Below, one piece after another: positions 1 through 64,000 of a stretch of 64,000 nucleotides of DNA. Origin of the DNA: Abyssibacter sp. (GTDB lineage Bacteria; Pseudomonadota; Alphaproteobacteria; Rhodobacterales; Rhodobacteraceae); NCBI GenBank assembly GCA_964220165.1, contig CAXPTW010000024.1, positions 200,843-264,842 on the forward strand. The letters run 5' to 3'. The translations under genes were made by a program, and so were the position numbers. Position 1 is the first letter of the stretch, and each line of letters starts with the position of its first letter. The notes under the pieces were generated by a model, which searched no databases, had not been told where the DNA came from, and saw only the letters and a list, made by a program, of their open reading frames with translations.

Positions 1-561
1 CACACCCTCTAGCGCCGGACGAATGCCGCCCGCCAAGGCGATGTGGTTGTCTTTGATGAGTACCGCATCGGCCAATGAGTAGCGGTGGTTCATCCCGCCA
101 CCGGCGCGCACGGCGTATTTCTCCAAGGCGCGCAGGCCGGGCGTTGTTTTTCGGGTGCAGGTGATCGCGGCTTTGGTCCCTGCGACGGCCTGAACAAGAT
201 TGGCGGTCACTGTCGCAATGCCAGACAAATGTCCGAGGAAATTCAAAGCTGTGCGCTCCGCGGTCAAAAGACTCCGCGACGGGCCTTGGAACGTGGCGAC
301 GTGAGTACCCGGCGTCACCGCATCGCCATCCTGCACACAGCGGGTAAAGACGATGGACGGATCGACGAGCTGACAGGCGATCTCGGCACAATCGAGACCG
401 GCGATCACGCCGTTGTGGCGGGAGATCGCGGTGACGGTGGAGCGGTGATCTGCAGGGATGGTTCCGATGGAGGTGATGTCACCGGCGAGGCCGAGATCTT
501 CTTCCAGCGTGCGGCGCACGATGGGTTCGATCATCAGGTGAGGCAGAGGGGCAATAGTCAC
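1..561 (-). CDS. nadC: Quinolinate phosphoribosyltransferase NadC (N-terminal ~185 aa; 3' end outside window)
   Basis: Absent from the ORF track because it runs off the window edge. My minus-strand translation from ATG 534 gives MIEPIVRRTLEEDLGLAGDITS...TRKTTPGLRALEKYAVRAGGGMNHRYSLADAVLIKDNHIALAGGI, the NadC pattern. An alternative GTG start at 561 forms a GTGA overlap with the nadB stop. It follows nadA-nadB. Confidence 0.85.
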   Translation of the reverse strand, partial: MTIAPLPHLMIEPIVRRTLEEDLGLAGDITSIGTIPADHRSTVTAISRHNGVIAGLDCAEIACQLVDPSIVFTRCVQDGDAVTPGTHVATFQGPSRSLLTAERTALNFLGHLSGIATVTANLVQAVAGTKAAITCTRKTTPGLRALEKYAVRAGGGMNHRYSLADAVLIKDNHIALAGGIRPALEGV

Positions 562-2117
562 GTCATCATCTCCGAAACAGAGGGGGTGTAGGGGGTGACC
601 AGATCGCTGGTCACGGCAAAGATGTCATCCAGGGTCATCTGACGGCGCTGGGCTTGGTCCAGTGTGTCAGGGAAGTCTTGGCGGGCATGTCCGCCCCGTG
701 ATTCCTCGCGCAGGATGGCGAAACAAGCGATCGAGAGCGCCACCAAGGCGACGTCGGATTCCGGGCCATCGGACAGGGCCAAAGGCCGCAGCTGACGGAT
801 CGCCTCAAGAAGGCCCGCACGGTTGCGAATAAGACCCAAATCCCGCGAAACAAGGCGCCGAACGGCTGTCGCGTCCACGTCCGGCAGGTTCGAATCCTCT
901 GTCTCAGACACGCTCACAGGAATGGGACGCCCCGGCACATCGCGGAGATCACGGGCGGCGCGGCGGGCCATGACGGCGGCTTCCAAGAGGGAATTGCTGG
1001 CCAAACGGTTCGCGCCGTGGAGACCGGTCGCGGCACATTCTCCGACGGCCCAAAGCCCGCTGACAGAGGTACGGCCGCGCGCGTCCGTCGCGATTCCGCC
1101 CATGTGATAATGCGCGGCGGGACGGACCGGGATCGGCGACGTCGCCGGGTCGATTCCGGCCTCACGACAGAGCGTATGGATGGTCGGAAACGTGTCGGCA
1201 AAACGTCGGCCTAACGTATGGCTCGCATCGAGGAACACGCGATGGCCTTTGTCGATCTGCGCCTGAATGGCACGGGCCACCACATCGCGTGGCGCAAGTT
1301 CGGCACCGGGTGTGTCGAGCATGAAACGCGCGCCCGCGTCATTGAAGAGCCACGCGCCCTCGCCACGCACGGCCTCACTCACGAGCGCAAGAGGGTCGCG
1401 CGGCACATCGAGGGCGGTGGGGTGAAATTGCACGAATTCCATGTCGGTCAGAACCGCACCGGCACGTGCGGCCATCATGACACCTTGGCCCATGTTGCCA
1501 CGAGGGTTCGTGGTGGCATCGAACAGCCCGCCGATCCCGCCGGTGGCAAGCACCACGCGAGAGGTGGACAGGACACCGGTCTCGGACCCGGATTGGAGCA
1601 AAAGCCCGGTCACATCCCCGTCTTTGACAAGAACGCGGCGCGCCTCGACCCCGGTCAACAGCGTGATCGAGGGTGTTTTGAGCGCGGCTTGCACCAAGGC
1701 TTCTGTGATCGCCGCGCCGGACCCGTCGCCCCCGGCATGGAGAATGCGACGACGGCTATGCGCCGCCTCAAGACCGAGCGAAAACGACCCGTCAGCTTTC
1801 CGATCAAATTTCACGCCGTATTGTTCGAGCGCGGTGATGGCCTCGGGGGCCTCGGTGAGAATCCCGTGAGAGACCTCGGCGTCACAGAGACCCGCGCCCG
1901 CCGCAAGTGTGTCGGCCAGATGCAGCTCCGGCGTGTCATCCGGCCCCACGCTGGCGGCCACGCCGCCCTGCGCCCAGAGGCTTGAGCTCTGACGCCCAAG
2001 CTCCGCACGGGTCACCAACACGACCGGTGTCGGCGCCAGTTCGAGCGCGGTCATCAGGCCGGCAAGGCCGCTCCCGACAACCGCGATACGACCGGCAAGG
2101 GGCGCGAGGCGGTGCAT
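558..2117 (-). CDS. nadB: L-aspartate oxidase
   Basis: 519-aa ORF with an N-terminal FAD fold (VVGSGLAGL) and the HYHMGGI and GANRLASNSLLE motifs of the aspartate oxidase/succinate dehydrogenase flavoprotein family. It sits between nadA and nadC with overlapping start/stop codons. Confidence 0.9.
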   Translation of the reverse strand: MHRLAPLAGRIAVVGSGLAGLMTALELAPTPVVLVTRAELGRQSSSLWAQGGVAASVGPDDTPELHLADTLAAGAGLCDAEVSHGILTEAPEAITALEQYGVKFDRKADGSFSLGLEAAHSRRRILHAGGDGSGAAITEALVQAALKTPSITLLTGVEARRVLVKDGDVTGLLLQSGSETGVLSTSRVVLATGGIGGLFDATTNPRGNMGQGVMMAARAGAVLTDMEFVQFHPTALDVPRDPLALVSEAVRGEGAWLFNDAGARFMLDTPGAELAPRDVVARAIQAQIDKGHRVFLDASHTLGRRFADTFPTIHTLCREAGIDPATSPIPVRPAAHYHMGGIATDARGRTSVSGLWAVGECAATGLHGANRLASNSLLEAAVMARRAARDLRDVPGRPIPVSVSETEDSNLPDVDATAVRRLVSRDLGLIRNRAGLLEAIRQLRPLALSDGPESDVALVALSIACFAILREESRGGHARQDFPDTLDQAQRRQMTLDDIFAVTSDLVTPYTPSVSEMMT

Positions 2118-3088
2118 CAGACCGCCAACATCCGCTCGACGGCGCGACGGGCATCGTCGGCCACAGCCGGATCAATGGTGACCTCGTGCAGGCCGGTTTC
2201 GAGCGTTTGACGGATGTTGCTCAGGCTGATCCGCTTCATGTGCGGGCAGAGGTTGCAGGGACGCACAAAGTCCACATCGGGGTGGTTCAACGCCACGTTG
2301 TCGCTCATGGAGCATTCGGTCAAAAGCAAAACGCGGGCGGGTTTCTGTTCACCGACAAAGTTGGACATGACCGCAGTGGAACCGGAGAAATCGGCCTCGG
2401 CCACCACTTCGGGCGGGCATTCCGGGTGCGCCAGAACGGTGACGCCCGGATAGGCCTCCCGCATGCTGCGGATGTCGTCAGGAGTGAAGAGTTCGTGCAC
2501 TTCGCAGTGACCTTTCCACGCGATGAGTTCCACATCGGTGTCGCGGGCCACGTTCTGGGCCAGATATTCGTCGGGCAGCATGAGCACTTTTGGCACGCCG
2601 AGGGATTCGACCACCTGTTTGGCGTTGCCGGAGGTGCAGCAGATGTCCGAGGCGGCTTTGACCGCGGCGGAGGTGTTCACATAGGTGACGACCGGCACGC
2701 CGGGGTGGGCCTGACGCAGAAGGGCGATGTCATCGGGTGTGATGGAGTCGGCCAGCGAACAGCCCGCTTTCATGTCCGGGATCAGAACGGTTTTCTCCGG
2801 GTTCAGAAGCTTGGCGGTTTCGGCCATGAAGTGCACGCCAGCCATGACGATCACGTCCGCGTCCACAGTCACCGCCTCACGGGCCAGCGCCAGACTGTCG
2901 CCAACGATGTCGGCGACGCCGTGGAAAATCTCCGGCGTTTGGTAGTTGTGGGCGAGAATCACCGCGTTTTTCTCGCGTTTGAGAGCCAGAATGGCCTCCA
3001 CGTCGTCTTCAAACAGCATCCAGTCCGGTTGGGGAATAATCCTTGCAACACGGTCATATAGCTCGGGCAGGCGCATCGTTGTCATCAT
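2117..3088 (-). CDS. nadA: Quinolinate synthase
   Basis: 323-aa ORF carrying ILAHNYQ, VHFMAET and CSMSDN-type segments typical of NadA. ATGA overlap with nadB. An AAGGAGG Shine-Dalgarno lies just upstream. Confidence 0.9.
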
Positions 3089-3096
3089 ATCCTCCT

Positions 3097-3115
3097 TGTA
3101 CTCGATCTGAGTACA
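3097..3115. promoter_or_regulatory. Perfect 7-bp inverted repeat TGTACTC-N5-GAGTACA abutting the nadA SD; candidate NrtR operator
   Basis: Read directly from the sequence as TGTACTCGATCTGAGTACA, 9 nt upstream of the nadA start, in the 96-nt nrtR-nadA spacer. A second imperfect palindrome, GTCAAGTACGTGAC, lies at 3150-3163. Confidence 0.4.
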
Positions 3116-3184
3116 TCTAGGCGATGACTTATTCTCTAAGTGAGTTTATGTCAAGTACGTGACAGCGAGAGGAGAGACGAAGGT

Positions 3185-4075
3185 CTAGTGGCGCGAGTAG
3201 GGGAGGCGCAAACCGGACAGGGCGCTGGCCTCAACAATGGCCGGACGATAGCGAAAGAGTTTCGCCGGACGCCCACCTGTTTCACTCGACATGTCGCCGG
3301 TTTCCTCGATGAGGTTCTGCTGATCGACCTGACGGCGAAAGTTCGATTTATGAAGCTTCAGCCCCGCAAGCGCCTCGGTCATGCGTTGCAGATCGAGGAG
3401 GGTAAAGCTGTCGGGCATCAATTCGAACACGACGGGGTAATATTTGATCTTGGCCCGTAGGCGGGTGATCCCGGTCGCGAGAATGCGGCGGTGATCGCTC
3501 CCCATCTGACGGCCAAACCCGGGCTCTTTTTCCAACCGGGTCTCATAGATCAATTCATAGCGCTGAAGGACGAGATCCTCGTTCCAAACCGCGCCACCAA
3601 GTCCGAACAGAAACTCAATGCGTTGACGCCGCACCTCGTTCTCCCCGGCCCAGTCCAACAACTGCGCGGTGATGGTTTCTAAGAGGGCAGGTCGGCCGTC
3701 TCGATGATCTTCCCACGGGAAATACTCATACCAGCTGCGCCATTCCGGACGCTGAGTGCCGAGCGACACCTGTTCGCGCACAAGGCCGAGGTAACCGATT
3801 GAAATTTGGCGGGTTTCCGAGCCAACCTCTTCGGTGTCGATACCACGATCCCGATCGGCAAAGGTGTAGAGCTGTTCGAGATACCCGACAGGGTGGCCGG
3901 TCTGGCTCTCGATCCAGGCGCGCAGACCACTTTGAAGGCTTCGGTGGCTGGTCTCAAACGGGCCAGAGGGCAGGGCCTCCCCGCCGCCAATGGTCATCAC
4001 GCGCGGTTCATTGTCGGTTACTGCGACAAGGACGGCGATCAATTCGGCATATGCGAGGTTTTCTGGCAAGGACAT
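3185..4075 (-). CDS. nrtR: NrtR-type Nudix-related transcriptional regulator of NAD metabolism
   Basis: 296 aa. It has an N-terminal Nudix-like fold region. The C-terminal segment FTLLDLQRMTEALAGLKLHKSNFRRQV...GGRPAKLFRY matches the NrtR winged-helix signature. It lies directly upstream of and co-directional with nadABC. Confidence 0.7.
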   Translation of the reverse strand: MSLPENLAYAELIAVLVAVTDNEPRVMTIGGGEALPSGPFETSHRSLQSGLRAWIESQTGHPVGYLEQLYTFADRDRGIDTEEVGSETRQISIGYLGLVREQVSLGTQRPEWRSWYEYFPWEDHRDGRPALLETITAQLLDWAGENEVRRQRIEFLFGLGGAVWNEDLVLQRYELIYETRLEKEPGFGRQMGSDHRRILATGITRLRAKIKYYPVVFELMPDSFTLLDLQRMTEALAGLKLHKSNFRRQVDQQNLIEETGDMSSETGGRPAKLFRYRPAIVEASALSGLRLPYSRH

Positions 4076-4300
4076 GTCCTAAGTGGTCGGTTGGCGGGTG
4101 GTGCCGTTCCCCTTTAGCGTGCCTTTGGCCTTTCCGATAGCACGAACCCGAAAAAATGAACCAACTGATCAGAAGATCGGCGCAGGGTCTTCTGGGGCGA
4201 CAGGCAGGGTCCGGTCCAAAACTCGTTCAAATTGAGCAGATTAAGCCCCTCTTCATCCCCGTTTGATAGGACTGGTGCTGGGTGAAAATGAGGTGGTGAT

Positions 4301-5146
4301 ATGAGCGGCAAGGGCAATGCCCCGATCATAATCAAAAAGAAAAAGGTCATTCAGGGCGGCGGCCATCACGGCGGCGCCTGGAAAGTGGCTTATGCGGATT
4401 TCGTGACCGCGATGATGGCGTTCTTTTTGTTGATGTGGCTGTTGAATGCGACAACGGAGAAACAGCGCAAGGGGCTGGCGGATTACTTCAATCCGACCAT
4501 CCCGGTGAACCGGATTTCCGGCGGCGGGGATGGCACATTCGGCGGGGATTCCGTGTTTACCGAAGAGACCCTGTCGCAAAATGGTACAGGGGCGTCGAAC
4601 GCCAATCCGATGGAGCAGACGAGCCCAGACGCCGGGGAAACCATGGCGCGCGACCGGGCAGAGGCGCTTGAGGCAAAGGGATTCGCGGAGGTGCAGGAGC
4701 TATTGACCGCGTTTAGCGGAGAGAGCATGGCCGCCGACGAGCTGATGCGCCACATCGTGACGCGGGTGACGGATGAGGGGCTGATCATCGAGCTGTACGA
4801 TCTTGAGGAGGAAACCCTCTTTGTCGGGCAAACGGCGGAGGCGAAAGAGGTACTGACCCGCCTGTTGGCGATGCTCTCCGAGGTGATGAAAATCGTTCGA
4901 AACGACATTGCGGTGACAGGCTATGTGAGGTCCGTGCCGGTGGTCGTGGCGGAGAATCCGGTTTGGGATTTGTCGACGCGTCGGGCAGACACGGTCCGGA
5001 AACTTCTTGAGGCCGAGGGCACGCCCGCGCAACGGATGCAGCGCGTGACGGGTTCGGCGGATCGCAAGCCGGCTGTCAATAACACCATGGCGATGCGCAA
5101 CAACCGGGTGGAAATCACGCTCTTGCGCGAGGTGCCACAGAAATAG
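4301..5146 (+). CDS. motB: Flagellar motor stator protein MotB (OmpA-like C-terminus)
   Basis: 281 aa. Carries the signature AWKVAYADFVTAMMAFFLLMWLL transmembrane plug region. The C-terminal peptidoglycan-binding-like region ends in NNRVEITL. Confidence 0.85.
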   Translation: MSGKGNAPIIIKKKKVIQGGGHHGGAWKVAYADFVTAMMAFFLLMWLLNATTEKQRKGLADYFNPTIPVNRISGGGDGTFGGDSVFTEETLSQNGTGASNANPMEQTSPDAGETMARDRAEALEAKGFAEVQELLTAFSGESMAADELMRHIVTRVTDEGLIIELYDLEEETLFVGQTAEAKEVLTRLLAMLSEVMKIVRNDIAVTGYVRSVPVVVAENPVWDLSTRRADTVRKLLEAEGTPAQRMQRVTGSADRKPAVNNTMAMRNNRVEITLLREVPQK

Positions 5147-5249
5147 GACGGAAATAGATCGCATTTTAGACGTTAGGGGCACGTTAAGGCCCTTGCTGCA
5201 TGCTGACGACGTCCCCTTTGGGTCTCAGCAGCAGAAAGGCGCTTACCCT

Positions 5250-6545
5250 ATGTCTATTTCTTCTTCGCTCAATGCGGGCGTGGCGGGTTTGTCCGCCAAT
5301 GCCACCCGTCTTGCGACCATTTCTGATAACATCGCGAACTCAGGCACCTACGGGTACAAACGCGCCGAGGCGGATTTCGAGTCCTTTGTCATCACGAACA
5401 GCAACAATTCCGGCACCTATTCGGCGGGCGGCGTGCGGGCCAGCACATCGCGATTGATCGGGGAACAGGGTGCCTTGGTCTCCACATCGAACGCGACCGA
5501 CATCGCGGTCGCCGGAAGCGGGTTTATCCCCGTTACCACTGAGGTCTCCCTCGACGGGAACATGGGGGATCAGCCCCTCATGATGACCACGACCGGGTCG
5601 TTTTACACCGACGCGGATGGAATTTTGAAAACGGATTCGGGGCTCGTTTTGCTCGGTTGGCCTGCAGAGGCCGATGGCACCATCGCCACATACCCGCGCG
5701 ATACGATGACCGGCCTCGAACCCGTCGTGATCAATTCCAACCAGACGGCGGGCGACCCGACCACGGAAATCAACCTGGGTGTGAATCTGCCCGCTGAAAA
5801 CGCGACGGAGGCCCTGCCGCTCTCGGTTGAGTACTTCGGCAACCTCGGCACTTCGGAGTCGCTCGACATCACGTTTACGCCGGACACGACGACCGACAAC
5901 ACCTGGACCATGACGATCACGGATTCCGCCTCCGGTGGTGCGATCATCGGGGAATATACCCTTTTGTTTGATGACACGCGCGCCTCGGGCGGTACGCTTG
6001 CTGCGGTGACGCCGACGGTCAACAACCCGGCGACAGCCGTCTATGATTCCACCGATGGTACCTTGGCCCTGACTGTCGATGGCGGACCGATCACGATGAC
6101 CATCGGGAAACCCGGGGACACTAATGGCCTGACCCAGCTTTCCGACAGTTTCGCGCCGACGTCTATCACCAAGGACGGGTCTCCGGTCGGCAACCTGACC
6201 TCTGTCGAGATCGACGATGGCGGGTTCATCACGGCCACCTATGACACCGGCTTTACGCGAGTCATTTACCAGATCCCACTCGTGGACGTGCCGAATTCCA
6301 ACGGCCTCACCTCGCTCGGCAACCAGACCTATCAGGTCTCGCCGGACTCTGGATCGTTCTTCCTCTGGGACGCCGGCGATGGGCCGACGGGCACGATTCA
6401 GGGCTATGCACGTGAAAGCTCGACCACAGATGTTGCAGCCGAACTGACCGATCTGATCCAGACTCAGCGGGCCTATTCGTCCAACGCGAAAGTCATCCAG
6501 ACCGTCGATGAGATGCTACAGGAGACCACGAATATCAAACGCTAA
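5250..6545 (+). CDS. flgE: Flagellar hook protein FlgE
   Basis: N-terminus MSISSSLNAGVAGLSANATRLATISDNIANSGTYGYKR and C-terminus LIQTQRAYSSNAKVIQTVDEM are conserved axial-protein termini. I chose ATG 5250 (AGAAAGG SD upstream) over the longer ORF-track start at 5193. Confidence 0.9.
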   Translation: MSISSSLNAGVAGLSANATRLATISDNIANSGTYGYKRAEADFESFVITNSNNSGTYSAGGVRASTSRLIGEQGALVSTSNATDIAVAGSGFIPVTTEVSLDGNMGDQPLMMTTTGSFYTDADGILKTDSGLVLLGWPAEADGTIATYPRDTMTGLEPVVINSNQTAGDPTTEINLGVNLPAENATEALPLSVEYFGNLGTSESLDITFTPDTTTDNTWTMTITDSASGGAIIGEYTLLFDDTRASGGTLAAVTPTVNNPATAVYDSTDGTLALTVDGGPITMTIGKPGDTNGLTQLSDSFAPTSITKDGSPVGNLTSVEIDDGGFITATYDTGFTRVIYQIPLVDVPNSNGLTSLGNQTYQVSPDSGSFFLWDAGDGPTGTIQGYARESSTTDVAAELTDLIQTQRAYSSNAKVIQTVDEMLQETTNIKR

Positions 6546-6588
6546 AATGATGCGCCGCTGATGTAGCCGTGAGGCGAGGAGGTTCACC

Positions 6589-8046
6589 ATGAGTATCTCG
6601 AATGCTCTCAACAATGCCCTGACGGGCCTGAACGCGGTATCGCGGGCGGCGGATGTGGTCGCCTCGAACATTTCGAACGCGATGACCGATGGATATGGCC
6701 GTCGGGACATTGAGCTCACGTCTCAACAAATCGGAAAAACCGGGGCCGGCGTCTCCGTGGTCGGGATCACGCGCTATTATGATCCGGTCACCACGGGCGC
6801 CAGACGCAACGCGGATGCCGAAGTGGCGCTGGAAGATACCCGCGCCCAATTTTTTGCCGCCTTCGCTGCGGCGATGGGGCGGGCGGATGATGAGGGCTCT
6901 ATCGCCGGGCGGATCACCGGACTTGAGACGGCGCTCATCGAGGCGTCGAGCCGCCCGGATTCCGAGACCCGGCTTGCGAGTGTTTTAGACGCGGCGGAAA
7001 ATCTCGCGCGTGACATCAATACCGCCTCCGACAGTGTTCAAAACATGCGCCGGGACGCGGATAAGGCCATCGGCCAAGAGGTCGATTTCCTGAATTCCGC
7101 CTTGCAACAGGTCGTCGATCTCAACGTCGCGATCCAACAACAAACGACCATGGGCTATGATGCCAACGCCCTGAAGGATCAGCGACAACAGCTCGTCGAT
7201 CAGATCGCGGAACTCATCCCCGTCAATGAGATCGAGCGCGACCACGGGATGATCGCCCTTTATACCGATGGCGGCGCGGCCCTGGTCGATTGGAAGGCAG
7301 CCACGCTTGAGTTCACGGCGACGCCAACGATCACACCGGATATGACGGTGGACAACGGGGCGTTGTCCGGTCTCACCATCAACGGACAGCCGGTGTCGAC
7401 ACTTGCGGAGCGTGGGGCCATCGCGGGGGGGAAACTCGCCGGCCTCTTTGAGGTTCGCGATGAGCTGACCCCCGCCGCGCAGGAAAATCTCGATGCCCTG
7501 GCCCGTGATCTCGTTGAGCGGTTCCAAAGCTCGGATGCCGACCCGACCTTGGCGCCCGGGGCTGCGGGCCTTTTCACCGACGGGGGCGTCGCATTTGATG
7601 CCACCAACGAGGAGGGTCTCGCCGGACGGCTGACGGTCAACGTGGCGGTCGATCCCGCTGCCGGGGGCGATTTGTGGAAATTGCGCGATGGGCTTGGCGC
7701 CACAGTTGAGGGAGACGTCGGCAATGCGTCCATCCTGACATCGCTTACCGAGGCCCTGCAGACAACGCGGGTGGCCTCCTCCGGGAGCATGACGTCGATT
7801 GAGCGCTCTGCACTTGGGTTCGCGTCCGACCTCTATTCCCTGTCTGAGACCAGCCGACTGACCGCAGAGGCCGAGCTGACCTATGCCGCCGCCCGCCAAG
7901 AATCGCTTCATTCCATCGAATTGGAGAATGGCGTCGACACGGATTACGAAATGCAGCGCCTTTTGGTGATCGAACAAACCTACGCCGCCAATGCGAAGGT
8001 GATCTCGACCATCCAGACGCTCATGGATCAGTTGATGGGGATCTAA
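6589..8046 (+). CDS. flgK: Flagellar hook-associated protein 1 FlgK
   Basis: 485 aa. The N-terminus MSISNALNNALTGLNAVSRAADVVASNISNAMTDGYGRR and C-terminus EQTYAANAKVISTIQTLMDQL match FlgK, as does its position after flgE. Confidence 0.85.
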   Translation: MSISNALNNALTGLNAVSRAADVVASNISNAMTDGYGRRDIELTSQQIGKTGAGVSVVGITRYYDPVTTGARRNADAEVALEDTRAQFFAAFAAAMGRADDEGSIAGRITGLETALIEASSRPDSETRLASVLDAAENLARDINTASDSVQNMRRDADKAIGQEVDFLNSALQQVVDLNVAIQQQTTMGYDANALKDQRQQLVDQIAELIPVNEIERDHGMIALYTDGGAALVDWKAATLEFTATPTITPDMTVDNGALSGLTINGQPVSTLAERGAIAGGKLAGLFEVRDELTPAAQENLDALARDLVERFQSSDADPTLAPGAAGLFTDGGVAFDATNEEGLAGRLTVNVAVDPAAGGDLWKLRDGLGATVEGDVGNASILTSLTEALQTTRVASSGSMTSIERSALGFASDLYSLSETSRLTAEAELTYAAARQESLHSIELENGVDTDYEMQRLLVIEQTYAANAKVISTIQTLMDQLMGI

Positions 8047-8047
8047 A

Positions 8048-9055
8048 ATGAGCACAGTTTTCTTTGGCGATATGGCGTCTTCTGCACGAAACATGCGCAT
8101 CACTACGCAGATCAAACAGAACCTGGAAACCTACAGCTACGAGGTCGCGAGCGGTCAGAAAGAAGATATGGCCAAGGCGGTGTCAGGCGATTTCGGCCCT
8201 CTGGCTTCCATCGAGCGGGCGCTGCGAACGCTCTCGTCCTATGATACGGCAATTCAGGAAGCCAATCTTTTTGCCTCCACGCTTCAGACCACCTTGGGCA
8301 CGGTGTCGGATCATATTGGGGAGCTGTCATCCACCCTTTTGACTGCGTCGACCAATGGCGATGCGACGAGCATCTCCGTCTCGGCAACGGATGCGAGAAC
8401 ACGATTTGACGCGGTGGTGTCGGCATTGAACACACGGATCGGGGATCGTTCGCTGTTGAGTGGGGCGGCGACGGCGACAACGCCGCTGATCTCGGCCGAT
8501 GACATGTTGGCGGACCTCTCAGTTGTGATCGCCTCGGCGACCACAGTTGAGGATGTCGAGACGCTGGTCGATGATTGGTTCATGTCTGTGGGCGGCGGAT
8601 ATGAGACGATTGCGTACCAAGGGTCATCGACGCCTCTGTCTGATTTTGCCTTGGGCGACGGTGAGTCCATTGGTCTCGGCATGACGGCGGAGGATGAAGA
8701 CATCCGAACCGTCCTCAAAGGTCTCGCTTTGGCATCCCTTGTCAAAGAGGGAACGTTTTCCTCGGACTTGTCGTCCCAAGCCGCGCTTTTGCGCAGCGCG
8801 GGAGAGACGCTGATGGGGTCGCAATCCGGGTTGGCCGATCTTCAGGCCCGCGTCGGGAGCGTTGAGGCGCGGATCGAGGAGGCCAACCTTTCGAACAGCG
8901 CAAAGACCTATTCCTACGAAATGGCGAAGTCCGACATCATTTCGGCGGACCCCTATGAGGCGGCCAGCCTGCTCACTCAAACCGAAACACAGTTGCAGCT
9001 TGTTTACACGCTGACCGCGCGCATGTCGCAACTCAACCTTGCGGATTACCTCTGA
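8048..9055 (+). CDS. flgL: Flagellar hook-associated protein 3 FlgL
   Basis: 335 aa, flagellin-like, immediately after flgK. The C-terminal coiled segment is ETQLQLVYTLTARMSQLNL. The assignment rests partly on position. Confidence 0.75.
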   Translation: MSTVFFGDMASSARNMRITTQIKQNLETYSYEVASGQKEDMAKAVSGDFGPLASIERALRTLSSYDTAIQEANLFASTLQTTLGTVSDHIGELSSTLLTASTNGDATSISVSATDARTRFDAVVSALNTRIGDRSLLSGAATATTPLISADDMLADLSVVIASATTVEDVETLVDDWFMSVGGGYETIAYQGSSTPLSDFALGDGESIGLGMTAEDEDIRTVLKGLALASLVKEGTFSSDLSSQAALLRSAGETLMGSQSGLADLQARVGSVEARIEEANLSNSAKTYSYEMAKSDIISADPYEAASLLTQTETQLQLVYTLTARMSQLNLADYL

Positions 9056-10158
9056 TGCTCAGACTGATTTTGACCACCCTGATGGCCTGTTGTTTCGCGG
9101 TGTCCGCCATGGCAAATTCCATTCGGATCAAGGATCTCGTTGAATTCGACGGGGTGCGCGGCAATGACCTTGTGGGTTACGGCCTTGTCGTGGGACTAAA
9201 CGGTACGGGCGACGGGTTGAGGAACGCGCCGTTCACCGAAGAGATCATGTCGAATATCCTCGAACGTCTCGGGGTCAACGTCACCGGGGAGCAATTTCGG
9301 CCCAAGAATGTCGCTGCTGTTTTCGTGACCGCAACGCTGCCGCCGTTTTCGCGGACGGGCGGGAAAATTGATGTGACCGTGTCGGCCATTGGCGATGCCA
9401 AAAGCCTCTTGGGCGGCACATTGATCATGACCCCGCTGAATGCGCCGGATGGAGAGATTTACGCGGTCGCTCAAGGCACTGTGATTGCGGGCGGCACCTC
9501 GGCAGAGGGGGATGGCGCAGCGGTCATCCAAGGCGTGCCCACCTCCGGTGTGATCCCGTCGGGCGCGCGGGTGGAGCGGGAGATCGACTTTGATTTCACC
9601 ACGTTGAAATCCGTGCGGCTTGCGCTCAGGAACCCCGATTTCACGACGGCGGAGCGGATTGAGAACGCGATCAACGGAAATTTCGGCCGGGTGGTTGCCA
9701 GGATGCTCGACGCGGGCACTGTGATCCTCGACATCAAAGCCACGCGAGAATTGTCCCCAGCGCATGCGTTGGGCCGTGTCGAAAACATTGCTGTGCAACC
9801 GGAACGAAAGGCGCGGGTGGTTGTGGATCAACGCTCCGGGACCATCGTCATGGGAGACGATGTGCGGATCTCACGCGTTGCGGTGAGCCAGGGCAATCTC
9901 ACGCTTCGGATCGAGGAGGAGCCTTTGGTGGTCCAACCCAACCCATTTTCTGACGGGGGAACCGTCGTGGTGCCCCGCACCCGTGCGGCCATCGAGGAAG
10001 AGCCGGGGATCGGCCTTGCCGAGATTGACGAGGGGACGTCGCTTTCCGAGGTCATTGCCGGTTTGAACGCGCTGGGCGTGTCCCCGCGGGATATGATCGA
10101 TATCTTGAAAAGCATCAAGGCGGCGGGCGCGCTCCATGCCGAATTCGTTGTCAGGTAA
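9055..10158 (+). CDS. flgI: Flagellar P-ring protein FlgI
   Basis: 367 aa with a signal peptide, then RIKDLVEFDGVRGNDLVGYGLVVGLNGTGD and a C-terminal ...ILKSIKAAGALHAEFVV, both hallmark FlgI segments. Confidence 0.9.
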   Translation: MLRLILTTLMACCFAVSAMANSIRIKDLVEFDGVRGNDLVGYGLVVGLNGTGDGLRNAPFTEEIMSNILERLGVNVTGEQFRPKNVAAVFVTATLPPFSRTGGKIDVTVSAIGDAKSLLGGTLIMTPLNAPDGEIYAVAQGTVIAGGTSAEGDGAAVIQGVPTSGVIPSGARVEREIDFDFTTLKSVRLALRNPDFTTAERIENAINGNFGRVVARMLDAGTVILDIKATRELSPAHALGRVENIAVQPERKARVVVDQRSGTIVMGDDVRISRVAVSQGNLTLRIEEEPLVVQPNPFSDGGTVVVPRTRAAIEEEPGIGLAEIDEGTSLSEVIAGLNALGVSPRDMIDILKSIKAAGALHAEFVVR

Positions 10159-10186
10159 GTCTGAGATAAGGGCACGCGAAAAAACC

Positions 10187-10211
10187 TCAGCGCCCACTTT
10201 TGGGGCGCTGA
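10187..10211 (-). terminator. GC hairpin (TCAGCGCCC...GGGCGCTGA) between convergent flgI and fliP
   Basis: Stem of 8-9 bp. On the minus strand it is followed by a T-run (the complement of GCGAAAAAACC), so it fits an intrinsic terminator for the fliF-fliP operon. There is no T-run on the plus strand. Confidence 0.4.
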
Positions 10212-10241
10212 AGGAGGAGGCGAGGCGACGGGGGAGGTTTT

Positions 10242-10979
10242 TTAAAAATAGCTGCGCACAAGCGCGCTAGAGACAAGCGCCCAGCCGTCTGAGACGACAA
10301 AGAAGGCAAGCTTGAAGGGAAGAGACACGATGGCCGGCGGGACCATCATCATCCCCATCGACATCAGGATCGCGGAGACAACGAGATCGATGATGAGGAA
10401 CGGCAGGAAAATCAAAAAGCCAACCTTAAACGCCCGCTCAATCTCCGAGAGGAGAAAAGAGGGGATAAGGAGCGATAGGGGGGCATCTTCGGACACCTCG
10501 TCCATCGTCCCGAGGTCCACACGAAGTTCTTTGAGTTGTGCAAAAGTTTCCGGATCGGTCCGCGCGGACATGAAAACGCGAAACGGGTCGAGCGTGTTGT
10601 CAAAGGCCTCATCGAGTTCAAGCGTCCCGTTGGAATAGGGTTCGATTCCGGTCGACCAGCTTTCCATGAACACCGGTTCCATGACGAAATAGGTGAGAAA
10701 CATCGCCAGACTGATCATCAACATGTTGGGCGGTGACTGTTGAAGGCCGATAGCCTGTCGCAGGATTGAGAGCACGGTGACGATGAAAGGAAAACAGGTC
10801 AGCGTGATCGCAATCCCGGGCAGGACGCTCAGGACCGTGACGATCAGCAGAAGCTGAACAGAGCGCGTGGCCAAAGACTCGCCGTCGGCCAGGTCGATGG
10901 AAATCTGCTGCGCACTGGCGCTTTCTGCCACGCTGATGAGAAAGAGCGCGAAAAGCCCGAGGCCAAGAACACGGATCAT
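10242..10979 (-). CDS. fliP: Flagellar export apparatus protein FliP
   Basis: 245 aa with a signal peptide plus conserved segments LLLIVTVLSVLPGIAITLTCFPFIVTVLSILRQAIGLQQSPPN and FLIFLPFLIIDLVVSAILMSMGMMM. Confidence 0.9.
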   Translation of the reverse strand: MIRVLGLGLFALFLISVAESASAQQISIDLADGESLATRSVQLLLIVTVLSVLPGIAITLTCFPFIVTVLSILRQAIGLQQSPPNMLMISLAMFLTYFVMEPVFMESWSTGIEPYSNGTLELDEAFDNTLDPFRVFMSARTDPETFAQLKELRVDLGTMDEVSEDAPLSLLIPSFLLSEIERAFKVGFLIFLPFLIIDLVVSAILMSMGMMMVPPAIVSLPFKLAFFVVSDGWALVSSALVRSYF

Positions 10980-10981
10980 GA

Positions 10982-11260
10982 TCAGAGGCCGTTCTTGAGA
11001 TCGGCCACTTCGGTCAAACGCACCGCGAGTTGACCGGCGGGACTGCCTTCGACCTCTTGCAATTCGCCGCGCGCGATCAATTTGTCCCCGATGTAGAGCT
11101 CCACCGGATCTTCGACGTTGCGATCTAGGGGTAGCACGCTGTCGCTTTGCAATTTCAATAGGTCTTTGACCAAGGGGCGCGCTTTCCCGACCGAGATCGT
11201 GATTTCGATCGGAACCTGAGAAAACGGATTGCCGCCGGGCTCGACAGTGTCATCAATCAT
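10982..11260 (-). CDS. fliN: Flagellar motor switch protein FliN (SpoA domain)
   Basis: 92 aa. The segment VPIEITISVGKARPLVKDLLKLQSDSVLPLDRNVEDPVELYIGDKLIARGEL matches the FliN/SpoA domain. Confidence 0.8.
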   Translation of the reverse strand: MIDDTVEPGGNPFSQVPIEITISVGKARPLVKDLLKLQSDSVLPLDRNVEDPVELYIGDKLIARGELQEVEGSPAGQLAVRLTEVADLKNGL

Positions 11261-11888
11261 GTTTCAAAACCTCTTCATTCAGGGTGTAGACGGCATTGAT
11301 CGCCTGTCCGATTTTCGTGACGGCGGAGTCCAAATCGATTTTCTTTTCCTGCTCGCCGATCCGAAGGTAAACTTGGCCCTCCGCGAGGCTGGGTTCCTCT
11401 ATGATTTCAAGGGGAAAGCTAATCGACGTCTCGAGCAATTTTTGAATGGCCGGGCGCGATTCAGGCGCGACGGCGATGTGAATTGGCGCGTCAGAAGCGT
11501 CTTCGGCGAGGGGGAGAATGTGCTCCAAAATGGTCTGTCCCAGTGTTTCCGAGACGAGCTGGGGCAGGACTTTTTCAACCATTCCGTTCAGCAAAGGCTC
11601 TAACGCCTTCATGACGTGGGACCGGGCCTCGTGAAACGTGAAGCCGAGATCCTGAAGATTGCGGGCGAATTCGGCATCGATGCGCGATTGTCCGTCTGCC
11701 TCAGCCTGTGTCGCATCGTCCCAGCCAGCCTTATAGCCTTGCTCATAGGCGGCCATACGCGCCGCCTCGATCTCTTCGGGATTTTGCTGGGGCGGTTCGG
11801 CAGGTGGGGGGGGCTCCGTTTGGACCGACTGTTGGGGTCGGCGTGCTGTGGCGCCGAAATCCTCAAGCGGAAAGAGAGATCGCATCAC
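11253..11888 (-). CDS. Probable FliH/FlbE-like flagellar assembly protein
   Basis: 211-aa acidic protein whose start and stop overlap fliF and fliN. The segment EEIEAARMAAYEQGYKAGWDDA resembles the FliH central region. The call rests mostly on position. Confidence 0.45.
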   Translation of the reverse strand: MMRSLFPLEDFGATARRPQQSVQTEPPPPAEPPQQNPEEIEAARMAAYEQGYKAGWDDATQAEADGQSRIDAEFARNLQDLGFTFHEARSHVMKALEPLLNGMVEKVLPQLVSETLGQTILEHILPLAEDASDAPIHIAVAPESRPAIQKLLETSISFPLEIIEEPSLAEGQVYLRIGEQEKKIDLDSAVTKIGQAINAVYTLNEEVLKHD

Positions 11889-13573
11889 AGGGCCTCCTCA
11901 TTGTCTTCCATCCAGCCGCGAAGAATTTCGACGGTTTCCTCTTCACGATCCTCAATGAGTTTTTTGAGCCGTTTGACGGGGTCTTTGGAAAAGCCGATGT
12001 CCTCGTCGCCAAGGTCGAAATCGGACACAACGCCAAGGGTCGGGAGCTCGAACCCGCCATCGTCGATCTCGCCATCAAGCGGGCCACCGAGGGAAAGGCC
12101 CGGCACGGGCAGGGTCGCGGGCAACATCTCGTTGCCCAGCTCCTCAGAACGGCTGTTTTGTGGCTTTGGCAATCCAATGGCGGCAGGTTTCGCAAAGATC
12201 GGCCGGAGCACAAAGAGGCCGAGGATCAGCGTTACGACGGAAAGAACGGCCAATTGAACCAAGGACATGAGATTGATGTTCACAGAAGAGAACAAAGAGC
12301 TTTGTGCCTCAGTGCCATCAATCTGGATCGGTTCGAACTCCATGCTTTTGATGGTGATTTGATCCCCGCGGGCCTCGTCAAATCCGATGGCGGAGGCCAC
12401 GAGCGCCTCCAGGGCGGCAAGTTCGTCGTCACTCCGGGGCTGCCAACTCACCTCTTGTGTGTCCGGATTGATGGCGCGGATGCCATCGACCAGCACGGCA
12501 ACGGTCTGGCGTTTGATCGCACCGGGACTGCGCTGAACCTCACGGCGCGTTTCAGACACCTCGTAATTGATCCGTTCGCGTGTCTCGGAATTGTTCGAAC
12601 TGGATTCGCCCCCCTCGGACCCGCCGCCCTCCGGCAGGTTGGACGCCACAGTGACGGAGCCCTTGCCCATATCCTGAGACGAGGTGCTCCGCTCCTCGGT
12701 CTCGGAACTGATCGCGACACGACTGTCCGGGTCAAAGACATGTTCAATGATGGATTCCTGATCTGTGACGGTTTCAATCGCCACTTCGACCACGGCCTTA
12801 CCGACCCCCACACGGGCCTCAAGAAGTCGGAGCACATTTTGACGGAGCGCCTCGGCCTTATCCGTCGTCGCAGGAAGGCCGGTTTGCGTCTCATCGCCGG
12901 ACACGACGACATTGCTGCGCCCGTCGATGATCGACACATCCTCCGGCGAGAGGCCAGAGACAGCCGAGGCGACGAGATAGCGAAAGGCCTTGGCCTGATC
13001 TTGGGAAATCGCGCCATTTAGGGCGGTCACGGTGACGGAAGCCGAGGCCGCAATCTGACGTTTGAATGGCTGGGAGGAAGGGTTGGCGATGTGCACACGC
13101 GCGGCGCGGATATGTTGAGAGGAGACGATTGTCCGGGCAATTTCGCCCTCCTTCGCGCGCCAATACGCGGCGTCGAACATTTGCGAGGTCGTGCCGAATC
13201 CAGACAGGCTATCGAGAAGCTCGTAGCCACTTGTCGAATTCGCAGGCAGGCCCTCAGATGCCAAAGTCATGCGCAATTCATCTCGCAGTGCGCTGGGGAC
13301 AAAAATTGAGCCGCCGCGGATTTGATGGGGAACGCCCTGCGCCTCCAGGGATTGGATCACCTCGCCTGCGGCACCCGCCTCCAGTCCGGAATACAAAAGT
13401 GTCATCGACGGCTTTGTCGCGAGGCGAGAGAGCCCGAGAATTGCGGCAAACATCAACACGGTCGCCCCGATCACGATGATACGACGCCGGGGATCGAGAT
13501 TGGACCAAACAGAAAGAATCTGCTGCAAGACGACACTCCTTGGATGTGCGGGCTTTTGCCTCTGTCTGTCCAA
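11885..13573 (-). CDS. fliF: Flagellar MS-ring protein FliF
   Basis: 562 aa. It has an N-terminal TM segment, the conserved LYSGLEAGAAGEVIQSLEAQGVPHQIRGGSIFVP (YscJ/FliF domain) and a C-terminal TM segment. Confidence 0.9.
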   Translation of the reverse strand: MDRQRQKPAHPRSVVLQQILSVWSNLDPRRRIIVIGATVLMFAAILGLSRLATKPSMTLLYSGLEAGAAGEVIQSLEAQGVPHQIRGGSIFVPSALRDELRMTLASEGLPANSTSGYELLDSLSGFGTTSQMFDAAYWRAKEGEIARTIVSSQHIRAARVHIANPSSQPFKRQIAASASVTVTALNGAISQDQAKAFRYLVASAVSGLSPEDVSIIDGRSNVVVSGDETQTGLPATTDKAEALRQNVLRLLEARVGVGKAVVEVAIETVTDQESIIEHVFDPDSRVAISSETEERSTSSQDMGKGSVTVASNLPEGGGSEGGESSSNNSETRERINYEVSETRREVQRSPGAIKRQTVAVLVDGIRAINPDTQEVSWQPRSDDELAALEALVASAIGFDEARGDQITIKSMEFEPIQIDGTEAQSSLFSSVNINLMSLVQLAVLSVVTLILGLFVLRPIFAKPAAIGLPKPQNSRSEELGNEMLPATLPVPGLSLGGPLDGEIDDGGFELPTLGVVSDFDLGDEDIGFSKDPVKRLKKLIEDREEETVEILRGWMEDNEEAL

Positions 13574-13652
13574 TGAATGTCCGAACAGCCTTAATAATCG
13601 GTTAGCTACCTCGCGTTAAAACCAGAATCGGAAAAGATTTCGAGATGGACCC

Positions 13653-14153
13653 ATGGCCGACGCAGCAGACCTCACAGATGACGAACCGCGCAAGAAATCC
13701 AAGCTGCCTCTGATCCTCGGATTGGTGCTGATGGCCGTGCTCGGTGGCGGTGGCTTTTTTGCCGTCTACTCTGGTCTCCTTTTAGCGCCCGAGCACGAAG
13801 AAGACATGGCTTTGGCGGAGCTAGAAGCCGACCCCATGATCCCCTTGCCAAGTGTCGCATTCGTGCCGGTAGACCCGCTGATCATCAACCTGGTAGACAC
13901 CTCTGGACGTGGTCGGCACCTCAGGTTTCAGGCGCAGCTTGAGGTGCCGACAGCCTACGAGCAGGAGGTGATTAGCCTGATGCCGCGAGTCGTGGATATT
14001 TTGAACGGCTATCTGCGGGCGGTTGAGGTGAGTGAGCTTGAAAACCCTTCGGCGCTCGTTCGGTTGCGGGCACAGATCCTGCGCAGGCTTCAGATCGTGG
14101 CCGGCGAGGGGCGCGTCAAAGACGTTTTGATTATGGAATTTGTGGTGAATTGA
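13653..14153 (+). CDS. fliL: Flagellar basal-body-associated protein FliL (copy 1)
   Basis: 166 aa with a single N-terminal TM segment, then the FliL-type pattern VPVDPLIINLVDTSGRGRHLRFQAQLEV...VLIMEFVV. Confidence 0.75.
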   Translation: MADAADLTDDEPRKKSKLPLILGLVLMAVLGGGGFFAVYSGLLLAPEHEEDMALAELEADPMIPLPSVAFVPVDPLIINLVDTSGRGRHLRFQAQLEVPTAYEQEVISLMPRVVDILNGYLRAVEVSELENPSALVRLRAQILRRLQIVAGEGRVKDVLIMEFVVN

Positions 14154-14163
14154 GGAGGGTGAC

Positions 14164-14571
14164 ATGGAGCTGATTGCGGATTTCCTCATGATCGCGGGCA
14201 CGATTGCGGTGACGATCTACTGCATGATCCTTGCGCGGCGGTTGAACCGGTTTACCGATCTGGAAAAGGGCGTCGGAGGCGCGATCGCCGTCTTGTCCGC
14301 GCAGGTCGATGACATGACAAAAACGCTCATGAAAGCCCAGAAAACAGCGGCCAGTTCCGCAGCAAAACTCGAAGATTTGACACGCCGCGCAGAAGAGGCC
14401 TCGCGCAGGATGGAGTTACTGATTGCGGCCACGCATGACCTCCCGGAACCCGTGCGCGTTCCGGAGACGACAGACGAATTCTCTAGACCGACGCCACCGC
14501 AGAACACGCCAGAAGATCCACAAGAGGCCCTGTTTCTGAGCCAAAGAAATCGCGTGGAGGCGGCGGAATGA
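14164..14571 (+). CDS. Hypothetical membrane protein in flagellar operon
   Basis: 135 aa with an N-terminal TM segment and a coiled region. GGAGGG SD upstream. Its stop overlaps the next ORF. I recognised no motif. Confidence 0.5.
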   Translation: MELIADFLMIAGTIAVTIYCMILARRLNRFTDLEKGVGGAIAVLSAQVDDMTKTLMKAQKTAASSAAKLEDLTRRAEEASRRMELLIAATHDLPEPVRVPETTDEFSRPTPPQNTPEDPQEALFLSQRNRVEAAE

Positions 14572-15206
14572 CATCCAAGGTGAAAGCACACAACAAGCAC
14601 CAGAAAAGGATCAAACGCAAACTGCGGTCTGGCCGTGGCGCGCTTTGGTTCATTGCTTTGATCTTTGCGGTCTCTGCCGCTGCGCGGGTTGCGTCCGGCG
14701 CAGGTGCCGCGATTGCGCGTGAAATTTCCGAGGTGTCGCAGGACCATCTCAAGGCCTCCGGATTTGACCCGGAGGCGGGTGAGGCCTGCGTCTCCGATGA
14801 AGATACATCAGCACTTCTTGATGCGCTTCTCAAACGCGAAAAGGTCGTCGAAGAAAAAGAGTTTCTGATCGCGCAGAAAACCAAGGCCTATGAAATTGCT
14901 AAAGTTGAAATTCAGAAAAGGCTCGATGAATTGGAAGCCGCAGAAGAGCGACTTCGCGCCACGATGTACCGTTCTGAAACGGCCGCGGAAGACGACCTGG
15001 TCAAGCTGACCTCTGTGTATGAGACGATGAAACCCAAGGACGCGGCAGCTCTCTTTGAGGCGATGTCTCCGGAATTTGCCGCTGGGTTTTTGGGACGCAT
15101 GCGTTCGGATGCGGCGGGGGCGATCATGGCCGGGCTCCAACCGGAAACCGCCTATACGATTTCTGTCATCCTGGCGGGCCGAAATGCACGCGCGCCGCGT
15201 GAATAA
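14568..15206 (+). CDS. MotE-like / MgtE_N-type flagellar protein
   Basis: 212 aa with an N-terminal TM segment and a coiled coil. The C-terminal YETMKPKDAAALFEAMSPEFAAGFLGRMRSDAAGAIMAGL resembles the MgtE-N/FliG-like repeat seen in MotE chaperones. Confidence 0.5.
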   Translation: MTSKVKAHNKHQKRIKRKLRSGRGALWFIALIFAVSAAARVASGAGAAIAREISEVSQDHLKASGFDPEAGEACVSDEDTSALLDALLKREKVVEEKEFLIAQKTKAYEIAKVEIQKRLDELEAAEERLRATMYRSETAAEDDLVKLTSVYETMKPKDAAALFEAMSPEFAAGFLGRMRSDAAGAIMAGLQPETAYTISVILAGRNARAPRE

Positions 15207-15273
15207 TTCCGAGTTTTTTAACGGCTTTATGCGAGCGTGACCGCACGACAGTCGTATTAGGGGAACCGCCGTC

Positions 15274-16143
15274 ATGATTGGTATTATCGGAATCCTGTTG
15301 ATCTTTATTATGGTCTTTGGGGGTTATATTGCGGCGGGCGGTAAACTCGGCATCATCCTTAAATCTCTGCCCTTTGAGTTCATGATGATTGGGGGCGCTG
15401 CGGCTGGGGCTTTTGTCATTTCCAATGACGTGGCCGGAATCAAACACACGCTCAAAGACATCGGGAAAGTTTTCAAAGGCCCGAAATGGAAGCCGGACGA
15501 CTATAAGGATCTGCTCTGCCTTTTGTTCGAACTCATTCGGTTGGCGCGTCAAAATCCAGTTGGGCTTGAAGAACATATTGAAGCGCCGGAAAATTCGTCA
15601 ATCTTTACAAAATACCCCAAGATTTTGGCGGACAAAGAGGCGGTTTCCCTGATTTGCGATACGCTGCGGTCGGCCTCGATGAATTACGATGATCCTCACC
15701 AAGTGGAGGATGTGCTCGAAAAGCGGCTTGAGGCGAACATGCATCATGCACTGCATTCGTCTCATGCGATGGCTGCCGTGGGCGATGGATTGCCGGCCTT
15801 GGGGATCGTTGCGGCTGTGCTCGGCGTGATCAAAACCATGGCGTCGATTGACCAGCCGCCGGAGATTCTCGGCAAGATGATTGGTGGCGCGCTCGTCGGG
15901 ACGTTTCTCGGCGTGTTTCTCGCCTACGGGATCGTCAGTCCGTTTGCCGGGAAAATGCAGACCGTGATCGAGGAAGATGGCCATTTCTACCAGCTGATCA
16001 GAGAGGTTCTGGTCGCCAATTTGCACAGCCACGCGACGAATATTTGCATCGAAGTCGGTCGGCAAAATACGCCAAGTCATTACAGACCGAGTTTTTCTGA
16101 TCTCGAAGAGGCCCTCAAAGAGGTGAAATCGGAGGCCGCATGA
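15274..16143 (+). CDS. motA: Flagellar motor stator protein MotA
   Basis: 289 aa with four TM segments. Conserved segment: LPALGIVAAVLGVIKTMASIDQPPEILGKMIGGALVGTFLGVFLAYG. Confidence 0.9.
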   Translation: MIGIIGILLIFIMVFGGYIAAGGKLGIILKSLPFEFMMIGGAAAGAFVISNDVAGIKHTLKDIGKVFKGPKWKPDDYKDLLCLLFELIRLARQNPVGLEEHIEAPENSSIFTKYPKILADKEAVSLICDTLRSASMNYDDPHQVEDVLEKRLEANMHHALHSSHAMAAVGDGLPALGIVAAVLGVIKTMASIDQPPEILGKMIGGALVGTFLGVFLAYGIVSPFAGKMQTVIEEDGHFYQLIREVLVANLHSHATNICIEVGRQNTPSHYRPSFSDLEEALKEVKSEAA

Positions 16144-18455
16144 TCAGACGTTTTGCGCCGTTTTTCGCGGTTTTCCTTTCCATTCAGCCGCTCCATGCGC
16201 AGACGATTGAGGTGCTGTCGGGTGAACACGGGGATTTCTCGCGGCTTGTCATGCAATTTCCGAAAACCGTGGACTGGGTCTTCGGTCGGTCTGATCAGGG
16301 TTACGAATTTCGTGTTCCGGACACGGGCTACACGTTCGACATAGATCGGGTGTTTCAACGCATTCCCCGCGCGCGCATCCAAACAGTCGAAACGCAGGGC
16401 GCAGCCCTGTCACTCGTGGTCTCGGAGCGCTTCCACGCCGACGTGTTCGAATTGCGCGAGGGGCGGTTGGTCATCGACATTAAGGATGGCGCGCCTTCCG
16501 CGAGTTCTCCCTACGAAAATCCGATCCCTGGCAAAGTGACAGAGGGACAGGACCAAAGCCCTCTACCAGAGTCGTCCCTGATGTCAGATGGAGCCGGTGA
16601 TCAGAAGCTGGGCCGAACATATGCGGATCAGATTTCTGTCACGGAGAGTGCCCCGCTCTCGCTCCCGCTCGTGCCGTCTCGCGCGTCCGGAGAGGTATCT
16701 GCGCAGGTTGTTGATCTGGAGGAAGAACTTGCCGACGGTTCCTCCCAGTTTGACGATCTGGAACAACAGCTGATCGAGCAAATCGGGCGCGCCGTGTCGC
16801 AGGGCATGTTGGAACCGGACGTCAGAAAAACCGAGAAGATCGTCGACGAGGCGCGCGCGCACATCGAGGCAACTGCCGAGCCAGACCTCCCATCAGGGCC
16901 AACACCCATGCCCGAACCGGAGGAAGCGGCCGCGCTCCAAAGTCACATGCGCATTCAATCCTCAGTCCCCCAGAAAGCGGACCGCGAGATCCGCACTTCC
17001 GAGCGAATAGACTCCTATGGGACACTGTGTCTCGAGGGTGATGTGCTCGACATTTCGACCTGGGGTCAGCCTTTGGAAGAGGGTTTGCAGATCAGTGATT
17101 ATCGTGTCGCCACGGTCGGTGAGTTCGATGAACCGAGAGAAGATGGTGTGCGGGATTTGGCAAAATACTATCTTTATTTAACATTTGGCGCAGAAACGAG
17201 ATCCGTTTTGATGAATTTTAATCTTAATTCGAATGAAGATACCCTGCTGCACGCAATCGCGGATGTCATGGATCTTGGATATGCACCCGATCCCGGGGCG
17301 TTGAACACGCAATTTCGCTGCGATGGTCCGAGCGCTTTTTGGTCCGCAATGGCGAAGCGCGAATTTTCGCCCTCAGAGGAGCTCAACCTCGACAGTATTC
17401 TCGCAACCTTTTCGGCACTCCCCCTGCACATGCGTCGCCATCTGGGCCCCACATTGTCGGAGCGGTTCTTGGCCGCCGGGGACGCGCAAACGGCGAAGTC
17501 CATTCAAAACACGATTGCGCGCGCAGAGGGGGATCATGGCGACGCGTTCGACCTTTTGGATGCCGAGCTGTCCATGATGGAGGGTGATCGCCATGGCGCG
17601 GAGAGCGAGTTGGAGCAATTGATCACGGATGACGGACCTGAGGCGGCCAAAGCGCTTGTGAAGCTTATCGAGCATCAGGTCGCCCAAGATCAAAGCGTTG
17701 AAAAACGTCTGGCTGAGGCCGCGGAGGCCATGTTGGTCGAATATCGTGGAAACGAATTCGAAGTTCGTTTGCAGGACGCCGCGATATTGGCCCGTCTCTA
17801 TTCAGGTGATGTCGATTTGGCTCTGAAAAGAAGCCTCCAGCGGGGATTGAAACAGGACGAGGATTTCATCGCTCAGGCCTTGGGTGTCTTGAACGCACAG
17901 GAGAGTGATGCAGAGTTCTCAAAAGTCATCCTCGGAAACTTGGCGGGCGTGTCACAGGTGCATATCCCAGAGGCGGAGCGCATGAGCACGGTGTCCCGGC
18001 TTATGAATCTCGGCTTTTACCAAGAGGTTCTCAAACTCATGGCCGGGTCGGCGCAAAAGGATGACGATGCGTCGCGCCTCATTTTGGCGAGGGCCTTCTA
18101 TGGTCTCGGCGAAATGGATACGGCTTTGCGATATGCGTCGCAAATTGACACGGCCGAGGCGGCGGAGATCGTGTCCAAAGCGTATTTCTATAAAAACGAA
18201 CCGGATCGCGCCTTGACCATCTCTCAAGACGCCGGTCTGACGGATCAGACGGCGACATATGCCCTGACTGCGGAAGATTGGGAGAGCTTGGCAAGTGCAG
18301 ATGCGGGGGCGCTCTCGATACTGGCTGAGGCGGTCGCAGGGCGTGATCCACAAAGCGCGTATAAGCCAAATTCGCAGGAGACGCTCGAACAGTTGCGCGA
18401 CGATCTCACAGAAAGCCAAAAATTGCGTACGGCCCTGGAGAGCATCGTAAATTAG
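16140..18455 (+). CDS. Large secreted protein of unknown function, translationally coupled to motA
   Basis: 771 aa. ATGA overlap with the motA stop. Signal peptide MIRRFAPFFAVFLSIQPLHAQ. There is an N-terminal beta-rich region (possibly AMIN-like), an acidic linker and a helical repeat-like C-terminus. No family assignment is possible by eye. Confidence 0.65.
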   Translation: MIRRFAPFFAVFLSIQPLHAQTIEVLSGEHGDFSRLVMQFPKTVDWVFGRSDQGYEFRVPDTGYTFDIDRVFQRIPRARIQTVETQGAALSLVVSERFHADVFELREGRLVIDIKDGAPSASSPYENPIPGKVTEGQDQSPLPESSLMSDGAGDQKLGRTYADQISVTESAPLSLPLVPSRASGEVSAQVVDLEEELADGSSQFDDLEQQLIEQIGRAVSQGMLEPDVRKTEKIVDEARAHIEATAEPDLPSGPTPMPEPEEAAALQSHMRIQSSVPQKADREIRTSERIDSYGTLCLEGDVLDISTWGQPLEEGLQISDYRVATVGEFDEPREDGVRDLAKYYLYLTFGAETRSVLMNFNLNSNEDTLLHAIADVMDLGYAPDPGALNTQFRCDGPSAFWSAMAKREFSPSEELNLDSILATFSALPLHMRRHLGPTLSERFLAAGDAQTAKSIQNTIARAEGDHGDAFDLLDAELSMMEGDRHGAESELEQLITDDGPEAAKALVKLIEHQVAQDQSVEKRLAEAAEAMLVEYRGNEFEVRLQDAAILARLYSGDVDLALKRSLQRGLKQDEDFIAQALGVLNAQESDAEFSKVILGNLAGVSQVHIPEAERMSTVSRLMNLGFYQEVLKLMAGSAQKDDDASRLILARAFYGLGEMDTALRYASQIDTAEAAEIVSKAYFYKNEPDRALTISQDAGLTDQTATYALTAEDWESLASADAGALSILAEAVAGRDPQSAYKPNSQETLEQLRDDLTESQKLRTALESIVN

Positions 18456-18539
18456 GCGCGTCACGTTGCCTGGCTAACATTTTGTAAACGATGTGCCCGC
18501 TATGCTTGTTGAAAGAGTCAGCAAGAATTGCGGCATATT

Positions 18540-20630
18540 ATGAAACTAAATCTGTCACAGATTTTCCGACCCACAATCTTGCTGGCCTTGGCGCTCATGG
18601 TGGTCATCGTCATGATGGTTTTGCCTGTGCCGTCTTGGGTGCTTGATTTGGGCCTCGCGACAAGTTTTGCGCTGGCGATCCTGATCTTTACGGTCACGCT
18701 TTTCATCGAGAGACCTTTGGATTTTTCGTCCTTCCCGACGATCTTGTTGGCAAGTCTCATGCTTCGCCTGTCGTTGAACGTTTCCTCAACGAAACTCATC
18801 ATTGGCCAAGGTCACACCGGTACTGCCGCCGCGGGGCATGTAATCGAGGGTTTCGCGAGCTTCGTGATGAGCGGCTCTATTGTGTTGGGCCTTGTCGTCT
18901 TTATCGTTCTTTTGATTGTGAACTTTATGGTCATCACCAAGGGCGCGGGGCGCATGGCCGAAGTGGGCGCGCGCTTTGCCTTGGATGGGATGCCGGGACG
19001 GCAGCTCGCCATTGATGCGGATCTGTCCGCCGGGGCCATCACACATGAACAAGCCCGCGAGCGACGCGAATCTGAGTTGGCCGAAACCACCTTTTTCGGC
19101 TCCTTGGACGGCGCATCAAAGTTCGTCAAAGGCGATGCGATTGCCGGTCTCATGATCACGCTTTTGAACATCGTGATGGGGCTGGTCATCGGGGTGGCGG
19201 CCCATGACATGCCCATCGGTCGGGCGTTTGAGACTTATGCCATCCTCACCGTCGGCGACGGTTTGGTCAGTCAAATTCCCTCTGTGATCATCTCGATCGC
19301 CGCCGCACTTTTGCTGGCCAAGGGGGGTGCCAATGGCTCGACGGATATGGCGCTCTTTAGCCAGCTGGGTCGCTATCCGCCCGCGCTCTACACGGTGTCG
19401 GTTCTCATGACGCTGTTCGCCTTTGTGCCCGGCCTGCCGTTTATCCCCTTTATCGGGGGTGCCGGGGCTTTGTCTGCGGCGGCATATTTCGTCCAGAAAA
19501 AGCATCAGGAGCAAGAGAACCAGCGCATCAAAGCGGACACTGAGCGACCGCAGGCCGCCCAGTCCAAGGACTCAATGGGCGACATTCTGGACCTCGATGA
19601 CATCCATGTGGAGTTTGCGCCCGATCTCGTGCCGATGGTGCTCGATCCGCAAACGGGGTTGGATGCGCGCATTGAAAACATGCGCACGCATGTCGCGACG
19701 GTTTTTGGCCTGATCCTGCCTGAAATCCGGCTCACGGACGACCCAAGCCTCCCGCCCGGCACCTACGTTGTGCGCATTCAAGGCGTGGAGCAGGCGCGGG
19801 ATCGGCTTCGCAAAGACAAAGTGCTCGCCCTCGTGTCCGACGACATGTTGGGCCTCCCGATTGGTGATGATGTGTCCGAGCCGGTCTATGGCGCACCCGC
19901 GCGGTGGATCGACAAGTCCAAAAAGGAAGAGGCCGCCTTGATGGGGACGACGGTTGTCGGCCCGACCGAAGTGTTGGCGACCCACCTTTTGGAAATCATC
20001 AAACGCAATTTCTCCCGTCTCCTCACGATGAAATCCCTGCGTCGGCTGCTCGATGAGATGACCAATCTGACGGACCGCGCGCGGGCTGAAGCGAACCAGA
20101 AACTCCTCAACGAGCTGATCCCGGACCGTGTGCCTCTGGATCTTTTGCTGTCCGTTCTGCGTCTGTTGTTGGAGGAGCGCGTGTCGATCCGAAATATGCC
20201 GCTCATTTTGGAGTCGATTTCAGAATCCCGCGGGGCGCACGCGTCACCGGAAAGCATCTGTGAACATGTACGTCAGCGCCTCGGGTTTCAGCTGATTTCC
20301 GAGATCAAGCGGGAAGATGGTACGCTCCCCTTGCTCCAACTGTCGCCGGAGTGGGAAGAACGTTTCTCGGCGCATCAGATCGAGGGGGACCGAGGTCGCA
20401 CGGATGTCGCCCTGCCGCCGGACCAATTCAACCGGCTTGCGAAAAGCATGGCCGACAAAATCGCGAAAGCCGGGGAAACGGGCGTCTATCCGGGGATTGT
20501 GACCTCGACACGCCGGCGGCGTTTCCTACGCACCGTGCTCGCGGCGCAGGGCATTCAGAACCCTGTCTATTCATTTGAGGAGATCGGATCGGACGCACGC
20601 CCCTCACTCGTTGGTTTGGTCAGTGCGTGA
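18540..20630 (+). CDS. flhA: Flagellar export apparatus protein FlhA
   Basis: Conserved FHIPEP region (SGSIVLGLVVFIVLLIVNFMVITKGAGRMAEVGARFALDGMPGRQLAIDADL). The track ORF starts at TTG 18528. I prefer ATG 18540 (MKLNLSQIF). Confidence 0.92.
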   Translation: MKLNLSQIFRPTILLALALMVVIVMMVLPVPSWVLDLGLATSFALAILIFTVTLFIERPLDFSSFPTILLASLMLRLSLNVSSTKLIIGQGHTGTAAAGHVIEGFASFVMSGSIVLGLVVFIVLLIVNFMVITKGAGRMAEVGARFALDGMPGRQLAIDADLSAGAITHEQARERRESELAETTFFGSLDGASKFVKGDAIAGLMITLLNIVMGLVIGVAAHDMPIGRAFETYAILTVGDGLVSQIPSVIISIAAALLLAKGGANGSTDMALFSQLGRYPPALYTVSVLMTLFAFVPGLPFIPFIGGAGALSAAAYFVQKKHQEQENQRIKADTERPQAAQSKDSMGDILDLDDIHVEFAPDLVPMVLDPQTGLDARIENMRTHVATVFGLILPEIRLTDDPSLPPGTYVVRIQGVEQARDRLRKDKVLALVSDDMLGLPIGDDVSEPVYGAPARWIDKSKKEEAALMGTTVVGPTEVLATHLLEIIKRNFSRLLTMKSLRRLLDEMTNLTDRARAEANQKLLNELIPDRVPLDLLLSVLRLLLEERVSIRNMPLILESISESRGAHASPESICEHVRQRLGFQLISEIKREDGTLPLLQLSPEWEERFSAHQIEGDRGRTDVALPPDQFNRLAKSMADKIAKAGETGVYPGIVTSTRRRRFLRTVLAAQGIQNPVYSFEEIGSDARPSLVGLVSA

Positions 20631-21403
20631 TGGTCCCGCTCGATGAAATCTTGCGGCTCAGCCAGGGATGGGCCTCTGCGGCGTTTTTCGTCTTTTTGCG
20701 TGTTGGGGCCGTGATGGCGCTTCTCCCAGCTTTTGGAGAACGTTCCATCCCGGAACGCGTGCGCCTTGTCTTGGCCCTATGTTTTACCGCCATCGTTCTC
20801 CCCGCCGTGTCCCCTCTGATTGATCAGTTGGACATGGATGCGATTTCCTTGCTGAGAGCCGTTGCCACCGAGGTGATCTCCGGGCTTCTCGTGGGGATTG
20901 TCTTGCGCCTCTTCATCATGGCTTTGCAAATCGCGGGCTCAATTGCGGCGCAATCCACATCCTTGTCGCAAATTTTTGGCGGCGGTGCCGTCGATGCACA
21001 ACCTGCGATTGGGCATTTGTTTTTCATCGGCGGTCTGACCATCGCCGTGATGACGGGCCTTCATGTTCGGGTCGCAGAAGTGCTCATCCTTTCCTACCAA
21101 TATTTCCCGCCGGGCGCTTTTGTGCCGCCGGATGAGGTCATGGTCTGGGGCGTTGGACATGTGTCCCGGGCCTTTGCCCTCGCCTTTAGTCTCGCCGCGC
21201 CGTTTGTCATCGCGTCGCTCGTCTACAACGTCGCGCTGGGCGTCATCAATCGCGCGATGCCCTCGCTCATGGTCGCCTTCGTCGGTGCGCCGGCGATCAC
21301 GGCGGGTGGGTTGCTTTTGCTGTTTGCGACCATGCCCATCGCGCTTGAGATTTGGAGAGACGGGTTTTTGACCCTTCTCCTTGATCCGTTTGGAACGCCG
21401 TGA
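20627..21403 (+). CDS. fliR: Flagellar export apparatus protein FliR
   Basis: 258-aa polytopic membrane protein. Its start overlaps the flhA stop and its stop overlaps the flhB start. FliR-like hydrophobic pattern. Confidence 0.85.
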   Translation: MMVPLDEILRLSQGWASAAFFVFLRVGAVMALLPAFGERSIPERVRLVLALCFTAIVLPAVSPLIDQLDMDAISLLRAVATEVISGLLVGIVLRLFIMALQIAGSIAAQSTSLSQIFGGGAVDAQPAIGHLFFIGGLTIAVMTGLHVRVAEVLILSYQYFPPGAFVPPDEVMVWGVGHVSRAFALAFSLAAPFVIASLVYNVALGVINRAMPSLMVAFVGAPAITAGGLLLLFATMPIALEIWRDGFLTLLLDPFGTP

Positions 21404-22488
21404 TGTCGGGGTCCGAGGATGATGGCGACAAGCAATATGACCCGTCACAAAAACGGCTCGATGATGCGCGCAAAAAGGGGGAAATCCCGCGCTCCAACGA
21501 CCTGAATACGGCGGCATCGTATTTCGGATTTATTGCCGTTGCGATGGTCTTGGGGGCGGAGAGCCTGCGCGGCATGGGTGATGTGCTCCAATCCATGCTG
21601 TCGTCCGCCGATCTCTATTCCGAGACGTGGTTTAGCGGCTCAAGTCGGCCTTGGGTGCTCGGGCTGATGATGGAACTGGGGGCCAGGCTTGTGCCTTGGG
21701 TTCTGATCCCGGCGGTCTTTGTACTTGCGGCCACGATTGTCACACGTTCGCTGATCTTTGCGCCGAGCAAACTCGAACCCAAATTGTCGAAAATCTCGCC
21801 GATCTCCAATGCGAAAAACAAATTCGGGCGCGCTGGGTTGTTCGAGTTTGCCAAAAGCTTTGCCAAGCTGTCGATCTATTCGGTTGTCTTGGGCACCTAT
21901 CTCTACACCAAGCTGCCGCTCATCATGTCGACCATGTCCCTCAGTCCGGGCATCGTGACGGCGCGTTTGGTTGAGCTGGTGGTCGGCTTTATGCTCATCG
22001 TTTTGGCCATTTCCGTCGTGATCGGTGGCGTCGACTACCTGTTCCAGCACGCCGAGCATATTCGCAAAAACCGGATGTCGCGCAAAGAGCTCCAGGACGA
22101 GGCCAAGGATCAAGAGGGAGATCCGCATTTCAAACAGAAGCGCCGCCAAAAGGGTTTTGAGATCGTGATGAACCAGATGCTTTCTGAGGTGCCGAAGGCG
22201 GACGTGATCGTGGTGAATCCGACGCATTATGCCGTTGCGCTGAAATGGGATCGTGGATCGGGCAGGGCGCCCATCGTGGTCGCGAAAGGGGTCGATGAAA
22301 TCGCGGCCCGGATCCGGGAGGTTGCCAATGAGCATGCGGTGCCGATTCAACGCGATCCCCCGACCGCGCGCGCGATCTATGCGGCGGTCGATCTGGGTGA
22401 GCAAATTTTGCCTGAACATTACAAAGCCGTGGCCGCCGCGATCCGCTTTGCGGAAGCTATGCGCCAGAAGATGAAAACGCAGTTCTAA
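21400..22488 (+). CDS. flhB: Flagellar export apparatus protein FlhB
   Basis: 362 aa. The N-terminus DKQYDPSQKRLDDARKKGEIPRSNDL is FlhB-like. The autocleavage motif NPTHYAVAL is present. Confidence 0.9.
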   Translation: MMSGSEDDGDKQYDPSQKRLDDARKKGEIPRSNDLNTAASYFGFIAVAMVLGAESLRGMGDVLQSMLSSADLYSETWFSGSSRPWVLGLMMELGARLVPWVLIPAVFVLAATIVTRSLIFAPSKLEPKLSKISPISNAKNKFGRAGLFEFAKSFAKLSIYSVVLGTYLYTKLPLIMSTMSLSPGIVTARLVELVVGFMLIVLAISVVIGGVDYLFQHAEHIRKNRMSRKELQDEAKDQEGDPHFKQKRRQKGFEIVMNQMLSEVPKADVIVVNPTHYAVALKWDRGSGRAPIVVAKGVDEIAARIREVANEHAVPIQRDPPTARAIYAAVDLGEQILPEHYKAVAAAIRFAEAMRQKMKTQF

Positions 22489-22497
22489 GAGGCGGGT

Positions 22498-22875
22498 ATG
22501 AAACAGGACAGGAAAACGCTCGAAAACCTGCAACGGCTGACACAGATCTCGCTGGATGCTGAACTATCAAAATTGGCGCAAATAAAACGCCTAGAGGAGC
22601 CAATTCGTCAAAAAGTGAAAGAATTGGAAGCGGACCAAGCATCACGGCGGGAGCACCTCAAAGACCAGACAGGATTCGATTTGGCTGCGACGACTGGTGT
22701 GGACCAGGCCTGGTCAAGGTGGGCAGAAAAGCAGAAACGCGACGCGCTCCAAGATTTGGCAAAGGTGGCGGAACAGCGTGAACAGCAACTTGCCCGCACC
22801 CAAAGGGCCTTTGGCCAAAACGAAGCTCTGACCCGCCTCAGCGAGACGTTGCGCCAACGCGGGTCGAAATCCTGA
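22498..22875 (+). CDS. Hypothetical coiled-coil protein (possible FliJ-like)
   Basis: 125 aa, charged and all-helical in appearance, located 10 nt after flhB. The function is guessed only from size, composition and position. Confidence 0.4.
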   Translation: MKQDRKTLENLQRLTQISLDAELSKLAQIKRLEEPIRQKVKELEADQASRREHLKDQTGFDLAATTGVDQAWSRWAEKQKRDALQDLAKVAEQREQQLARTQRAFGQNEALTRLSETLRQRGSKS

Positions 22876-22877
22876 TC

Positions 22878-23399
22878 TTAGTCGATGTCTTGGCGCACGA
22901 TGTCGATGACCAGCACGTCGTGAATTTCCGGCCCAAGCGTTTTGCGCGCCACCTCAAGCAACGCCTGACGCAAAGCGCTCATCGTGTGGCTGTCGGTAAA
23001 CGCGCCCTTAAAGCCGCCGATATTCGCGTGATCAAACAGCACCTGCAAAAATGAGTCTCTGAGCTTTGGCTCACGGGCATAGATCACTTCCCGGCTGCCT
23101 GTCGTGGCCTCCAAACTCAGAGACAACACCACCATTGCGACGACGCGCCCGTCTTCAAGATCGGGGATCACGAATTGATTGTTCAGTTTCACATATTCAT
23201 AGGCTGAGGCCCCGTCTTCGGTCTCGGCCGTATGCGCGACATCGGGTGCGGCGGCGTGATTGGGGTCTTTGACGCCCACGTCGCCACAGGGGTCGATCTC
23301 CACGACCTCAACAGGATCGGGTCTTAGCAAGATGCCTGCGCCGATCCCGCCGCCGAGGCCGATCAGCGCGAGCAAAAGGGGGATGAGTTTTTTGATCAC
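22878..23399 (-). CDS. FliL-family basal-body-associated protein (copy 2)
   Basis: 173 aa with an N-terminal TM segment. The pattern YVKLNNQFVIPDLEDGRVVAMVVLSLSLE...VLVIDIVRQD follows the FliL family. Confidence 0.6.
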   Translation of the reverse strand: MIKKLIPLLLALIGLGGGIGAGILLRPDPVEVVEIDPCGDVGVKDPNHAAAPDVAHTAETEDGASAYEYVKLNNQFVIPDLEDGRVVAMVVLSLSLEATTGSREVIYAREPKLRDSFLQVLFDHANIGGFKGAFTDSHTMSALRQALLEVARKTLGPEIHDVLVIDIVRQDID

Positions 23400-23412
23400 G
23401 AATGCCCCCTAA

Positions 23413-24138
23413 TCAAAATGGCAACACGATGTCGGCGATCTGTTGACCATACCGAGGTTGTTGCATTTGCGTGATCTGGCCACGACCGCCATAGGAAATC
23501 CGAGCGGAGGCGATCTTGTCGTAGGTGATTTCATTCTGGCGGGAAATGTCCTCTGGCCGCACATAGCCCTCGACAATCAGCTCGCGAATTTCGAAATTCA
23601 CCCGGACCTCTTGCGTGCCCTGAATGTGGAGCACGCCGTTCGGCAACACGTCCACGATGGTCGCCGCGATTTTCAACTCAAGTTGCTCGTTGCGAGAGAC
23701 CGATCCATTCCCGCTGGACGACGAGGAGGAGTTGGTCGAGACCGTGCTGTCAAAGGACGCGCCCTCGGGCAGGTATTGGTCGAGATATTGCGGAAATCCG
23801 AAGAAGTCGGGGACGCCAAGGCTTTCTGATCCGGACCTGCCGCGCGCCGAGGTGTTCGACATTTCCGCGCTGTCGTCGATTTCGATCACAACGGTCAAGA
23901 TGTCGCCTCTCGTGACCGCGCGTCGATCTCCCAAAAGGGAATTGCGCGAGGCCGTCCAAAGCGACGCGGCATCCGAAGGGCTTTGGGCAAGCTCCGTGTC
24001 CTGGCGGCTCGGATACCGCATCGCTGTGGTTTCTGAAGAGGTCGCAATCGGCGTGAATTCCGGCACGCGACCCACCTCACGCAGATCGGTACAGGCGGCG
24101 ACAGCGAGAAGCGCGATTGGGAAAAACTGAAATCGCAT
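23413..24138 (-). CDS. flgH: Flagellar L-ring lipoprotein FlgH
   Basis: Lipobox LAVAAC. Conserved segments: DRRAVTRGDILTVVIEIDD and ...ISYGGRGQITQMQQPRYGQQIADIVLPF. I prefer ATG 24138 over the TTG at 24159 used by the ORF track. Confidence 0.88.
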   Translation of the reverse strand: MRFQFFPIALLAVAACTDLREVGRVPEFTPIATSSETTAMRYPSRQDTELAQSPSDAASLWTASRNSLLGDRRAVTRGDILTVVIEIDDSAEMSNTSARGRSGSESLGVPDFFGFPQYLDQYLPEGASFDSTVSTNSSSSSSGNGSVSRNEQLELKIAATIVDVLPNGVLHIQGTQEVRVNFEIRELIVEGYVRPEDISRQNEITYDKIASARISYGGRGQITQMQQPRYGQQIADIVLPF

Positions 24139-24155
24139 GATCGAAGTATCCTTTT

Positions 24156-24593
24156 TCAAAATCCGGCCAATCCGCCGACGTGAATGGTGCCGTCCGGAGC
24201 AACGGTGCCGGAGACGATGGTTTTGGAACTGAGATTCATGACGCGCAAAACCTCGCCGGGCGCGGCGCGGTCCAAGGCGCGGCCATCTGCAGTGATGCTC
24301 AACCCGCCTTGATGAAAGACGAGAATGACAACCGCATTGCGTTCCACTACGGCGGCTGGGCCGATGTCAGCATCTGAAATGGGACGTCCGGAATAGAGCA
24401 TCACCTTGGCCTCAAGTCCCACGGCGTCCTCGATTGTGCCCAGCGCGCCCGGGACGTCGTTTGCGATGAGGGCCAAATCGGCAGCGGACAAGATGGTTTG
24501 GGCGCGGATGGTGCGTGCGGCGACGAGGGTGTCGGCGAGCGCGGAAAGCGGCACAGCGCAGAGGCTCAAAGCTATGAGGAGGGGGCGGATCAT
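24156..24593 (-). CDS. flgA: Flagellar P-ring assembly chaperone FlgA
   Basis: 145 aa with a signal peptide and a SAF-like domain (ARTIRAQTILSAADL...GEVLRVMNLSSKTIVSGTV). Positioned between flgG and flgH. Confidence 0.75.
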   Translation of the reverse strand: MIRPLLIALSLCAVPLSALADTLVAARTIRAQTILSAADLALIANDVPGALGTIEDAVGLEAKVMLYSGRPISDADIGPAAVVERNAVVILVFHQGGLSITADGRALDRAAPGEVLRVMNLSSKTIVSGTVAPDGTIHVGGLAGF

Positions 24594-25375
24594 CGGATTT
24601 GCGTCGTGGCTGAAAGCATCTGGTCAGCGGCGGTGATGACCTTGGCATTGAGTTCATAGCCGCGCTGGGCCTCGATCAGCTCGGTGATTTCGCGCACGGC
24701 ATCGACGGAACTGTCCTCAAGGTAGCCCTGCCGCAATGTGCCGAGACCATCTACGCCGGGTGTGGACACATTGGCGGGGCCCGAAGCTTCGGTTTCGAGA
24801 AAGAGGTTCGAACCGATGGCCTCAAGCCCCTTTGCGTTGGAAAATCCGGCAAGGGTGAATTGGCCCAAAAGTTCGGGTTCGATCTGGTCGTTGAAATAGG
24901 CGTAGACCTCGCCATCGGCGTTGATCGAGATGGAGAGCGTATCATCCGGGATCGTGATGTCGGGAACGACGGCGTGCCCATCCGAGGTGACGATCAACCC
25001 ATCGGCGGAGCGTTTGAGCCCCCCGTCGCGGGTAAAGGCGGATTGGCCGGAGGGCAGTGTGACCTCGAAATAGCCGGAGCCTTCGATCGCGAGATCGAGT
25101 GTGCCCCCCGTCGCCGACAAAGACCCCTGTGCAAGTTCGAGCGTGACAGAGGAGGGGCGCACGCCGAGACCCAGTTGCACACCGGTCGGGAGGATCGTTC
25201 CGTCGGACGAATTGATCGTACCGGGTCGCGCCAACTGTTGGTAATGCAGGTCGGCAAATTCGGCGCGGCGCGCGTTGTAGCCCGTGGTGCTCATGTTCGC
25301 GAGGTTTTGCGATATGGTTTCCACACGCATTTGTTGGGCGCTCATCCCCGTGGCCGCAATTTTGAGAGCACGCAT
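24590..25375 (-). CDS. flgG: Flagellar distal rod protein FlgG
   Basis: 261 aa. N-terminus MRALKIAATGMSAQQMRVETISQNLANMSTTGY and C-terminus LIEAQRGYELNAKVITAADQML. Confidence 0.9.
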   Translation of the reverse strand: MRALKIAATGMSAQQMRVETISQNLANMSTTGYNARRAEFADLHYQQLARPGTINSSDGTILPTGVQLGLGVRPSSVTLELAQGSLSATGGTLDLAIEGSGYFEVTLPSGQSAFTRDGGLKRSADGLIVTSDGHAVVPDITIPDDTLSISINADGEVYAYFNDQIEPELLGQFTLAGFSNAKGLEAIGSNLFLETEASGPANVSTPGVDGLGTLRQGYLEDSSVDAVREITELIEAQRGYELNAKVITAADQMLSATTQIR

Positions 25376-25386
25376 GTTTGCCTCCT

Positions 25387-26103
25387 TTACCGGCCGAGTG
25401 TGGAGATGACGGATTTGATCCGTTCATCTTCCTGTTCGGCGAATTTCTGGCCCATGGTGTAGGCGTGTTGGACCTCGATCATTCGGGCGATCTCGGTGAT
25501 GGCGTTGACGTTGGAATTCTCGACATAGCCCTGAAGGATGATGGCCTCATCTTGGGGAATGAGACCCCCGTCGGTTTGGAACCGCACGCCATCCGAGCGG
25601 GACAGGCGCATGGGATCTTCAGGGAGATAGAGGCCGATCTGGGCAAGGGGTTGCCCGTCGGCGGACAGCGTGCCGTCTGAGGCGATGGAAATGGTTTTCG
25701 CGTTCGGCGGGATGAAAATCGGTGTGCCGCCATTGTCGAGGAGGCGATAGCCGTCATGCGTCGTCAACTCGCCAAGCTCATTTGGCGTAAAGGCCCCGTT
25801 GCGGGTAAGAAACTGCCCCTCCGGCGTTTCAACGAGAAAGAACCCGTCGCCTTCGATGGCGAGATCGAATGTACCGCCCGTCGGTGTGAGCGGGCCCTGG
25901 GACAAATCGGTGCGTTTCACATTGGCATTGGCCATGGAAAGACTTTCCTCATCGCGGCCCAAAGCGGCGATATGTTCGGAAAAGATCAGCCCCTCTTTTC
26001 GAAACCCGGTGGTGGAGACGTTTGCAATGTTGTTCGCGATGCTTTGCATTTCGCGATTGAGTCCGACCACGCGGGTCAGGGTGGTATAGCCTGCGCTGTC
26101 CAT
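25387..26103 (-). CDS. flgF: Flagellar proximal rod protein FlgF
   Basis: Start set at ATG 26103 (MDSAGYTTLTRVVGLNREMQSIANNIANVSTTGF). It is preceded by a GGAGG SD and overlaps the fliQ stop. The ORF-track 5' extension to 26328 is Arg/His-rich junk antisense to fliQ. Confidence 0.85.
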   Translation of the reverse strand: MDSAGYTTLTRVVGLNREMQSIANNIANVSTTGFRKEGLIFSEHIAALGRDEESLSMANANVKRTDLSQGPLTPTGGTFDLAIEGDGFFLVETPEGQFLTRNGAFTPNELGELTTHDGYRLLDNGGTPIFIPPNAKTISIASDGTLSADGQPLAQIGLYLPEDPMRLSRSDGVRFQTDGGLIPQDEAIILQGYVENSNVNAITEIARMIEVQHAYTMGQKFAEQEDERIKSVISTLGR

Positions 26104-26369
26104 CACAATCCTCCAATCAACGGGATGATGCGGTCTTTGAAAAAGCTGCTCAGGGTTTCCGTCATGAATCCCATCGACATCCAGAAGACGATCATGATGG
26201 CGATGAGTTTCGGGACAAAGGTGAGCGTCATTTCCTGAATGCTGGTCAGGGCCTGAAACAGGCCGACCACGAGACCTGCGACGAGCGCAATGACGAGGAT
26301 CGGCGTCGAAATCATCGTCGCGATCCAAAGCGCCTGTCTCAGTGTGTCGTAGAAAACCAACTCATCCAT
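26103..26369 (-). CDS. fliQ: Flagellar export apparatus protein FliQ
   Basis: About 88 aa with two TM segments. Conserved segment: ISTPILVIALVAGLVVGLFQALTSIQEMTLTFVPKL. Confidence 0.88.
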   Translation of the reverse strand: MDELVFYDTLRQALWIATMISTPILVIALVAGLVVGLFQALTSIQEMTLTFVPKLIAIMIVFWMSMGFMTETLSSFFKDRIIPLIGGL

Positions 26370-26388
26370 GGGCCGCACACTCCATTGC

Positions 26389-26685
26389 TTACACCGGCAT
26401 CCTGAGAATTTCCTGATAAGCCTCGACGACCTTATCGCGCACGGTGACGGCGGCCTCGATGGCGAGCTCGCTTTGCGCGAGCGCCTGAACGAGGGCCTGG
26501 CTGTCGGCCTGACCGATCATGGCGGCCTCTGCGACCTCTTCTCCGCGAGCAAGCGTGTCGGCGAAACTCGCCGCAGCCGTCGCAAAGGGCGAGGTTTCCC
26601 CTTCTTGAGAAGGTTTCGGAGTGGGCGCTGTGCCGGGTCGGGTGGCGGCATAGCCCTGAGTGGCGAGTGTTGTGCGGATGTCCAT
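26389..26685 (-). CDS. fliE: Flagellar hook-basal body complex protein FliE
   Basis: 98 aa. C-terminal FliE signature: ALAQSELAIEAAVTVRDKVVEAYQEILRMPV. Confidence 0.8.
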   Translation of the reverse strand: MDIRTTLATQGYAATRPGTAPTPKPSQEGETSPFATAAASFADTLARGEEVAEAAMIGQADSQALVQALAQSELAIEAAVTVRDKVVEAYQEILRMPV

Positions 26686-26714
26686 TCTGGTCTCCTGCGA
26701 GTGAGCGCCGCGTT

Positions 26715-27107
26715 TTAGCGGCGGAGTAGGTCGAGTAGGGAGGACGACATTTGTCGGGCCTGATCGAAGACTTTGAGATTGGCCTCGTAGCTGCGCTGGG
26801 CCTCTCGGGCGTCGGCAATCTCGATCATCAGCTCGACATTGGAGCCGTCGTAAAATCCGTCCTGTCCGGCCATCGGGTGACCGGGGTCGTAAATGCGGGT
26901 GAGGTCTGTGGTATCGAGCGTGACATCGCCGGTCTTTACGCCGCCCTCTTGGCGGCCGTCCTGCGCGATCTCCTCAAAAGAGACGGTTTTGCGGTGATAG
27001 CCCGGTGTGTCCGCGTTCGCGATGTTCTCGGACACATAGCGAAGGCGATTGGCCTGTGCCTCCATTCCGGAGGCGGACAGGGACAGAATGTTGATGAGAT
27101 CAGACAT
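26715..27107 (-). CDS. flgC: Flagellar rod protein FlgC
   Basis: 130 aa. Contains SASGMEAQANRLRYVSENIANADTPGYHRK and a C-terminal EAQRSYEANLKVFDQARQM. Confidence 0.9.
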   Translation of the reverse strand: MSDLINILSLSASGMEAQANRLRYVSENIANADTPGYHRKTVSFEEIAQDGRQEGGVKTGDVTLDTTDLTRIYDPGHPMAGQDGFYDGSNVELMIEIADAREAQRSYEANLKVFDQARQMSSSLLDLLRR

Positions 27108-27118
27108 GTGTATCGCTC

Positions 27119-27508
27119 CTATCTGCGCCCAATGGCGCTTCGCAAAATGTTGAGAGAGCTTTTGTAGACGGAGAGCGCGAGATCGTGTTCGTGCCGGATC
27201 TGGCTCGCCTTCATCATTTCCGTCTCCAGTGAAACGGAATTGCCATTCGGAGAGGTCGCGCCTGTGGTCTCAAAAATACCGGGGGTCGGTTGGGCGTCTG
27301 AGTCTGAGAGCATATGACCCGCGCGGGTCATGCGCAGGTTCGTGTTGGACGCATTGGCCGAAAACGTCTCCGCAAAGGAGGCGATGTCTTTGGCGGCATA
27401 CTGAGGCGTATCCGCATTCGCGATGTTTTTTGCGACAATCTCTTGGCGCTGCACCGCATGCCGGGCCAGGCCACTTGCCGTTTTAAAGATATCCAAATTT
27501 TCGAACAT
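27119..27508 (-). CDS. flgB: Flagellar rod protein FlgB
   Basis: Start set at ATG 27508 (MFENLDIFKTASGLARHAVQRQEIVAKNIANADTPQY), preceded by a GGAGG SD. The track extension to 27922 is Arg/Pro-rich and antisense to fliI. Confidence 0.85.
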   Translation of the reverse strand: MFENLDIFKTASGLARHAVQRQEIVAKNIANADTPQYAAKDIASFAETFSANASNTNLRMTRAGHMLSDSDAQPTPGIFETTGATSPNGNSVSLETEMMKASQIRHEHDLALSVYKSSLNILRSAIGRR

Positions 27509-27588
27509 CGGGGCTTCTCCTCCGATCCATCTCAACCAAGGCTTAACCCTGATTCCTTTAGAAAGAGTTGTCGAAGGCGGAGGTATGG

Positions 27589-28911
27589 ATGAACGGCGTC
27601 GGATTCGAACTCTTAATGTCCGAGGTGGCTGCGGTGAAACCGGTCCATGTGGTCGGGCGTGTCGTCGAGGTCTCTCGCGGCGTGTTGAGCGTAGCGGGGT
27701 TGAGTGATGTGGCGGCCTTGGGCGACTTGGTTGAGATCGGTCACGGGACGACGATGCGGCGCGGTGAAGTGCTTCAGCTGAATAAATCCGTTGTGACGAT
27801 CTTGCCCGACGGCGGGGCGGATGGCCTCTCGATCGGGGACGCCGTCGCGCATATCGGGAAAAACACCATTGCCCCGGATGACAGTTGGATTGGCCGCGTG
27901 ATTGACCCCTTTGGGCGGGCAATCGACGGGCGCCCGATCCTCCAGGGCTGTGTGGAGCGACCCTTGCGCGGCACCCCCTTGAACCCGACCCAGCGACGCC
28001 CCCTTGGCGCGCGCTTGGAGACCGGGCTCGCTGTGTTCAACACGCTCCTGCCCATTGTTCGCGGGCAGAGGGTTGGACTTTTTGCCGGATCAGGCGTGGG
28101 AAAATCGACACTTCTGGCCAAGCTCGCAACCGGATTACAGGCCGATGTGGTCGTGATCGCGATGGTCGGTGAACGTGGCAGAGAGGTGCGCGAATTCATT
28201 GAGCGTGTCTTGGGGCCAAAGGGTATGGCACGGTCTGTTATTGTCGCCGCAACCTCCGATCAGTCGCCTATGGTGCGGCGGCGCTGCGCGTGGGCGGCGA
28301 TGTCCATTGCCGAACATTTTCGCGATAGCGGCAAGCATGTGCTGTTTCTGGCCGATTCTGTCACGCGTTTTGCCGAAGCGCATCGCGAGGTGGCTTTGGC
28401 GACCGGGGAGTCGAGCTCTTTGCGGGGCTTTCCGCCCTCAACCTCTCACCTCATCACCTCGCTTTGCGAACGGGCGGGGCCAGGGCTTGAGCATTCCGGA
28501 GATATTACGGCGGTGTTTTCGGTCCTCGTCGCCGGTTCCGATATGGAGGAGCCGATTGCAGACATTTTGCGTGGGGTGCTTGATGGGCATATCGTCTTGG
28601 ATCGTCAAATCGCGGAACGCGGACGTTTTCCTGCGATTGATCTTTTGCGCTCTGTGTCGCGGGCGCTCCCTCATGCGGCGAATGACGCGGAAAATGCTTT
28701 GATTGCCCGTGCGCGGCGGCTTTTGGGGACCTTTGATCGGACGGAAATGATGATTCAGGCCGGGCTTTACTCAAAAGGGACAGATGCGGCCATTGATGAG
28801 GCGATTGCAACCTGGCCTGCTCTTGATCGCTTTTTGGCCGAGGACGAACCCAAAGATGTCGCACAGAGTTTTGAGCGTCTCGCCGGCTGTTTCCAAAACC
28901 CGTCAGTCTGA
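27589..28911 (+). CDS. fliI: Flagellum-specific ATPase FliI
   Basis: Walker A GLFAGSGVGKSTLL and Walker B VLFLADSVTRFA, with F1-ATPase beta-like architecture. ATG 27589 is 5 nt after a GGAGG SD. The track used TTG 27568. Confidence 0.92.
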   Translation: MNGVGFELLMSEVAAVKPVHVVGRVVEVSRGVLSVAGLSDVAALGDLVEIGHGTTMRRGEVLQLNKSVVTILPDGGADGLSIGDAVAHIGKNTIAPDDSWIGRVIDPFGRAIDGRPILQGCVERPLRGTPLNPTQRRPLGARLETGLAVFNTLLPIVRGQRVGLFAGSGVGKSTLLAKLATGLQADVVVIAMVGERGREVREFIERVLGPKGMARSVIVAATSDQSPMVRRRCAWAAMSIAEHFRDSGKHVLFLADSVTRFAEAHREVALATGESSSLRGFPPSTSHLITSLCERAGPGLEHSGDITAVFSVLVAGSDMEEPIADILRGVLDGHIVLDRQIAERGRFPAIDLLRSVSRALPHAANDAENALIARARRLLGTFDRTEMMIQAGLYSKGTDAAIDEAIATWPALDRFLAEDEPKDVAQSFERLAGCFQNPSV

Positions 28912-28927
28912 CGCGCGGAGATAACGT

Positions 28928-29725
28928 TTACCGAGCGTTTGAAAGCAAGGTGAGCGCCGCCGATGCGCCAGAGAACTGTGACGCCGTATTCGCAAGTTCA
29001 GAGCGGATCAAAAACAGTTTGACCAGGTCCTCTTGTTTCTCAGGATCGGAAAATTGCGCTACTTCAGACGCCCCAAAATATTGATCGGCCTTGTCCCGAA
29101 AAATCGTCAACTGCTGATCTAGATCCAGACCACTGACAGAAGTGGGAAGGCCGAAGGCGGTTTGAAACACCTGCCGCAAGGCCTCGTTCCCCATAACGGA
29201 ATACCAACGCCCGTTGTCCGTGGTGTCCTTGGTTGAGATATCGGTAAGCTCGTCCTGGAGGTTCAAAGCGAGGCGCATGTCCTCATTTGTTTCCCCCACA
29301 GCAATTTGGAATTGCTTGTCTTGATAGGCGGAAATGATCTCATCTGGGAAATCGCTCAACACCGTGTTCGGCGTGTTGAAATCGCCAAAGCCAAAGGCCT
29401 CGGCAAGCGCGAGATAGCGCTTGTCCGAGAGTTTGTTGCCGATCGACTCGTCATCCAAACTGCCTTCACTCAGGACTTTCTCGATGAAGAACTTGTTGTT
29501 GATGTCCTCATCCAGCCCAAAGGCCCCAAGCGCGACTTTGAGCAGTTTGTAATCCGACACGAGATCTTCCGCCGTTTTGATGTCGGCGATATTTTCGCGA
29601 AAATAGTCGGTGTCGCGTTGAATCTGCGCAGAGTTGTTAAAGGCCGTCTGCTGCGTGTCCCGCGTGTTCTGGAGGACGACCCAGCCGGCATACCCACCAA
29701 ATGGAACGATGGGCTGATAGGTCAT
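28928..29725 (-). CDS. DUF1217-type flagellar-locus protein
   Basis: 265 aa. The N-terminus MTYQPIVPFGGYAGWVVLQNTRDTQQTAF...DYKLLKVALGAFGLDEDI matches my recollection of the alphaproteobacterial DUF1217 family found next to flbT/flaF. Confidence 0.6.
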   Translation of the reverse strand: MTYQPIVPFGGYAGWVVLQNTRDTQQTAFNNSAQIQRDTDYFRENIADIKTAEDLVSDYKLLKVALGAFGLDEDINNKFFIEKVLSEGSLDDESIGNKLSDKRYLALAEAFGFGDFNTPNTVLSDFPDEIISAYQDKQFQIAVGETNEDMRLALNLQDELTDISTKDTTDNGRWYSVMGNEALRQVFQTAFGLPTSVSGLDLDQQLTIFRDKADQYFGASEVAQFSDPEKQEDLVKLFLIRSELANTASQFSGASAALTLLSNAR

Positions 29726-30129
29726 TGGTATTTACTCGATGACAAAAGCCGCTCTTCGCGGGGCAGCAAACTGCGCAGGGTTTTCAGGGCCTGGTAGAAC
29801 TGGTGTTCCTGGATTTCCTGCGTCGCCGAACTCAACAACTTGCGACTGTCGCTATCGGTAAGAACCTGGCTGAGTTGTTCGATCCCCCGCATCAGTTGAA
29901 GGCTGGCTTCCTTCGCATCGGCGTCGCCGGACAAAATCAGCTGTGCGATGTAGCAGACTCGCCTGACGGGCGTTGTCACCTCTTCAGGATGGATCGCGTC
30001 CCGCAACCGCAAGATGTTTGCGTTGGGCGTAACAATCGAAAGGCGGGACCGCCGGTCGCCGTTCTCAATGACCGCGCCATTGATCAGGATGCGTTCTTTC
30101 GGTCCCAGTTTTAGAACAAGCCCGCTCAT
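29722..30129 (-). CDS. flbT: Flagellin synthesis repressor FlbT
   Basis: 135 aa. The segment LKLGPKERILINGAVIENGDRRSRLSIVTPNANILRLRDAIHPEEVTTPVRRVCY parallels Caulobacter FlbT. Confidence 0.8.
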   Translation of the reverse strand: MSGLVLKLGPKERILINGAVIENGDRRSRLSIVTPNANILRLRDAIHPEEVTTPVRRVCYIAQLILSGDADAKEASLQLMRGIEQLSQVLTDSDSRKLLSSATQEIQEHQFYQALKTLRSLLPREERLLSSSKYQ

Positions 30130-30530
30130 TGCGTTCCCTCCCTTTGCAGGCCTCTCATGACGGCCATGTTGATGTCGATAAGGGCGGTCTCATCCTCTTT
30201 TTTGGACAGAATCGCGGAGGTATGCTGGGCCGTGAACTGTGCAAGGTAGAAGATCTGCGCGCGAAGATCTGCGGGAAGAGCGTTGTCATCTTGGGCGACA
30301 TTGGACGCCAAAATGGTCCAAAGACGTCGGTTCTCATGAAGTGCCTTCACATAGGCCGCATAGGAAGATTTCTTGGTCTTCGCGGCATCTCTCAAACGAT
30401 GCGTGACGCGCGCGAAGGCTTCGTATTCTGTGCCCCGAGGCGTTCTGATGGGGGCGGCGGTGTTGGAATAGGCCGTTCGGGCCATTTGAAGAGTATTCAC
30501 GTCGTATCCTTCTGGTAACTCTGAAACCAA
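30126..30530 (-). CDS. flaF: Flagellar biosynthesis regulator FlaF
   Basis: 134 aa with the FlaF-like pattern TPRGTEYEAFARVTHRL...ALHENRRLWTILASNVAQDDNALPADLRAQIFYLAQF. Overlaps the flbT start. Confidence 0.75.
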   Translation of the reverse strand: MVSELPEGYDVNTLQMARTAYSNTAAPIRTPRGTEYEAFARVTHRLRDAAKTKKSSYAAYVKALHENRRLWTILASNVAQDDNALPADLRAQIFYLAQFTAQHTSAILSKKEDETALIDINMAVMRGLQREGTQ

Positions 30531-30557
30531 CTGCGCGGTATCCTACCGCGGAGGAAA

Positions 30558-30580
30558 CCGGGCGCCGTTTAGACGCCCGG
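30558..30580 (-). terminator. Hairpin CCGGGCG-N9-CGCCCGG downstream of the flagellin stop
   Basis: 7-bp GC stem located 10 nt after the flagellin stop on the minus strand. The trailing TTTCC is a weak U-tract. Confidence 0.3.
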
Positions 30581-30589
30581 AAAACGCGC

Positions 30590-32140
30590 TTAGCCGAAGA
30601 GCGACAGGATCGTTTGCGGGGCTTGGTTCGCGATAGACAGCGATTGCACACCGAGCTGCTGTTGCACCTGAAGGGCCTGAAGTTTGGCCGAGGCCTCTTC
30701 CATGTCCGCGTCTACCATTGCCCCGATCCCGGATTTCAGAGCATCCGTGAGGTTCGAGATGAAGCTGGACTGAGTCTCGATACGCCCTTGAGCAGACCCG
30801 AATTCAGCGGCGGCATCGACGGAGTTGTCGATGAGAGTTTCGATGTTGCCGAGGGCGGCATCCGCACCAGAGTCGGAAGTCACGTCAATGTTGTCGAGAC
30901 CGAACAGGCCGCCAGAGGCCGTGCCGCCCGTCGTCACACTCAGACCAAGCGTTTGGCCACCTGTGTCATCGTCGATGGCCAGAGACCATTGACCGCTCGC
31001 GTCATCATATTGGACAGCGGTGGTCAGATCAGAGTCGTCGCCCCCGTCGATTGCGGTTTTGAGACCCTTAGCCACGTCTTCCATCGTCTCGCCTTTACCA
31101 GCGATATAGGAATAGGAAGAGGAGCCGACCGTCGCGGTGAATGTGTAGCCCTCTTCAACGCCAGCAGAGGTGCTGAAGTCGATGGTCTCAGCGCGTTGAT
31201 CGATCGTACCACTTGCCGCAGAGAGACCGGTTTCACCGTTCAACTCTTCGATGACGGTTGTCCCCGAAGCGGAGTCGGTGGACACGGCAACGGACATATC
31301 CTCGAAGGCATTGGTGTTCGAGATCACAAGCTCGCCGGTGTTGGTGCCGGCTGCCGCGGAAATGCCGTCGATGCCCAGAGCGTTGATGGAACCCATCAGA
31401 CCGCTGACGACATCATCCGCGTCGTCGCCGGAAGCGGTGGTGTAGGAAATCGTGTGACCACCGAGCTCGACGGTAAAGGTTTCGTCCTGGGCGATTGTCC
31501 CGGCAATCTGGATCTGACCCGTGGTGCCGGTTGCTGCAGTCGTCGACGTGACGGAAGCGCCCGAAGCATCGGTGATCGTGCCGAGATCCGCCGTCGTCAT
31601 GCCGACCAGAGAATCGGTCCCGGCCACACCGGCTGAGGTCGACAGATCTTGTCGCGACACGGTGATGTCGGATGCGGTCACGGTGCCGTCGGAGGAGCGG
31701 TCGAGAGACGACAGAATGTTGACGTCATCAGTGCCTTCCACGAGGCTCAGACCATTGAAATGCGCGGCGCCGACCACGGATTTGACCTGATCGACCAGGG
31801 CGTCGATGTCGGTCTGGATTTTCTCACGGTCAACGTTTTCCTCTTGGGCAGCGACGACCTTGCCTTTGATTTCGGTCAGAAGGTCGGTCACGGTTTCGGA
31901 AGCTTCGGCAGCCACGGCAAGGGTCGATTCCCCAAGCGCAAGGCTGTCGGAGATCGCTTCGAACCCGGCGACATCCGATTCCATCACTTTGGAAATAGCC
32001 CACACGGAGGAGTTGTCCTTGGCGGACGCGACATCTTTACCGGTCGAAATCAGGCTTTGCGTTTTGGTCAGGTCCGAGTTGATAGAGTTCAGGGTCTGCA
32101 GCGCGACCATCGCGCCGTTGTTGGTCAGAATGCTGGACAT
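30590..32140 (-). CDS. fliC: Flagellin (516 aa, large variable domain)
   Basis: N-terminus MSSILTNNGAMVALQTLNSINSDLTKTQSLISTGK and C-terminus LQALQVQQQLGVQSLSIANQAPQTILSLF are canonical flagellin D0/D1 segments. The central region of about 250 aa is Ser/Thr/Gly/Asp-rich. Confidence 0.9.
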   Translation of the reverse strand: MSSILTNNGAMVALQTLNSINSDLTKTQSLISTGKDVASAKDNSSVWAISKVMESDVAGFEAISDSLALGESTLAVAAEASETVTDLLTEIKGKVVAAQEENVDREKIQTDIDALVDQVKSVVGAAHFNGLSLVEGTDDVNILSSLDRSSDGTVTASDITVSRQDLSTSAGVAGTDSLVGMTTADLGTITDASGASVTSTTAATGTTGQIQIAGTIAQDETFTVELGGHTISYTTASGDDADDVVSGLMGSINALGIDGISAAAGTNTGELVISNTNAFEDMSVAVSTDSASGTTVIEELNGETGLSAASGTIDQRAETIDFSTSAGVEEGYTFTATVGSSSYSYIAGKGETMEDVAKGLKTAIDGGDDSDLTTAVQYDDASGQWSLAIDDDTGGQTLGLSVTTGGTASGGLFGLDNIDVTSDSGADAALGNIETLIDNSVDAAAEFGSAQGRIETQSSFISNLTDALKSGIGAMVDADMEEASAKLQALQVQQQLGVQSLSIANQAPQTILSLFG

Positions 32141-32365
32141 AGCAGTAGTTCCTCAAATCTAGAGACGCTTTTTGCGCCGCATCAGTTTCGGTTTCCGCCC
32201 CCACGGACGGGAAAAGATCGTCATTCTGACTGAGTACGGAGACCGTGTTTCGGGCGACCGCGCCACCCCCTCGGGATGCAGGGTTAGATTTGAAGGGAAA
32301 AGGATAACATCTTACTAAGCGGTGCAGGGAAGTCGGAAAAATTTCGGTAAAATTCGAGCTTTACC

Positions 32366-32719
32366 TCAGATTTTTGTTTTTATCGTTAATGACTTATTGC
32401 CAATATCCAGCGCCTTCCCGGCTGGGCCATAAGTCACACAGCTCTGCGAGGCCTGACGCAGTGAACGTAGGCTTTCAACCGCCGATGTAATGCCTTTCGC
32501 CGAGGCCAAGAGAAGTACTCTGTTCTGTTCGGCTCGACGTTTCAGATCGCGCAAACGGTGTTCCGGGATCTGACATTTGGCGACGAGCGGCAATAGGGTC
32601 TCTTTTGATGCCATGAGGCTTTCCAAAGTCTTGAAATCGCTTTTCAACAGGGCGGCTTTTTCGCGGTCCAAGAGTACAGAGAGCGCTGCGACTGGGCGAA
32701 GGTGGTCAAAGAGTGCCAT
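32366..32719 (-). CDS. Hypothetical helical protein, possibly FlgN-like export chaperone
   Basis: 117 aa, helical, overlapping the 3' end of the rod-binding-protein gene. The function is guessed from size, position and an LLDREKAALLKSDFKTLESL-type N-terminus. Confidence 0.35.
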   Translation of the reverse strand: MALFDHLRPVAALSVLLDREKAALLKSDFKTLESLMASKETLLPLVAKCQIPEHRLRDLKRRAEQNRVLLLASAKGITSAVESLRSLRQASQSCVTYGPAGKALDIGNKSLTIKTKI

Positions 32720-33005
32720 TGGACTGCTCCTTCAGTGAGTTGAAAATCTGTTCCGCGAGACCGACGCCACCGGCTTCGACGATCTTCTGAGCCTGGGCTT
32801 CGACCAGAAAAGACGTGAATTGATCCTCACCGTTTCCCCCGCCAAAAGCTTTGGGCGTTTTGCCGAACCCAGAAAGCTTGAGCATTTCCGCGAGAAATTG
32901 CGCCTCCAACTTTTCCGAGACAGTCCGCAACTGATCCTCGCGGTGAGGTGTGGAGTCAGATGTTTGCAGCGCAAGGGGCGCAGGATTTGTGAGGTTGGGC
33001 GTCAT
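32706..33005 (-). CDS. Flagellar rod-binding protein (FlgJ N-terminal-domain type, no muramidase domain)
   Basis: Start set at ATG 33005 (MTPNLTNP...). The segment KLEAQFLAEMLKLSGFGK...FTSFLVEAQAQKIVEAGGVGLAEQIF matches the Rod_binding domain. The track's 5' extension was rejected. Confidence 0.6.
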   Translation of the reverse strand: MTPNLTNPAPLALQTSDSTPHREDQLRTVSEKLEAQFLAEMLKLSGFGKTPKAFGGGNGEDQFTSFLVEAQAQKIVEAGGVGLAEQIFNSLKEQSNGTL

Positions 33006-33085
33006 GGGTCGCTCCAATTCGAGACATTTTCTCTGTTCTAATGCCCATCTGGTAAAGAAGCGGTAACTCTCTACGGAGATAGTGG

Positions 33086-35263
33086 GTGCACGGAGAAGAA
33101 ATCCCGGGTGCACAGATGCAGTTTGATCGACTTGAAATCGCTTTTCGCAACGTCAAAGGGGCGCAAGACCTCTCTGCGGGGCCTATGGGGCATGAGGATA
33201 TGGGCATTGGTACCACGCGCGCTCCTGAGAGCTCATCTGTAAAAGGCGACGCGTTCTCGGATGTCTTTTGCGCAGATGAGGCGGCAGATGAGGCGAAAGT
33301 CAGCAAAGCGAAGGGTGTAGAGGCTGGTTTCGAAGTTGCGGCCGACGGGCAGGAAAAGGACGGGCAGCCGGCGAAAGAAGGGCAGCAAGCAGGGACACAA
33401 CTCACGGATGACGGCGTGATTCACGCTTCGCAAGGAGAGCGCGCAGGGAAGAGCGCGCGTCGGCCCGAGTGGAGTGAGTGGCCATTAGAGTCTGCCGAGC
33501 CGACGCTGACACATCCGGAGGTTTCTGACGCGGCGCTTCGGCCTGTGCAAGAGGAGGCGGAGACGAGTGAGAGTTTCGCCACATCCCAGATTTCGCCACA
33601 GATGAAGGAACATTTAGGCGTAATTTTGCGTGCAGAATTGAGGGGGAATGAGCATGGCTCTCAAAAAGAGACAGGCGCTCAAGCCGCCATCGACGAGGCT
33701 GAACCGATTGTCGGCATACTGCAGAATGTCGATCATACCACTTGGCGGGACGCTTCGGGGGGTGACAACCGCTATGACGTTCTTCCAGATGACACTCACA
33801 CCGACGATGCAAATCCAGGCGATAAAAACAACGTAGATGAAGCTTCGCGCGCCGTTCCGCTTCCTCACGCGGCTGCAGGAGGTGAGGCGAACGCGGAGGT
33901 GCAAAAGGCACCCCTTCCTGAGACCGCGCGCATTGACGCGCCCGTCAGACCCCACATGGTTTCGGATCATGGGCCTATTCAACCGAACGCCGACGCGCCC
34001 CACGAAAGCAAGCCTGATGTCCAGGTCGCTGCGGTGTTGACAGGTGAAGGGTCGCGGACGGCTGAGAGAAATCAACAGTCGAAAGAGGAAGCGAAAGACG
34101 CTTTCTCGGTGCAGAATGCGATGAGTGATCGGACAAATTCCGCCGTGGATAAAGAACCGCGCGCTCAGTTTTTGGGCCATCATCTTGGGGAGAGTACGTT
34201 GACGACGCAGTTCGGGCGCCACGCCCCAGATGGGACTTTTCCTGCTGTCACGGCATCGGCCTTCTCACAGGTGAAGCCGGAGTTAAAGCCTTCAGATTTC
34301 GCGACAGTGGGTGCTGCACAGGCTTCTCCTGTAGCGTTTCAGACTGGACAGACCGTGGAAACGACATCTGGGCCGGTCTCTCAGGAGCTGTCGGAAGCCG
34401 CGTCCGCGGCGGTTGTTTCACAAAGCCTGGATCGAGCCCCACGCCAAACGCCTGCGGGGGCAAGCGCGGATGATGTGATTGGCGCAAATTCTGCCCAGAA
34501 AGCCCTCTCCACCTTGGAACTTTCACCTGAGCACAAGGCCCAAGCGGGTAGTTTTCTAAATGTTTCGGCAGAGATAGTTCACGTGAGCTCTGAAGACCCT
34601 ACCTCTGCCCCCACTGAGAGAGGGGGTATTCCAGAGGCCAAAGACACCAATGCCGCCCCAAACCGGGCGCCGGGATCAGCGCTGATTGAGACTGTTTCGT
34701 CGAACACTGTGACAAAAACTTTGGACGTCGAAGCGGTTCTGAGCGATGAGGGGGACCAGACCTTTATGGAGGCTGCAGGCATGGTCAGTGTGGTCGGAGA
34801 AGGGGGGTCTGAGACGCGCCACACCTCAAGCGCGCAGGCGAGTCCGACGATGACACGCCATGATCTCCCCACGAAATTGGCCCTCCAGATCGCAGACGCG
34901 GCGCGACAGTTGCCGGATAAACCGGTTGAGATCACCCTGTCGCCCGAGGAATTGGGAAAGGTCCGACTGTCGTTCCATATCTCGGAAAACGGTGCGATGA
35001 ATGTCGTGGTTGCGGCGGAACGGATCGAGACCATCGACCTGATGCGCCGCAATATCGACAGCCTCATCGATGAGTTTAAGTCCATCGGATATGAGGGGAG
35101 CGCCTTTTCGTTCCAGAGTTTTGATGGACACCCGCAAGGGTCGGGACAGACGGCACAAGGCGCGCAGTCGCCGGAGGAGAGCACTATGCAGTCCCCCCTC
35201 CAAAGCGTCGATCCGATCCGGGTCAACCTGAGCACCTCGACCGGAATGGATTTAAGACTTTAA
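33086..35263 (+). CDS. fliK: Flagellar hook-length control protein FliK
   Basis: 725 aa. It has a long acidic/Pro/Thr-rich low-complexity N-terminal region and a C-terminal Flg_hook-type domain (VEITLSPEELGKVRLSFHISENGAMNVVVAAERIETIDLMRRNIDSL). GTG 33086 has a GGAG SD 7 nt upstream. ATG 33116 is the alternative start. Confidence 0.75.
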   Translation: MHGEEIPGAQMQFDRLEIAFRNVKGAQDLSAGPMGHEDMGIGTTRAPESSSVKGDAFSDVFCADEAADEAKVSKAKGVEAGFEVAADGQEKDGQPAKEGQQAGTQLTDDGVIHASQGERAGKSARRPEWSEWPLESAEPTLTHPEVSDAALRPVQEEAETSESFATSQISPQMKEHLGVILRAELRGNEHGSQKETGAQAAIDEAEPIVGILQNVDHTTWRDASGGDNRYDVLPDDTHTDDANPGDKNNVDEASRAVPLPHAAAGGEANAEVQKAPLPETARIDAPVRPHMVSDHGPIQPNADAPHESKPDVQVAAVLTGEGSRTAERNQQSKEEAKDAFSVQNAMSDRTNSAVDKEPRAQFLGHHLGESTLTTQFGRHAPDGTFPAVTASAFSQVKPELKPSDFATVGAAQASPVAFQTGQTVETTSGPVSQELSEAASAAVVSQSLDRAPRQTPAGASADDVIGANSAQKALSTLELSPEHKAQAGSFLNVSAEIVHVSSEDPTSAPTERGGIPEAKDTNAAPNRAPGSALIETVSSNTVTKTLDVEAVLSDEGDQTFMEAAGMVSVVGEGGSETRHTSSAQASPTMTRHDLPTKLALQIADAARQLPDKPVEITLSPEELGKVRLSFHISENGAMNVVVAAERIETIDLMRRNIDSLIDEFKSIGYEGSAFSFQSFDGHPQGSGQTAQGAQSPEESTMQSPLQSVDPIRVNLSTSTGMDLRL

Positions 35264-35273
35264 GGAGTTTGCA

Positions 35274-35939
35274 ATGGTAAACACGATCAGTTCTGCGGCC
35301 TCGACGACCCCGACAGCCGCAAATTCAGCGAACCAAAGCAGCGCCTTGAGCTCGGATTTCGAGACGTTTCTACAAATGTTGACGGCTCAGATGCAAAATC
35401 AAGACCCTCTCAATCCCGTCGAATCGACGGATTTCGCGGTTCAGCTCGCGACGTTCTCGGAGGTCGAGCAAGCCGTGCTCACCAACACGTTGCTCGAAGA
35501 TCTCTCGACACAGCTTGGCCTCATGGGGTTCTCAGAACTGTCCGGCTGGGTCGGTAAAGAGGCACGGACCTCTGAGGGGGCCTATTTCGATTCCGAAACC
35601 CCGATTTCGATGACAACGGAGTTTTCCTCAGCCGCCGACAATGCGGTTTTGATCGTGCGGGATTCCTTTGGCGTCGTCCGGCAAGAGATCGCGATTGACT
35701 CAACGGAGGACAGTTTTGTCTGGACCGGGGCGGATGCGAGCGGGGTAAAGCTGTCGTCAGGGTTCTATAGCTTTGAGGTCGAAAACTACTCCGGCGACAC
35801 CTATCTCAGCACAACCTCTGTAGACACCTATGCGCGGATCATTGAGGCGCGGGCGGACGACGGCGACACCGTTTTGGTGCTCGAAGGCGGGCATGAAATC
35901 GGGTCTGAGGATGTCACGGCCCTGCGTGATCCGGAGTAG
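35274..35939 (+). CDS. flgD: Flagellar hook capping/assembly protein FlgD
   Basis: 221 aa. Conserved N-terminal motif: DFETFLQMLTAQMQNQDPLNPVESTDFAVQLATFSEVEQ. Confidence 0.85.
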   Translation: MVNTISSAASTTPTAANSANQSSALSSDFETFLQMLTAQMQNQDPLNPVESTDFAVQLATFSEVEQAVLTNTLLEDLSTQLGLMGFSELSGWVGKEARTSEGAYFDSETPISMTTEFSSAADNAVLIVRDSFGVVRQEIAIDSTEDSFVWTGADASGVKLSSGFYSFEVENYSGDTYLSTTSVDTYARIIEARADDGDTVLVLEGGHEIGSEDVTALRDPE

Positions 35940-36013
35940 GGACTGATTGAGCGGTTGCGGTGCAATTGCGGCAGCCGTTACACTCCGGCGATCTTTCCGG
36001 AAGTGAGAAACAC

Positions 36014-36874
36014 ATGTCCTCTGGCCTGGCGGCGCTCCCGCCCCAAGAAATTTTGGCGCTCGCCTCCGATCTCGGGGTGAAAAATGCCATTTGGGTTCCG
36101 TTGACCGGCGGTCGGACCAATCGGACCTGGCATGCGCGTTCGGATCACGACGACCTTGTGTTCAAACTGTTCGATGACACGCGCGCGAATCCGCTTTTCC
36201 CGAACGATCCGCATCACGAAGCTGAGGTGTTGAAGTGTCTGGCGGGCCGAGAACTTGCGCCGGAGCTGAGACATAAGGCTGTCGTGCCGGAGGGGCTTTG
36301 CCTCGTTTATAGTTATCGTCCGGGCCGTCCTCTGACTCAGATGAATCCAGCGGCTATCCGACTTTTGGCCCAGGTTCATAAGGTTGAAGAGCGGCCGGAC
36401 TTGCGGCGGGTTAGCAGCCAGCCGAATGACCTTTTGTCCGCAGGCCATGCGTTTTTGGACAAGACGGCAACGCCTTTGGCGCGCCATTTGGAGGCGATGG
36501 CCCCGGCACCCCATCAGGACACCGTCGCGCCCGCCGTGTTCCTGCATGGTGATCCGGTGCCGTCAAATTTCGTGGCCTCCGGCGACACTCTGACACTGAT
36601 CGATTGGCAATGCCCGGCCTATGGCGATCCGGTATGGGACTTGGCTTTGGCCCTCTCTCCGGCCATGCATCATGTCTATGGCACGCCTCTGACGGAGGCC
36701 GCTGCCGAGACAGCGTTGAGCGCCTATCCGGAGCCTGAGGTGATCGCGCGGTTCCAAAGATTGGCGCCGTTTTTTCACTGGCGCACAGCCTGCTACTGTG
36801 CGTGGAAAGCGGGGCAGGGCGAAGAGATTTATGCCGAGGCGGCGGAGGTCGAACTCAGTACCAGAGTGCCATGA
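36014..36874 (+). CDS. Aminoglycoside/choline-kinase-family phosphotransferase
   Basis: Brenner-type catalytic motif FLHGDPVPSNF and metal-binding LIDWQCPAYGDPVWDLA. I prefer ATG 36014 over GTG 35960. Confidence 0.65.
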   Translation: MSSGLAALPPQEILALASDLGVKNAIWVPLTGGRTNRTWHARSDHDDLVFKLFDDTRANPLFPNDPHHEAEVLKCLAGRELAPELRHKAVVPEGLCLVYSYRPGRPLTQMNPAAIRLLAQVHKVEERPDLRRVSSQPNDLLSAGHAFLDKTATPLARHLEAMAPAPHQDTVAPAVFLHGDPVPSNFVASGDTLTLIDWQCPAYGDPVWDLALALSPAMHHVYGTPLTEAAAETALSAYPEPEVIARFQRLAPFFHWRTACYCAWKAGQGEEIYAEAAEVELSTRVP

Positions 36875-38402
36875 CCGCCGCGCCCAACCCCGCAGATGCC
36901 GCACCACCCATGAACAGCCAAACGGCCTGCCAGGCTTTGGAGCGCGGTTTGACCGGGTTGGTTTCCTGCGATCCGGCGACCAAGAGGTTCTCAGCGATCT
37001 TTGGAAGTCGTGGCCCGAAGCGCGCAAGAACTTGCGCGGTGCGCCACAGATCGCGGCTGAGCGCACGCGGACCAATGTTGGTCTTGATGTAATCTTCGAC
37101 CACGGGTTTGGCGACTTCCCAAATGTTGATATGCGGGTCGAGAGAGCGCGATACGCCCTCAACAACAACCATGGTGCGTTGAAGGAGGATCAGCTCGGTG
37201 CGGGTCTGCATCCCGAACCTTTCCGTCACCTCGAAGAGATAGGACAGAAGGCGCGCCATGGAGATGCGGCTGGCATCCATGCCAAAGATCGGGTCGCCCA
37301 CGGCCCGCAACGCACGGGCAAACTCATCGACGTCACGATCCGCCGGGACATAGCCTGCCTCGAAATGGACCTCGGCGACGCGTTTGTAGTCTTTTTTGAT
37401 AAAACCGTACAAAATCTCGGCGTAAACACGTCGTGTATACTCATCGAGCGCGCCCATGATCCCGAAATCGAGCGCGATCACATCGCCATTGGCCGCAATC
37501 TTGAGGTTGCCGTGGTGCATGTCGGCGTGGAAAAACCCGTCGCGCAAGGCGTGGCGCAGGAACATCTGGAGCACACGTTGACCGAGGGCCGCGCGATCAT
37601 GTCCGGCGGCAATGATCGCGTCGATGTCGGAGGCGGTGATGCCCTCCACCCATTCAAGCGTCATCACGCGGCGGGAGGACAAGGCCCAATCCACGGCGGG
37701 CACTGAGAAGCCCTCGTCGCCAGTAATGTTCGCGGCGAATTCCGAGGCGGAGGCGCTTTCGAGCCGGAGATCCAGCTCGCCATGCACGACACCTTCGAAA
37801 TGGGCGATCACATCGGTCGGGCGTAGGCGGCGCGACGCGGGCGAAAACATTTCGATGATGGAGGCCGCGAAATAGAAGGCGTCGATGTCCTTGCGGAAGG
37901 CTTTCTCAATACCAGGACGAAGCACTTTGACGGCAACGGGCTGACCCGTGTCGGCGCGCGTCGCTTTGTGCACCTGCGCGATGGAGGCGGCGGCGACGGG
38001 TTCGGAAAACTCAGAGAACAGCTCGCTCAGAGGGAAGCCAAGTTCCGCCTCGACGGTCTTGATCGCCCGATCACGCGGGAAGGGCGGAAGACGGTCTTGG
38101 AGCATCCGGAGTTGCTGCGCGAGTTCGGTGCCGACGACATCGGGACGCGTCGACAGGATTTGACCGAATTTGATGTAGGCGGGCCCAAGCGCGGTGATCG
38201 CGCGCGTGACGGGCGGAAGATTGGGATCGCCCTTATAGCCAAGCCACCGGAACGGCCAGACAACGGTGCGGGCAAAGATGCGAAAGGCACGCGGGGCCTC
38301 CATCGCATCCATGGCTTGGCGCATGGCACCAGTCCGCTCCATGGTCGCGCCGGTGCGAATGAGGCGCCAAATGTTGTGAGGTCCGCGCATTAGATTTTCC
38401 AC
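36855..38402 (-). CDS. ubiB: Ubiquinone biosynthesis protein UbiB (ABC1 atypical kinase)
   Basis: 515 aa with [30 protein letters not shown] and [11 protein letters not shown] motifs and C-terminal TM segments. Follows ubiE. Confidence 0.9.
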
Positions 38403-39139
38403 CCGGTGTGGAGTGCGGCAATGCCCAAGGACAGATTGCGATAGGAGACATTCGCGAAGCCAGCGGTGCGGATCATCGCGGCAAAGGTGTCCTGATCGGG
38501 GAATTTGCGGATGCTTTCCACGAGGTACTGATAGCTGTCCTTATCGCCGGCAATTACCTGCCCCATGCGGGGGATGACGTTAAAGGAATAGAGATCGTAG
38601 GCTTTTTGCATCATCGGGTTCGGCAATTGCGAGAATTCGAGCACCATGAGCCGCCCACCCGGTTTCAGAACGCGGTAGGCCTCGGAGAGGGCGTCCTCCA
38701 CGCGGGTGACGTTCCGAATGCCGAAGGAGATCGTGTAAACGTCGAATTGATTGTCCTCGAACGGCAAGGCCATCGCATCGCCCGTGACCCAAGACAGATC
38801 GTCGGCCATCTGTTCGGCCTCGGCGCGTTTGCGGCCCTCAACCAGCATGGATTCTGTCATGTCGAGGACGACAGAGGTGGCCCCCGGTGCGCGTTTCAGG
38901 AAGCGAAAGGAAATGTCGCCCGTGCCGCCCGCCACGTCCAAAAGACGTTGATTGGGCCGCGGGGCAAGCCAGTCCATCATCGCATCTTTCCAGACGCGGT
39001 GGATGCCCATGGACATCACATCGTTCATGATATCGTATTTCGAAGCGACGGAGGTAAAGACCCCATGGACCATCCCAGCCTTTTGATCCTCGGCGACATC
39101 TTTAAAGCCGAAATGGGTGGTTTTGCCGTTCTCGCTCAT
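38390..39139 (-). CDS. ubiE: Ubiquinone/menaquinone C-methyltransferase UbiE
   Basis: Start at ATG 39139 ([15 protein letters not shown]...[25 protein letters not shown]). SAM motif [10 protein letters not shown]. Confidence 0.9.
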
Positions 39140-39225
39140 CGCTCTTGAACCTTTCTCGAAACTCACCCTTCTTATAGGCCTCAACGCGGGCATGACAATC
39201 GCATGTCGTCAACACGAGGATCGAA

Positions 39226-40077
39226 ATGCCGGAATTACCAGAGGTCGAGACGGTTCGTCGCGGGTTAGAACCGTCCATGTCGGGTGAGCGGATTATTCAG
39301 GCCGATGTGAACCGGCCCGATCTGCGCTGGCCCTTCCCGGAGCGGATGGCGGAGCGGCTGACCGGCGCGCGCGTGGAGCGGCTCCGGCGGCGGTCGAAAT
39401 ACATTCTGGCCGATCTAGACACAGAGGAGACGCTTTTGATCCATCTGGGTATGTCCGGGCGGATGACGGTCTCTGGCGATCCTCTCGGGCAATTTGTCCA
39501 CGACCACCCGGCGGCGGAGAAACACGATCATGTGGTGTTTCACATGGCCAACGGTGCGCGGATCACCTTTAACGACCCCCGCCGCTTTGGTGCGATGGAT
39601 TTGATGCCGACGAGCGCCGAGCACGAACATCCGCTGTTGGCGAAACTTGGACCCGAACCCTTGGGCAACGCGTTTCATGAGGCCTATCTCGTCCAGGCGT
39701 TCAAGACCAAGAACACGCCGATCAAATCGGCCCTTTTGGATCAGCATATCGTGGCGGGGCTCGGTAATATCTATGTCTGTGAGGCGCTGTTTCGGGCGGG
39801 AATTCACCCGACGCGCAAGGCGTCCCGGATTTCGGCGACACGGATCGCGAGTCTTGTGCCGATCATTCGCGACGTCTTGTCCGAGGCGATCGCGGCGGGT
39901 GGATCGTCGCTTCGGGATTATCGTCAGGCAGATGGAGAGCTAGGGTATTTCCAACATAGTTTCAGTGTCTATGGCCGTGAGGGTGACCCCTGCGTGACAC
40001 CCGGATGCACGGACAAGGTCAAGCGGATCGTGCAATCTGGCCGATCCACTTTCTTTTGCTCGACCTGCCAAAGATGA
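39226..40077 (+). CDS. mutM: Formamidopyrimidine-DNA glycosylase
   Basis: N-terminal [14 protein letters not shown], the H2TH region and a C-terminal zinc finger C..C...C..C ([27 protein letters not shown]). Confidence 0.92.
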
Positions 40078-40138
40078 CTTGATCGCTTGGGGCGAGATGT
40101 TAGGACTCCGGGACAGTCATTTCAGACCGGAGAGATCC

Positions 40139-40915
40139 ATGGCCTATAAAACGCTTCTGATTGAGACAAAGAATTCTGTTCAAGTGATCAAGCTGAACCG
40201 TCCCGAGGCGTTGAATGCGTTGAATTCGGAGCTTTTGGGGGAACTGGCAGACGCGCTGGAAAAGGCGGAGACCGACGCCAAGGTTCGCGCCATCGTGATC
40301 ACCGGCTCGGAAAAGGCCTTTGCCGCAGGGGCGGACATCAAGGAAATGTCGGACAAGACCTACGCGGAGATGGCGCAGGACAACTTTTTCTTTGCGAATG
40401 CGGAGAGGATCACCGCAACGCGCAAACCCGTGATCGCTGCCGTGGCCGGCTATGCGTTGGGCGGGGGCTGCGAATTGGCGATGATCTGCGACATTCTTAT
40501 TGCGGCGGACACGGCCAAATTCGGCCAGCCGGAGATCAATCTCGGGATCATACCGGGGATCGGTGGGACTCAACGTCTCGCCCACGCGGTGGGCAAAGCC
40601 AAAGCCATGGAGATGATCCTCACAGGCCGCTTTATGGATGCCGAAGAGGCGGAACGCGCCGGTCTCGTGTCCCGGATCGTGCCCGCGAAAAAACTGATGG
40701 ACGAGGCGCTAAGCGCGGCCGAGAAAATCGCGGAGAAAAGCCTCCTGGCGACGGCGGCCGCGAAAGAGGCGGTGAACCGCGCGTTTGAGGTCTCCTTGAG
40801 CGAAGGCGCCTTGTTCGAGCGCCAGAGTTTCCAAGGCCTCTTTGCCACGGAAGACCAGAAAGAAGGCATGGCCGCCTTTCAGGAAAAACGCGAACCGCAG
40901 TTCCGGGACAGGTGA
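40139..40915 (+). CDS. Enoyl-CoA hydratase (crotonase family)
   Basis: Start at ATG 40139. Contains [14 protein letters not shown]...[17 protein letters not shown]...[23 protein letters not shown], the classic crotonase fold motifs. Confidence 0.88.
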
Positions 40916-41074
40916 TCCGGTAAAAAGAGGCTTCCCTTTTGAGAGATTCTCCCTTAAGGGGACGCCTTACATGCGCGTGGAGCCCGCTTAGGCTATGATT
41001 GACCTGCCCCGAAGGGGTCTTGGGGTCCGTGTGCTCATCAGATTTAGAAACACGACCTCGAAGAGGAAAATATC

Positions 41075-41338
41075 ATGGCAAATTCGCCCCAGTCCAAAAA
41101 ACGCGCTCGTCAGTCGCTTCGTCGCAACGACGTGAATAAAGCCCGTCGTTCCCGCATCCGCACCTACCTCCGCAAAGTGGAAGAAGCCATCGCCTCCGGC
41201 GATCAGGCTGCTGCTCAGGCTGCTCTGAAAGACGCCCAGCCGGAACTGATGCGCGGCGTGACCAAAGGAGTTGTTCACAAGAACACCGCCTCCCGCAAAA
41301 TGTCCCGTCTGTCTTCCCGCGTGAAGGCCCTCGGCTAA
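41075..41338 (+). CDS. rpsT: 30S ribosomal protein S20
   Basis: 87 aa, basic. The sequence [39 protein letters not shown] matches S20. Confidence 0.92.
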
Positions 41339-41365
41339 GACGTTCTTGAACGTCGAGACTTTGCG

Positions 41366-41392
41366 AAAGCGCGCCCCAGGGCGCGCTTTTTT
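41366..41392 (+). terminator. Rho-independent terminator after rpsT
   Basis: AAAGCGCGCC-CCAG-GGCGCGCTTTTTT: a GC stem of at least 7 bp followed by a T6 run, 28 nt after the stop. Confidence 0.7.
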
Positions 41393-42123
41393 GTGTCGTT
41401 TTGCGCGGTTTTTATGCAGGAAATGTTTCGCAATTGCAGCGAATCTATGAGGGCTGAGGCGGCTAGCAAAATCTCCATATTTTGCACAAGCCCCCTCAAA
41501 CCGGCTTTTGATCATGTCGTAAAATTTGAGGCAAAAGCGCCACGTCTAGACCCGAGTTATTGGGCTTTTTGGATTCGGTTTCAGTAAAGAGAGAGTCAAG
41601 CGCGAAGATAGATTGCGACTCTGTCTGGCGGATTGCTAGCTTGCCCTTGCGATTCACAATCGTCTTGGGGGGACATTCAAGGATCGTGTCACGTATGTTG
41701 AAAAAGGACCGACGGGGAAATCTGCCTTTCTCCGACAAGTCGCTCTTTTTCAAACGGGCATGATTTTGAAGCTGCAATCCAGTTGGGGTACTGGAGTGTG
41801 GTTGGTTCGGTTTTTCTCACCCAGGTGAGAGATAATCAGATCTGTCCAGATAAGACGCCCGTGCAAGAGTTCGTGACGATACCGATGAAGGGTGAGGTCT
41901 TTGTCGGAATATATCATGCGGACACCTGTAAGGGCACGCGAGAGAGGCACATTGCGCCGGTCGACATGGTGAGGATGTCGATTTGCCGGACGTATAGTCT
42001 TTGCCTGCTCACCCGAGACGACCCGAGGCGCAAGAGCCATGGTTCAGGCTGAAAGCCTGAGCCCGGTACCGAAGCCAAAATTCGGTGCTGTTCAAAAACA
42101 ATAATTTGGGTCGAAAAAAGAAG

Positions 42124-43530
42124 ATGAAAAACGATACGTGGGGACGTGTTAAGCAGCAACTTCTCGAAAGCGTGGGACGTAACAACTACGCAAACTGGAT
42201 CGAGCCGCTGGAATTGAAAAAAGTCGATAATGGTGTGGCCGTATTCTCCGTGCCGACCAGCTTTATGGCAAACTGGGTGTCTCGAAACTTTGCGGATACG
42301 ATTCTCACCCATCTGAAAGCGGCGAACTCCGCGACCAACCGGGTCGAGTTCCTCGTTGAAGCCCAAGCGCCGCAACCTGCCGCGCAGACTGAGGCCGATA
42401 GCGCGTCTGCGCCCATGAAGTCTTCTGTGAAATCTCCTGTCAAATCGTCTGAAACCGTCGCCGTTGAGGCATCGACAGGCGAGGACAATCTGCCCGGTGC
42501 CCCGCTTGACCCGCGCTTTACCTTTGACAACTTTGTCGTCGGCAAGCCGAACGAACTGGCCCATGCCGCCGCGCGTCGCGTGGCCGAAGGGGGTCCCGTC
42601 ACCTTTAATCCGCTGTTTCTTTACGGCGGCGTTGGTCTCGGTAAAACCCACTTGATGCACGCCATCGCACATGAAATCCGGGAACGCAGCCCGGAGAAGA
42701 AGGTGCTGTATCTCTCGGCAGAACAGTTCATGTACCGGTTTGTTCAGGCGCTCCGTGACCGCCAGATGATCGACTTCAAACAGCTGTTTCGCTCTGTGGA
42801 TGTGCTTATGGTCGATGACGTTCAGTTCATCGCTGGCAAAGACAGCACGCAAGAAGAGTTCTTTCACACGTTCAACGCGCTTGTGGATCAGAACAAACAG
42901 ATCATCATCTCCGCCGACCGTGCGCCGGGTGAGATTCAAGGCCTCGAAGATCGGATCAAATCGCGTCTGCAATGCGGTCTGGTGGTTGACCTGCACCCGA
43001 CCGATTACGAGCTTCGGCTCGGCATCCTTCAGACCAAGGCCGAAGTGTACCGCGCCCAATATCCGGGCCTGAGCTTTGCTGACGGCGTGCTTGAATTCCT
43101 CGCGCACCGGATTTCCACCAACGTGCGCGTGCTCGAAGGGGCCTTGATGCGTCTCTTTGCCTTCGCGTCTCTCGTGGGGCGTGAAATCTCGCTCGATCTG
43201 ACCCAGGAATGTCTCTCCGACATCTTGAAAGCCTCCGAGCGTAAGGTCACCGTCGAGGAAATTCAGCGCAAAGTGTCGGAGCATTACGCCATCCGCCTCT
43301 CCGACATGATCGGCCCCAAGCGTGTGCGCTCCATCGCGCGTCCGCGTCAGGTGGCGATGTATTTGTCGAAACAGCTCACCGCGCGCTCCTTGCCAGAGAT
43401 TGGGCGGCGATTTGGCGGCCGCGACCATACCACAGTGATGCACGGGGTTCGCCGGATCGAAGAGCTAAAATCGACCGACAGCCAGATCGCGGATGACGTG
43501 GAAATGCTGCGCCGCGCGCTTGAGGCCTGA
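42124..43530 (+). CDS. dnaA: Chromosomal replication initiator DnaA
   Basis: AAA+ Walker A LFLYGGVGLGKTHLMHA, Walker B VLMVDDVQF and the C-terminal DNA-binding domain GGRDHTTVMHGVRRIEEL. I prefer ATG 42124 over GTG 42085. Confidence 0.95.
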   Translation: MKNDTWGRVKQQLLESVGRNNYANWIEPLELKKVDNGVAVFSVPTSFMANWVSRNFADTILTHLKAANSATNRVEFLVEAQAPQPAAQTEADSASAPMKSSVKSPVKSSETVAVEASTGEDNLPGAPLDPRFTFDNFVVGKPNELAHAAARRVAEGGPVTFNPLFLYGGVGLGKTHLMHAIAHEIRERSPEKKVLYLSAEQFMYRFVQALRDRQMIDFKQLFRSVDVLMVDDVQFIAGKDSTQEEFFHTFNALVDQNKQIIISADRAPGEIQGLEDRIKSRLQCGLVVDLHPTDYELRLGILQTKAEVYRAQYPGLSFADGVLEFLAHRISTNVRVLEGALMRLFAFASLVGREISLDLTQECLSDILKASERKVTVEEIQRKVSEHYAIRLSDMIGPKRVRSIARPRQVAMYLSKQLTARSLPEIGRRFGGRDHTTVMHGVRRIEELKSTDSQIADDVEMLRRALEA

Positions 43531-43705
43531 TCATCAGGCAAAATGAGTCTAATCTGCTGCACCGCCGCGACTTTCGTCATTGGCGGTGTTTGCGTCTCTT
43601 GACGAGACACCGGACAAACAACACAGTCCGGGGAAACAAACTATTGCGCCCGGCGGTGGATCGTTTACCTTTCTCCCCCCGGCCAGTGAGACATGCGAGG
43701 GTGGT

Positions 43706-44824
43706 ATGAAAATCAGCATCGAACGCGCGACGCTTTTGAAAGCTGTCGGTCAGGCGCAATCCGTTGTGGAGCGCCGGAACACCATTCCGATCCTTGCGAA
43801 TGTTTTGATCGAGGCAGAAGGCAACACTGTGTCCTTCCGTGCGACCGATCTCGACATCGAAGTGGTCGACAAATGTGCGGCCATGGTGGAGCGCGCAGGT
43901 GCGACCACGGTGTCGGCCGTAACGCTCCATGAGATTGTCCGCAAATTGCCCGACGGGGCGATGGTCCAGCTCACCGATGACGGTGCCAACGGTCGTCTGA
44001 CAGTGGAGGCCGGTCGATCGAACTTCTCTCTCGCGACCCTGCCGAAAGAAGATTTCCCGGTGATGGCCTCTGCGGAATACGACAGCAACTTTGCCGTCCC
44101 TGCCCCGGTTCTGCGCCGTTTGTTCGACAAGTCGAAATTCGCGATCTCGACCGAGGAAACCCGCTATTACCTGAACGGCGTCTACATGCATGTCTCAGAT
44201 AGCGAAAACGGCAAGGCGCTGCGCTGTGTCGCGACCGACGGTCACCGTTTGGCCCGGATCGACGCGCCGCTGCCCGCAGATGCGGGTGATATGCCTGGCG
44301 TCATCGTGCCGCGCAAAACCGTGGGTGAGCTGCGCAAACTTCTCGATGACGACGACATGACCATCGCCGTGTCCGTCTCTGAGGCGAAAGTGCGCTTCGC
44401 GACGCCGGACATCACACTCACCTCCAAGGTGATCGACGGCACCTTCCCGGATTACTCCCGCGTGATTCCGGTCGGCAACACGCGCCAGCTCGAAGTGGAC
44501 GCCGCCGAGTTCGCCAAGGCGGTCGACCGTGTGGCCACCGTATCCTCCGAGCGCTCCCGCGCGGTCAAACTGACGCTGGAAGAAGACAAACTCACGCTCT
44601 CCGTAAACGCACCCGATAGCGGGGCCGCGGAAGAAGAGTTGGCGGTTGCCTACAACGACGAACGCCTGGAGATCGGGTTCAACGCGAAATACCTCTTGGA
44701 AATCGCGTCTCAGGTGGACCGCGAAAATGCGGTGTTCTTGTTCAACTCCTCCGGCGATCCGACCCTGATGCGCGAAGGTGGCGACACCTCGGCGGTCTAT
44801 GTCGTTATGCCGATGCGGGTGTGA
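43706..44824 (+). CDS. dnaN: DNA polymerase III beta sliding clamp
   Basis: Start at ATG 43706 (MKISIERATLLKAVGQAQSVVERRNTIPILANVLIEA). 372 aa. Ends in ...VYVVMPMRV. Confidence 0.95.
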   Translation: MKISIERATLLKAVGQAQSVVERRNTIPILANVLIEAEGNTVSFRATDLDIEVVDKCAAMVERAGATTVSAVTLHEIVRKLPDGAMVQLTDDGANGRLTVEAGRSNFSLATLPKEDFPVMASAEYDSNFAVPAPVLRRLFDKSKFAISTEETRYYLNGVYMHVSDSENGKALRCVATDGHRLARIDAPLPADAGDMPGVIVPRKTVGELRKLLDDDDMTIAVSVSEAKVRFATPDITLTSKVIDGTFPDYSRVIPVGNTRQLEVDAAEFAKAVDRVATVSSERSRAVKLTLEEDKLTLSVNAPDSGAAEEELAVAYNDERLEIGFNAKYLLEIASQVDRENAVFLFNSSGDPTLMREGGDTSAVYVVMPMRV

Positions 44825-44858
44825 GTATTTTCGTCTGCAATGAATACAGAGAGATGCG

Positions 44859-45965
44859 ATGGGCGGCCTGTTCATAGAAGAGCTGAGCCTGTCGCATTTC
44901 CGCTCTCACAAGGCCGCGCGTTTGGAACTGGACGGGCGGCCTGTTGCTATTTGGGGCGAAAACGGCGCGGGCAAGACCAACATCCTTGAGGCGGTCTCAT
45001 TGTTGTCTCCCGGACGCGGCATGCGGCGGGCGGCGCCAGAAGAGATGGCGCGCAAGCCCGAGAACCTCGGCTGGAAAGTCCGTGCGGAGCTTCAGTCGCT
45101 GCATCAGTTTCATGAGGTTGAGACCACGGCTGAGCCGGGAGCCTCCCGAACGGTTCAGATTGACGGGAAAACCAGCGCGCAGATCGCGCTTGGGCGGATC
45201 GCGCGGGTGGTTTGGCTCATCCCGGCGATGGATCGGCTTTGGATCGAAGGGGCCGAAGGGCGACGGCGGTTTCTCGACCGGATGGTGATGTCATTCGAGC
45301 CGCGCCATGCGGAGAGCGTTTTGGCCTATGAAAAGGCCATGCGGGAACGCAATCGGCTGTTGAAAGACATGGTGAGGGACGCGCATTGGTATGCCGCGCT
45401 TGAGACGCAAATGGCGGAGCACGGTGCGGCGATGATGCGGCATCGTTTTGCCGCTTTGTTGCGTATTGCCGAGGCGCAGGACGGGGCAGAAACGGCCTTT
45501 CCTGCGGCGGAGCTGTCGCTCAAAGCCTCAGATGACAAGCCTTTGCCAGAAAGTGCAGAGGATCTCTTGGCTGCGTTTCGTGAGGGTCGGCCTCGTGACT
45601 TGGCGGCGGGGCGGACGCTTGTCGGACCGCACCGCGCCGATCTCGCCGCGATTTACACCAAAAAGGGCGTGCCTGCAGATCAATGTTCAACGGGCGAGCA
45701 AAAGGCGCTTTTGATCTCCCTTATTCTGGCCAATGGACGCGCTCTTGCCGAGGATTTTGGCGCGGCGCCGATTTATCTCCTCGATGAGGTGGCGGCCCAT
45801 CTTGACGCCGGACGCAGAGCCGCTCTTTATGACGAAATCTGTGCCTTGGGCGCGCAGGCGTTTATGACGGGAACCGGGCCGGAATTGTTCGCGGAGCTGG
45901 GCTCTCGGGCCGCACAATTCGAGGTGCAGGATGACGGTGGGCGATCCGTTGTGCGGGAACATTGA
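44859..45965 (+). CDS. recF: DNA replication and repair protein RecF
   Basis: 368 aa. Walker A GENGAGKTNILEA, SMC signature CSTGEQKALLISL and Walker B IYLLDEVAAHLD. Confidence 0.92.
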   Translation: MGGLFIEELSLSHFRSHKAARLELDGRPVAIWGENGAGKTNILEAVSLLSPGRGMRRAAPEEMARKPENLGWKVRAELQSLHQFHEVETTAEPGASRTVQIDGKTSAQIALGRIARVVWLIPAMDRLWIEGAEGRRRFLDRMVMSFEPRHAESVLAYEKAMRERNRLLKDMVRDAHWYAALETQMAEHGAAMMRHRFAALLRIAEAQDGAETAFPAAELSLKASDDKPLPESAEDLLAAFREGRPRDLAAGRTLVGPHRADLAAIYTKKGVPADQCSTGEQKALLISLILANGRALAEDFGAAPIYLLDEVAAHLDAGRRAALYDEICALGAQAFMTGTGPELFAELGSRAAQFEVQDDGGRSVVREH

Positions 45966-46586
45966 ATGACCATTACCTTTGGTGACTTGGGCCTCTATGG
46001 CTTTGCGCTTTTGATTCTGTTTTTGACGCCGGGGCCGGTGTGGCTTGCCGTTTTGGCACGGGGCCTTTCGAGCGGGTTTAGCGGTGTCTGGCCTCTGGCC
46101 CTCGGCGTCGTCATCGGGGATTTTATCTGGGCGCTCCTGGCCATTCTCGGCGTGTCGTGGTTCGTCTCGGAGTTTGACGGGTTTCTCACCGTGCTGCGCT
46201 GGGTCGCGACGGTGATGTTCGTGACCATGGGTATTCTGTTGATCCGCCATGCAGACAAGACCATCGCCTCAGACAGCCGCCTGACCCGACCGGGCATGGT
46301 GGCGGGGTTTGTTGCGGGGTTGATCTGTATCCTCGGCAACCCGAAAGCGATCCTGTTCTACATGGGATTCCTGCCGGGGTTTTTCGATCTGGGAACATTG
46401 AACCGCATGGATATTGCCGCGATTTGTCTCACCTCCGCGATCATTCCCCTGATCGGAAACCTGATACTAGGTGCCTCGATCGGCAAGCTCAGAAGCGTGA
46501 TGTCTTCGCCCAAAGCGCTGCGGCGTCTGAACATCTCGGCGGGCTGTTTGCTCATTTTCGTCGGGCTTGTACTTCCCTTCGTCTAA
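45966..46586 (+). CDS. LysE/RhtB-family amino-acid exporter
   Basis: 206 aa with six TM segments. The N-terminal LFLTPGPVWLAVL motif is typical of LysE translocators. Confidence 0.8.
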   Translation: MTITFGDLGLYGFALLILFLTPGPVWLAVLARGLSSGFSGVWPLALGVVIGDFIWALLAILGVSWFVSEFDGFLTVLRWVATVMFVTMGILLIRHADKTIASDSRLTRPGMVAGFVAGLICILGNPKAILFYMGFLPGFFDLGTLNRMDIAAICLTSAIIPLIGNLILGASIGKLRSVMSSPKALRRLNISAGCLLIFVGLVLPFV

Positions 46587-49103
<2,517 letters not shown>

Positions 49104-49130
49104 CGCGATTGGAATTTCTCAAAAAACAAA

Positions 49131-49160
49131 CGCCTCGCACCTCCGTGCGGGGCGTTTTTG
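49131..49160 (+). terminator. Rho-independent terminator after gyrB
   Basis: CGCCTCGCAC-CTCC-GTGCGGGGCG (10-bp stem with one G-U pair) followed by TTTTT. Confidence 0.7.
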
Positions 49161-49281
49161 CTTAGCCTCATTCATCAATTCGAAAGGATTTTCGCGTTGA
49201 AGTCAGAACGCGGTGCGCCAGGTTTTTCGCAATTCTCTGCGCGTTCAGACACGGGTGGTGGATACGGAAAGGCACTGACAC

Positions 49282-50064
49282 ATGAATTTTGCCCTTTTGA
49301 TTGCGCGTCAAAGGTCTGGCACCGGAGCGATTGGCTCCGTCCTCGATAAACACCCCTCCCTCAAATATCTCGGTGAGGTTTTCCATCCGGGAAACATCGG
49401 TGAGGTGCAGAACTTTTTCACCTATTGTCGGGACCGTGGCGGGTCTGAGCCTGAGCGGCTTTTGCCTGATAACCTCTTTGACCTGTTCCTCGGGTTCATG
49501 GACGAAATGTCCGCCCGCTACCCGGACCGGACACTCATTGTCGACGTGAAATACCGCAGCCTGCATCACCTGAATGGCGGATGGCAGGGATTGGTTCAGC
49601 GCCCCAAAATCCTGCAAGAGGTGATCAATCGGCGACTGCCCATCCTGCATCTGACGCGCAACAATTTCGTGGAGAGCTTTGTCTCCGGCCGTCTCGCCGA
49701 GGAGAACAAAGTCTGGCACGCAAGCAGCGCGGAGAGCATCCGGGTCAGTTCTGTGACCGTCGATATTCGCAATCTGTCGAACTACGTGGTCAACACGGAA
49801 CGCGAAGTTGCGCTGATCCGGGAGTGGACCGGCGGCTATGGCAAGCTGGTCGATTTCGATTATGCCGACATGATGGATGGGGACGGTCATGTCGAGGCCG
49901 GGCTTGCGGAACAGATCGCAAAGACCTTGGGCGTCGCGCCGTTCACGGACCGCGCGCCGAGTTTCGTGAAACAAGCGCCCAGCCACGTCCGCGAGTCCAT
50001 TGAGAATTTTGACCTGGTCAAGCGCGCCTTGAACGGTTCTGGGCACGAATGGATGTTATGTTAA
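49282..50064 (+). CDS. Sulfotransferase-family protein (Stf0-like)
   Basis: 260 aa. N-terminal PAPS 5'-phosphosulfate loop IARQRSGTGAIG, plus LTRNNFVESFVSGRLAEENKVWH resembling the 3'-phosphate-binding motif. Confidence 0.55.
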   Translation: MNFALLIARQRSGTGAIGSVLDKHPSLKYLGEVFHPGNIGEVQNFFTYCRDRGGSEPERLLPDNLFDLFLGFMDEMSARYPDRTLIVDVKYRSLHHLNGGWQGLVQRPKILQEVINRRLPILHLTRNNFVESFVSGRLAEENKVWHASSAESIRVSSVTVDIRNLSNYVVNTEREVALIREWTGGYGKLVDFDYADMMDGDGHVEAGLAEQIAKTLGVAPFTDRAPSFVKQAPSHVRESIENFDLVKRALNGSGHEWMLC

Positions 50065-50075
50065 CCCGGCTTTAA
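50061..50075. promoter_or_regulatory. Perfect TTAA-N7-TTAA (CtrA-box-type) motif upstream of the glycosyltransferase genes
   Basis: TTAACCCGGCTTTAA read directly from the sequence. It overlaps the sulfotransferase stop codon, 75 nt upstream of the 50150 ORF. It was the only perfect TTAA-N7-TTAA I found when scanning the window by eye. Confidence 0.3.
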
Positions 50076-50149
50076 GCATGCGGTCTTAAGACAGATGTTG
50101 ACGCTTAAAAATTGTCTCGAATAAGCACAACATACGATGGAAGGCCCAC

Positions 50150-51166
50150 GTGGACCCGTTGATTGATACCCCCGAAGTCACACAGAGAATGCACGTCAAT
50201 CCCGCATTCGACCGTGTGTTGCACATCGCTCATCACGAATGGCACGGAATTCGAAGCGCGACCGCCGCCTATCCCGGCCGAAAGCTTCTGATCAGCGCGG
50301 ATGAACCTCTCACGCCTGAGCGCCTCTTGCCCGTTCTCGATGCGATTGCGGGGATGAATGTGACCAAGGTGATCTTTCAGGGCTATTCCTCCAACGCCGA
50401 TCAGCTTTTGCTGGCGATCAAGGCGCGGTTCCTAGATGTGATCGACTGTTTTGTGCTGACCCATGTGACCACGGTTCAGTTTGAGCATCTCTTTGAAATC
50501 GAACAAATTCGCACGCTTCAGACCCGTTTCCGCATGGGTAGCCTCACGAGCCTCGGTTCGGTCAAACCGGATTTCGGGGCGAGTTTTGAGGACTTCTATC
50601 CGGACACGATCATCAACTTCGCGCCCAATATCGACCCTGCCCTGCATGTCCCCAAAGATGAGGAGCGCACGCTGCATGTCCCGCTCGACGTCTGTTGGCG
50701 CAAGAACATGTACACAAACATCGTCGCGGCCCAAAAATGTCCCTCCGTTGACCGGGTAAAAACCTCGAATTTCCCGACGGGTCTGGCCGACATCTTGCCG
50801 CTCGATAAGCTTCAGCTCACCGGCTATCTCCGCGGTCAGAACCTCTTGGATGAAATGGGGCGCTCGACCGCGCTTGTTGGCGCTACGCTCGCCGAATGTC
50901 AGCCGATGACACAACTCGAAGCCTTCGCGATGGGCACTCCGGCTCTGACTGGGCCGCTTGCGATGCGCGAGTTCGAAACCGACCCTCTCATGACGCTTTG
51001 TACGACAACCAATCTCGACAACCCGCATCTCCTGTCAAAGGACATCGGGCGTCTGATGGATGCCGCGCATAGCGATCCCAAGGCGATGAAAGACATGATC
51101 GCCGACCACCTCTCCACCCGCACCCGTCTCGCGACAGAGCGGTTGGCCGAATTTGTGGGGCTTTGA
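50150..51166 (+). CDS. Glycosyltransferase-like protein
   Basis: 338 aa, GTG start. The C-terminal segment ATLAECQPMTQLEAFAMGTPALTGP resembles the GT-B (group 1) E-x7-E/EA-x-G-x-P nucleotide-sugar site. Its stop overlaps the next ORF. Confidence 0.5.
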   Translation: MDPLIDTPEVTQRMHVNPAFDRVLHIAHHEWHGIRSATAAYPGRKLLISADEPLTPERLLPVLDAIAGMNVTKVIFQGYSSNADQLLLAIKARFLDVIDCFVLTHVTTVQFEHLFEIEQIRTLQTRFRMGSLTSLGSVKPDFGASFEDFYPDTIINFAPNIDPALHVPKDEERTLHVPLDVCWRKNMYTNIVAAQKCPSVDRVKTSNFPTGLADILPLDKLQLTGYLRGQNLLDEMGRSTALVGATLAECQPMTQLEAFAMGTPALTGPLAMREFETDPLMTLCTTTNLDNPHLLSKDIGRLMDAAHSDPKAMKDMIADHLSTRTRLATERLAEFVGL

Positions 51167-53679
51167 CCATGTTCCGTTCTCGTCGTCCGTCTGTGTGTTT
51201 CGTCACGAATGAGCTCTATCCCGAGGATCGTGGCGGGATCGGTCGCATGATCTATAACTTCGCGCGCTACAATCAGGCGCAAAGACGGCCCGTCGATTTT
51301 CACATCCTGCTCGGCGGACCGCATGCCCAAGACGCGGCGCGAAACGCGCGTCTGGAGGCGGCGCTTCAGGGGCTGGCCACGCTGTCCTATGCGCCGGATT
51401 TGAAACAGGCGACGGATCTTTTGCCGCATCTTCTGGGCTATGCGGCGCAAAGCCTCCCGCATGCGCCAGAGGGTCTGTTGGCCACGAGTTTTTCCTACCA
51501 TCTCGGCGTGATGGCGGCGGAACGTGCGCTCGGACATGCCTTCGATGTGGTGGAATTCCCGGATTTCGGCGGCTGGGGACAGGTCGCGATTGAGGCCAAG
51601 CGTGCCGGCATCGCCTACGAAAACACCATCATCGCGACCCGCGTACACTCGACGCAGGGGATTTTGTACAAGTCTGAGCCCTACGCCCATGAGGGAGGCA
51701 CATGGCTTGCCGGTCAATTCGACGCCGAACGGTTCTCGCTCATGCACTCCGACCTTGTAGTCGGGCACATTCCGTCCATCTTGGAGGCGACGCTCGAACA
51801 CTATGACCTGACCGAAACCGCGCCGCCCTCGCTTTGTGAATTTCCCTCGATCCACGTTCCCGAGGTGGAAAAATCAAAGGGGCTGTCCGAGGCGACCACG
51901 CGCGATTTTCTCTTTGCCTCCCGGCTCCAGCATTTCAAACGCCCTGATCTCTTTGCCCGTGCGGCCATCCGGTTTTTGGATCGTAATCCGGGCTACGACG
52001 GCACCTTCCGCCTCGCGGCCTATGGATGGGATCAGGACTATATCGCGTCGCTCAAAGATCTCGTGCCGCCGAGTCTTGCGGACCGTATCCGGTTCCTCCC
52101 CGAGGTCACGGCGCAGGAGCGCGAGGCCCTGATCGCCGCGTCGGTGATTGTGCAGCCCTCAGATTACGAGAGCCTGTGTCTTTTTGCCTATGAGGCCTCG
52201 GCGCAGGGCCGCCCACTCATCCTGAACCGAGACTGTCTCGCCTTTGGCGCGTTTGATCGGTGGAAAGACGGTAAAAATTGCCTCATGTTCGATGGCTCAG
52301 TCGAAAGCTTGGTGTCAGCGATGGAGGCCGCGCAATCTTGGGAGCCACAGGCGAAAGTCGACCTGCGCCCGGATCGTCCCTATTGGATCAAACCCTCTGA
52401 TATTTCTGTCGCCGCCAAGGTGGAAAAGTCGCCGAAAGCCCCGCTGTCCGTCGTCTTCTTTGACCCGAAAACACGCGCAGAAACGGCTCTCATCCAGCGC
52501 AATATCCTCACGATTCAGCACGTCTGCAAAGAAATCGGGCACCCCGAACCAAAAGTTCAGGTGCTGGTCATGGCGGGCGATGTTGACCTCACGGAGCCCG
52601 TCGCGAAGCTTCGCGAGCTCGGGACCGAAGTTATCGAAAGCCCAGCCCGACAGTTGGACCCGGAGGAACTTCAGTCTCTGATCTCAAAGGGCGCGCGGGA
52701 CGTGGCTTTGCTGGTTCCGCCGGGGCTTCAGATCTTTGCGGAGTTTGTGCGCCACGGACTTATGGCGATGGCGCGAAACGCCGATCTCATGCTCGCGGGC
52801 GGGCATGTCGAGGTGTTCGACCAGATGAGCGGTCGGACAACGGAACTCCGCGCATATTTTGGTTCCGCACCAAGTGTCGCCTTGATGAACAGCCGCATTC
52901 TGTCTCCCGTTTGCTTCCTGCGTGGTGAGGTTCTCGCCAAGGAACCGTTCGATTTTCGCGCGGGGTCTCTGTGGTTCGAAGCCTTCGCACGGCGCGCGGC
53001 GCTCGGCGGTATGCCGATGAGTATTCTCCCGCTCTTGGCCGGTCGTCTCGATTTTGAGAAATCGCTGCGGGCGGAGAATTCGTCCCGCCTCACGGCCACG
53101 CTGGTAGATGCGCAGGGCAGTCATTTGAACCTTCCTGCGCGGCTTTTGGGTCTAGAGCTCCAGCGCAATCACCGATCCATGGTCCCGAACCGCTACGAGA
53201 TTTCCGACACCCTGCTGTCGCAAACAGTGCCGATTGCGCCGACGGGCCTCGGGCTGTCGTGGCATCCTGTCCAGTACCACGCCGATCTTGGGGGGCTTTT
53301 GGTGCATCCGCTCGATGATCACGTCACCGCCGCGGCCCTACCGACCCGCGTGGCGCGCCCAGTGAAGGTTGACGCGACCATCTCGAACGCCAATACGCGC
53401 AATCAGGGCGGGCAAGCTGCGATTGCCTTTGGCTCTGGGACGCTGACGGAAACGCAGCTCCTCTCTAGCCTGCGGGACAACGCGATGCCCGAGGACTTGA
53501 TCATCGGTGACTGGGTGGACATCGCGCCGGGTGAAACGCGGCGCTACACCATGGCGCTTTCTGCGGATTTCGCGGATCATCATGGTCGCACCCTGTATTT
53601 CCTCACCCGCCCGCGTGCGGGCGTCCCGAGCGACCAATGTCACATCGTGTTCAGCCAGGTGGCGTTTTCAGTGGCATAA
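51163..53679 (+). CDS. Group-1 (GT4-like) glycosyltransferase with ~400-aa uncharacterised C-terminal extension
   Basis: 838 aa. The N-terminus VCFVTNELYPEDRGGIGRMIYNFA and the segment FASRLQHFKRPDLF...VIVQPSDYESLCLFAYEASAQGRPLILN are the GT-B glycos_transf_1 pattern. Residues ~420-838 carry no motif I recognise. Confidence 0.7.
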   Translation: MTMFRSRRPSVCFVTNELYPEDRGGIGRMIYNFARYNQAQRRPVDFHILLGGPHAQDAARNARLEAALQGLATLSYAPDLKQATDLLPHLLGYAAQSLPHAPEGLLATSFSYHLGVMAAERALGHAFDVVEFPDFGGWGQVAIEAKRAGIAYENTIIATRVHSTQGILYKSEPYAHEGGTWLAGQFDAERFSLMHSDLVVGHIPSILEATLEHYDLTETAPPSLCEFPSIHVPEVEKSKGLSEATTRDFLFASRLQHFKRPDLFARAAIRFLDRNPGYDGTFRLAAYGWDQDYIASLKDLVPPSLADRIRFLPEVTAQEREALIAASVIVQPSDYESLCLFAYEASAQGRPLILNRDCLAFGAFDRWKDGKNCLMFDGSVESLVSAMEAAQSWEPQAKVDLRPDRPYWIKPSDISVAAKVEKSPKAPLSVVFFDPKTRAETALIQRNILTIQHVCKEIGHPEPKVQVLVMAGDVDLTEPVAKLRELGTEVIESPARQLDPEELQSLISKGARDVALLVPPGLQIFAEFVRHGLMAMARNADLMLAGGHVEVFDQMSGRTTELRAYFGSAPSVALMNSRILSPVCFLRGEVLAKEPFDFRAGSLWFEAFARRAALGGMPMSILPLLAGRLDFEKSLRAENSSRLTATLVDAQGSHLNLPARLLGLELQRNHRSMVPNRYEISDTLLSQTVPIAPTGLGLSWHPVQYHADLGGLLVHPLDDHVTAAALPTRVARPVKVDATISNANTRNQGGQAAIAFGSGTLTETQLLSSLRDNAMPEDLIIGDWVDIAPGETRRYTMALSADFADHHGRTLYFLTRPRAGVPSDQCHIVFSQVAFSVA

Positions 53680-53723
53680 GAGACGACGGAGAACTTGTTC
53701 TCAATGCGCCTCTCAAAAAGTGT

Positions 53724-55109
53724 CTAATCCAGCGCGGAAGCCACCAGTTTTTTCGCGCGGGCCATGACATCTTGCGCGCGCGCAAGACTCTGAGACTGGG
53801 CATAGACACGAAACTCCGGCGCATTGCCGGAGGGCCGGAGATGTACGACATCGCCTGTGTCAAAGTTGACGCGGAGCCCATCGGTCACATCCACTCCGGC
53901 GATGGTCCCAAACGCGGCAAAGACAGCCGCACGTACCGCATCGTCCTTAATCAGAGCTGCGAGAAACCGCGCCGCCTTCTCGCGGTCGATGTTTTGAAGT
54001 CGGTCTGCGGCCGTGAAGCAGGGCGGCAGGTCAGCGACCAAACTGCTGAGCGCGCTCTTTTCTCGACGCGCGGCAAAGAGCGGCGCGAGGATCGGCAGCA
54101 TGCAATCGCGCGTCGGAAGCGGCGAGAGGGGGCCGGTCACCGTCGCCTCATAGCCGAGCAAAAAGCCACCGTTGGCCTCAAACCCGACAACTTCGGCATT
54201 CTGCGCCCCGGCCATGCCCGCGATGACAAACGGCGAGCCGATGCGGGTCAAAATGACCTCGTCGAAATCCGGCAGGCGTCGCACCATGTCATTGGAGGAG
54301 ACCGGCGTGACGACGGTCTTTGCCCCCAGCAAGCGTGCGGTCAACACGCCGAGAATGTCGCCGGGGATGACCTGTCCCGTTTCATCGGTGAGCAAGGGGC
54401 GATCCGCATCGCCATCAGTTGAGGCAATCGCGTCCAAACCGTAGGTCTTACACCACTCCGCAAGCATCTCACGGGTTTCCGGGGCGACGGCTTCTGTGTC
54501 CACGGGGATAAAGTGATCGGAGTGCGCCAAAGAGACGACTTCGGCCCCAAGGCGTGTGAAAATCCGCTCCATCGTGTCACGCGCCACTGAGGAATGGCGA
54601 TAGACGCCAATCTTCAGGCCCGACAATGCCGCATCTCCAAAGGCCTCCACATACCGCGCCACGTAGCGTGTCTCGGCATCCGCCAGAGGGGTGTAGCTCC
54701 CCATGGCCCGCTCAAGCCGGCGGGCGTTTTTGGCGTAGGCGGTGGTGATCTTCGCCTCGTCCGATTTGGAGATCTCACCCTCCGGCAGATAGAATTTGAG
54801 ACCGTTTCGATCCGCAGGGATGTGGCTTCCGGTCACCATGATCGCGGGCGCACCTGACGACATGGCGGCGAGGGCCAAGGCGGGGGTACTGATCTCGCTG
54901 CAATCCATAATGTTGACGCCCGACGCCTGTGCCGTCCGGCAGATCACGCGCGCAATGTGAGGCGAAGAGGGGCGCAAATCCCGGCCGATGAAAAGCGTCT
55001 CAACACCGGGGCGGGTTGTCAAAAAAGCATGGACATAGGCGGCAATCAACTCGTCGGTGAGCTCCGTGACAAGCCCGCGCAAACCGCTGGTGCCGAAAGA
55101 GGGGGCCAT
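53724..55109 (-). CDS. Phosphomannomutase/phosphoglucomutase (alpha-D-phosphohexomutase)
   Basis: Start at ATG 55109 (MAPSFGTSGLRGLV). Active-site serine loop VTGSHIPADRNGLKFY and Mg-binding STDGDADRPLL. Confidence 0.85.
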   Translation of the reverse strand: MAPSFGTSGLRGLVTELTDELIAAYVHAFLTTRPGVETLFIGRDLRPSSPHIARVICRTAQASGVNIMDCSEISTPALALAAMSSGAPAIMVTGSHIPADRNGLKFYLPEGEISKSDEAKITTAYAKNARRLERAMGSYTPLADAETRYVARYVEAFGDAALSGLKIGVYRHSSVARDTMERIFTRLGAEVVSLAHSDHFIPVDTEAVAPETREMLAEWCKTYGLDAIASTDGDADRPLLTDETGQVIPGDILGVLTARLLGAKTVVTPVSSNDMVRRLPDFDEVILTRIGSPFVIAGMAGAQNAEVVGFEANGGFLLGYEATVTGPLSPLPTRDCMLPILAPLFAARREKSALSSLVADLPPCFTAADRLQNIDREKAARFLAALIKDDAVRAAVFAAFGTIAGVDVTDGLRVNFDTGDVVHLRPSGNAPEFRVYAQSQSLARAQDVMARAKKLVASALD

Positions 55110-55295
55110 CGAAAACCTCTCATAGAAATCACAGGTTGTGTCTGCCAGTGGGCAACATTTGACGACAAGATGAAAGCGCTTGTTTGGCGACCGCAGATAT
55201 TTTCGAGTGAGGGAAAGCCCGCGACCGGAGCGTCCCATGCCGTAGTCTCGGAGTGCCGCCATCCGCTGCAATGATCGCGAACGGCGGCAATGGGC

Positions 55296-55922
55296 TTAGC
55301 TTGCGTCTTTGAACTCAGCGTAGTCGCCTCGGACCTTGATCGTGACCGTCACGTCGCTCTTGTCGCGGTTGCGCAGGAACCAGCCGTGGTCTCCGTCAAA
55401 CGCCGCGAGGATTGCGCCTTCGGTCCCTGTTGAACCGCGGCCCTTTTCATAGGTGGCCGACTGACCGGACCCATGACCGTGCAGATCGAAATTGACGCCA
55501 CCGCCCTCGACCGCCATACGGTATTGCGCGATCTGGCCTTCGGTCATGACCAGTTTCCATTCCGCAGACTCGCCGGGGGCGAGGGTCAGGGTGATCTCGT
55601 CCCGCCAGTCTTCTGTCGCCACCGCTTCTTGGGCATAGGCGGGTGTGATGAAGACCCCGAGGATCGTATCGAGCAGGCTCGACTGATCGTTTTCGAGCAT
55701 TTGGCGGTCGGCTTCGGCCTCGTCTGCCAGCTGGGTTTTGATATCGCCCATTTCGGTGAGGCCGATGGCCTTGCCGACACCCGTGGGGTCGATGCCGTAT
55801 TCGGCTGGGAGGACAACGGTCACGAGGATCGCGAGAGCGGCAAGGCCCGCGAGGACCGTGGATTTGAGAAGCTGTGCGGAGCTGGGCAGCTCATCGAGGC
55901 TCGGTTTTTGCGCGTTGAACAT
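55296..55922 (-). CDS. Membrane-anchored periplasmic protein, partner of the HupE/UreJ-like gene
   Basis: 208 aa with one N-terminal TM segment and a C-terminal beta-rich domain containing HGHGSG. Located 13 nt downstream of the HupE-like gene. Confidence 0.6.
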   Translation of the reverse strand: MFNAQKPSLDELPSSAQLLKSTVLAGLAALAILVTVVLPAEYGIDPTGVGKAIGLTEMGDIKTQLADEAEADRQMLENDQSSLLDTILGVFITPAYAQEAVATEDWRDEITLTLAPGESAEWKLVMTEGQIAQYRMAVEGGGVNFDLHGHGSGQSATYEKGRGSTGTEGAILAAFDGDHGWFLRNRDKSDVTVTIKVRGDYAEFKDAS

Positions 55923-55934
55923 GGGGTTAGCTCC

Positions 55935-56660
55935 TTATGTGGCCACAAAGTAGCCGGTGATCTGGTAGCCCATGAGGATGAAGCCCATGGACATCATGAT
56001 GACGTTGATGGTGTAGGCCTGACGCAGGAAATTCGGGGATTTGCGCCAATAGCCCATGACGATCAGGATGATGGCGAGTGCCATCAGCTGCCCGAGCTCG
56101 ACACCGACATTAAAGGCAATGAGATTGGCCCAAAGTCCGTCCGGCGCGATGTCAAAGTCAAGAATCTTGGTCGCCAGACCCGTGCCATGGAAAAAACCAA
56201 AGATCAGCGTGGCCAGTCTGGTGTTCGGCTGCACCCCAAACCAACGTTGAAAGGCCCCGAGGTTGTCGAGTGCCTTGTAGACCACCGACAGGCCGATAAT
56301 TGCGTCGATGAGATGAGCATTCACGCCCAAGCCGAGCCACACGCCCAAAAGCATCGTGGAGGAGTGGCCGAGGGCAAAGAGGCTTACATAGAGGCCAACT
56401 TCTTTCATTTTGTAGAGAAAAAAGACGACGCCGAGCAGGAACAGAATGTGGTCGTAGCCGGTGACCATATGCTTGGCCCCGAGATACATAAAGGGGACGA
56501 TGTTGACCCCCCAGATTTCCTGAATATAGCCCGCGTCGCCTTCCGTGACGTTGTGAGCGGTTGCGGCAGAAGCCCAGAGCGTCAGGACCGCGAGGAACAT
56601 TAGGATGGTCGAAATGCGTAAATTGCGACGCCAAACACCAACCGCGAAACCGGATTGCAT
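55935..56660 (-). CDS. HupE/UreJ-family membrane protein (putative Ni/Co or other metal transporter)
   Basis: Start at ATG 56660 (MQSGFAVGVW...), preceded by a GGAG SD. It has a signal/TM segment, then HNVTEGDAGY, GAKHMVTGYDHILFLLGVVFF and FGFFHGTGLA segments typical of the HupE_UreJ family. Confidence 0.75.
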   Translation of the reverse strand: MQSGFAVGVWRRNLRISTILMFLAVLTLWASAATAHNVTEGDAGYIQEIWGVNIVPFMYLGAKHMVTGYDHILFLLGVVFFLYKMKEVGLYVSLFALGHSSTMLLGVWLGLGVNAHLIDAIIGLSVVYKALDNLGAFQRWFGVQPNTRLATLIFGFFHGTGLATKILDFDIAPDGLWANLIAFNVGVELGQLMALAIILIVMGYWRKSPNFLRQAYTINVIMMSMGFILMGYQITGYFVAT

Positions 56661-56963
56661 GAAGGTCTCCTGAATTTGTCCATTGGATTGCAAGAGGACG
56701 GTCCGATCAGGTCGCTTTATGCGCGCGGAGGTCGTTCCAATGTTCGGGAGATCCCCCATCTGCCCAACCGTGCCTCTCCACGTGTCACCGTTCCAGCACC
56801 TCGCACCCGTGCGAGGAGTGTGCTGCAAAGGTTATACGTGCCGCGCAGCCTCGGGCTCAATCGTTCCAAGGTCGTAGGATTTTTACGCGGCGGCCAAAAA
56901 CTGTCCCGATGCCTGCGGAAAACCCAGGTTCTTGTCGAATTTTTCGAGATGTTGGGGAGAGAA

Positions 56964-56987
56964 TGGTGCCCAGAAGAGAAATCGAAC
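56964..56987 (-). other. 24-nt tRNA 3'-end remnant (T-loop to CCA); candidate att core of the adjacent island
   Basis: The minus strand reads GTTCGATTTCTCTTCTGGGCACCA, i.e. TTCGATT T-loop, TCTCT T-stem strand, TCTGGGC acceptor strand, then A and CCA. No complementary 5' half lies upstream, so it is not an intact tRNA gene. The acceptor sequence resembles tRNA-Leu, but this is tentative. Confidence 0.45.
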
Positions 56988-57120
56988 ACGCGTTTCACCT
57001 CATTCCAAGATGATCTTTTATCTATCTATTTTCATTACTTAAATAAAAATACCTGTACCGACCTATTCCATTTTAACCCGCCCTACCCCACATATTAGGG
57101 TGGACTCAGGGGTGGATAAA

Positions 57121-58275
57121 ATGACGAGGGAATTGAACAAGCTTTCGGCTCTTCAGATCAAAAATGCGCCACCGGGGAAGTACTCTGACGGCGGCGGATT
57201 GTGGCTGCACAAACGGGCCGATGGAGGTGGTCAGTGGTTCCTGCGGGTGACCATACACGGGCGTCGTCGCGAGATGGGGCTTGGGAGTCTGACCTATGTC
57301 ACACTCAAGGAAGCGCGCGAGGAAGCCAACCGGTGGCGCACCGTCGTGCGCAAAGGCAAAGATCCGATCAAGGAGCGGGACCGCGAGAGGCGTCTCGCGG
57401 CGCGGGCTGCGCCGACGCTCGAGATGGTCGCGCTGGAAGCTTTTGAGGCGCGCAAGGCCGAGCTCAAGAATGACGGCAAATCCGGTCGGTGGTTTTCGCC
57501 GCTGGAGCTGCATGTGCTGCCGAAGATCGAGCGCGTCCCTGTGGAAGAGATCGACCAGCAGGACATCAAGAACACGCTTGCCCCGATTTGGCATGAGAAA
57601 GCCGAGACGGCGCGCAAGGCGATGAACCGGCTGGGGATCGTGATGCGGCACGCGGCAGCCATGGGGCTTGATGTTGATATCCAGGCGACCGAGAAGGCAA
57701 AAGCCCTGCTTGGCAAATCCCGCCACAAGGCACAGCACGTTGCCGCGATGGACTGGCGCGAGGTGCCAGCCTTCTATGCGGGCCTCAATGAGGGATCAAT
57801 TACTCACCTCGCACTGCGGCTCTTGATCCTGACAGCTGCACGCTCCGGAGAGATCCGCTTCTGTCATCTCGACGAGATCGAGGGCGATGTTTGGACCTTG
57901 TCGTCAGAGCGCATGAAGACCGGCAACGAACATCGAATCCCGCTCTCGGCGGAGGCTCTCAAGGTCATCGAGCAAGCGAAGCCATTTGCGCGTGACGGCT
58001 TCCTGTTCCCGAGCGTGCGCAAGGGCGTCATCTCCGACGCCACCATGGCGCGCTACATGGAGCGCAAGGGGCTCGAGGCGCGGCCCCACGGGTTCCGCTC
58101 CAGTTTCCGCACCTGGTGTGCCGAAGAGACCGACACGCCACGCGAGGTGGCTGAGATGGCCCTGGCCCATATTGTTGGCGGAGCGGTCGAACGGGCGTAT
58201 CGTCGAACAGACTATCTCGATCAGCGGAGGGAGTTGATGGAGAAATGGGCGGCGCATGTGGGAGGTGAAACATGA
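57121..58275 (+). CDS. int: P4-type tyrosine integrase
   Basis: The N-terminal arm-binding region LSALQIKNAPPGKYSDGGGLWLHKRADGGGQWFLRVTIHGRRREMGLGS is the DUF4102-type P4 integrase signature. Catalytic residues are in LLILTAARSGE, HGFRSSFRTW and ...ERAYRRTDY. Confidence 0.9.
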   Translation: MTRELNKLSALQIKNAPPGKYSDGGGLWLHKRADGGGQWFLRVTIHGRRREMGLGSLTYVTLKEAREEANRWRTVVRKGKDPIKERDRERRLAARAAPTLEMVALEAFEARKAELKNDGKSGRWFSPLELHVLPKIERVPVEEIDQQDIKNTLAPIWHEKAETARKAMNRLGIVMRHAAAMGLDVDIQATEKAKALLGKSRHKAQHVAAMDWREVPAFYAGLNEGSITHLALRLLILTAARSGEIRFCHLDEIEGDVWTLSSERMKTGNEHRIPLSAEALKVIEQAKPFARDGFLFPSVRKGVISDATMARYMERKGLEARPHGFRSSFRTWCAEETDTPREVAEMALAHIVGGAVERAYRRTDYLDQRRELMEKWAAHVGGET

Positions 58276-59036
58276 GCAGCGAAATTGATGACGCGAACTC
58301 AAGCTCTAGGCAGGACCCTGTCGGTCTCTGGCAAGAGATCGTTGGCGACCCCCTGATAAACGCTCTCAAATGGATTGACCTATGGCGCAAGGAAGCGACT
58401 GGGGGTCGAACGAGAGAGCTCACATATCAAGAGTTCTGTTTTCGCGCGAACGGCCACCTGACATTTGATGGGAAAGTCTATCGCCTTACCGAGGGCCTTG
58501 CGGAGGTCATCGCCCAGATGGGGAGCGAAGGACTCATAAGGGCTGATAGCAAAACTGCGTTAGCCAAGAATCTCGTCCCTGTGCCGGCTCTTCACTACGA
58601 GTTGGCCCGTCACATCGCGCGGACGAATCGTGCCGTGGGATTGGAACTACCTAAGAGTTTAAGGGTCTATGCCGATGACACAGCGCAAGATCTCCAACGT
58701 GGCAAGGGTGGAGATCAAGAGAAGCGCATTCTCTTCCGACATCTCGCGTGGTGGGCCACAGACCGAGCCGTAAAGCTAGGGCTTAAGGTTGATAGAAGCC
58801 GAGCCTCGAATGAGGCAACTCAATGTGCGGCCCAACTCGTCGCGGACGCATTCTTTGCCGCGAGCCTTGGCAATGAGTTCACATACAATTCGGTGATTGC
58901 CGCCTGGGAGGCGCATAGACACACAGGTAGCGACCAGAGGAAATTAAAAATCAAAATCCACAACGCGGCCTATCAACGGCATTTTTTCGAGCTTGATGAA
59001 TTGGTTGGCAAACTATCTCTGTTTGAAACGCGCTAA
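58272..59036 (+). CDS. Hypothetical protein, translationally coupled to int
   Basis: 254 aa. ATGA overlap with the int stop. No TM segment and no recognisable motif. Confidence 0.6.
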   Translation: MSSEIDDANSSSRQDPVGLWQEIVGDPLINALKWIDLWRKEATGGRTRELTYQEFCFRANGHLTFDGKVYRLTEGLAEVIAQMGSEGLIRADSKTALAKNLVPVPALHYELARHIARTNRAVGLELPKSLRVYADDTAQDLQRGKGGDQEKRILFRHLAWWATDRAVKLGLKVDRSRASNEATQCAAQLVADAFFAASLGNEFTYNSVIAAWEAHRHTGSDQRKLKIKIHNAAYQRHFFELDELVGKLSLFETR

Positions 59037-59096
59037 TCCTCAAACGCCTCTCTATTCGTTCTGTACGACCTGAGCAGACCTCATGTGCTCAAACGA

Positions 59097-59118
59097 CTCC
59101 AATTGAAATTGATTGGAG
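59097..59118 (+). promoter_or_regulatory. Inverted repeat CTCCAAT-N8-ATTGGAG covering the alpA Shine-Dalgarno
   Basis: Read from the sequence. The right arm contains the GGAG located 7 nt upstream of ATG 59126. Confidence 0.3.
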
Positions 59119-59125
59119 CAGCACG

Positions 59126-59311
59126 ATGCACCTACTGACCCTGAATGATCTGCGCGCAGTCCTCGGGAATCGAGGACGGACCACCATCTATCGCGACGTT
59201 GCCGCCGGGCGGCTTCCCGAGCCGATCAAGATTGGTGGCCGGATCTATTGGCGTGAGGACGACATCGAAGCTGCTTTGACCGCGCTCAAAGGAGACAAAA
59301 ATGCTGACTAA
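59126..59311 (+). CDS. alpA: AlpA-family HTH regulator / excisionase-like protein
   Basis: 61 aa. The pattern LTLNDLRAVLGNRGRTTIYRDVAAGRLPEPIKIGGRIYWREDDIEAAL is the AlpA/Phage_AlpA (MerR-like excisionase) pattern. Its 3' end overlaps the next ORF's start. Confidence 0.8.
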   Translation: MHLLTLNDLRAVLGNRGRTTIYRDVAAGRLPEPIKIGGRIYWREDDIEAALTALKGDKNAD

Positions 59312-62300
59312 GGATACCATCTTCCGCCTCTCGACCTTTTGCAAAGCCGATGGTCCGCTTAGCAAGTCCATCGCGCTTGGAGACGATGGTCAGCCGCACT
59401 CAAACGCGGATGACTGCAGAATGTCGCATGGCACCGCAATGAACTTCGGTTTCCAGAACCTGACGGAACTCGCGGATCATATCAACGATCTGGATAGTGT
59501 TCATGCGCTCTCGCTGGGCACGATTGACGGTCAAGACGACAATGAGCTTGTGAGGCTTGTGACGGAGGCCAGGCTCACAGCCTATGGCGATGCGATTGCT
59601 CGAACCAAAGAATACTTTGCCTTCGAGGAGGGAGAGCCAGGCTTGCTTCTCATCGACTTCGACAAAAAGGGGATTTCTCCAGAAATCCTTGAGAGGATCG
59701 AAGCGGCAGGAGGTCTCTGGGCTGTTCTTTGCGAGGTCTTCCCGGACCTCATACAGGCTGGGTATATCCGGAGGGCCTCGACCTCGGCCGGCCTTTACAA
59801 CTCGGAGACCGGGGAAAAATTTCCTGGATCCGGAGGCGAGCATATCTACCTGGCGGTTCAAGACGCCTCAGACATCCCTCGTGCAACAAAGGTGTTGCAC
59901 CAACGGCTTTGGTTGGCCGGATTGGGATGGATCTGGATTGGACGCATCGGACAATTGCTGGAGCGGTCAGTCATCGACCAGTCGGTCGGCTCGCCGGAAC
60001 GGTTGGTGTTTGAAGGCGCCCCCGTCCTGGAACCGCCCCTTGCACAGTCACAAAAAGCCCGTCGTGCTATCGCCGTTGAGGGGCGGTTGATTGATAGCAA
60101 AGCGGTGTTTCCCGATCTCACGCAACAGGAGGGCGCGCGGTATCGGGCCAAGGTTCAAGCCGAAAAAGCGGCTTTGAAACCAGAGGCGAAGACCCGCCAA
60201 TCCCGCGCAGACAAGGGCTTGGCAAAGAAACTCGCGCGCCGCTCTGGCCTCACGGATGAACAAGCTCGCGCTCAAATCAGCCGGCGTCATCAGGGCGAGC
60301 TTTTGCCCCTACACCCGCTCGAGTTCGATGATCGCGCGTTGGGGAAGGTCACAGTCGGCGACGTTCTTATGGATCCGGATCGCTTCATTGAGCAGACGCT
60401 TGCGGACCCGCTCGAAGGCGTTGGGTACGGGCGCTGCAAGGCGAAACTCTTCAGACGGCCCGATGGCTCGCTTTGGATCAACTCCTTTGCGCATGGCGGT
60501 GCGCAGTATGACCTCCGTCATGATGCCGGCTCCGTTCGCGCGGCGCTTGAAGGCCTGGAGAGGGAGACAAACCCGAACGATATCGTCGCGGCCTTGGCGT
60601 CGGCGCATCTTGAGACTAGCGAAGAGGAGGAATTGCTTCGCGCCATAAAGGACGCGACAGGAGTGACCCTGGGTGAGCTGCGCACATTGCTGAAACGCGC
60701 GAAGCGCTTCCGCTCCAACGTTCGGCGCTCGGACGCAAACACGCGACTGGCAGAGGAAGACCCTCGCGTCGCTCTGCCAGCACCGGCCGCAAGTGCAGAA
60801 CTGACCGATGTCGTGACGCAGATTGACGAGATCCTCGGGAACGTAGTCGCTGATATCCCGCCCTTCCGGACGCTTGCGTCTCAACTGGCGTACGTCGATC
60901 GCCGCCCACCAAGCAAGCTGCATCAATTGGTCTCGGAAGGAGAGGAACAGCCTCCAGCACCAGATCAGCTCACAATCCAGGTTGCCGGAGAACCCGAGGC
61001 GACGATGATGATTGAAGAGCATATCCGGTTCGAAATTGAAAACGATGAAGACAGCATGCAATCCGCACCCAAGCGCCTGTCACTGCCGTTTGTCAGAGCC
61101 TATATGGGGTGGAAAGAGTCGCAACTTCCGAGGGTTCGAGGAATATCGACACTACCTCTCGTCCTGCCCGGAGGCGTGTTAAAGGCCATGCAAGGTCTAG
61201 ACCGAGAACTGGAACTCATCTTTGAGCTCGATGAAGAGTTGGTCAGACGGCTCGAGAAGACACATGCGGTGTCACTTCAGGAGGCGAAAAAAGCCTATGA
61301 CTGGCTCCTGAACAACTGGTTGGTTGACGTGGACGCAACTGAGGAAGGTAAGGCGATCGTCATCGCGCTTGCGCTGACGGTGATCGAAAGACACCTTCTG
61401 GCCGAGTTCCCTGCGTTCTTCGTCTCCGCGGCGCAGAGAGGAAGTGGCAAAACCACCGTCATCAACATGATCTCGACGGCGTTGAGCGGTGTCATGGCGT
61501 CAGCCGCCTCTTGGTCCTTCGATGAGGAGGAACGGCGCAAGGCGATCTTCTCGTACCTTCGTGAAGGCTCGCCTTTGGTGACCTATGACAACATTCCACG
61601 CGGGTCCGCGATAAGCTGCCCGACGCTCGAGCGCGTCCTGACAGCGCCCGAACTAAAGGATCGCGTTCTCGGCGAAAATCGAACGGAAACGGTGCCAGCT
61701 TCCACCGTGATTGCGTTTACAGGCAACAACATTCACCCGAAAGGAGACATGGCCTCACGTTCGCTGGTTGCGAACCTCGTGTCGGATCGAACCGATCCGG
61801 AAAATCGGGAGTTCGAGCATGAGGACCCGATCGGTTGGACACGAGAAAATCGCAACGCGATCCTGCAGCGCCTGTATCAGATCCTGCTGCTCGCACGTGA
61901 CAAGCCGAACCGATCCAAAACACGGTTCAAAACGTGGTGGAATTTGATCGGCCATCCCTTGGAGATGATCTCCGGGGTGGATTTTGAGGATCTGTTCCGC
62001 GCCAACGATGTCTTCGATGAGGAGGCCCAGGGAGCTGCGGAGTTTATCAGCCTCATGAAAAGGTACCTCGAGATGGACGGCAAATGTAGTCGTGAGTTCT
62101 CGGCATCTGAGGTAGCCAAACTTGCTGATGACAAGTGGCATGGCTCAGGTTCTCGATCCGCAGACCCAAACGAGCCAGACCCCTCTGCGCTCAAGTCGGC
62201 GCTCGAGGCGGCCAGTGGGCGGCCGTTCTCCGGCGGAACGGTGACCGCACATCGTGTGGCGCGCAAGCTTGCCGCCATCGAGGACCGCCCTGTGGAGGTG

Positions 62301-62375
62301 GACGGCCAGATGCTTCAACTGAAAGTCATCCGAGACCACGAAGGAAACCGGTACAGGATTGAACAGCTCGGTTGA
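59301..62375 (+). CDS. Putative replication protein: AEP (prim-pol)-like N-terminal domain fused to SF3/P4-family P-loop helicase domain
   Basis: 1024 aa with an AAGGAGA SD. Motifs seen: IDFD (aa 117-120), GSGGEHIYLAV (aa 176-186), VIDQSV (aa 224-229), Walker A AQRGSGKTTV (aa 711-720), Walker B-like LVTYDN (aa 759-764) and AFTGNNIHPKGDMASRSLV (aa 805-823), which resembles the P4/D5 primase-helicase C-terminal domain. Confidence 0.6.
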   Translation: MLTKDTIFRLSTFCKADGPLSKSIALGDDGQPHSNADDCRMSHGTAMNFGFQNLTELADHINDLDSVHALSLGTIDGQDDNELVRLVTEARLTAYGDAIARTKEYFAFEEGEPGLLLIDFDKKGISPEILERIEAAGGLWAVLCEVFPDLIQAGYIRRASTSAGLYNSETGEKFPGSGGEHIYLAVQDASDIPRATKVLHQRLWLAGLGWIWIGRIGQLLERSVIDQSVGSPERLVFEGAPVLEPPLAQSQKARRAIAVEGRLIDSKAVFPDLTQQEGARYRAKVQAEKAALKPEAKTRQSRADKGLAKKLARRSGLTDEQARAQISRRHQGELLPLHPLEFDDRALGKVTVGDVLMDPDRFIEQTLADPLEGVGYGRCKAKLFRRPDGSLWINSFAHGGAQYDLRHDAGSVRAALEGLERETNPNDIVAALASAHLETSEEEELLRAIKDATGVTLGELRTLLKRAKRFRSNVRRSDANTRLAEEDPRVALPAPAASAELTDVVTQIDEILGNVVADIPPFRTLASQLAYVDRRPPSKLHQLVSEGEEQPPAPDQLTIQVAGEPEATMMIEEHIRFEIENDEDSMQSAPKRLSLPFVRAYMGWKESQLPRVRGISTLPLVLPGGVLKAMQGLDRELELIFELDEELVRRLEKTHAVSLQEAKKAYDWLLNNWLVDVDATEEGKAIVIALALTVIERHLLAEFPAFFVSAAQRGSGKTTVINMISTALSGVMASAASWSFDEEERRKAIFSYLREGSPLVTYDNIPRGSAISCPTLERVLTAPELKDRVLGENRTETVPASTVIAFTGNNIHPKGDMASRSLVANLVSDRTDPENREFEHEDPIGWTRENRNAILQRLYQILLLARDKPNRSKTRFKTWWNLIGHPLEMISGVDFEDLFRANDVFDEEAQGAAEFISLMKRYLEMDGKCSREFSASEVAKLADDKWHGSGSRSADPNEPDPSALKSALEAASGRPFSGGTVTAHRVARKLAAIEDRPVEVDGQMLQLKVIRDHEGNRYRIEQLG

Positions 62376-62396
62376 GCGAAGGTCAAAGTGAAACTG

Positions 62397-62430
62397 GCGC
62401 ACCCGGGCTTGCCTGGGTGCGCTTTTGTTT
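62397..62430 (+). terminator. Rho-independent terminator after the primase-helicase gene
   Basis: GCGCACCC(GGG)-CTTG-(CCT)GGGTGCGC stem followed by TTTTGTTT, starting 22 nt after the stop. Confidence 0.7.
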
Positions 62431-62433
62431 GGG

Positions 62434-62556
62434 CGTCGGGATTGTCGGGATCCAAACTGCCGCCCGCGCAGGCCTCAAAAAAATTAGAACTAAGAGATAT
62501 ATTTTATTTTTTTTCCACATTTTAGAAGGAGGATATCAATCCCGACAATCCCGACG
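62434..62556. repeat. 18-bp perfect inverted repeat (four GTCGGGAT octamers, two per arm) flanking an 87-bp AT-rich spacer; candidate island replication origin
   Basis: CGTCGGGATTGTCGGGAT at 62434-62451 and its exact reverse complement ATCCCGACAATCCCGACG at 62539-62556. The spacer contains CAAAAAAATTAGAACTAAGAGATATATTTTATTTTTTTTCCACATTTTAGAAGGAGGATAT. Confidence 0.5.
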
Positions 62557-62705
62557 GGGGTGTATGATTGACGCGCATCAGTGCCTTGGTACCCTCTCCG
62601 CAGCAGGAACGGCTTGCTGAAGGTGGGCCGCGAAGTGGGCCCACAACTGAGCGGATGTGCAGTGTCACAAACACCGAAAAAAAATCGTCAAAAACTCTTC
62701 AGTAT

Positions 62706-62718
62706 GTTATATTATAAC
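62706..62718. promoter_or_regulatory. AT-rich palindrome GTTATA-T-TATAAC upstream of the Zn-ribbon ORF (promoter/operator candidate)
   Basis: Read from the sequence. It lies 23 nt upstream of ATG 62741 and contains a TATAAT-like hexamer on both strands. Confidence 0.3.
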
Positions 62719-62740
62719 AAATGATTTCGAGGATGAGCAC

Positions 62741-63346
62741 ATGCCCCCGCGTTCAAAGAGACCACTGGCCGATACGATGCTGCAACTGAGCATTCGACAG
62801 GTTGTCGAGGCTGGACTGCTGAATGACAAAGGCATCGTCTCGATCGCCAAAACACCCCAGGGCTTGGACTTCCCTGCCATCGTTGATGGTCATGGCGACT
62901 ATTTGATCATTACCGTGCATGGCGGCTGGGGGAACACATGTGAGGCTGTCGCAGTGACCGAGACCCCCTGTCACTTTGGCGGGACGCGCCATTGGTTCCT
63001 TTGTCCCTCCTGCGCGCGCCAGTGTGGGGTGCTTTACATCGGGCGTGAAGCGATCGCCTGCCGCACATGTCATGACCTCGCCTATGCGTCTCAATACGAG
63101 GCTCCGCGGGAGCGCATGCTGCGGCAGCTCAAGAAAATCCGCAAAGCCATCGGGGCCGACATGGACATCTACGGCCCGTTCAACCCGCCCCCAAAAGGCA
63201 TGTCGAAGAAGAGATGGCTGGAGATGATCGAGGAGTTCGAGGCCCTGCGTGCGGCCTATTGGCACGAGTGTGAGCGCCCTCGCATGTGGCGCAATGATGC
63301 GCCGAAGACGAGCGAGTTCCGGAAAGGTGGTTCTTCTGCGTCTTAG
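62741..63346 (+). CDS. Hypothetical protein with four-Cys zinc ribbon
   Basis: Start at ATG 62741 (MPPRSKRPL...), with a GAGGA SD 7 nt upstream. Zinc ribbon in CHFGGTRHWFLCPSCARQCGVLYIGREAIACRTCHDLAYASQYE (CxxC...CxxC). The track's 5' extension to 62657 crosses the AT-rich promoter-like region. Confidence 0.65.
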   Translation: MPPRSKRPLADTMLQLSIRQVVEAGLLNDKGIVSIAKTPQGLDFPAIVDGHGDYLIITVHGGWGNTCEAVAVTETPCHFGGTRHWFLCPSCARQCGVLYIGREAIACRTCHDLAYASQYEAPRERMLRQLKKIRKAIGADMDIYGPFNPPPKGMSKKRWLEMIEEFEALRAAYWHECERPRMWRNDAPKTSEFRKGGSSAS

Positions 63347-63579
63347 CGAGACGTGTCCGCCGATGTTCTCGAGGTGAGCCCTGCCCAGCGCGCCACTTGC
63401 CAGATCCCGCGGATCGGCCTACGATTCCCCCTGCATCAAGAGAAAGGCTCCGGCCTTCACCAACCTGCTCAACCCGGCAAGGTGGTCTCCCGCAAGGGGA
63501 TGCGGTCGGACCGACAACGAATGGGCAGACCTCATCAACGACCTCAACCCCTGGCCGGTCTCAACACGGAGATCGAACA

Positions 63580-64000
63580 ATGGAACGTCGACAATTTCTC
63601 ATTTCATCAGTGGCCCTCGGAGTTGGCGCCACCGCGACCCCGCTCTCAAGCGAGGCGGCGCCTACCCTTCCGCTGCAACGCGGACTGCGCAAGCGCACCC
63701 TCTATCTGGAACCCCGATCAAATGGCGAGTTTCTGCTCTACAGCGATGGTCCGCGCGAGCCGCGCAAACTCATCCGATCGGAGGCCATCGACGCGCGGTT
63801 CGGAAAAGGCACCCACCATTTCCTGCTCCAGCCCGACCACTGGGCCATGATCGACGCAGGTTGGTTTGGGGACGAAGACCTCTATAGCATCGAGCAAGGA
63901 CACGAGCGCGAGCTAGAGATCTGGGGCGACTACTATCGCGCCGAATGTGAGGCCTTCGACCTCCTCAGAACGCTGTTCGACGGGCGGGTCGACGGGTTCT
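63580..64000 (+). CDS. Partial CDS with twin-arginine (Tat) signal peptide; 3' end outside window
   Basis: Absent from the ORF track because there is no stop in the window. My translation gives MERRQFLISSVALGVGATATPLSSEAAPTLPLQRGLRKRTLYLEPRSNGEFLLYSDGP...WAMIDAGWFGDEDLYSIEQGHERELEIWGDYYRAECEAF with no stop through 64000. A GGAG SD lies 8 nt upstream. Confidence 0.5.
   Translation, partial: MERRQFLISSVALGVGATATPLSSEAAPTLPLQRGLRKRTLYLEPRSNGEFLLYSDGPREPRKLIRSEAIDARFGKGTHHFLLQPDHWAMIDAGWFGDEDLYSIEQGHERELEIWGDYYRAECEAFDLLRTLFDGRVDGF

What the first reader, a model, noticed from the sequence alone, without database searches (positions are those of the whole stretch)
56964..64000. Left end of an integrated P4/PICI-like element: tRNA remnant, int, coupled orphan ORF, alpA, primase-helicase, ori-like module
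Housekeeping synteny ends after the hupE-like gene. At 56964-56987 the minus strand reads GTTCGATTTCTCTTCTGGGCACCA. That is the T-loop, 3' T-stem strand, acceptor strand, discriminator and CCA of a tRNA. There is no matching 5' half: the T-stem partner would be GCGTG, and no GCCCAGA acceptor strand is present. So this is a 24-nt tRNA 3' remnant, as expected for an att core. About 100 bp of very AT-rich DNA follows (57000-57095), with a GGGTGGA direct repeat at 57098 and 57110. After that comes a co-directional module: P4-type int, a 254-aa unknown ORF coupled to int, an AlpA-type HTH, a 1024-aa prim-pol/SF3-helicase candidate, a terminator, an iteron-like inverted repeat around an AT-rich core, a Zn-ribbon ORF and a Tat-signal ORF. 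The combination int + alpA + pri/rep + ori directly after rep is the established layout of phage P4 and of Gram-negative phage-inducible chromosomal islands. No capsid, tail or conjugation genes appear in the visible 7 kb. One oddity is that the tRNA remnant next to int is in the opposite orientation to the canonical arrangement, where an intact tRNA is followed by int. That implies the intact tRNA sits at the far end. The cargo region, where such elements often carry defence or accessory systems, lies beyond the window.
Basis: partly seen in the sequence, partly recalled or inferred. Interest (0 to 1): 0.75.

Follow-up and report, generated by a model that had tools for sequence, protein, structure and literature searches.

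The report
Replicating integrative island at tRNA-like site
This is the left part of an intact, recently mobile genomic island in a marine Rhodobacteraceae chromosome that carries its own integrase, excision regulator, primase-helicase and replication origin. It is an ordinary kind of element, though its replicase family is unannotated and it carries an unexpected SAM riboswitch.

Summary

The 1024-aa protein is an AEP primase fused to an SF3 helicase. This rests on a PHROG primase hit, intact catalytic motifs and fold matches to ASFV PrimPol, PriRep1 and the SaPI5 primase-helicase.

The inverted repeat is an iteron origin. 40 of 69 relatives carry period-9 inverted arms just after the gene, against 8 of 200 coding control windows, and the unit sequence differs between loci.

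A 91-93% identical copy lies at another chromosomal site in Celeribacter litoreus. Homology starts inside the T-loop of the 24-mer, so this is a real attachment junction.

The window's 24-mer matches no genuine tRNA. No partner copy or intact tRNA appeared within 13.5 kb here or 33 kb in C. litoreus.

No capsid, packaging or hijack genes were found, and relatives carry long, varied cargo. 'P4/PICI-like' therefore fits the layout but not membership; cargo-carrying replicative islands of the tycheposon type are closer.

The parts
56964..56987 (-). 24-nt tRNA-3'-like block (G53, T-loop, T-stem 3' strand, acceptor 3' strand, A73, CCA); outer edge of the element's attachment junction
   Evidence: Sequence read and unique in the window. 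Homology with the C. litoreus copy starts at 56984, inside the T-loop. Equivalent blocks are present in L169, L002, L091 and L178. It matches a Rhodobacteraceae tRNA-Phe 3' end at 19/24. The 21-mer has 0 exact matches in the GTDB genomes.
56988..57120 (+). Attachment-site arm between core and int: A+T-rich, with CTGTACC/CTATTCC boxes at 57053 and 57063 and GGGTGGA boxes at 57098 and 57110 (candidate integrase arm sites or int operator)
   Evidence: Both pairs of boxes are conserved in position in five elements whose integrases are 79-98% identical.
57121..58275 (+). P4-type tyrosine integrase (384 aa)
   Evidence: Pfam Arm-DNA-bind_3, Phage_int_M and Phage_integrase; phrog_1 integrase at E=1.4e-45. 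It is 98.4% identical to the C. litoreus integrase.
58272..59036 (+). 254-aa gene overlapping the int stop codon; fast-evolving slot gene of unknown function
   Evidence: No Pfam, PHROG, NCBIfam, PADLOC or PDB match. Only 9 representatives in 1.84 billion proteins. The C. litoreus copy has a non-alignable 212-aa allele here. Slot genes of relatives are only distantly related to one another.
59126..59311 (+). AlpA-type HTH (61 aa), probable excision/activation regulator
   Evidence: Pfam HTH_17 at E=2.5e-7. phrog_66 'excisionase and transcriptional regulator'. Relatives at the same position hit PF05930 Phage_AlpA.
59301..62375 (+). 1024-aa replication protein: N-terminal AEP primase-polymerase, C-terminal SF3 (D5-like) helicase
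   Evidence: phrog_16593 'DNA primase' over residues 17-373 at E=1.7e-39, plus phrog_19930. Invariant D119/D121/H181/D226 and GKTT 716-719, D763, TGN 807-809. AF2 model pLDDT 86.9. Foldseek matches to ASFV PrimPol, NrS-1, PriRep1, the SaPI5 primase-helicase and MPOX E5, and to phage primase-helicases.
62396..62423 (+). Intrinsic terminator of the int-to-helicase operon
   Evidence: 12-bp stem with 9 G-C pairs, followed by a T-rich tail.
62434..62556 (.). Iteron-type origin: two inverted 18-nt arms (each 2 x TCGGGAT at 9-nt period) around an 87-nt spacer of 63% A+T
   Evidence: The same architecture with different unit sequences lies directly after the gene in 40 of 69 relatives, against 8 of 200 coding control windows.
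62741..63346 (+). 201-aa Zn-ribbon protein (CPSC...CRTC), conserved backbone partner of unknown function
   Evidence: Sequence. Homologues lie in L169 (92%), L089 (64%, directly after the origin), L091 (56%) and L178 (28%, next to the Tat ORF homologue). A promoter-like site is at 62685-62713.
63397..63425 (+). Promoter-like site (TTGCCA-17-TACGAT) directly before the riboswitch
   Evidence: this is a consensus match only.
63428..63531 (+). SAM-I/IV riboswitch aptamer
   Evidence: Rfam RF01725 at 65 bits against a gathering score of 41.1, E=2.7e-9, full length. It is conserved before the same gene in L169 (65.3 bits) and L178 (66.9 bits). Both hits show compensatory changes in P1 and in the 3' hairpin.
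63580..64000 (+). Tat-signal ORF (199 aa; ends at window-equivalent 64179) under the riboswitch; function unknown
   Evidence: The full ORF was read from L001 7613-8212. The twin arginines are invariant in 5 homologues. The family is tiny, 5 clusters. AF2 pLDDT is 71.5 and no fold match has E<1.

Best explanation
Window 56964 to beyond 64000 is the conserved backbone of an intact, recently mobile integrative genomic island in a Rhodobacteraceae chromosome, probably Celeribacter.

**Proposed mechanism.**
- A P4-type tyrosine integrase recombines the element at the T-loop of a tRNA or tRNA-like site. This leaves a displaced 3'-end block at the int-proximal edge.
- The AlpA-type HTH drives excision and activation.
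- The excised circle is replicated by its own AEP-primase/SF3-helicase. This protein is proposed to bind the 9-nt iterons in the two inverted arms and to open the A+T-rich spacer immediately downstream of its gene.
- The 7.2-kb backbone has no packaging or conjugation genes, so transfer must depend on a helper: a phage, a gene transfer agent or a conjugative system.
- Variable cargo follows the backbone.

**Shown.** Gene identities, protein fold and motifs, the junction position, a second copy at another locus, and conservation of the origin architecture.

**Inferred.** The recombination point, iteron binding, the excision role of AlpA, and helper dependence.
For: **Integrase and regulator.** The AlpA/excisionase assignment rests.

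**Replicase.** The PHROG primase hit, invariant AEP and SF3 motifs and a confident model with primase-helicase fold matches all agree.

**Origin.** Period-9 inverted iteron arms around 62-126-nt spacers occur after the gene in 40 of 69 relatives, against 8 of 200 control windows. Unit sequences differ between loci.

**Mobility.** A copy in C. litoreus, at an unrelated chromosomal site, is 91-93% identical in DNA and 98.4% identical in integrase. Homology starts inside the T-loop at window 56984.

**Attachment site.**
- Five elements of this integrase subfamily carry a TGGTGC-N14-G[A/C]A[C/T] block plus conserved arm boxes.
- Other subfamilies lie directly downstream of intact tRNA-Ser, Met, Pro or Cys genes.

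**Cargo in relatives.**
- Metal resistance in L002.
- ABC transporters in L091.
- NACHT, an AAA_21+UvrD pair, SRA/SNase and a second integrase in C. litoreus.

**No transfer machinery.** No capsid, packaging or conjugation domain was found in the backbone.
Against: - The right end was not reached. No second copy of the 24-mer and no tRNA lies within 13.5 kb of the junction in L001, nor within 33 kb in C. litoreus. Boundaries and size are therefore unknown.
- The window's 24-mer is not a real tRNA end and breaks the G53-C61 pair.
- Two integrases that are 98% identical abut quite different tRNA-like blocks. A strictly site-specific enzyme would not be expected to do this.
- L002 lacks the origin repeat.
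- Excision, replication and transfer are all untested.
Confidence: 0.72

Rival explanations
1. It is a true phage satellite of the P4 or PICI type. A helper phage induces it, it replicates, and it is packaged into helper capsids. The hijack genes would lie in the unannotated ORFs (the 254-aa slot gene, the Zn-ribbon protein or the Tat ORF) or beyond the window.
For: The order int, alpA, primase-helicase, then ori directly after rep is that of Gram-negative PICIs and SaPIs. Fold matches include the SaPI5 primase-helicase and PriRep1. The slot gene next to int is swapped between otherwise 91-93% identical copies, as would be expected of a helper-specificity determinant. Marine virion-encapsidated elements with integrase, AlpA and primase/helicase are reported from Alphaproteobacteria (PMC9618062). 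Six relatives lie in IMG/VR contigs.
Against: No terS, capsid, psu/sid/delta, ppi or cpm homologue was found in 13.5 kb. int + AlpA + primase alone is rated inconclusive by the SatelliteFinder authors (PMC10085698). IMG/VR hits are very rare compared with metagenome hits. Relatives extend more than 15.7 kb (L089, L144) and more than 33 kb (C. litoreus) without a second junction. That is larger than typical satellites, although tandem arrays could explain it.
Confidence: 0.2
2. It is an integrative mobilisable element that moves by conjugation. The primase-helicase maintains the excised circle, and a co-resident or linked type IV system transfers it.
For: In the C. litoreus copy, a TraG/TrwB-type coupling protein gene and large helicase genes lie about 25-33 kb to the right of the junction. 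The C-terminal half of the replicase resembles prim-pol proteins of actinomycete integrative or small plasmids.
Against: No relaxase, oriT or coupling protein lies in the conserved 7.2-kb backbone or in L001. The T4CP region in C. litoreus lies beyond a second integrase and may belong to another element. No full-length relative of the replicase is present on 72,556 plasmids.
Confidence: 0.15
3. The 24-mer is not tRNA-derived. The integrase targets a short non-tRNA core (TGGTGC ... GAAC), and the tRNA-like look in the window is coincidental.
For: The relaxed pattern occurs about 0.9 times per 64 kb by chance. The 21-mer is absent from 185,579 genomes. T at position 61 breaks the T-stem. L002 and L091 lack a canonical T-loop at that place. 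Integrases that are 98% identical abut different blocks. The Rfam tRNA model gives no partial hit.
Against: The C. litoreus block, GTTCAAGTCCCTCCACCCGCACCA, is a fully canonical tRNA 3' end with a Leu-type T-loop. All five blocks keep the 24-nt spacing and end in GCACCA. The rest of the element family sits at intact tRNA genes. The homology break falls exactly at the T-loop.
Confidence: 0.15
4. It is a fixed, decayed remnant that no longer moves.
For: The 24-mer is degenerate, and no partner repeat was found within reach.
Against: All backbone ORFs are intact and the replicase catalytic motifs are preserved. A 91-93% identical copy lies at a different locus in another species. The origin arms are a perfect 18/18 match.
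Confidence: 0.05

Closest known systems
Gram-negative phage-inducible chromosomal islands (EcCICFT073 type) and SaPI replication modules (SaPI5 primase-helicase, PDB 7ola; PriRep1, PDB 7pds)
   Same: Same co-directional order: integrase, AlpA-type regulator, primase-helicase, then an origin immediately 3' of the replicase gene. The origin is built from short iterons flanking an A+T-rich segment.
   Different: No packaging, capsid-redirecting or interference genes were found, and no master repressor was recognised. The replicase shows no detectable sequence similarity to solved PICI/SaPI proteins; only the fold matches. The host is an alphaproteobacterium. Relatives carry long metabolic, metal-resistance or defence cargo.
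Satellite phage P4
   Same: A P4-type integrase with an arm-binding N-domain, AlpA, a large primase-helicase, an iteron origin, and integration at a tRNA 3' end. The C. litoreus copy abuts a Leu-type tRNA end, and P4 uses leuX (own knowledge).
   Different: No psu, delta, sid or epsilon equivalents were found. The primase domain here is AEP type (DxD/H motifs), whereas P4 alpha has a different primase fold (own knowledge, not tested here). The tRNA-like block faces away from int, rather than an intact tRNA preceding int.
Tycheposons (Hackl et al., bioRxiv 10.1101/2020.12.28.424599), the cargo-carrying type
   Same: An inward-facing tyrosine integrase at one end, with a small excision and primase/helicase module next to it and variable adaptive or defence cargo beyond. 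The element is associated with tRNA genes and partial tRNA copies. Tandem or older remnants are plausible at the same site.
   Different: Tycheposons were described in Prochlorococcus and are defined by lineage-specific hallmark gene families, whose homology to this element was not tested. The integrase here is of the P4 type.
Marine virion-encapsidated integrative mobile elements (VEIMEs; PMC9618062)
   Same: Marine, found in Alphaproteobacteria among other hosts, and encode integrase, AlpA and DNA primase/helicases.
   Different: VEIMEs are defined by recovery from virus particles. This family is nearly absent from IMG/VR, and nothing shows encapsidation.

Membership tests
P4-like satellite (SatelliteFinder model, seven core components; PMC10085698) | [quoted passage not shown] | tested here: met
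   Pfam and PHROG hits and fold matches. The primase is AEP type, so it is a functional analogue and not shown to be a homologue of P4 alpha.
P4-like satellite (SatelliteFinder model, seven core components; PMC10085698) | Capsid-size and helper-control genes (psu, delta, sid, epsilon; names from own knowledge) | tested here: not met
   No PHROG, Pfam or NCBIfam hit of this kind to any ORF in window 56964-64000 or in L001 up to window-equivalent 70467. Genes further right could not be read.
PICI (Gram-negative type) | int + alpA + pri-rep with ori next to rep | tested here: met
   By itself this corresponds to the 'Type C' class that PMC10085698 treats as inconclusive.
PICI (Gram-negative type) | Packaging or hijack module (terS, capsid morphogenesis, interference genes) | tested here: not met
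   None detected in 13.5 kb, nor in the backbone of the C. litoreus copy.
PICI (Gram-negative type) | Induction by and packaging into a helper phage | not testable with these tools
   Needs experiments. The only indirect data are 6 IMG/VR loci against at least 499 metagenome loci.
tRNA-targeting integrative island | Intact tRNA at one end and a direct repeat of its 3' part at the other | tested here: inconclusive
   One tRNA-3'-like block lies at the left junction. No partner and no tRNA were found within 13.5 kb here or 33 kb in C. litoreus. Other subfamilies have an intact tRNA next to int.
Tycheposon | [quoted passage not shown] | tested here: met
   Layout, compared with the definition in 10.1101/2020.12.28.424599.
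Tycheposon | Lineage-specific integrase and hallmark gene families | not tested
AEP primase / SF3 helicase fusion (ASFV C962R, NrS-1, PriRep1 class) | AEP DxD and H motifs; Walker A, Walker B and motif C (TGN) of SF3; matching fold | tested here: met
   Invariant D119, D121, H181, D226, G716-K717-T718-T719, D763 and T807-G808-N809 in 32 homologues. Foldseek probability 1.00 to 8iqi, 6k9e, 7pds and 7ola. No sequence-level PDB hit.
SAM-I/IV riboswitch (Rfam RF01725) | Score above the curated threshold over the full model; conservation with compensatory changes upstream of the same gene | tested here: met
   65, 65.3 and 66.9 bits against a gathering score of 41.1. P1 changes from G-C to A-U and the 3' hairpin from U-A to C-G between the window and L178. 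Ligand binding was not tested.

The most novel reading that the evidence does not exclude
The conserved unit of Zn-ribbon gene, SAM-I/IV riboswitch and Tat-exported protein is part of the element's own life cycle rather than random cargo. The riboswitch would keep the exported protein off at normal SAM levels and switch it on when SAM collapses. That could happen when an infecting phage expresses a SAM lyase, or under methionine starvation. A mobile island would then have a metabolite-based infection or stress sensor. In parallel, the fast-swapping gene overlapping int could set helper specificity, making this a new alphaproteobacterial satellite family, possibly exploiting roseophages or gene transfer agents.
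Probability: 0.1. Interest if true: 0.8.

Novelty: new member of a known kind. Interest (0 to 1): 0.45.

Why it matters
**The replicase family.** The finding gives a function to a large, unannotated protein family. It has at least 810 members of about 1040 aa, nearly all labelled 'hypothetical' and without Pfam domains. They are replication initiators of tRNA-associated islands in Alphaproteobacteria, including Bradyrhizobium, Methylocystis and marine Rhodobacteraceae. Each has a cognate iteron origin that can be read directly from the sequence.

**Practical uses.** This offers a marker for finding such islands and their cargo, which includes metal resistance, transporters and anti-phage systems. 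It also offers a set of naturally orthogonal replicase/origin pairs.

**The riboswitch.** Its association with an exported protein of unknown fold on a mobile element is unusual. It gives a direct experimental handle on that gene's role.

Tried and rejected
- **Exact search for the 21-mer and 24-mer.** TGCCCAGAAGAGAAATCGAAC in 185,579 species genomes and the 24-mer in IMG/VR gave 0 hits. The source genome is not in those collections, and the block is not a real tRNA end.
- **Empty-site search through the HupE protein**. It returned 80 loci, but none is syntenic on either side. The hupE/208-aa pair is itself a mobile cassette, so no empty site could be defined.
- **Extending the window rightwards.**
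  - Exact-protein look-ups gave only a 14.5-kb Logan contig, L001, reaching window-equivalent 70467.
  - The NCBI 289-kb contig that holds these proteins is not on record.
  - Contigs from sister samples break inside hupE.
- **Walking 33 kb rightwards in C. litoreus** found neither a tRNA nor a repeat.
- **Far-end repeats in eight relatives that start at an intact tRNA.** None was found within up to about 16 kb.
- **Direct-repeat search in L001.** It found only chance-level short repeats. A GGGCACCA 8-mer at L001 9693 is inverted and at chance level.
- **Rfam tRNA model on the two 24-mers.** No partial hit; the blocks are too short to score.
- **Sequence searches of the replicase against PDB,** with a single sequence and with a profile, gave nothing. 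Only the fold search worked.
- **PADLOC on the slot genes, Zn-ribbon, Tat ORF and nuclease-like ORF** gave nothing.
- **PDB sequence search for the 254-aa and Zn-ribbon proteins** gave nothing significant.
- **Fold search of the Tat ORF model** gave no match with E<1.
- **Literature search for SAM riboswitches on mobile elements** found nothing relevant.

Full report
**1. The observation.**

- The minus strand of 56964-56987 reads GTTCGATTTCTCTTCTGGGCACCA. It is unique in the window.
- ARAGORN finds no tRNA in the window.
- 57000-57095 is 66.7% A+T, against 41.7% overall.
- GGGTGGA occurs at 57098 and 57110.

The ORFs are as follows.

| Feature | Coordinates | Note |
|---|---|---|
| int | 57121-58275 | |
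| 254-aa ORF | 58272-59036 | overlaps the int stop in ATGA |
| 61-aa HTH | 59126-59311 | |
| 1024-aa ORF | 59301-62375 | |
| Zn-ribbon ORF | 62741-63346 | |
| Twin-arginine signal ORF | from 63580 | runs off the window |

A strong terminator lies at 62396-62423. A perfect 18-nt inverted repeat, 62434-62451 and 62539-62556, flanks 87 nt of 63% A+T.

On sequence alone the 24-mer is not significant. A relaxed T-loop-to-CCA pattern is expected about 0.9 times per 64 kb. Its significance comes from comparison with relatives (section 4).

**2. Gene identities.**

The integrase has the P4-type architecture, Arm-DNA-bind_3 + Phage_int_M + Phage_integrase. The small HTH matches HTH_17 and the PHROG 'excisionase and transcriptional regulator'. 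Its counterparts in relatives match Phage_AlpA.

The 1024-aa protein has no Pfam, NCBIfam or PDB sequence match. Other evidence identifies it:
- Its N-terminal 370 residues hit a PHROG annotated as DNA primase at E=1.7e-39, and its C-terminal part hits primase/polymerase PHROGs.
- An alignment of 32 homologues shows the AEP motifs invariant: D119-x-D121, H181 and D226. The SF3 helicase motifs are also invariant: GKTT 716-719, D763 and TGN 807-809.
- The AlphaFold model is confident, with mean pLDDT 86.9.
- Its best PDB fold matches are ASFV PrimPol, the NrS-1 helicase region, PriRep1, the SaPI5 primase-helicase and MPOX E5.
- In BFVD it matches phage primase-helicases.

The family is large, with at least 810 members of about 1040 aa. 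Nearly all are labelled hypothetical, and they come from Alphaproteobacteria such as Bradyrhizobium, Methylocystis and Stellaceae. No full-length relative is found on 72,556 plasmids or 50,697 phage genomes; only single-domain matches appear.

**3. The origin.**

Each arm of the inverted repeat is two TCGGGAT units at a 9-nt period. Relatives show the same design:
- L003, whose replicase is 57% identical, has CGGGAT-type arms around 74 nt.
- Bradyrhizobium, at 39% identity, has the same architecture with a different unit (GGGGAAAG) around 84 nt.

I scanned the first 350 nt after the replicase stop codon for inverted arms of at least 14 nt, with at most 2 mismatches and a 40-130-nt spacer. 40 of 69 loci had them, against 8 of 200 control windows inside the gene. 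Most arms have an internal 9-nt period. The unit sequences differ widely, for example TGCGAAGTG, GGCCTATTG, GGTTTGCGG and CGGGAAAGA.

A conserved architecture with locus-specific repeat sequence, placed directly after the replicase gene, is what is expected of an iteron origin read by its cognate initiator. SaPIs have the same arrangement. Binding and firing remain inferred.

**4. The junction.**

A Logan contig (L001) carries the identical element and extends to window-equivalent 70467. A copy in Celeribacter litoreus (L169) is 93% identical in DNA over int and 91.6% identical from alpA to the end of the Tat ORF. Its integrase is 98.4% identical. It lies at an unrelated chromosomal site.

Homology begins at window 56984, inside the GAAC of the T-loop. 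In C. litoreus the block outside that point is GTTCAAGTCCCTCCACCCGCACCA, a fully canonical tRNA 3' end with a Leu-type T-loop.

Three more elements (L002, L091, L178) have integrases 79-83% identical to the window's. They carry a 24-nt TGGTGC...G[A/C]A[C/T] block at the same place. It is followed by conserved CTGTTCCA-like and GGGTGGA box pairs before int.

Other subfamilies of the same element family start directly downstream of intact tRNA genes: Ser-GGA, Ser-TGA, Met, Pro-TGG or Cys. The 24-mer therefore marks a genuine attachment junction whose crossover lies at the T-loop.

**5. What does not fit.**

- The window's block is not a real tRNA end. It has T at position 61, where G53 needs C, and its 21-mer is in none of 185,579 species genomes.
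- Its best resemblance is 19/24 to a Rhodobacteraceae tRNA-Phe.
- Integrases that are 98% identical abut quite different blocks.
- No partner copy and no tRNA was found within 13.5 kb here. None was found within 33 kb in C. litoreus. None was found within up to about 16 kb in eight relatives that begin at an intact tRNA.

The simplest reading is that the window copy entered a decayed tRNA-like pseudo-site, perhaps left by an older island, or that the islands are long or composite. The source contig is not retrievable.

**6. Surroundings.**

The window carries dnaN, recF and gyrB at 43.5-49 kb, so this is the chromosome near its origin. To the left of the element lie a glycosyltransferase, pgm, a 208-aa membrane protein and hupE.

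The hupE/208-aa pair recurs at about 70-84% identity in 79 of 80 other genomes without pgm. These include Vibrio and a Klebsiella plasmid contig. Assemblies of sister samples break inside hupE. 'Housekeeping synteny' therefore already ends before hupE.

**7. Backbone and cargo.**

The shared backbone of the two close copies is 7.2 kb, window 56984 to about 64158.

The gene between int and alpA is a fast-evolving slot. The window's 254-aa protein has only 9 representatives among 1.84 billion proteins. It is replaced in C. litoreus by a 212-aa protein with no DNA similarity. The slot proteins of relatives are only distantly related to one another.

Beyond the backbone the content differs between copies:

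| Copy | Content beyond the backbone |
|---|---|
| Window (L001) | A nuclease-like ORF and polysaccharide-type genes; it is unresolved whether these are cargo or flank |
| C. litoreus | SRA/SNase, an AAA_21+UvrD pair, a second integrase, a NACHT protein, then a coupling protein |
| L002 | Metal-resistance genes |
| L091 | ABC transporter genes between the replicase and the Zn-ribbon gene |

No capsid, packaging, tail or conjugation domain occurs in the backbone. PADLOC recognises none of the unknown ORFs.

**8. The riboswitch.**

A full-length SAM-I/IV aptamer (RF01725) lies at 63428-63531. It scores 65 bits against a threshold of 41.1. It sits just after a promoter-like site and 49 nt before the Tat ORF start.

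It is conserved before the same gene in C. litoreus. It is also conserved in L178, where the protein is only 48% identical and the replicase is a different, VapE-like protein. L178 shows compensatory changes in P1 (G-C to A-U) and in the 3' hairpin (U-A to C-G).

A Zn-ribbon homologue lies next to it there too. The Tat ORF family is tiny, with 5 clusters, and its twin arginines are invariant. It has no fold match. The riboswitch-gene unit thus travels with these elements, and its role is unknown.

**9. Comparison with known systems.**

The layout equals that of Gram-negative PICIs, P4 and SaPI replication modules. The defining hijack and packaging components were looked for and not found. int + AlpA + primase alone is explicitly rated inconclusive by the SatelliteFinder authors (PMC10085698). 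The family is almost absent from IMG/VR, with 6 loci against at least 499 in JGI metagenomes.

The closest functional analogue is the cargo-carrying, tRNA-associated replicative island. Examples are tycheposons (10.1101/2020.12.28.424599) and, more loosely, marine VEIMEs (PMC9618062).

I file it as a new member of a known kind. It is a helper-dependent integrative island with its own replicon, and its transfer route is undetermined.

**10. Verdict.**

| Item | Verdict |
|---|---|
| Observation | Confirmed |
| Interpretation | Partly supported: right on anatomy and mobility, unproven on P4/PICI membership and on the far-end tRNA |
| Interest | 0.45 |

The interest comes mainly from three things: the unannotated replicase family with readable cognate origins, the swapping slot gene, and the mobile SAM riboswitch unit.

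Noticed in passing
window 63428-63531 (+), with the ORF from 63580: A full-length SAM-I/IV riboswitch (65 bits against a gathering score of 41.1) lies inside the island, upstream of the Tat-signal ORF. It is conserved with compensatory changes in two related elements. The regulated protein belongs to a 5-cluster family with no known fold.
   Followed up: yes
window 55296-56660 (-): The hupE (HupE_UreJ_2) gene and the adjacent 208-aa membrane protein form a two-gene cassette. It recurs at about 70-84% identity in 79 of 80 other genomes, including Rhodobacteraceae, Vibrio, Photobacterium and a Klebsiella plasmid contig, without the neighbouring pgm. Two copies lie on one Sulfitobacter contig, and Logan contigs from sister samples break inside hupE. 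It looks like mobile or accessory DNA rather than housekeeping.
   Followed up: partly
window 58272-59036 (+); L169 9044-9682; L178 5602-6297; L091 1378-2196: The gene overlapping the int stop codon is swapped for a non-alignable allele between two copies that are otherwise 91-93% identical. The slot proteins of relatives are only distantly related (E from 4e-30 to 0.02). This pattern suggests diversifying selection or cassette exchange.
   Followed up: partly
L169 14951-21551 and L170/L177 (Celeribacter litoreus JAIUFY010000014.1): Directly after the shared backbone the C. litoreus copy carries several cargo genes: an SRA_ScoMcrA protein, an SNase, an AAA_21 'ATP-dependent nuclease' next to a UvrD helicase (a Gabija-like pair), a second tyrosine recombinase and a 1342-aa NACHT protein. 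Further on lie a TraG/TrwB-type coupling protein and an AAA_11/12 helicase.
   Followed up: partly
L002 21596-21809: A cobalamin riboswitch (106 bits) precedes cbtB/cbtA-like genes about 8.5 kb downstream of the related element's replicase gene in L002. It lies beyond a block of copper and metal-resistance genes.
   Followed up: no
window 43580-49103: dnaN, recF, a LysE-type exporter and gyrB show that the window lies next to the chromosomal replication origin region. A 481-aa ORF at 42085-43530 is in the position expected for dnaA but was not checked.
   Followed up: partly
L178 2939-7447 (-): An element whose integrase is 83% identical to the window's, and which has the same arm boxes, uses a different replication protein: a 772-aa VapE-like protein instead of the 1024-aa family. 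Replication modules are therefore exchanged between otherwise related backbones.
   Followed up: no
L001 8773-9366 (window-equivalent 64740-65333): A 197-aa membrane-anchored ORF has weak PHROG endonuclease hits (E about 0.004). It follows the backbone in the window copy only. It is unclear whether it, and the sulfotransferase, flippase-like and DUF354 genes after it, are cargo or chromosomal flank.
   Followed up: partly

What the first reader, a model, noticed from the sequence alone, without database searches (positions are those of the whole stretch)
62434..62556. Iteron-like 18-bp perfect inverted repeat around an AT-rich core directly after the primase-helicase gene: candidate origin of replication
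An 18-bp arm, CGTCGGGATTGTCGGGAT (62434-62451), starts 59 nt after the stop of the 1024-aa gene and 4 nt after its terminator. Its exact reverse complement lies at 62539-62556. Each arm is two tandem GTCGGGAT octamers with a 9-bp period, so four octamers are arranged as two direct copies facing two inverted copies. The 87-bp spacer contains about 60 bp of nearly pure A/T in an otherwise ~60% GC context. Two iteron sets flanking an AT-rich unwinding region, placed immediately 3' of the rep gene, is the arrangement described for staphylococcal pathogenicity island origins. It is also conceptually similar to the P4 ori iterons. There are three alternatives. (a) A 123-bp MITE-like element with 18-bp terminal inverted repeats; GGG flanks both ends, which could be a 3-bp target duplication. 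(b) An operator array for the downstream Zn-ribbon gene. (c) A large cruciform or hairpin.
Basis: partly seen in the sequence, partly recalled or inferred. Interest (0 to 1): 0.7.

Follow-up and report, generated by a model that had tools for sequence, protein, structure and literature searches.

The report
Replication origin of a mobile island
The inverted repeat just after the 1024-aa primase-helicase gene is very probably the replication origin of a small integrated mobile element; this layout is already known from staphylococcal and E. coli phage-satellite islands, but here it belongs to a large, uncharacterised family of replication proteins.

Summary
Two perfect 18-nt arms (62434-62451 and 62539-62556) each hold two GTCGGGAT units 9 bp apart. 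They enclose 87 nt, of which 62 nt have 21% G+C, the lowest in the 64-kb window.

The structure is not a MITE. It is a family-wide cis element tied to the adjacent gene. In 35 of 52 non-redundant relatives, 2-4 tandem 9-bp repeats, a spacer of mostly 74-97 nt and 2-4 inverted copies lie just after the rep stop. That is about 60 times more often than elsewhere. The architecture is constant, but the repeat sequence differs between loci.

The same layout follows distant homologues on two small plasmids. One of them, pA32H2 (6.5 kb), has no annotated integrase and no HTH protein was detected on it.

The gene product models as a primase-polymerase fused to a superfamily-3-type helicase. Its fold matches include the SaPI5 and SaPI1 Rep proteins. 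The island reads int, an ORF overlapping int, alpA-like HTH gene, rep, then this element, as in PICI/PICMI satellites.

This matches the published SaPI/PICI origin: at least two iterons on each side of an AT-rich region, pointing in opposite directions, immediately 3' of rep. Binding by Rep and replication itself are inferred, not shown. Verdict: new member of a known kind, of moderate interest.

The parts
62434..62451 (+). Left iteron set: two GTCGGGAT units (62435-62442, 62444-62451), 9-bp period
   Evidence: Identical in the C. litoreus copy. Equivalent sets lie after rep in relatives.
62452..62476 (.). G+C-rich part of the spacer (76% G+C), ending in GGCCTCA. A related AGCCTCA motif lies next to the left iterons in many relatives.
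62477..62538 (.). AT-rich core (21% G+C, A7 and T8 runs), the presumed DNA-unwinding region. It contains a DnaA-box-like TTTTCCACA at 62511-62519.
   Evidence: lowest G+C in the window. Spacers of relatives are also below their locus G+C. All three differences from the C. litoreus copy fall here.
62539..62556 (-). Right iteron set: two GTCGGGAT units on the minus strand (62539-62546, 62548-62555)
62396..62423 (+). Terminator-like hairpin of the rep operon (12 pairs, T-run follows)
   Evidence: Conserved in C. litoreus. A similar hairpin precedes the repeats in L003.
59301..62375 (+). rep: 1024-aa primase-polymerase (DxD 119/121, H181) fused to a P-loop helicase (GSGKT 714-718 in this protein, GGGKT in the family consensus; DN 763/764; TGNN 807-810) and a C-terminal domain of unknown fold. 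It is the presumed initiator acting on the repeats.
59126..59311 (+). alpA-like HTH_17 gene; overlaps the rep start by 11 nt
58272..59036 (+). 254-aa ORF whose start overlaps the int stop as ATGA (the arrangement of 'iolg' in PICMI satellites). A different ORF occupies this position in C. litoreus.
   Evidence: PMC10803314
57100..58275 (+). Tyrosine integrase with an arm-binding domain (P4 type)
56964..56989 (.). Left junction of the island. A tRNA-3'-end-like fragment (TGGTGC...GAACAC) lies here, and similarity to the other island copies begins here.
62741..63346 (+). 201-aa Cys-rich (Zn-ribbon-like) ORF with its own promoter-like region (62685-62713). It is island cargo, not part of the origin.

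Best explanation
The 123-bp element is the vegetative replication origin (ori) of a roughly 7-kb integrated mobile island. The island reads int, an ORF overlapping int, alpA-like HTH gene, rep, ori, then cargo.

Proposed mechanism:
1. The island excises and circularises.
2. The 1024-aa primase-polymerase/helicase encoded just upstream recognises the 9-bp iterons.
3. Because the two iteron sets face each other, two helicase rings are loaded in opposite orientation on either side of the 62-bp, 21% G+C core.
4. The core melts, and the N-terminal primase-polymerase domain makes the first primers.
5. Host polymerase extends them in both directions.

Shown here:
- the structure itself;
- its fixed position after rep across a diverged family;
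- its constant geometry with variable repeat sequence;
- its presence on small plasmids that encode a related Rep;
- the primase-helicase nature of the protein.

Inferred by analogy with SaPI/PICI, P4 and pRN1: that Rep is the protein that binds the repeats, that melting happens in the AT-rich core, and that replication is bidirectional.
For: (1) Position and enrichment. A blind scan for 2+2 inverted tandem 8-mers at 9-bp period found 37 hits in the 37.7 kb around rep stops, in 35 of 52 non-redundant loci. It found 6 hits in 378 kb elsewhere in the same loci, 15 in 868 kb of unrelated genomes, and only this one in the window. With a stricter threshold, no hit lay upstream of rep.

(2) Constant geometry, variable sequence. 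There are 2-4 units per arm. The period is 9 bp in all but three loci. The spacer is 74-97 nt in 24 of 30 distinct elements. Units differ between loci: GTCGGGAT, CCGGGATTG, GGGAATGT, GCATGGTTT, TGCGAAGTG, TGCGCAGTG, CGGGAAAGA, GGCCTATTG and others.

(3) The repeats do not follow the integrase. The CGGGAT type is kept in L003 (Int 37% identical) and L129 (Int 24%), with Rep 52-57% identical.

(4) The element is internal to the island. In L129 it lies 5.8 kb from the tRNA-Met end, with more than 3.8 kb of sequence after it.

(5) Plasmids. pA32H2 (6,547 bp, four annotated genes) has no annotated integrase, and no HTH domain was detected in its genes. It carries GGTAGGGAT x3, then 93 nt, then x3 inverted, about 100 nt after its rep homologue. 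pMNOD06 has the same layout 11 nt after a Rep that shares only the helicase and C-terminal half with this one.

(6) IMG/VR contigs L210-L216 show it too.

(7) Protein. The AlphaFold model has mean pLDDT 92. Foldseek hits include ASFV PrimPol (E 2e-8), the NrS-1 helicase region, SaPI5 primase-helicase 7ola (1e-5) and SaPI1 PriRep1 with dsDNA 7pds (3e-5). PHROG 'DNA primase' scores 1.7e-39.

(8) Micro-evolution. In the 92%-identical C. litoreus island, both arms are unchanged (36 of 36 nt), and the 3 differences all lie in the AT-rich core.

(9) Literature. [quoted passage not shown] The pRN1 origin lies downstream of the primase-polymerase/SF3 gene orf904, after a terminator (PMC4234260).
Against: - There is no experimental binding or replication data for any member of this family.
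- The C-terminal 120 aa, where SaPI Rep and P4 alpha carry a winged-helix origin-binding domain, gave no significant PDB fold match (best E 0.89). The DNA-reading part of Rep is therefore unidentified.
- Correlation between Rep regions and repeat identity was weak.
- 17 of 52 relatives gave no hit in the scan. These include the two with the closest integrase and AlpA (L002, L004; Rep 58-61% identical), which have no such repeats anywhere in 19 kb.
- An HTH_17 gene accompanies rep in most loci, including pMNOD06. It is excluded as the binder only by pA32H2.
- The source genome could not be scanned for further copies. The genome-contig scan used a pattern that was too short and returned chance hits.
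Confidence: 0.8

Rival explanations
1. The repeats are binding sites for another island protein, such as the AlpA-like HTH regulator. They would serve in regulation, for example as an operator or insulator between the rep operon and the cargo genes, and not in replication.
For: An HTH_17 gene precedes rep in the window, L002-L004, L129 and pMNOD06. A promoter-like match on the minus strand overlaps the right arm.
Against: pA32H2 has the full 3+3 structure, but no HTH protein was detected on it. The 61-aa ORF before its rep is a hydrophobic peptide, and its other two genes are a Sel1-repeat protein and a 97-aa ORF with no Pfam hit. The genes downstream of the repeats are not conserved across the family. 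Known AlpA sites lie at the alpA promoter (PMC6092414).
Confidence: 0.07
2. It is another cis site of a mobile element that uses symmetric protein binding, such as a packaging (pac) signal for a helper phage, a partition site or a multimer-resolution site.
For: The island resembles phage satellites, which need a packaging signal. Some relatives occur in IMG/VR viral contigs.
Against: A packaging site should match the helper's terminase, not vary from island to island at a fixed place after rep. No terminase, ParB or resolvase gene is present in the minimal islands. The AT-rich core between opposed repeats and the tight link to a helicase gene are the origin signature (PMC9371898, PMC6092414).
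Confidence: 0.05
3. Integrase arm-type sites, or an intact attP.
For: The integrase has an arm-binding domain. attP sites have opposed arm sites around an AT-rich core (own knowledge of lambda and P2 attP).
Against: The same CGGGAT repeats occur with integrases only 24-37% identical. Islands with 78-80% identical integrases lack them. pA32H2 has no annotated integrase. The element is internal to integrated islands next to tRNA genes, and its spacer has no tRNA-like core. A different repeat (CCTGTTCCA-like) lies upstream of int.
Confidence: 0.02
4. A MITE-like insertion with 18-bp terminal inverted repeats and a GGG target duplication.
For: Terminal inverted repeats, small size and GGG on both sides in the window.
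Against: The structure is at the same place after rep in dozens of diverged loci, with different repeat sequences. The flanks are GAG and GGC in the C. litoreus copy. There is one copy in 64 kb, none in 7.3 Gb of plasmids and none in viral contigs.
Confidence: 0.01

Closest known systems
SaPI / PICI replication origins (Staphylococcus SaPI1, SaPIbov1, SaPI5; E. coli EcCICFT073)
   Same: The origin lies immediately 3' of rep or pri-rep. It has two sets of short iterons pointing in opposite directions around an AT-rich region. The initiator is a self-loading helicase, sometimes fused to a primase. The helicase part of the model matches SaPI5 PriRep and SaPI1 Rep structures. The Gram-negative PICI gene order, int, alpA, pri-rep, ori, transcribed in one direction, is the same (PMC9371898, PMC6092414).
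   Different: The Rep has no Pfam or NCBIfam family and no PDB sequence match. Its primase domain is of the archaeo-eukaryotic primase-polymerase kind. The iterons are 8-9 bp at a strict 9-bp period, only 2-4 per side, against 5-6-nt repeats and 6-12 in total in SaPIs. No winged-helix C-terminal domain could be confirmed. Phage induction and packaging are unknown.
pRN1 ORF904 replicon (Sulfolobus) and the BIP-1-type phage replicons
   Same: The Rep is a primase-polymerase fused to a superfamily-3 helicase and a C-terminal domain. The origin lies downstream of the rep gene after a terminator and can form a stem-loop (PMC4234260). Here the strand folds at -27 kcal/mol, z = -3.9.
   Different: The pRN1 origin is described as a 100-nt stem-loop without iteron structure. 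Here the stem consists only of the iteron sets and the 87-nt loop is unpaired. The host is bacterial and the element is integrative.
Satellite phage P4 alpha protein with ori and crr
   Same: A multifunctional primase-helicase with a C-terminal origin-binding domain that recognises octamer repeats. P4-type integrase and an AlpA/Vis-like HTH gene are also present (own knowledge; summarised in PMC4234260 and PMC6092414).
   Different: The P4 primase is of the bacterial Toprim type. P4 needs two separated sites (ori and crr), not one symmetric site after the gene.
PICMI satellites of Vibrionaceae
   Same: A minimal island of about 6-7 kb with int, an ORF overlapping int by ATGA, alpA, a primase and a few unknown genes (PMC10803314).
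   Different: PICMI primases are DUF3987/DUF5906 proteins and the islands integrate next to fis. Neither holds here. No origin was described in the PICMI passages read.
SV40 and papillomavirus origins (large T antigen, E1)
   Same: Superfamily-3 helicase initiators assemble as two opposed hexamers on inverted binding sites next to AT-rich DNA (own knowledge).
   Different: In the viral origins the inverted sites are adjacent and the AT tract lies to one side. Here the sites are about 87 bp apart with the AT tract between them.

Membership tests
SaPI/PICI-type origin | Located immediately 3' of the replication initiator gene | tested here: met
   The left arm starts 59 nt after the rep stop. 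The same holds in 35 of 52 relatives.
SaPI/PICI-type origin | At least two iterons on each side of an AT-rich region, the two sets pointing in opposite directions | tested here: met
   Two plus two GTCGGGAT units around a 62-nt core of 21% G+C.
SaPI/PICI-type origin | Iterons specifically bound by the cognate Rep through a C-terminal winged-helix domain | tested here: inconclusive
   Binding cannot be tested with these tools. The C-terminal 120-aa model (pLDDT 91.6) has no significant PDB fold match. Repeat sequences differ between Rep lineages, but the reading domain was not located.
SaPI/PICI-type origin | rep plus ori are sufficient for autonomous replication | not testable with these tools
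   Indirect support only: two small plasmids carry a related rep followed by the same structure.
SaPI/PICI-type origin | The initiator is a hexameric helicase related to SaPI Rep | tested here: met
   Foldseek: 7ola (SaPI5) E 1.3e-5, 7pds (SaPI1 PriRep1 with dsDNA) E 3.1e-5; Walker A and B motifs are conserved. The hexameric state was not tested.
PICI / PICMI phage satellite | int at one end, then alpA, pri-rep and ori, transcribed in one direction | tested here: met
PICI / PICMI phage satellite | Induction by, and packaging into particles of, a helper phage | not testable with these tools
   No capsid, terminase or interference genes were recognised. A few relatives are in IMG/VR.
PICI / PICMI phage satellite | PICMI: DUF3987/DUF5906 primase and integration next to fis | tested here: not met
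   rep has no Pfam hit. The junction abuts a tRNA-like fragment, not fis.
MITE | Target-site duplication flanking the terminal inverted repeats | tested here: not met
   GGG on both sides here, but GAG and GGC in the C. litoreus copy.
MITE | Many dispersed copies at unrelated loci | tested here: inconclusive
   One copy in 64 kb, none in the plasmid or viral collections. The whole source genome was not scanned. The fixed position after rep in relatives argues strongly against dispersal.
pRN1-type origin | Primase-polymerase plus SF3 helicase Rep, with the origin downstream of the gene after a terminator | tested here: met
   PMC4234260
pRN1-type origin | Long, continuously paired stem-loop of about 100 nt, without iterons | tested here: not met
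   Only the 18-nt arms pair; the 87-nt loop is largely unpaired. Iterons are present.
P4 ori/crr | Toprim-type primase in the alpha protein and two separated iteron sites | tested here: not met
   The primase domain is of the primase-polymerase kind. There is a single symmetric site.

The most novel reading that the evidence does not exclude
The element marks a large family of minimal integrative replicons, and related small plasmids, that I did not find described. It has more than 800 Rep homologues, mostly in Alphaproteobacteria and soil or marine metagenomes. The primase-polymerase/helicase Rep has no Pfam or NCBIfam model, so such islands would probably be missed by profile-based satellite searches (not tested). 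The origins follow a strict rule of 2-4 units at 9-bp period, about 85 bp of spacer, then 2-4 inverted units. Because dozens of natural Rep/iteron pairs are available, including Reps 83-86% identical with different iterons, the family could serve to work out how such initiators read DNA and how incompatibility groups arise. The islands may be PICMI-like phage satellites of Rhodobacteraceae.
Probability: 0.45. Interest if true: 0.55.

Novelty: new member of a known kind. Interest (0 to 1): 0.4.

Why it matters
It gives a specific, testable origin and initiator pair for a widespread but unannotated family of mobile elements. It extends the 'rep followed by opposed iterons around an AT-rich core' design from staphylococcal and enterobacterial satellites to alphaproteobacterial islands and to small plasmids of two proteobacterial classes. 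The many natural variants, with the same geometry but different 9-bp words, form a ready-made data set on initiator specificity. The rep-ori cassette could also serve as a compact replicon for Rhodobacteraceae. It does not reveal a new principle.

Tried and rejected
(1) Genome-collection scan with the 16-mer ATCCCGACAATCCCGA. The pattern was too short for 596 Gb. It returned 120 single hits in unrelated phyla, as chance predicts, and none had the inverted arrangement.

(2) Sequence searches for rep gave nothing: Pfam, NCBIfam and a profile search of PDB sequences.

(3) C-terminal domain. A separate model was searched against PDB folds with no significant match, so a winged helix is not claimed.

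(4) Locating the iteron-reading region. I correlated sliding-window Rep identity with iteron identity. Only weak peaks appeared, at aa 271-360 and 961-1020.

(5) Attachment sites. No direct repeats flanking the island were found in the window, L002, L004 or L129. The left junction is defined by comparison between copies. The right end is only bounded at about 64158, beyond the window.

(6) DnaA box. TTTTCCACA in the core fits TTWTNCACA, but it is absent from the L003 and L129 spacers, so it is not used as evidence.

(7) The Shine-Dalgarno-like AAGGAGGA at 62526-62533 has no start codon at the right distance and is not conserved in relatives. It was rejected as a gene start.

(8) Literature on Psychrobacter plasmid replicons contained nothing on this Rep type.

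Full report
**Observation**

The window holds a perfect 18-nt inverted repeat. The arms are 62434-62451 (CGTCGGGATTGTCGGGAT) and 62539-62556, with 87 nt between them. Each arm is two GTCGGGAT units 9 bp apart.

It is the only perfect inverted repeat of at least 15 nt within 300 nt in the 64 kb. The 18-mer has no other credible copy. Four of the five GTCGGGAT occurrences in the window are here.

The 1024-aa ORF ends at 62375. A 12-pair terminator-like hairpin follows at 62396-62423, and the left arm starts 59 nt after the stop.

The spacer has two parts: 25 nt at 76% G+C, then 62 nt at 21% G+C (62477-62538). That second part is the lowest-G+C stretch in the window, whose mean is 58%. 'Nearly pure A/T' is slightly generous.

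**Context**

Upstream, all on the + strand, lie:
- a tyrosine integrase with an arm-binding domain (57100-58275);
- a 254-aa ORF whose ATG overlaps the int stop as ATGA (58272-58275);
- an HTH_17/AlpA-like gene (59126-59311) that overlaps the rep start by 11 nt;
- rep itself.

rep has no Pfam, NCBIfam or PDB sequence match. It does hit PHROG 'DNA primase' with its N-terminal third (E 1.7e-39) and primase/polymerase PHROGs with its C-terminal part.

In an alignment of 100 homologues, the invariant residues include D119 and D121, H181, a Walker A motif (G716 K717; T718 nearly invariant), D763 N764 and T807 G808 N809.

An AlphaFold model (mean pLDDT 92) matches:
- ASFV PrimPol (E 2e-8);
- the NrS-1 helicase region;
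- SaPI5 primase-helicase (7ola, 1e-5);
- SaPI1 PriRep1 bound to dsDNA (7pds, 3e-5);
- mpox E5.

The 'primase-helicase' label is therefore justified.

**Comparative test**

The protein belongs to a family of more than 800 proteins of 1020-1050 aa. Nearly all are unnamed; the few that carry an organism name are alphaproteobacterial, and most come from metagenomes. Closer relatives sit in the same int, small ORF, HTH, rep arrangement. Two of them lie next to tRNA genes.

I collected 80 metagenomic loci and examined the DNA after each rep stop. Most carry 2-4 tandem repeats, a spacer, and the same repeats inverted.

A blind scan of whole loci looked for two tandem 8-mers at 9-bp period facing two inverted copies 50-220 nt away, with at most 4 mismatches.

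| Region scanned | Hits | Sequence scanned |
|---|---|---|
| -70 to +700 nt around rep stops (35 of 52 non-redundant loci) | 37 | 37.7 kb |
| Elsewhere in the same loci | 6 | 378 kb |
| Unrelated genome loci | 15 | 868 kb |
| This window | 1 (this element) | 64 kb |

Several of the 'elsewhere' hits lie just before my estimated stop codon and are probably real members.

The geometry is constant:
- the period is 9 bp in all but three loci;
- the spacer is 74-97 nt in 24 of 30 distinct elements;
- the whole element measures 115-146 nt;
- spacer G+C is below the locus G+C.

The repeat word varies between loci: GTCGGGAT, CCGGGATTG, GGGAATGT, GCATGGTTT, TGCGAAGTG, TGCGCAGTG, TCCACGAAG, CGGGAAAGA, GGCCTATTG, GAGGTTTGC, TGCCGGCTA and others. 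A fixed architecture at a fixed place with a drifting recognition word is what binding sites of a co-evolving, element-encoded protein look like. It is not what a transposable insertion looks like.

**Which protein binds the repeats?**

The integrase is unlikely. The CGGGAT word is shared by the window, L003 (Int 37% identical) and L129 (Int 24%), whose Reps are 52-57% identical. The two loci with 78-80% identical integrases have no repeats at all.

In L129 the element is internal: 5.8 kb from the tRNA-Met end, with more than 3.8 kb of sequence after it. It therefore does not sit at an att site.

The clearest case is the 6,547-bp Psychrobacter plasmid pA32H2. Its only large gene is a homologue of rep (30% identity over the primase domain, 27% over the helicase domain). 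About 100 nt after that gene's stop comes GGTAGGGAT x3, then 93 nt, then three inverted copies. The plasmid has no annotated integrase, and no HTH domain was found in its other genes.

Methylobacterium nodulans pMNOD06 has a Rep with a different N-terminal domain (Pfam Prim-Pol) but a homologous helicase and C-terminal half. Eleven nt after its stop, three G-rich units, an AT-rich spacer and three inverted units follow. This suggests that the structure goes with the helicase half of the protein.

IMG/VR contigs L210-L216 show the structure as well.

A second copy of this very island lies in Celeribacter litoreus, about 92% identical and in a different genomic context. Both arms are unchanged there. 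Its three differences from the window all fall in the AT-rich core. The flanking GGG is not conserved.

**Mechanism**

The layout matches the published description of SaPI origins. [quoted passage not shown] The iterons are bound by the C-terminal winged-helix domain of a self-loading helicase, and two hexamers are thought to load on either side (PMC9371898).

For pRN1, whose Rep has the same primase-polymerase plus SF3 design, the origin is a structure just after the gene and its terminator (PMC4234260).

I therefore propose the following. After excision, Rep binds the four octamers. Two rings assemble facing each other across the 62-bp AT-rich core and melt it. The primase-polymerase domain primes synthesis, and host enzymes carry out bidirectional replication.

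The anatomy, the family-wide conservation, the plasmid context and the protein class are shown here. Binding by Rep, the site of melting and the direction of replication are inferred.

**Weak points**

- The C-terminal 120 aa model well (pLDDT 91.6) but have no significant fold match, so the origin-reading domain is unknown.
- My attempt to locate that domain by correlating Rep identity with iteron identity was inconclusive. Reps 83-86% identical can carry different words.
- Seventeen of 52 loci gave no hit. L002 and L004 clearly lack the repeats and carry an extra 135-aa ORF before rep.
- The genome-wide copy count in the source organism was not obtained, because my one genome-collection scan used a pattern that was too short.
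- No copy exists in the plasmid or viral collections.

**Rivals**

- A MITE is rejected on position, lack of a target duplication and lack of other copies.
- Integrase arm sites or an attP are rejected on the integrase dissociation, the internal position and the plasmid without an annotated integrase.
- An operator for the downstream Zn-ribbon gene is unlikely, because that gene is absent from most loci that have the repeats, and it has its own promoter-like region with a conserved palindrome.
- Binding by the AlpA-like protein, or a role in packaging or partition, cannot be fully excluded without experiments. Neither fits pA32H2 or the strict link to a helicase gene.
- The strand can fold into a hairpin (-27 kcal/mol, z = -3.9). 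That follows from the symmetry and is not a separate explanation.

**Verdict**

The element is a new member of a known kind of origin, attached to an uncharacterised Rep family and to an island that resembles PICI/PICMI satellites. Interest is moderate (0.4).

Noticed in passing
window 63428-63531 (and L221 14137-14240): A SAM-I/IV riboswitch (RF01725, 65 bits) lies inside the mobile island. It sits upstream of a 199-aa ORF (start 63581, running past the window end) that has a Tat-like N-terminus and no Pfam family. It is conserved in the C. litoreus copy of the island. A riboswitch as cargo of a small mobile element is unusual.
   Followed up: partly
window 58272-58275 and 59301-59311: The int stop and the start of the next ORF overlap as ATGA, the arrangement of 'iolg' in PICMI satellites. 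The HTH gene overlaps the rep start by 11 nt. The ORF after int (254 aa) is replaced by an unrelated 212-aa ORF in the otherwise 92%-identical C. litoreus island.
   Followed up: partly
window 56964-56989; L002 5529-5555; L004 5240-5266; L221 about 7705-7735: The left junction of the island abuts a fragment resembling a tRNA 3' end on the minus strand (TGGTGC, about 16 nt, GAACAC). The fragment differs in each genome. No intact tRNA was found in any of these loci, and no right-end repeat was found.
   Followed up: partly
L002 5400-11400; L004 4900-11900: Two close relatives (Rep 58-61%, Int 78-80% identical) lack the inverted iterons altogether and carry an extra 135-aa ORF between the HTH gene and rep. 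Either their origin is different or they are decayed elements.
   Followed up: partly
L141, L143, L149, L152, L182, L206 and others, directly inside the left iteron set: A motif like TTTACAGCCTCA is conserved next to the left iterons in many distant family members even though the iterons differ. The window and L129 have GGCCTCA before the A-run. It may be a second conserved origin element.
   Followed up: no
window 62706-62718: Perfect palindrome GTTATAtTATAAC within the promoter-like region (62685-62713) of the 201-aa Cys-rich ORF. It is conserved in C. litoreus although the DNA just upstream has diverged. It is possibly an operator.
   Followed up: no
window 62511-62519: TTTTCCACA in the AT-rich core fits the DnaA-box consensus TTWTNCACA. 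It is kept in C. litoreus but absent from the spacers of L003 and L129.
   Followed up: partly
L221 14951-23075: In C. litoreus the island is followed by an SRA/McrA-like gene, an SNase gene, a UvrD-helicase plus AAA_21 pair (Gabija-like) and a second integrase. This looks like a neighbouring defence island.
   Followed up: no
L207 (pA32H2) 2297-2354: The small Psychrobacter plasmid has a second repeat array, CACAAGCAAT-like units at a 10-bp period, far from rep. Its function is unknown.
   Followed up: no
window 27524-27540 / 27726-27742: The only other inverted repeat of 15 nt or more in the window: 17-nt arms, 88% complementary, 185 nt apart.
   Followed up: no
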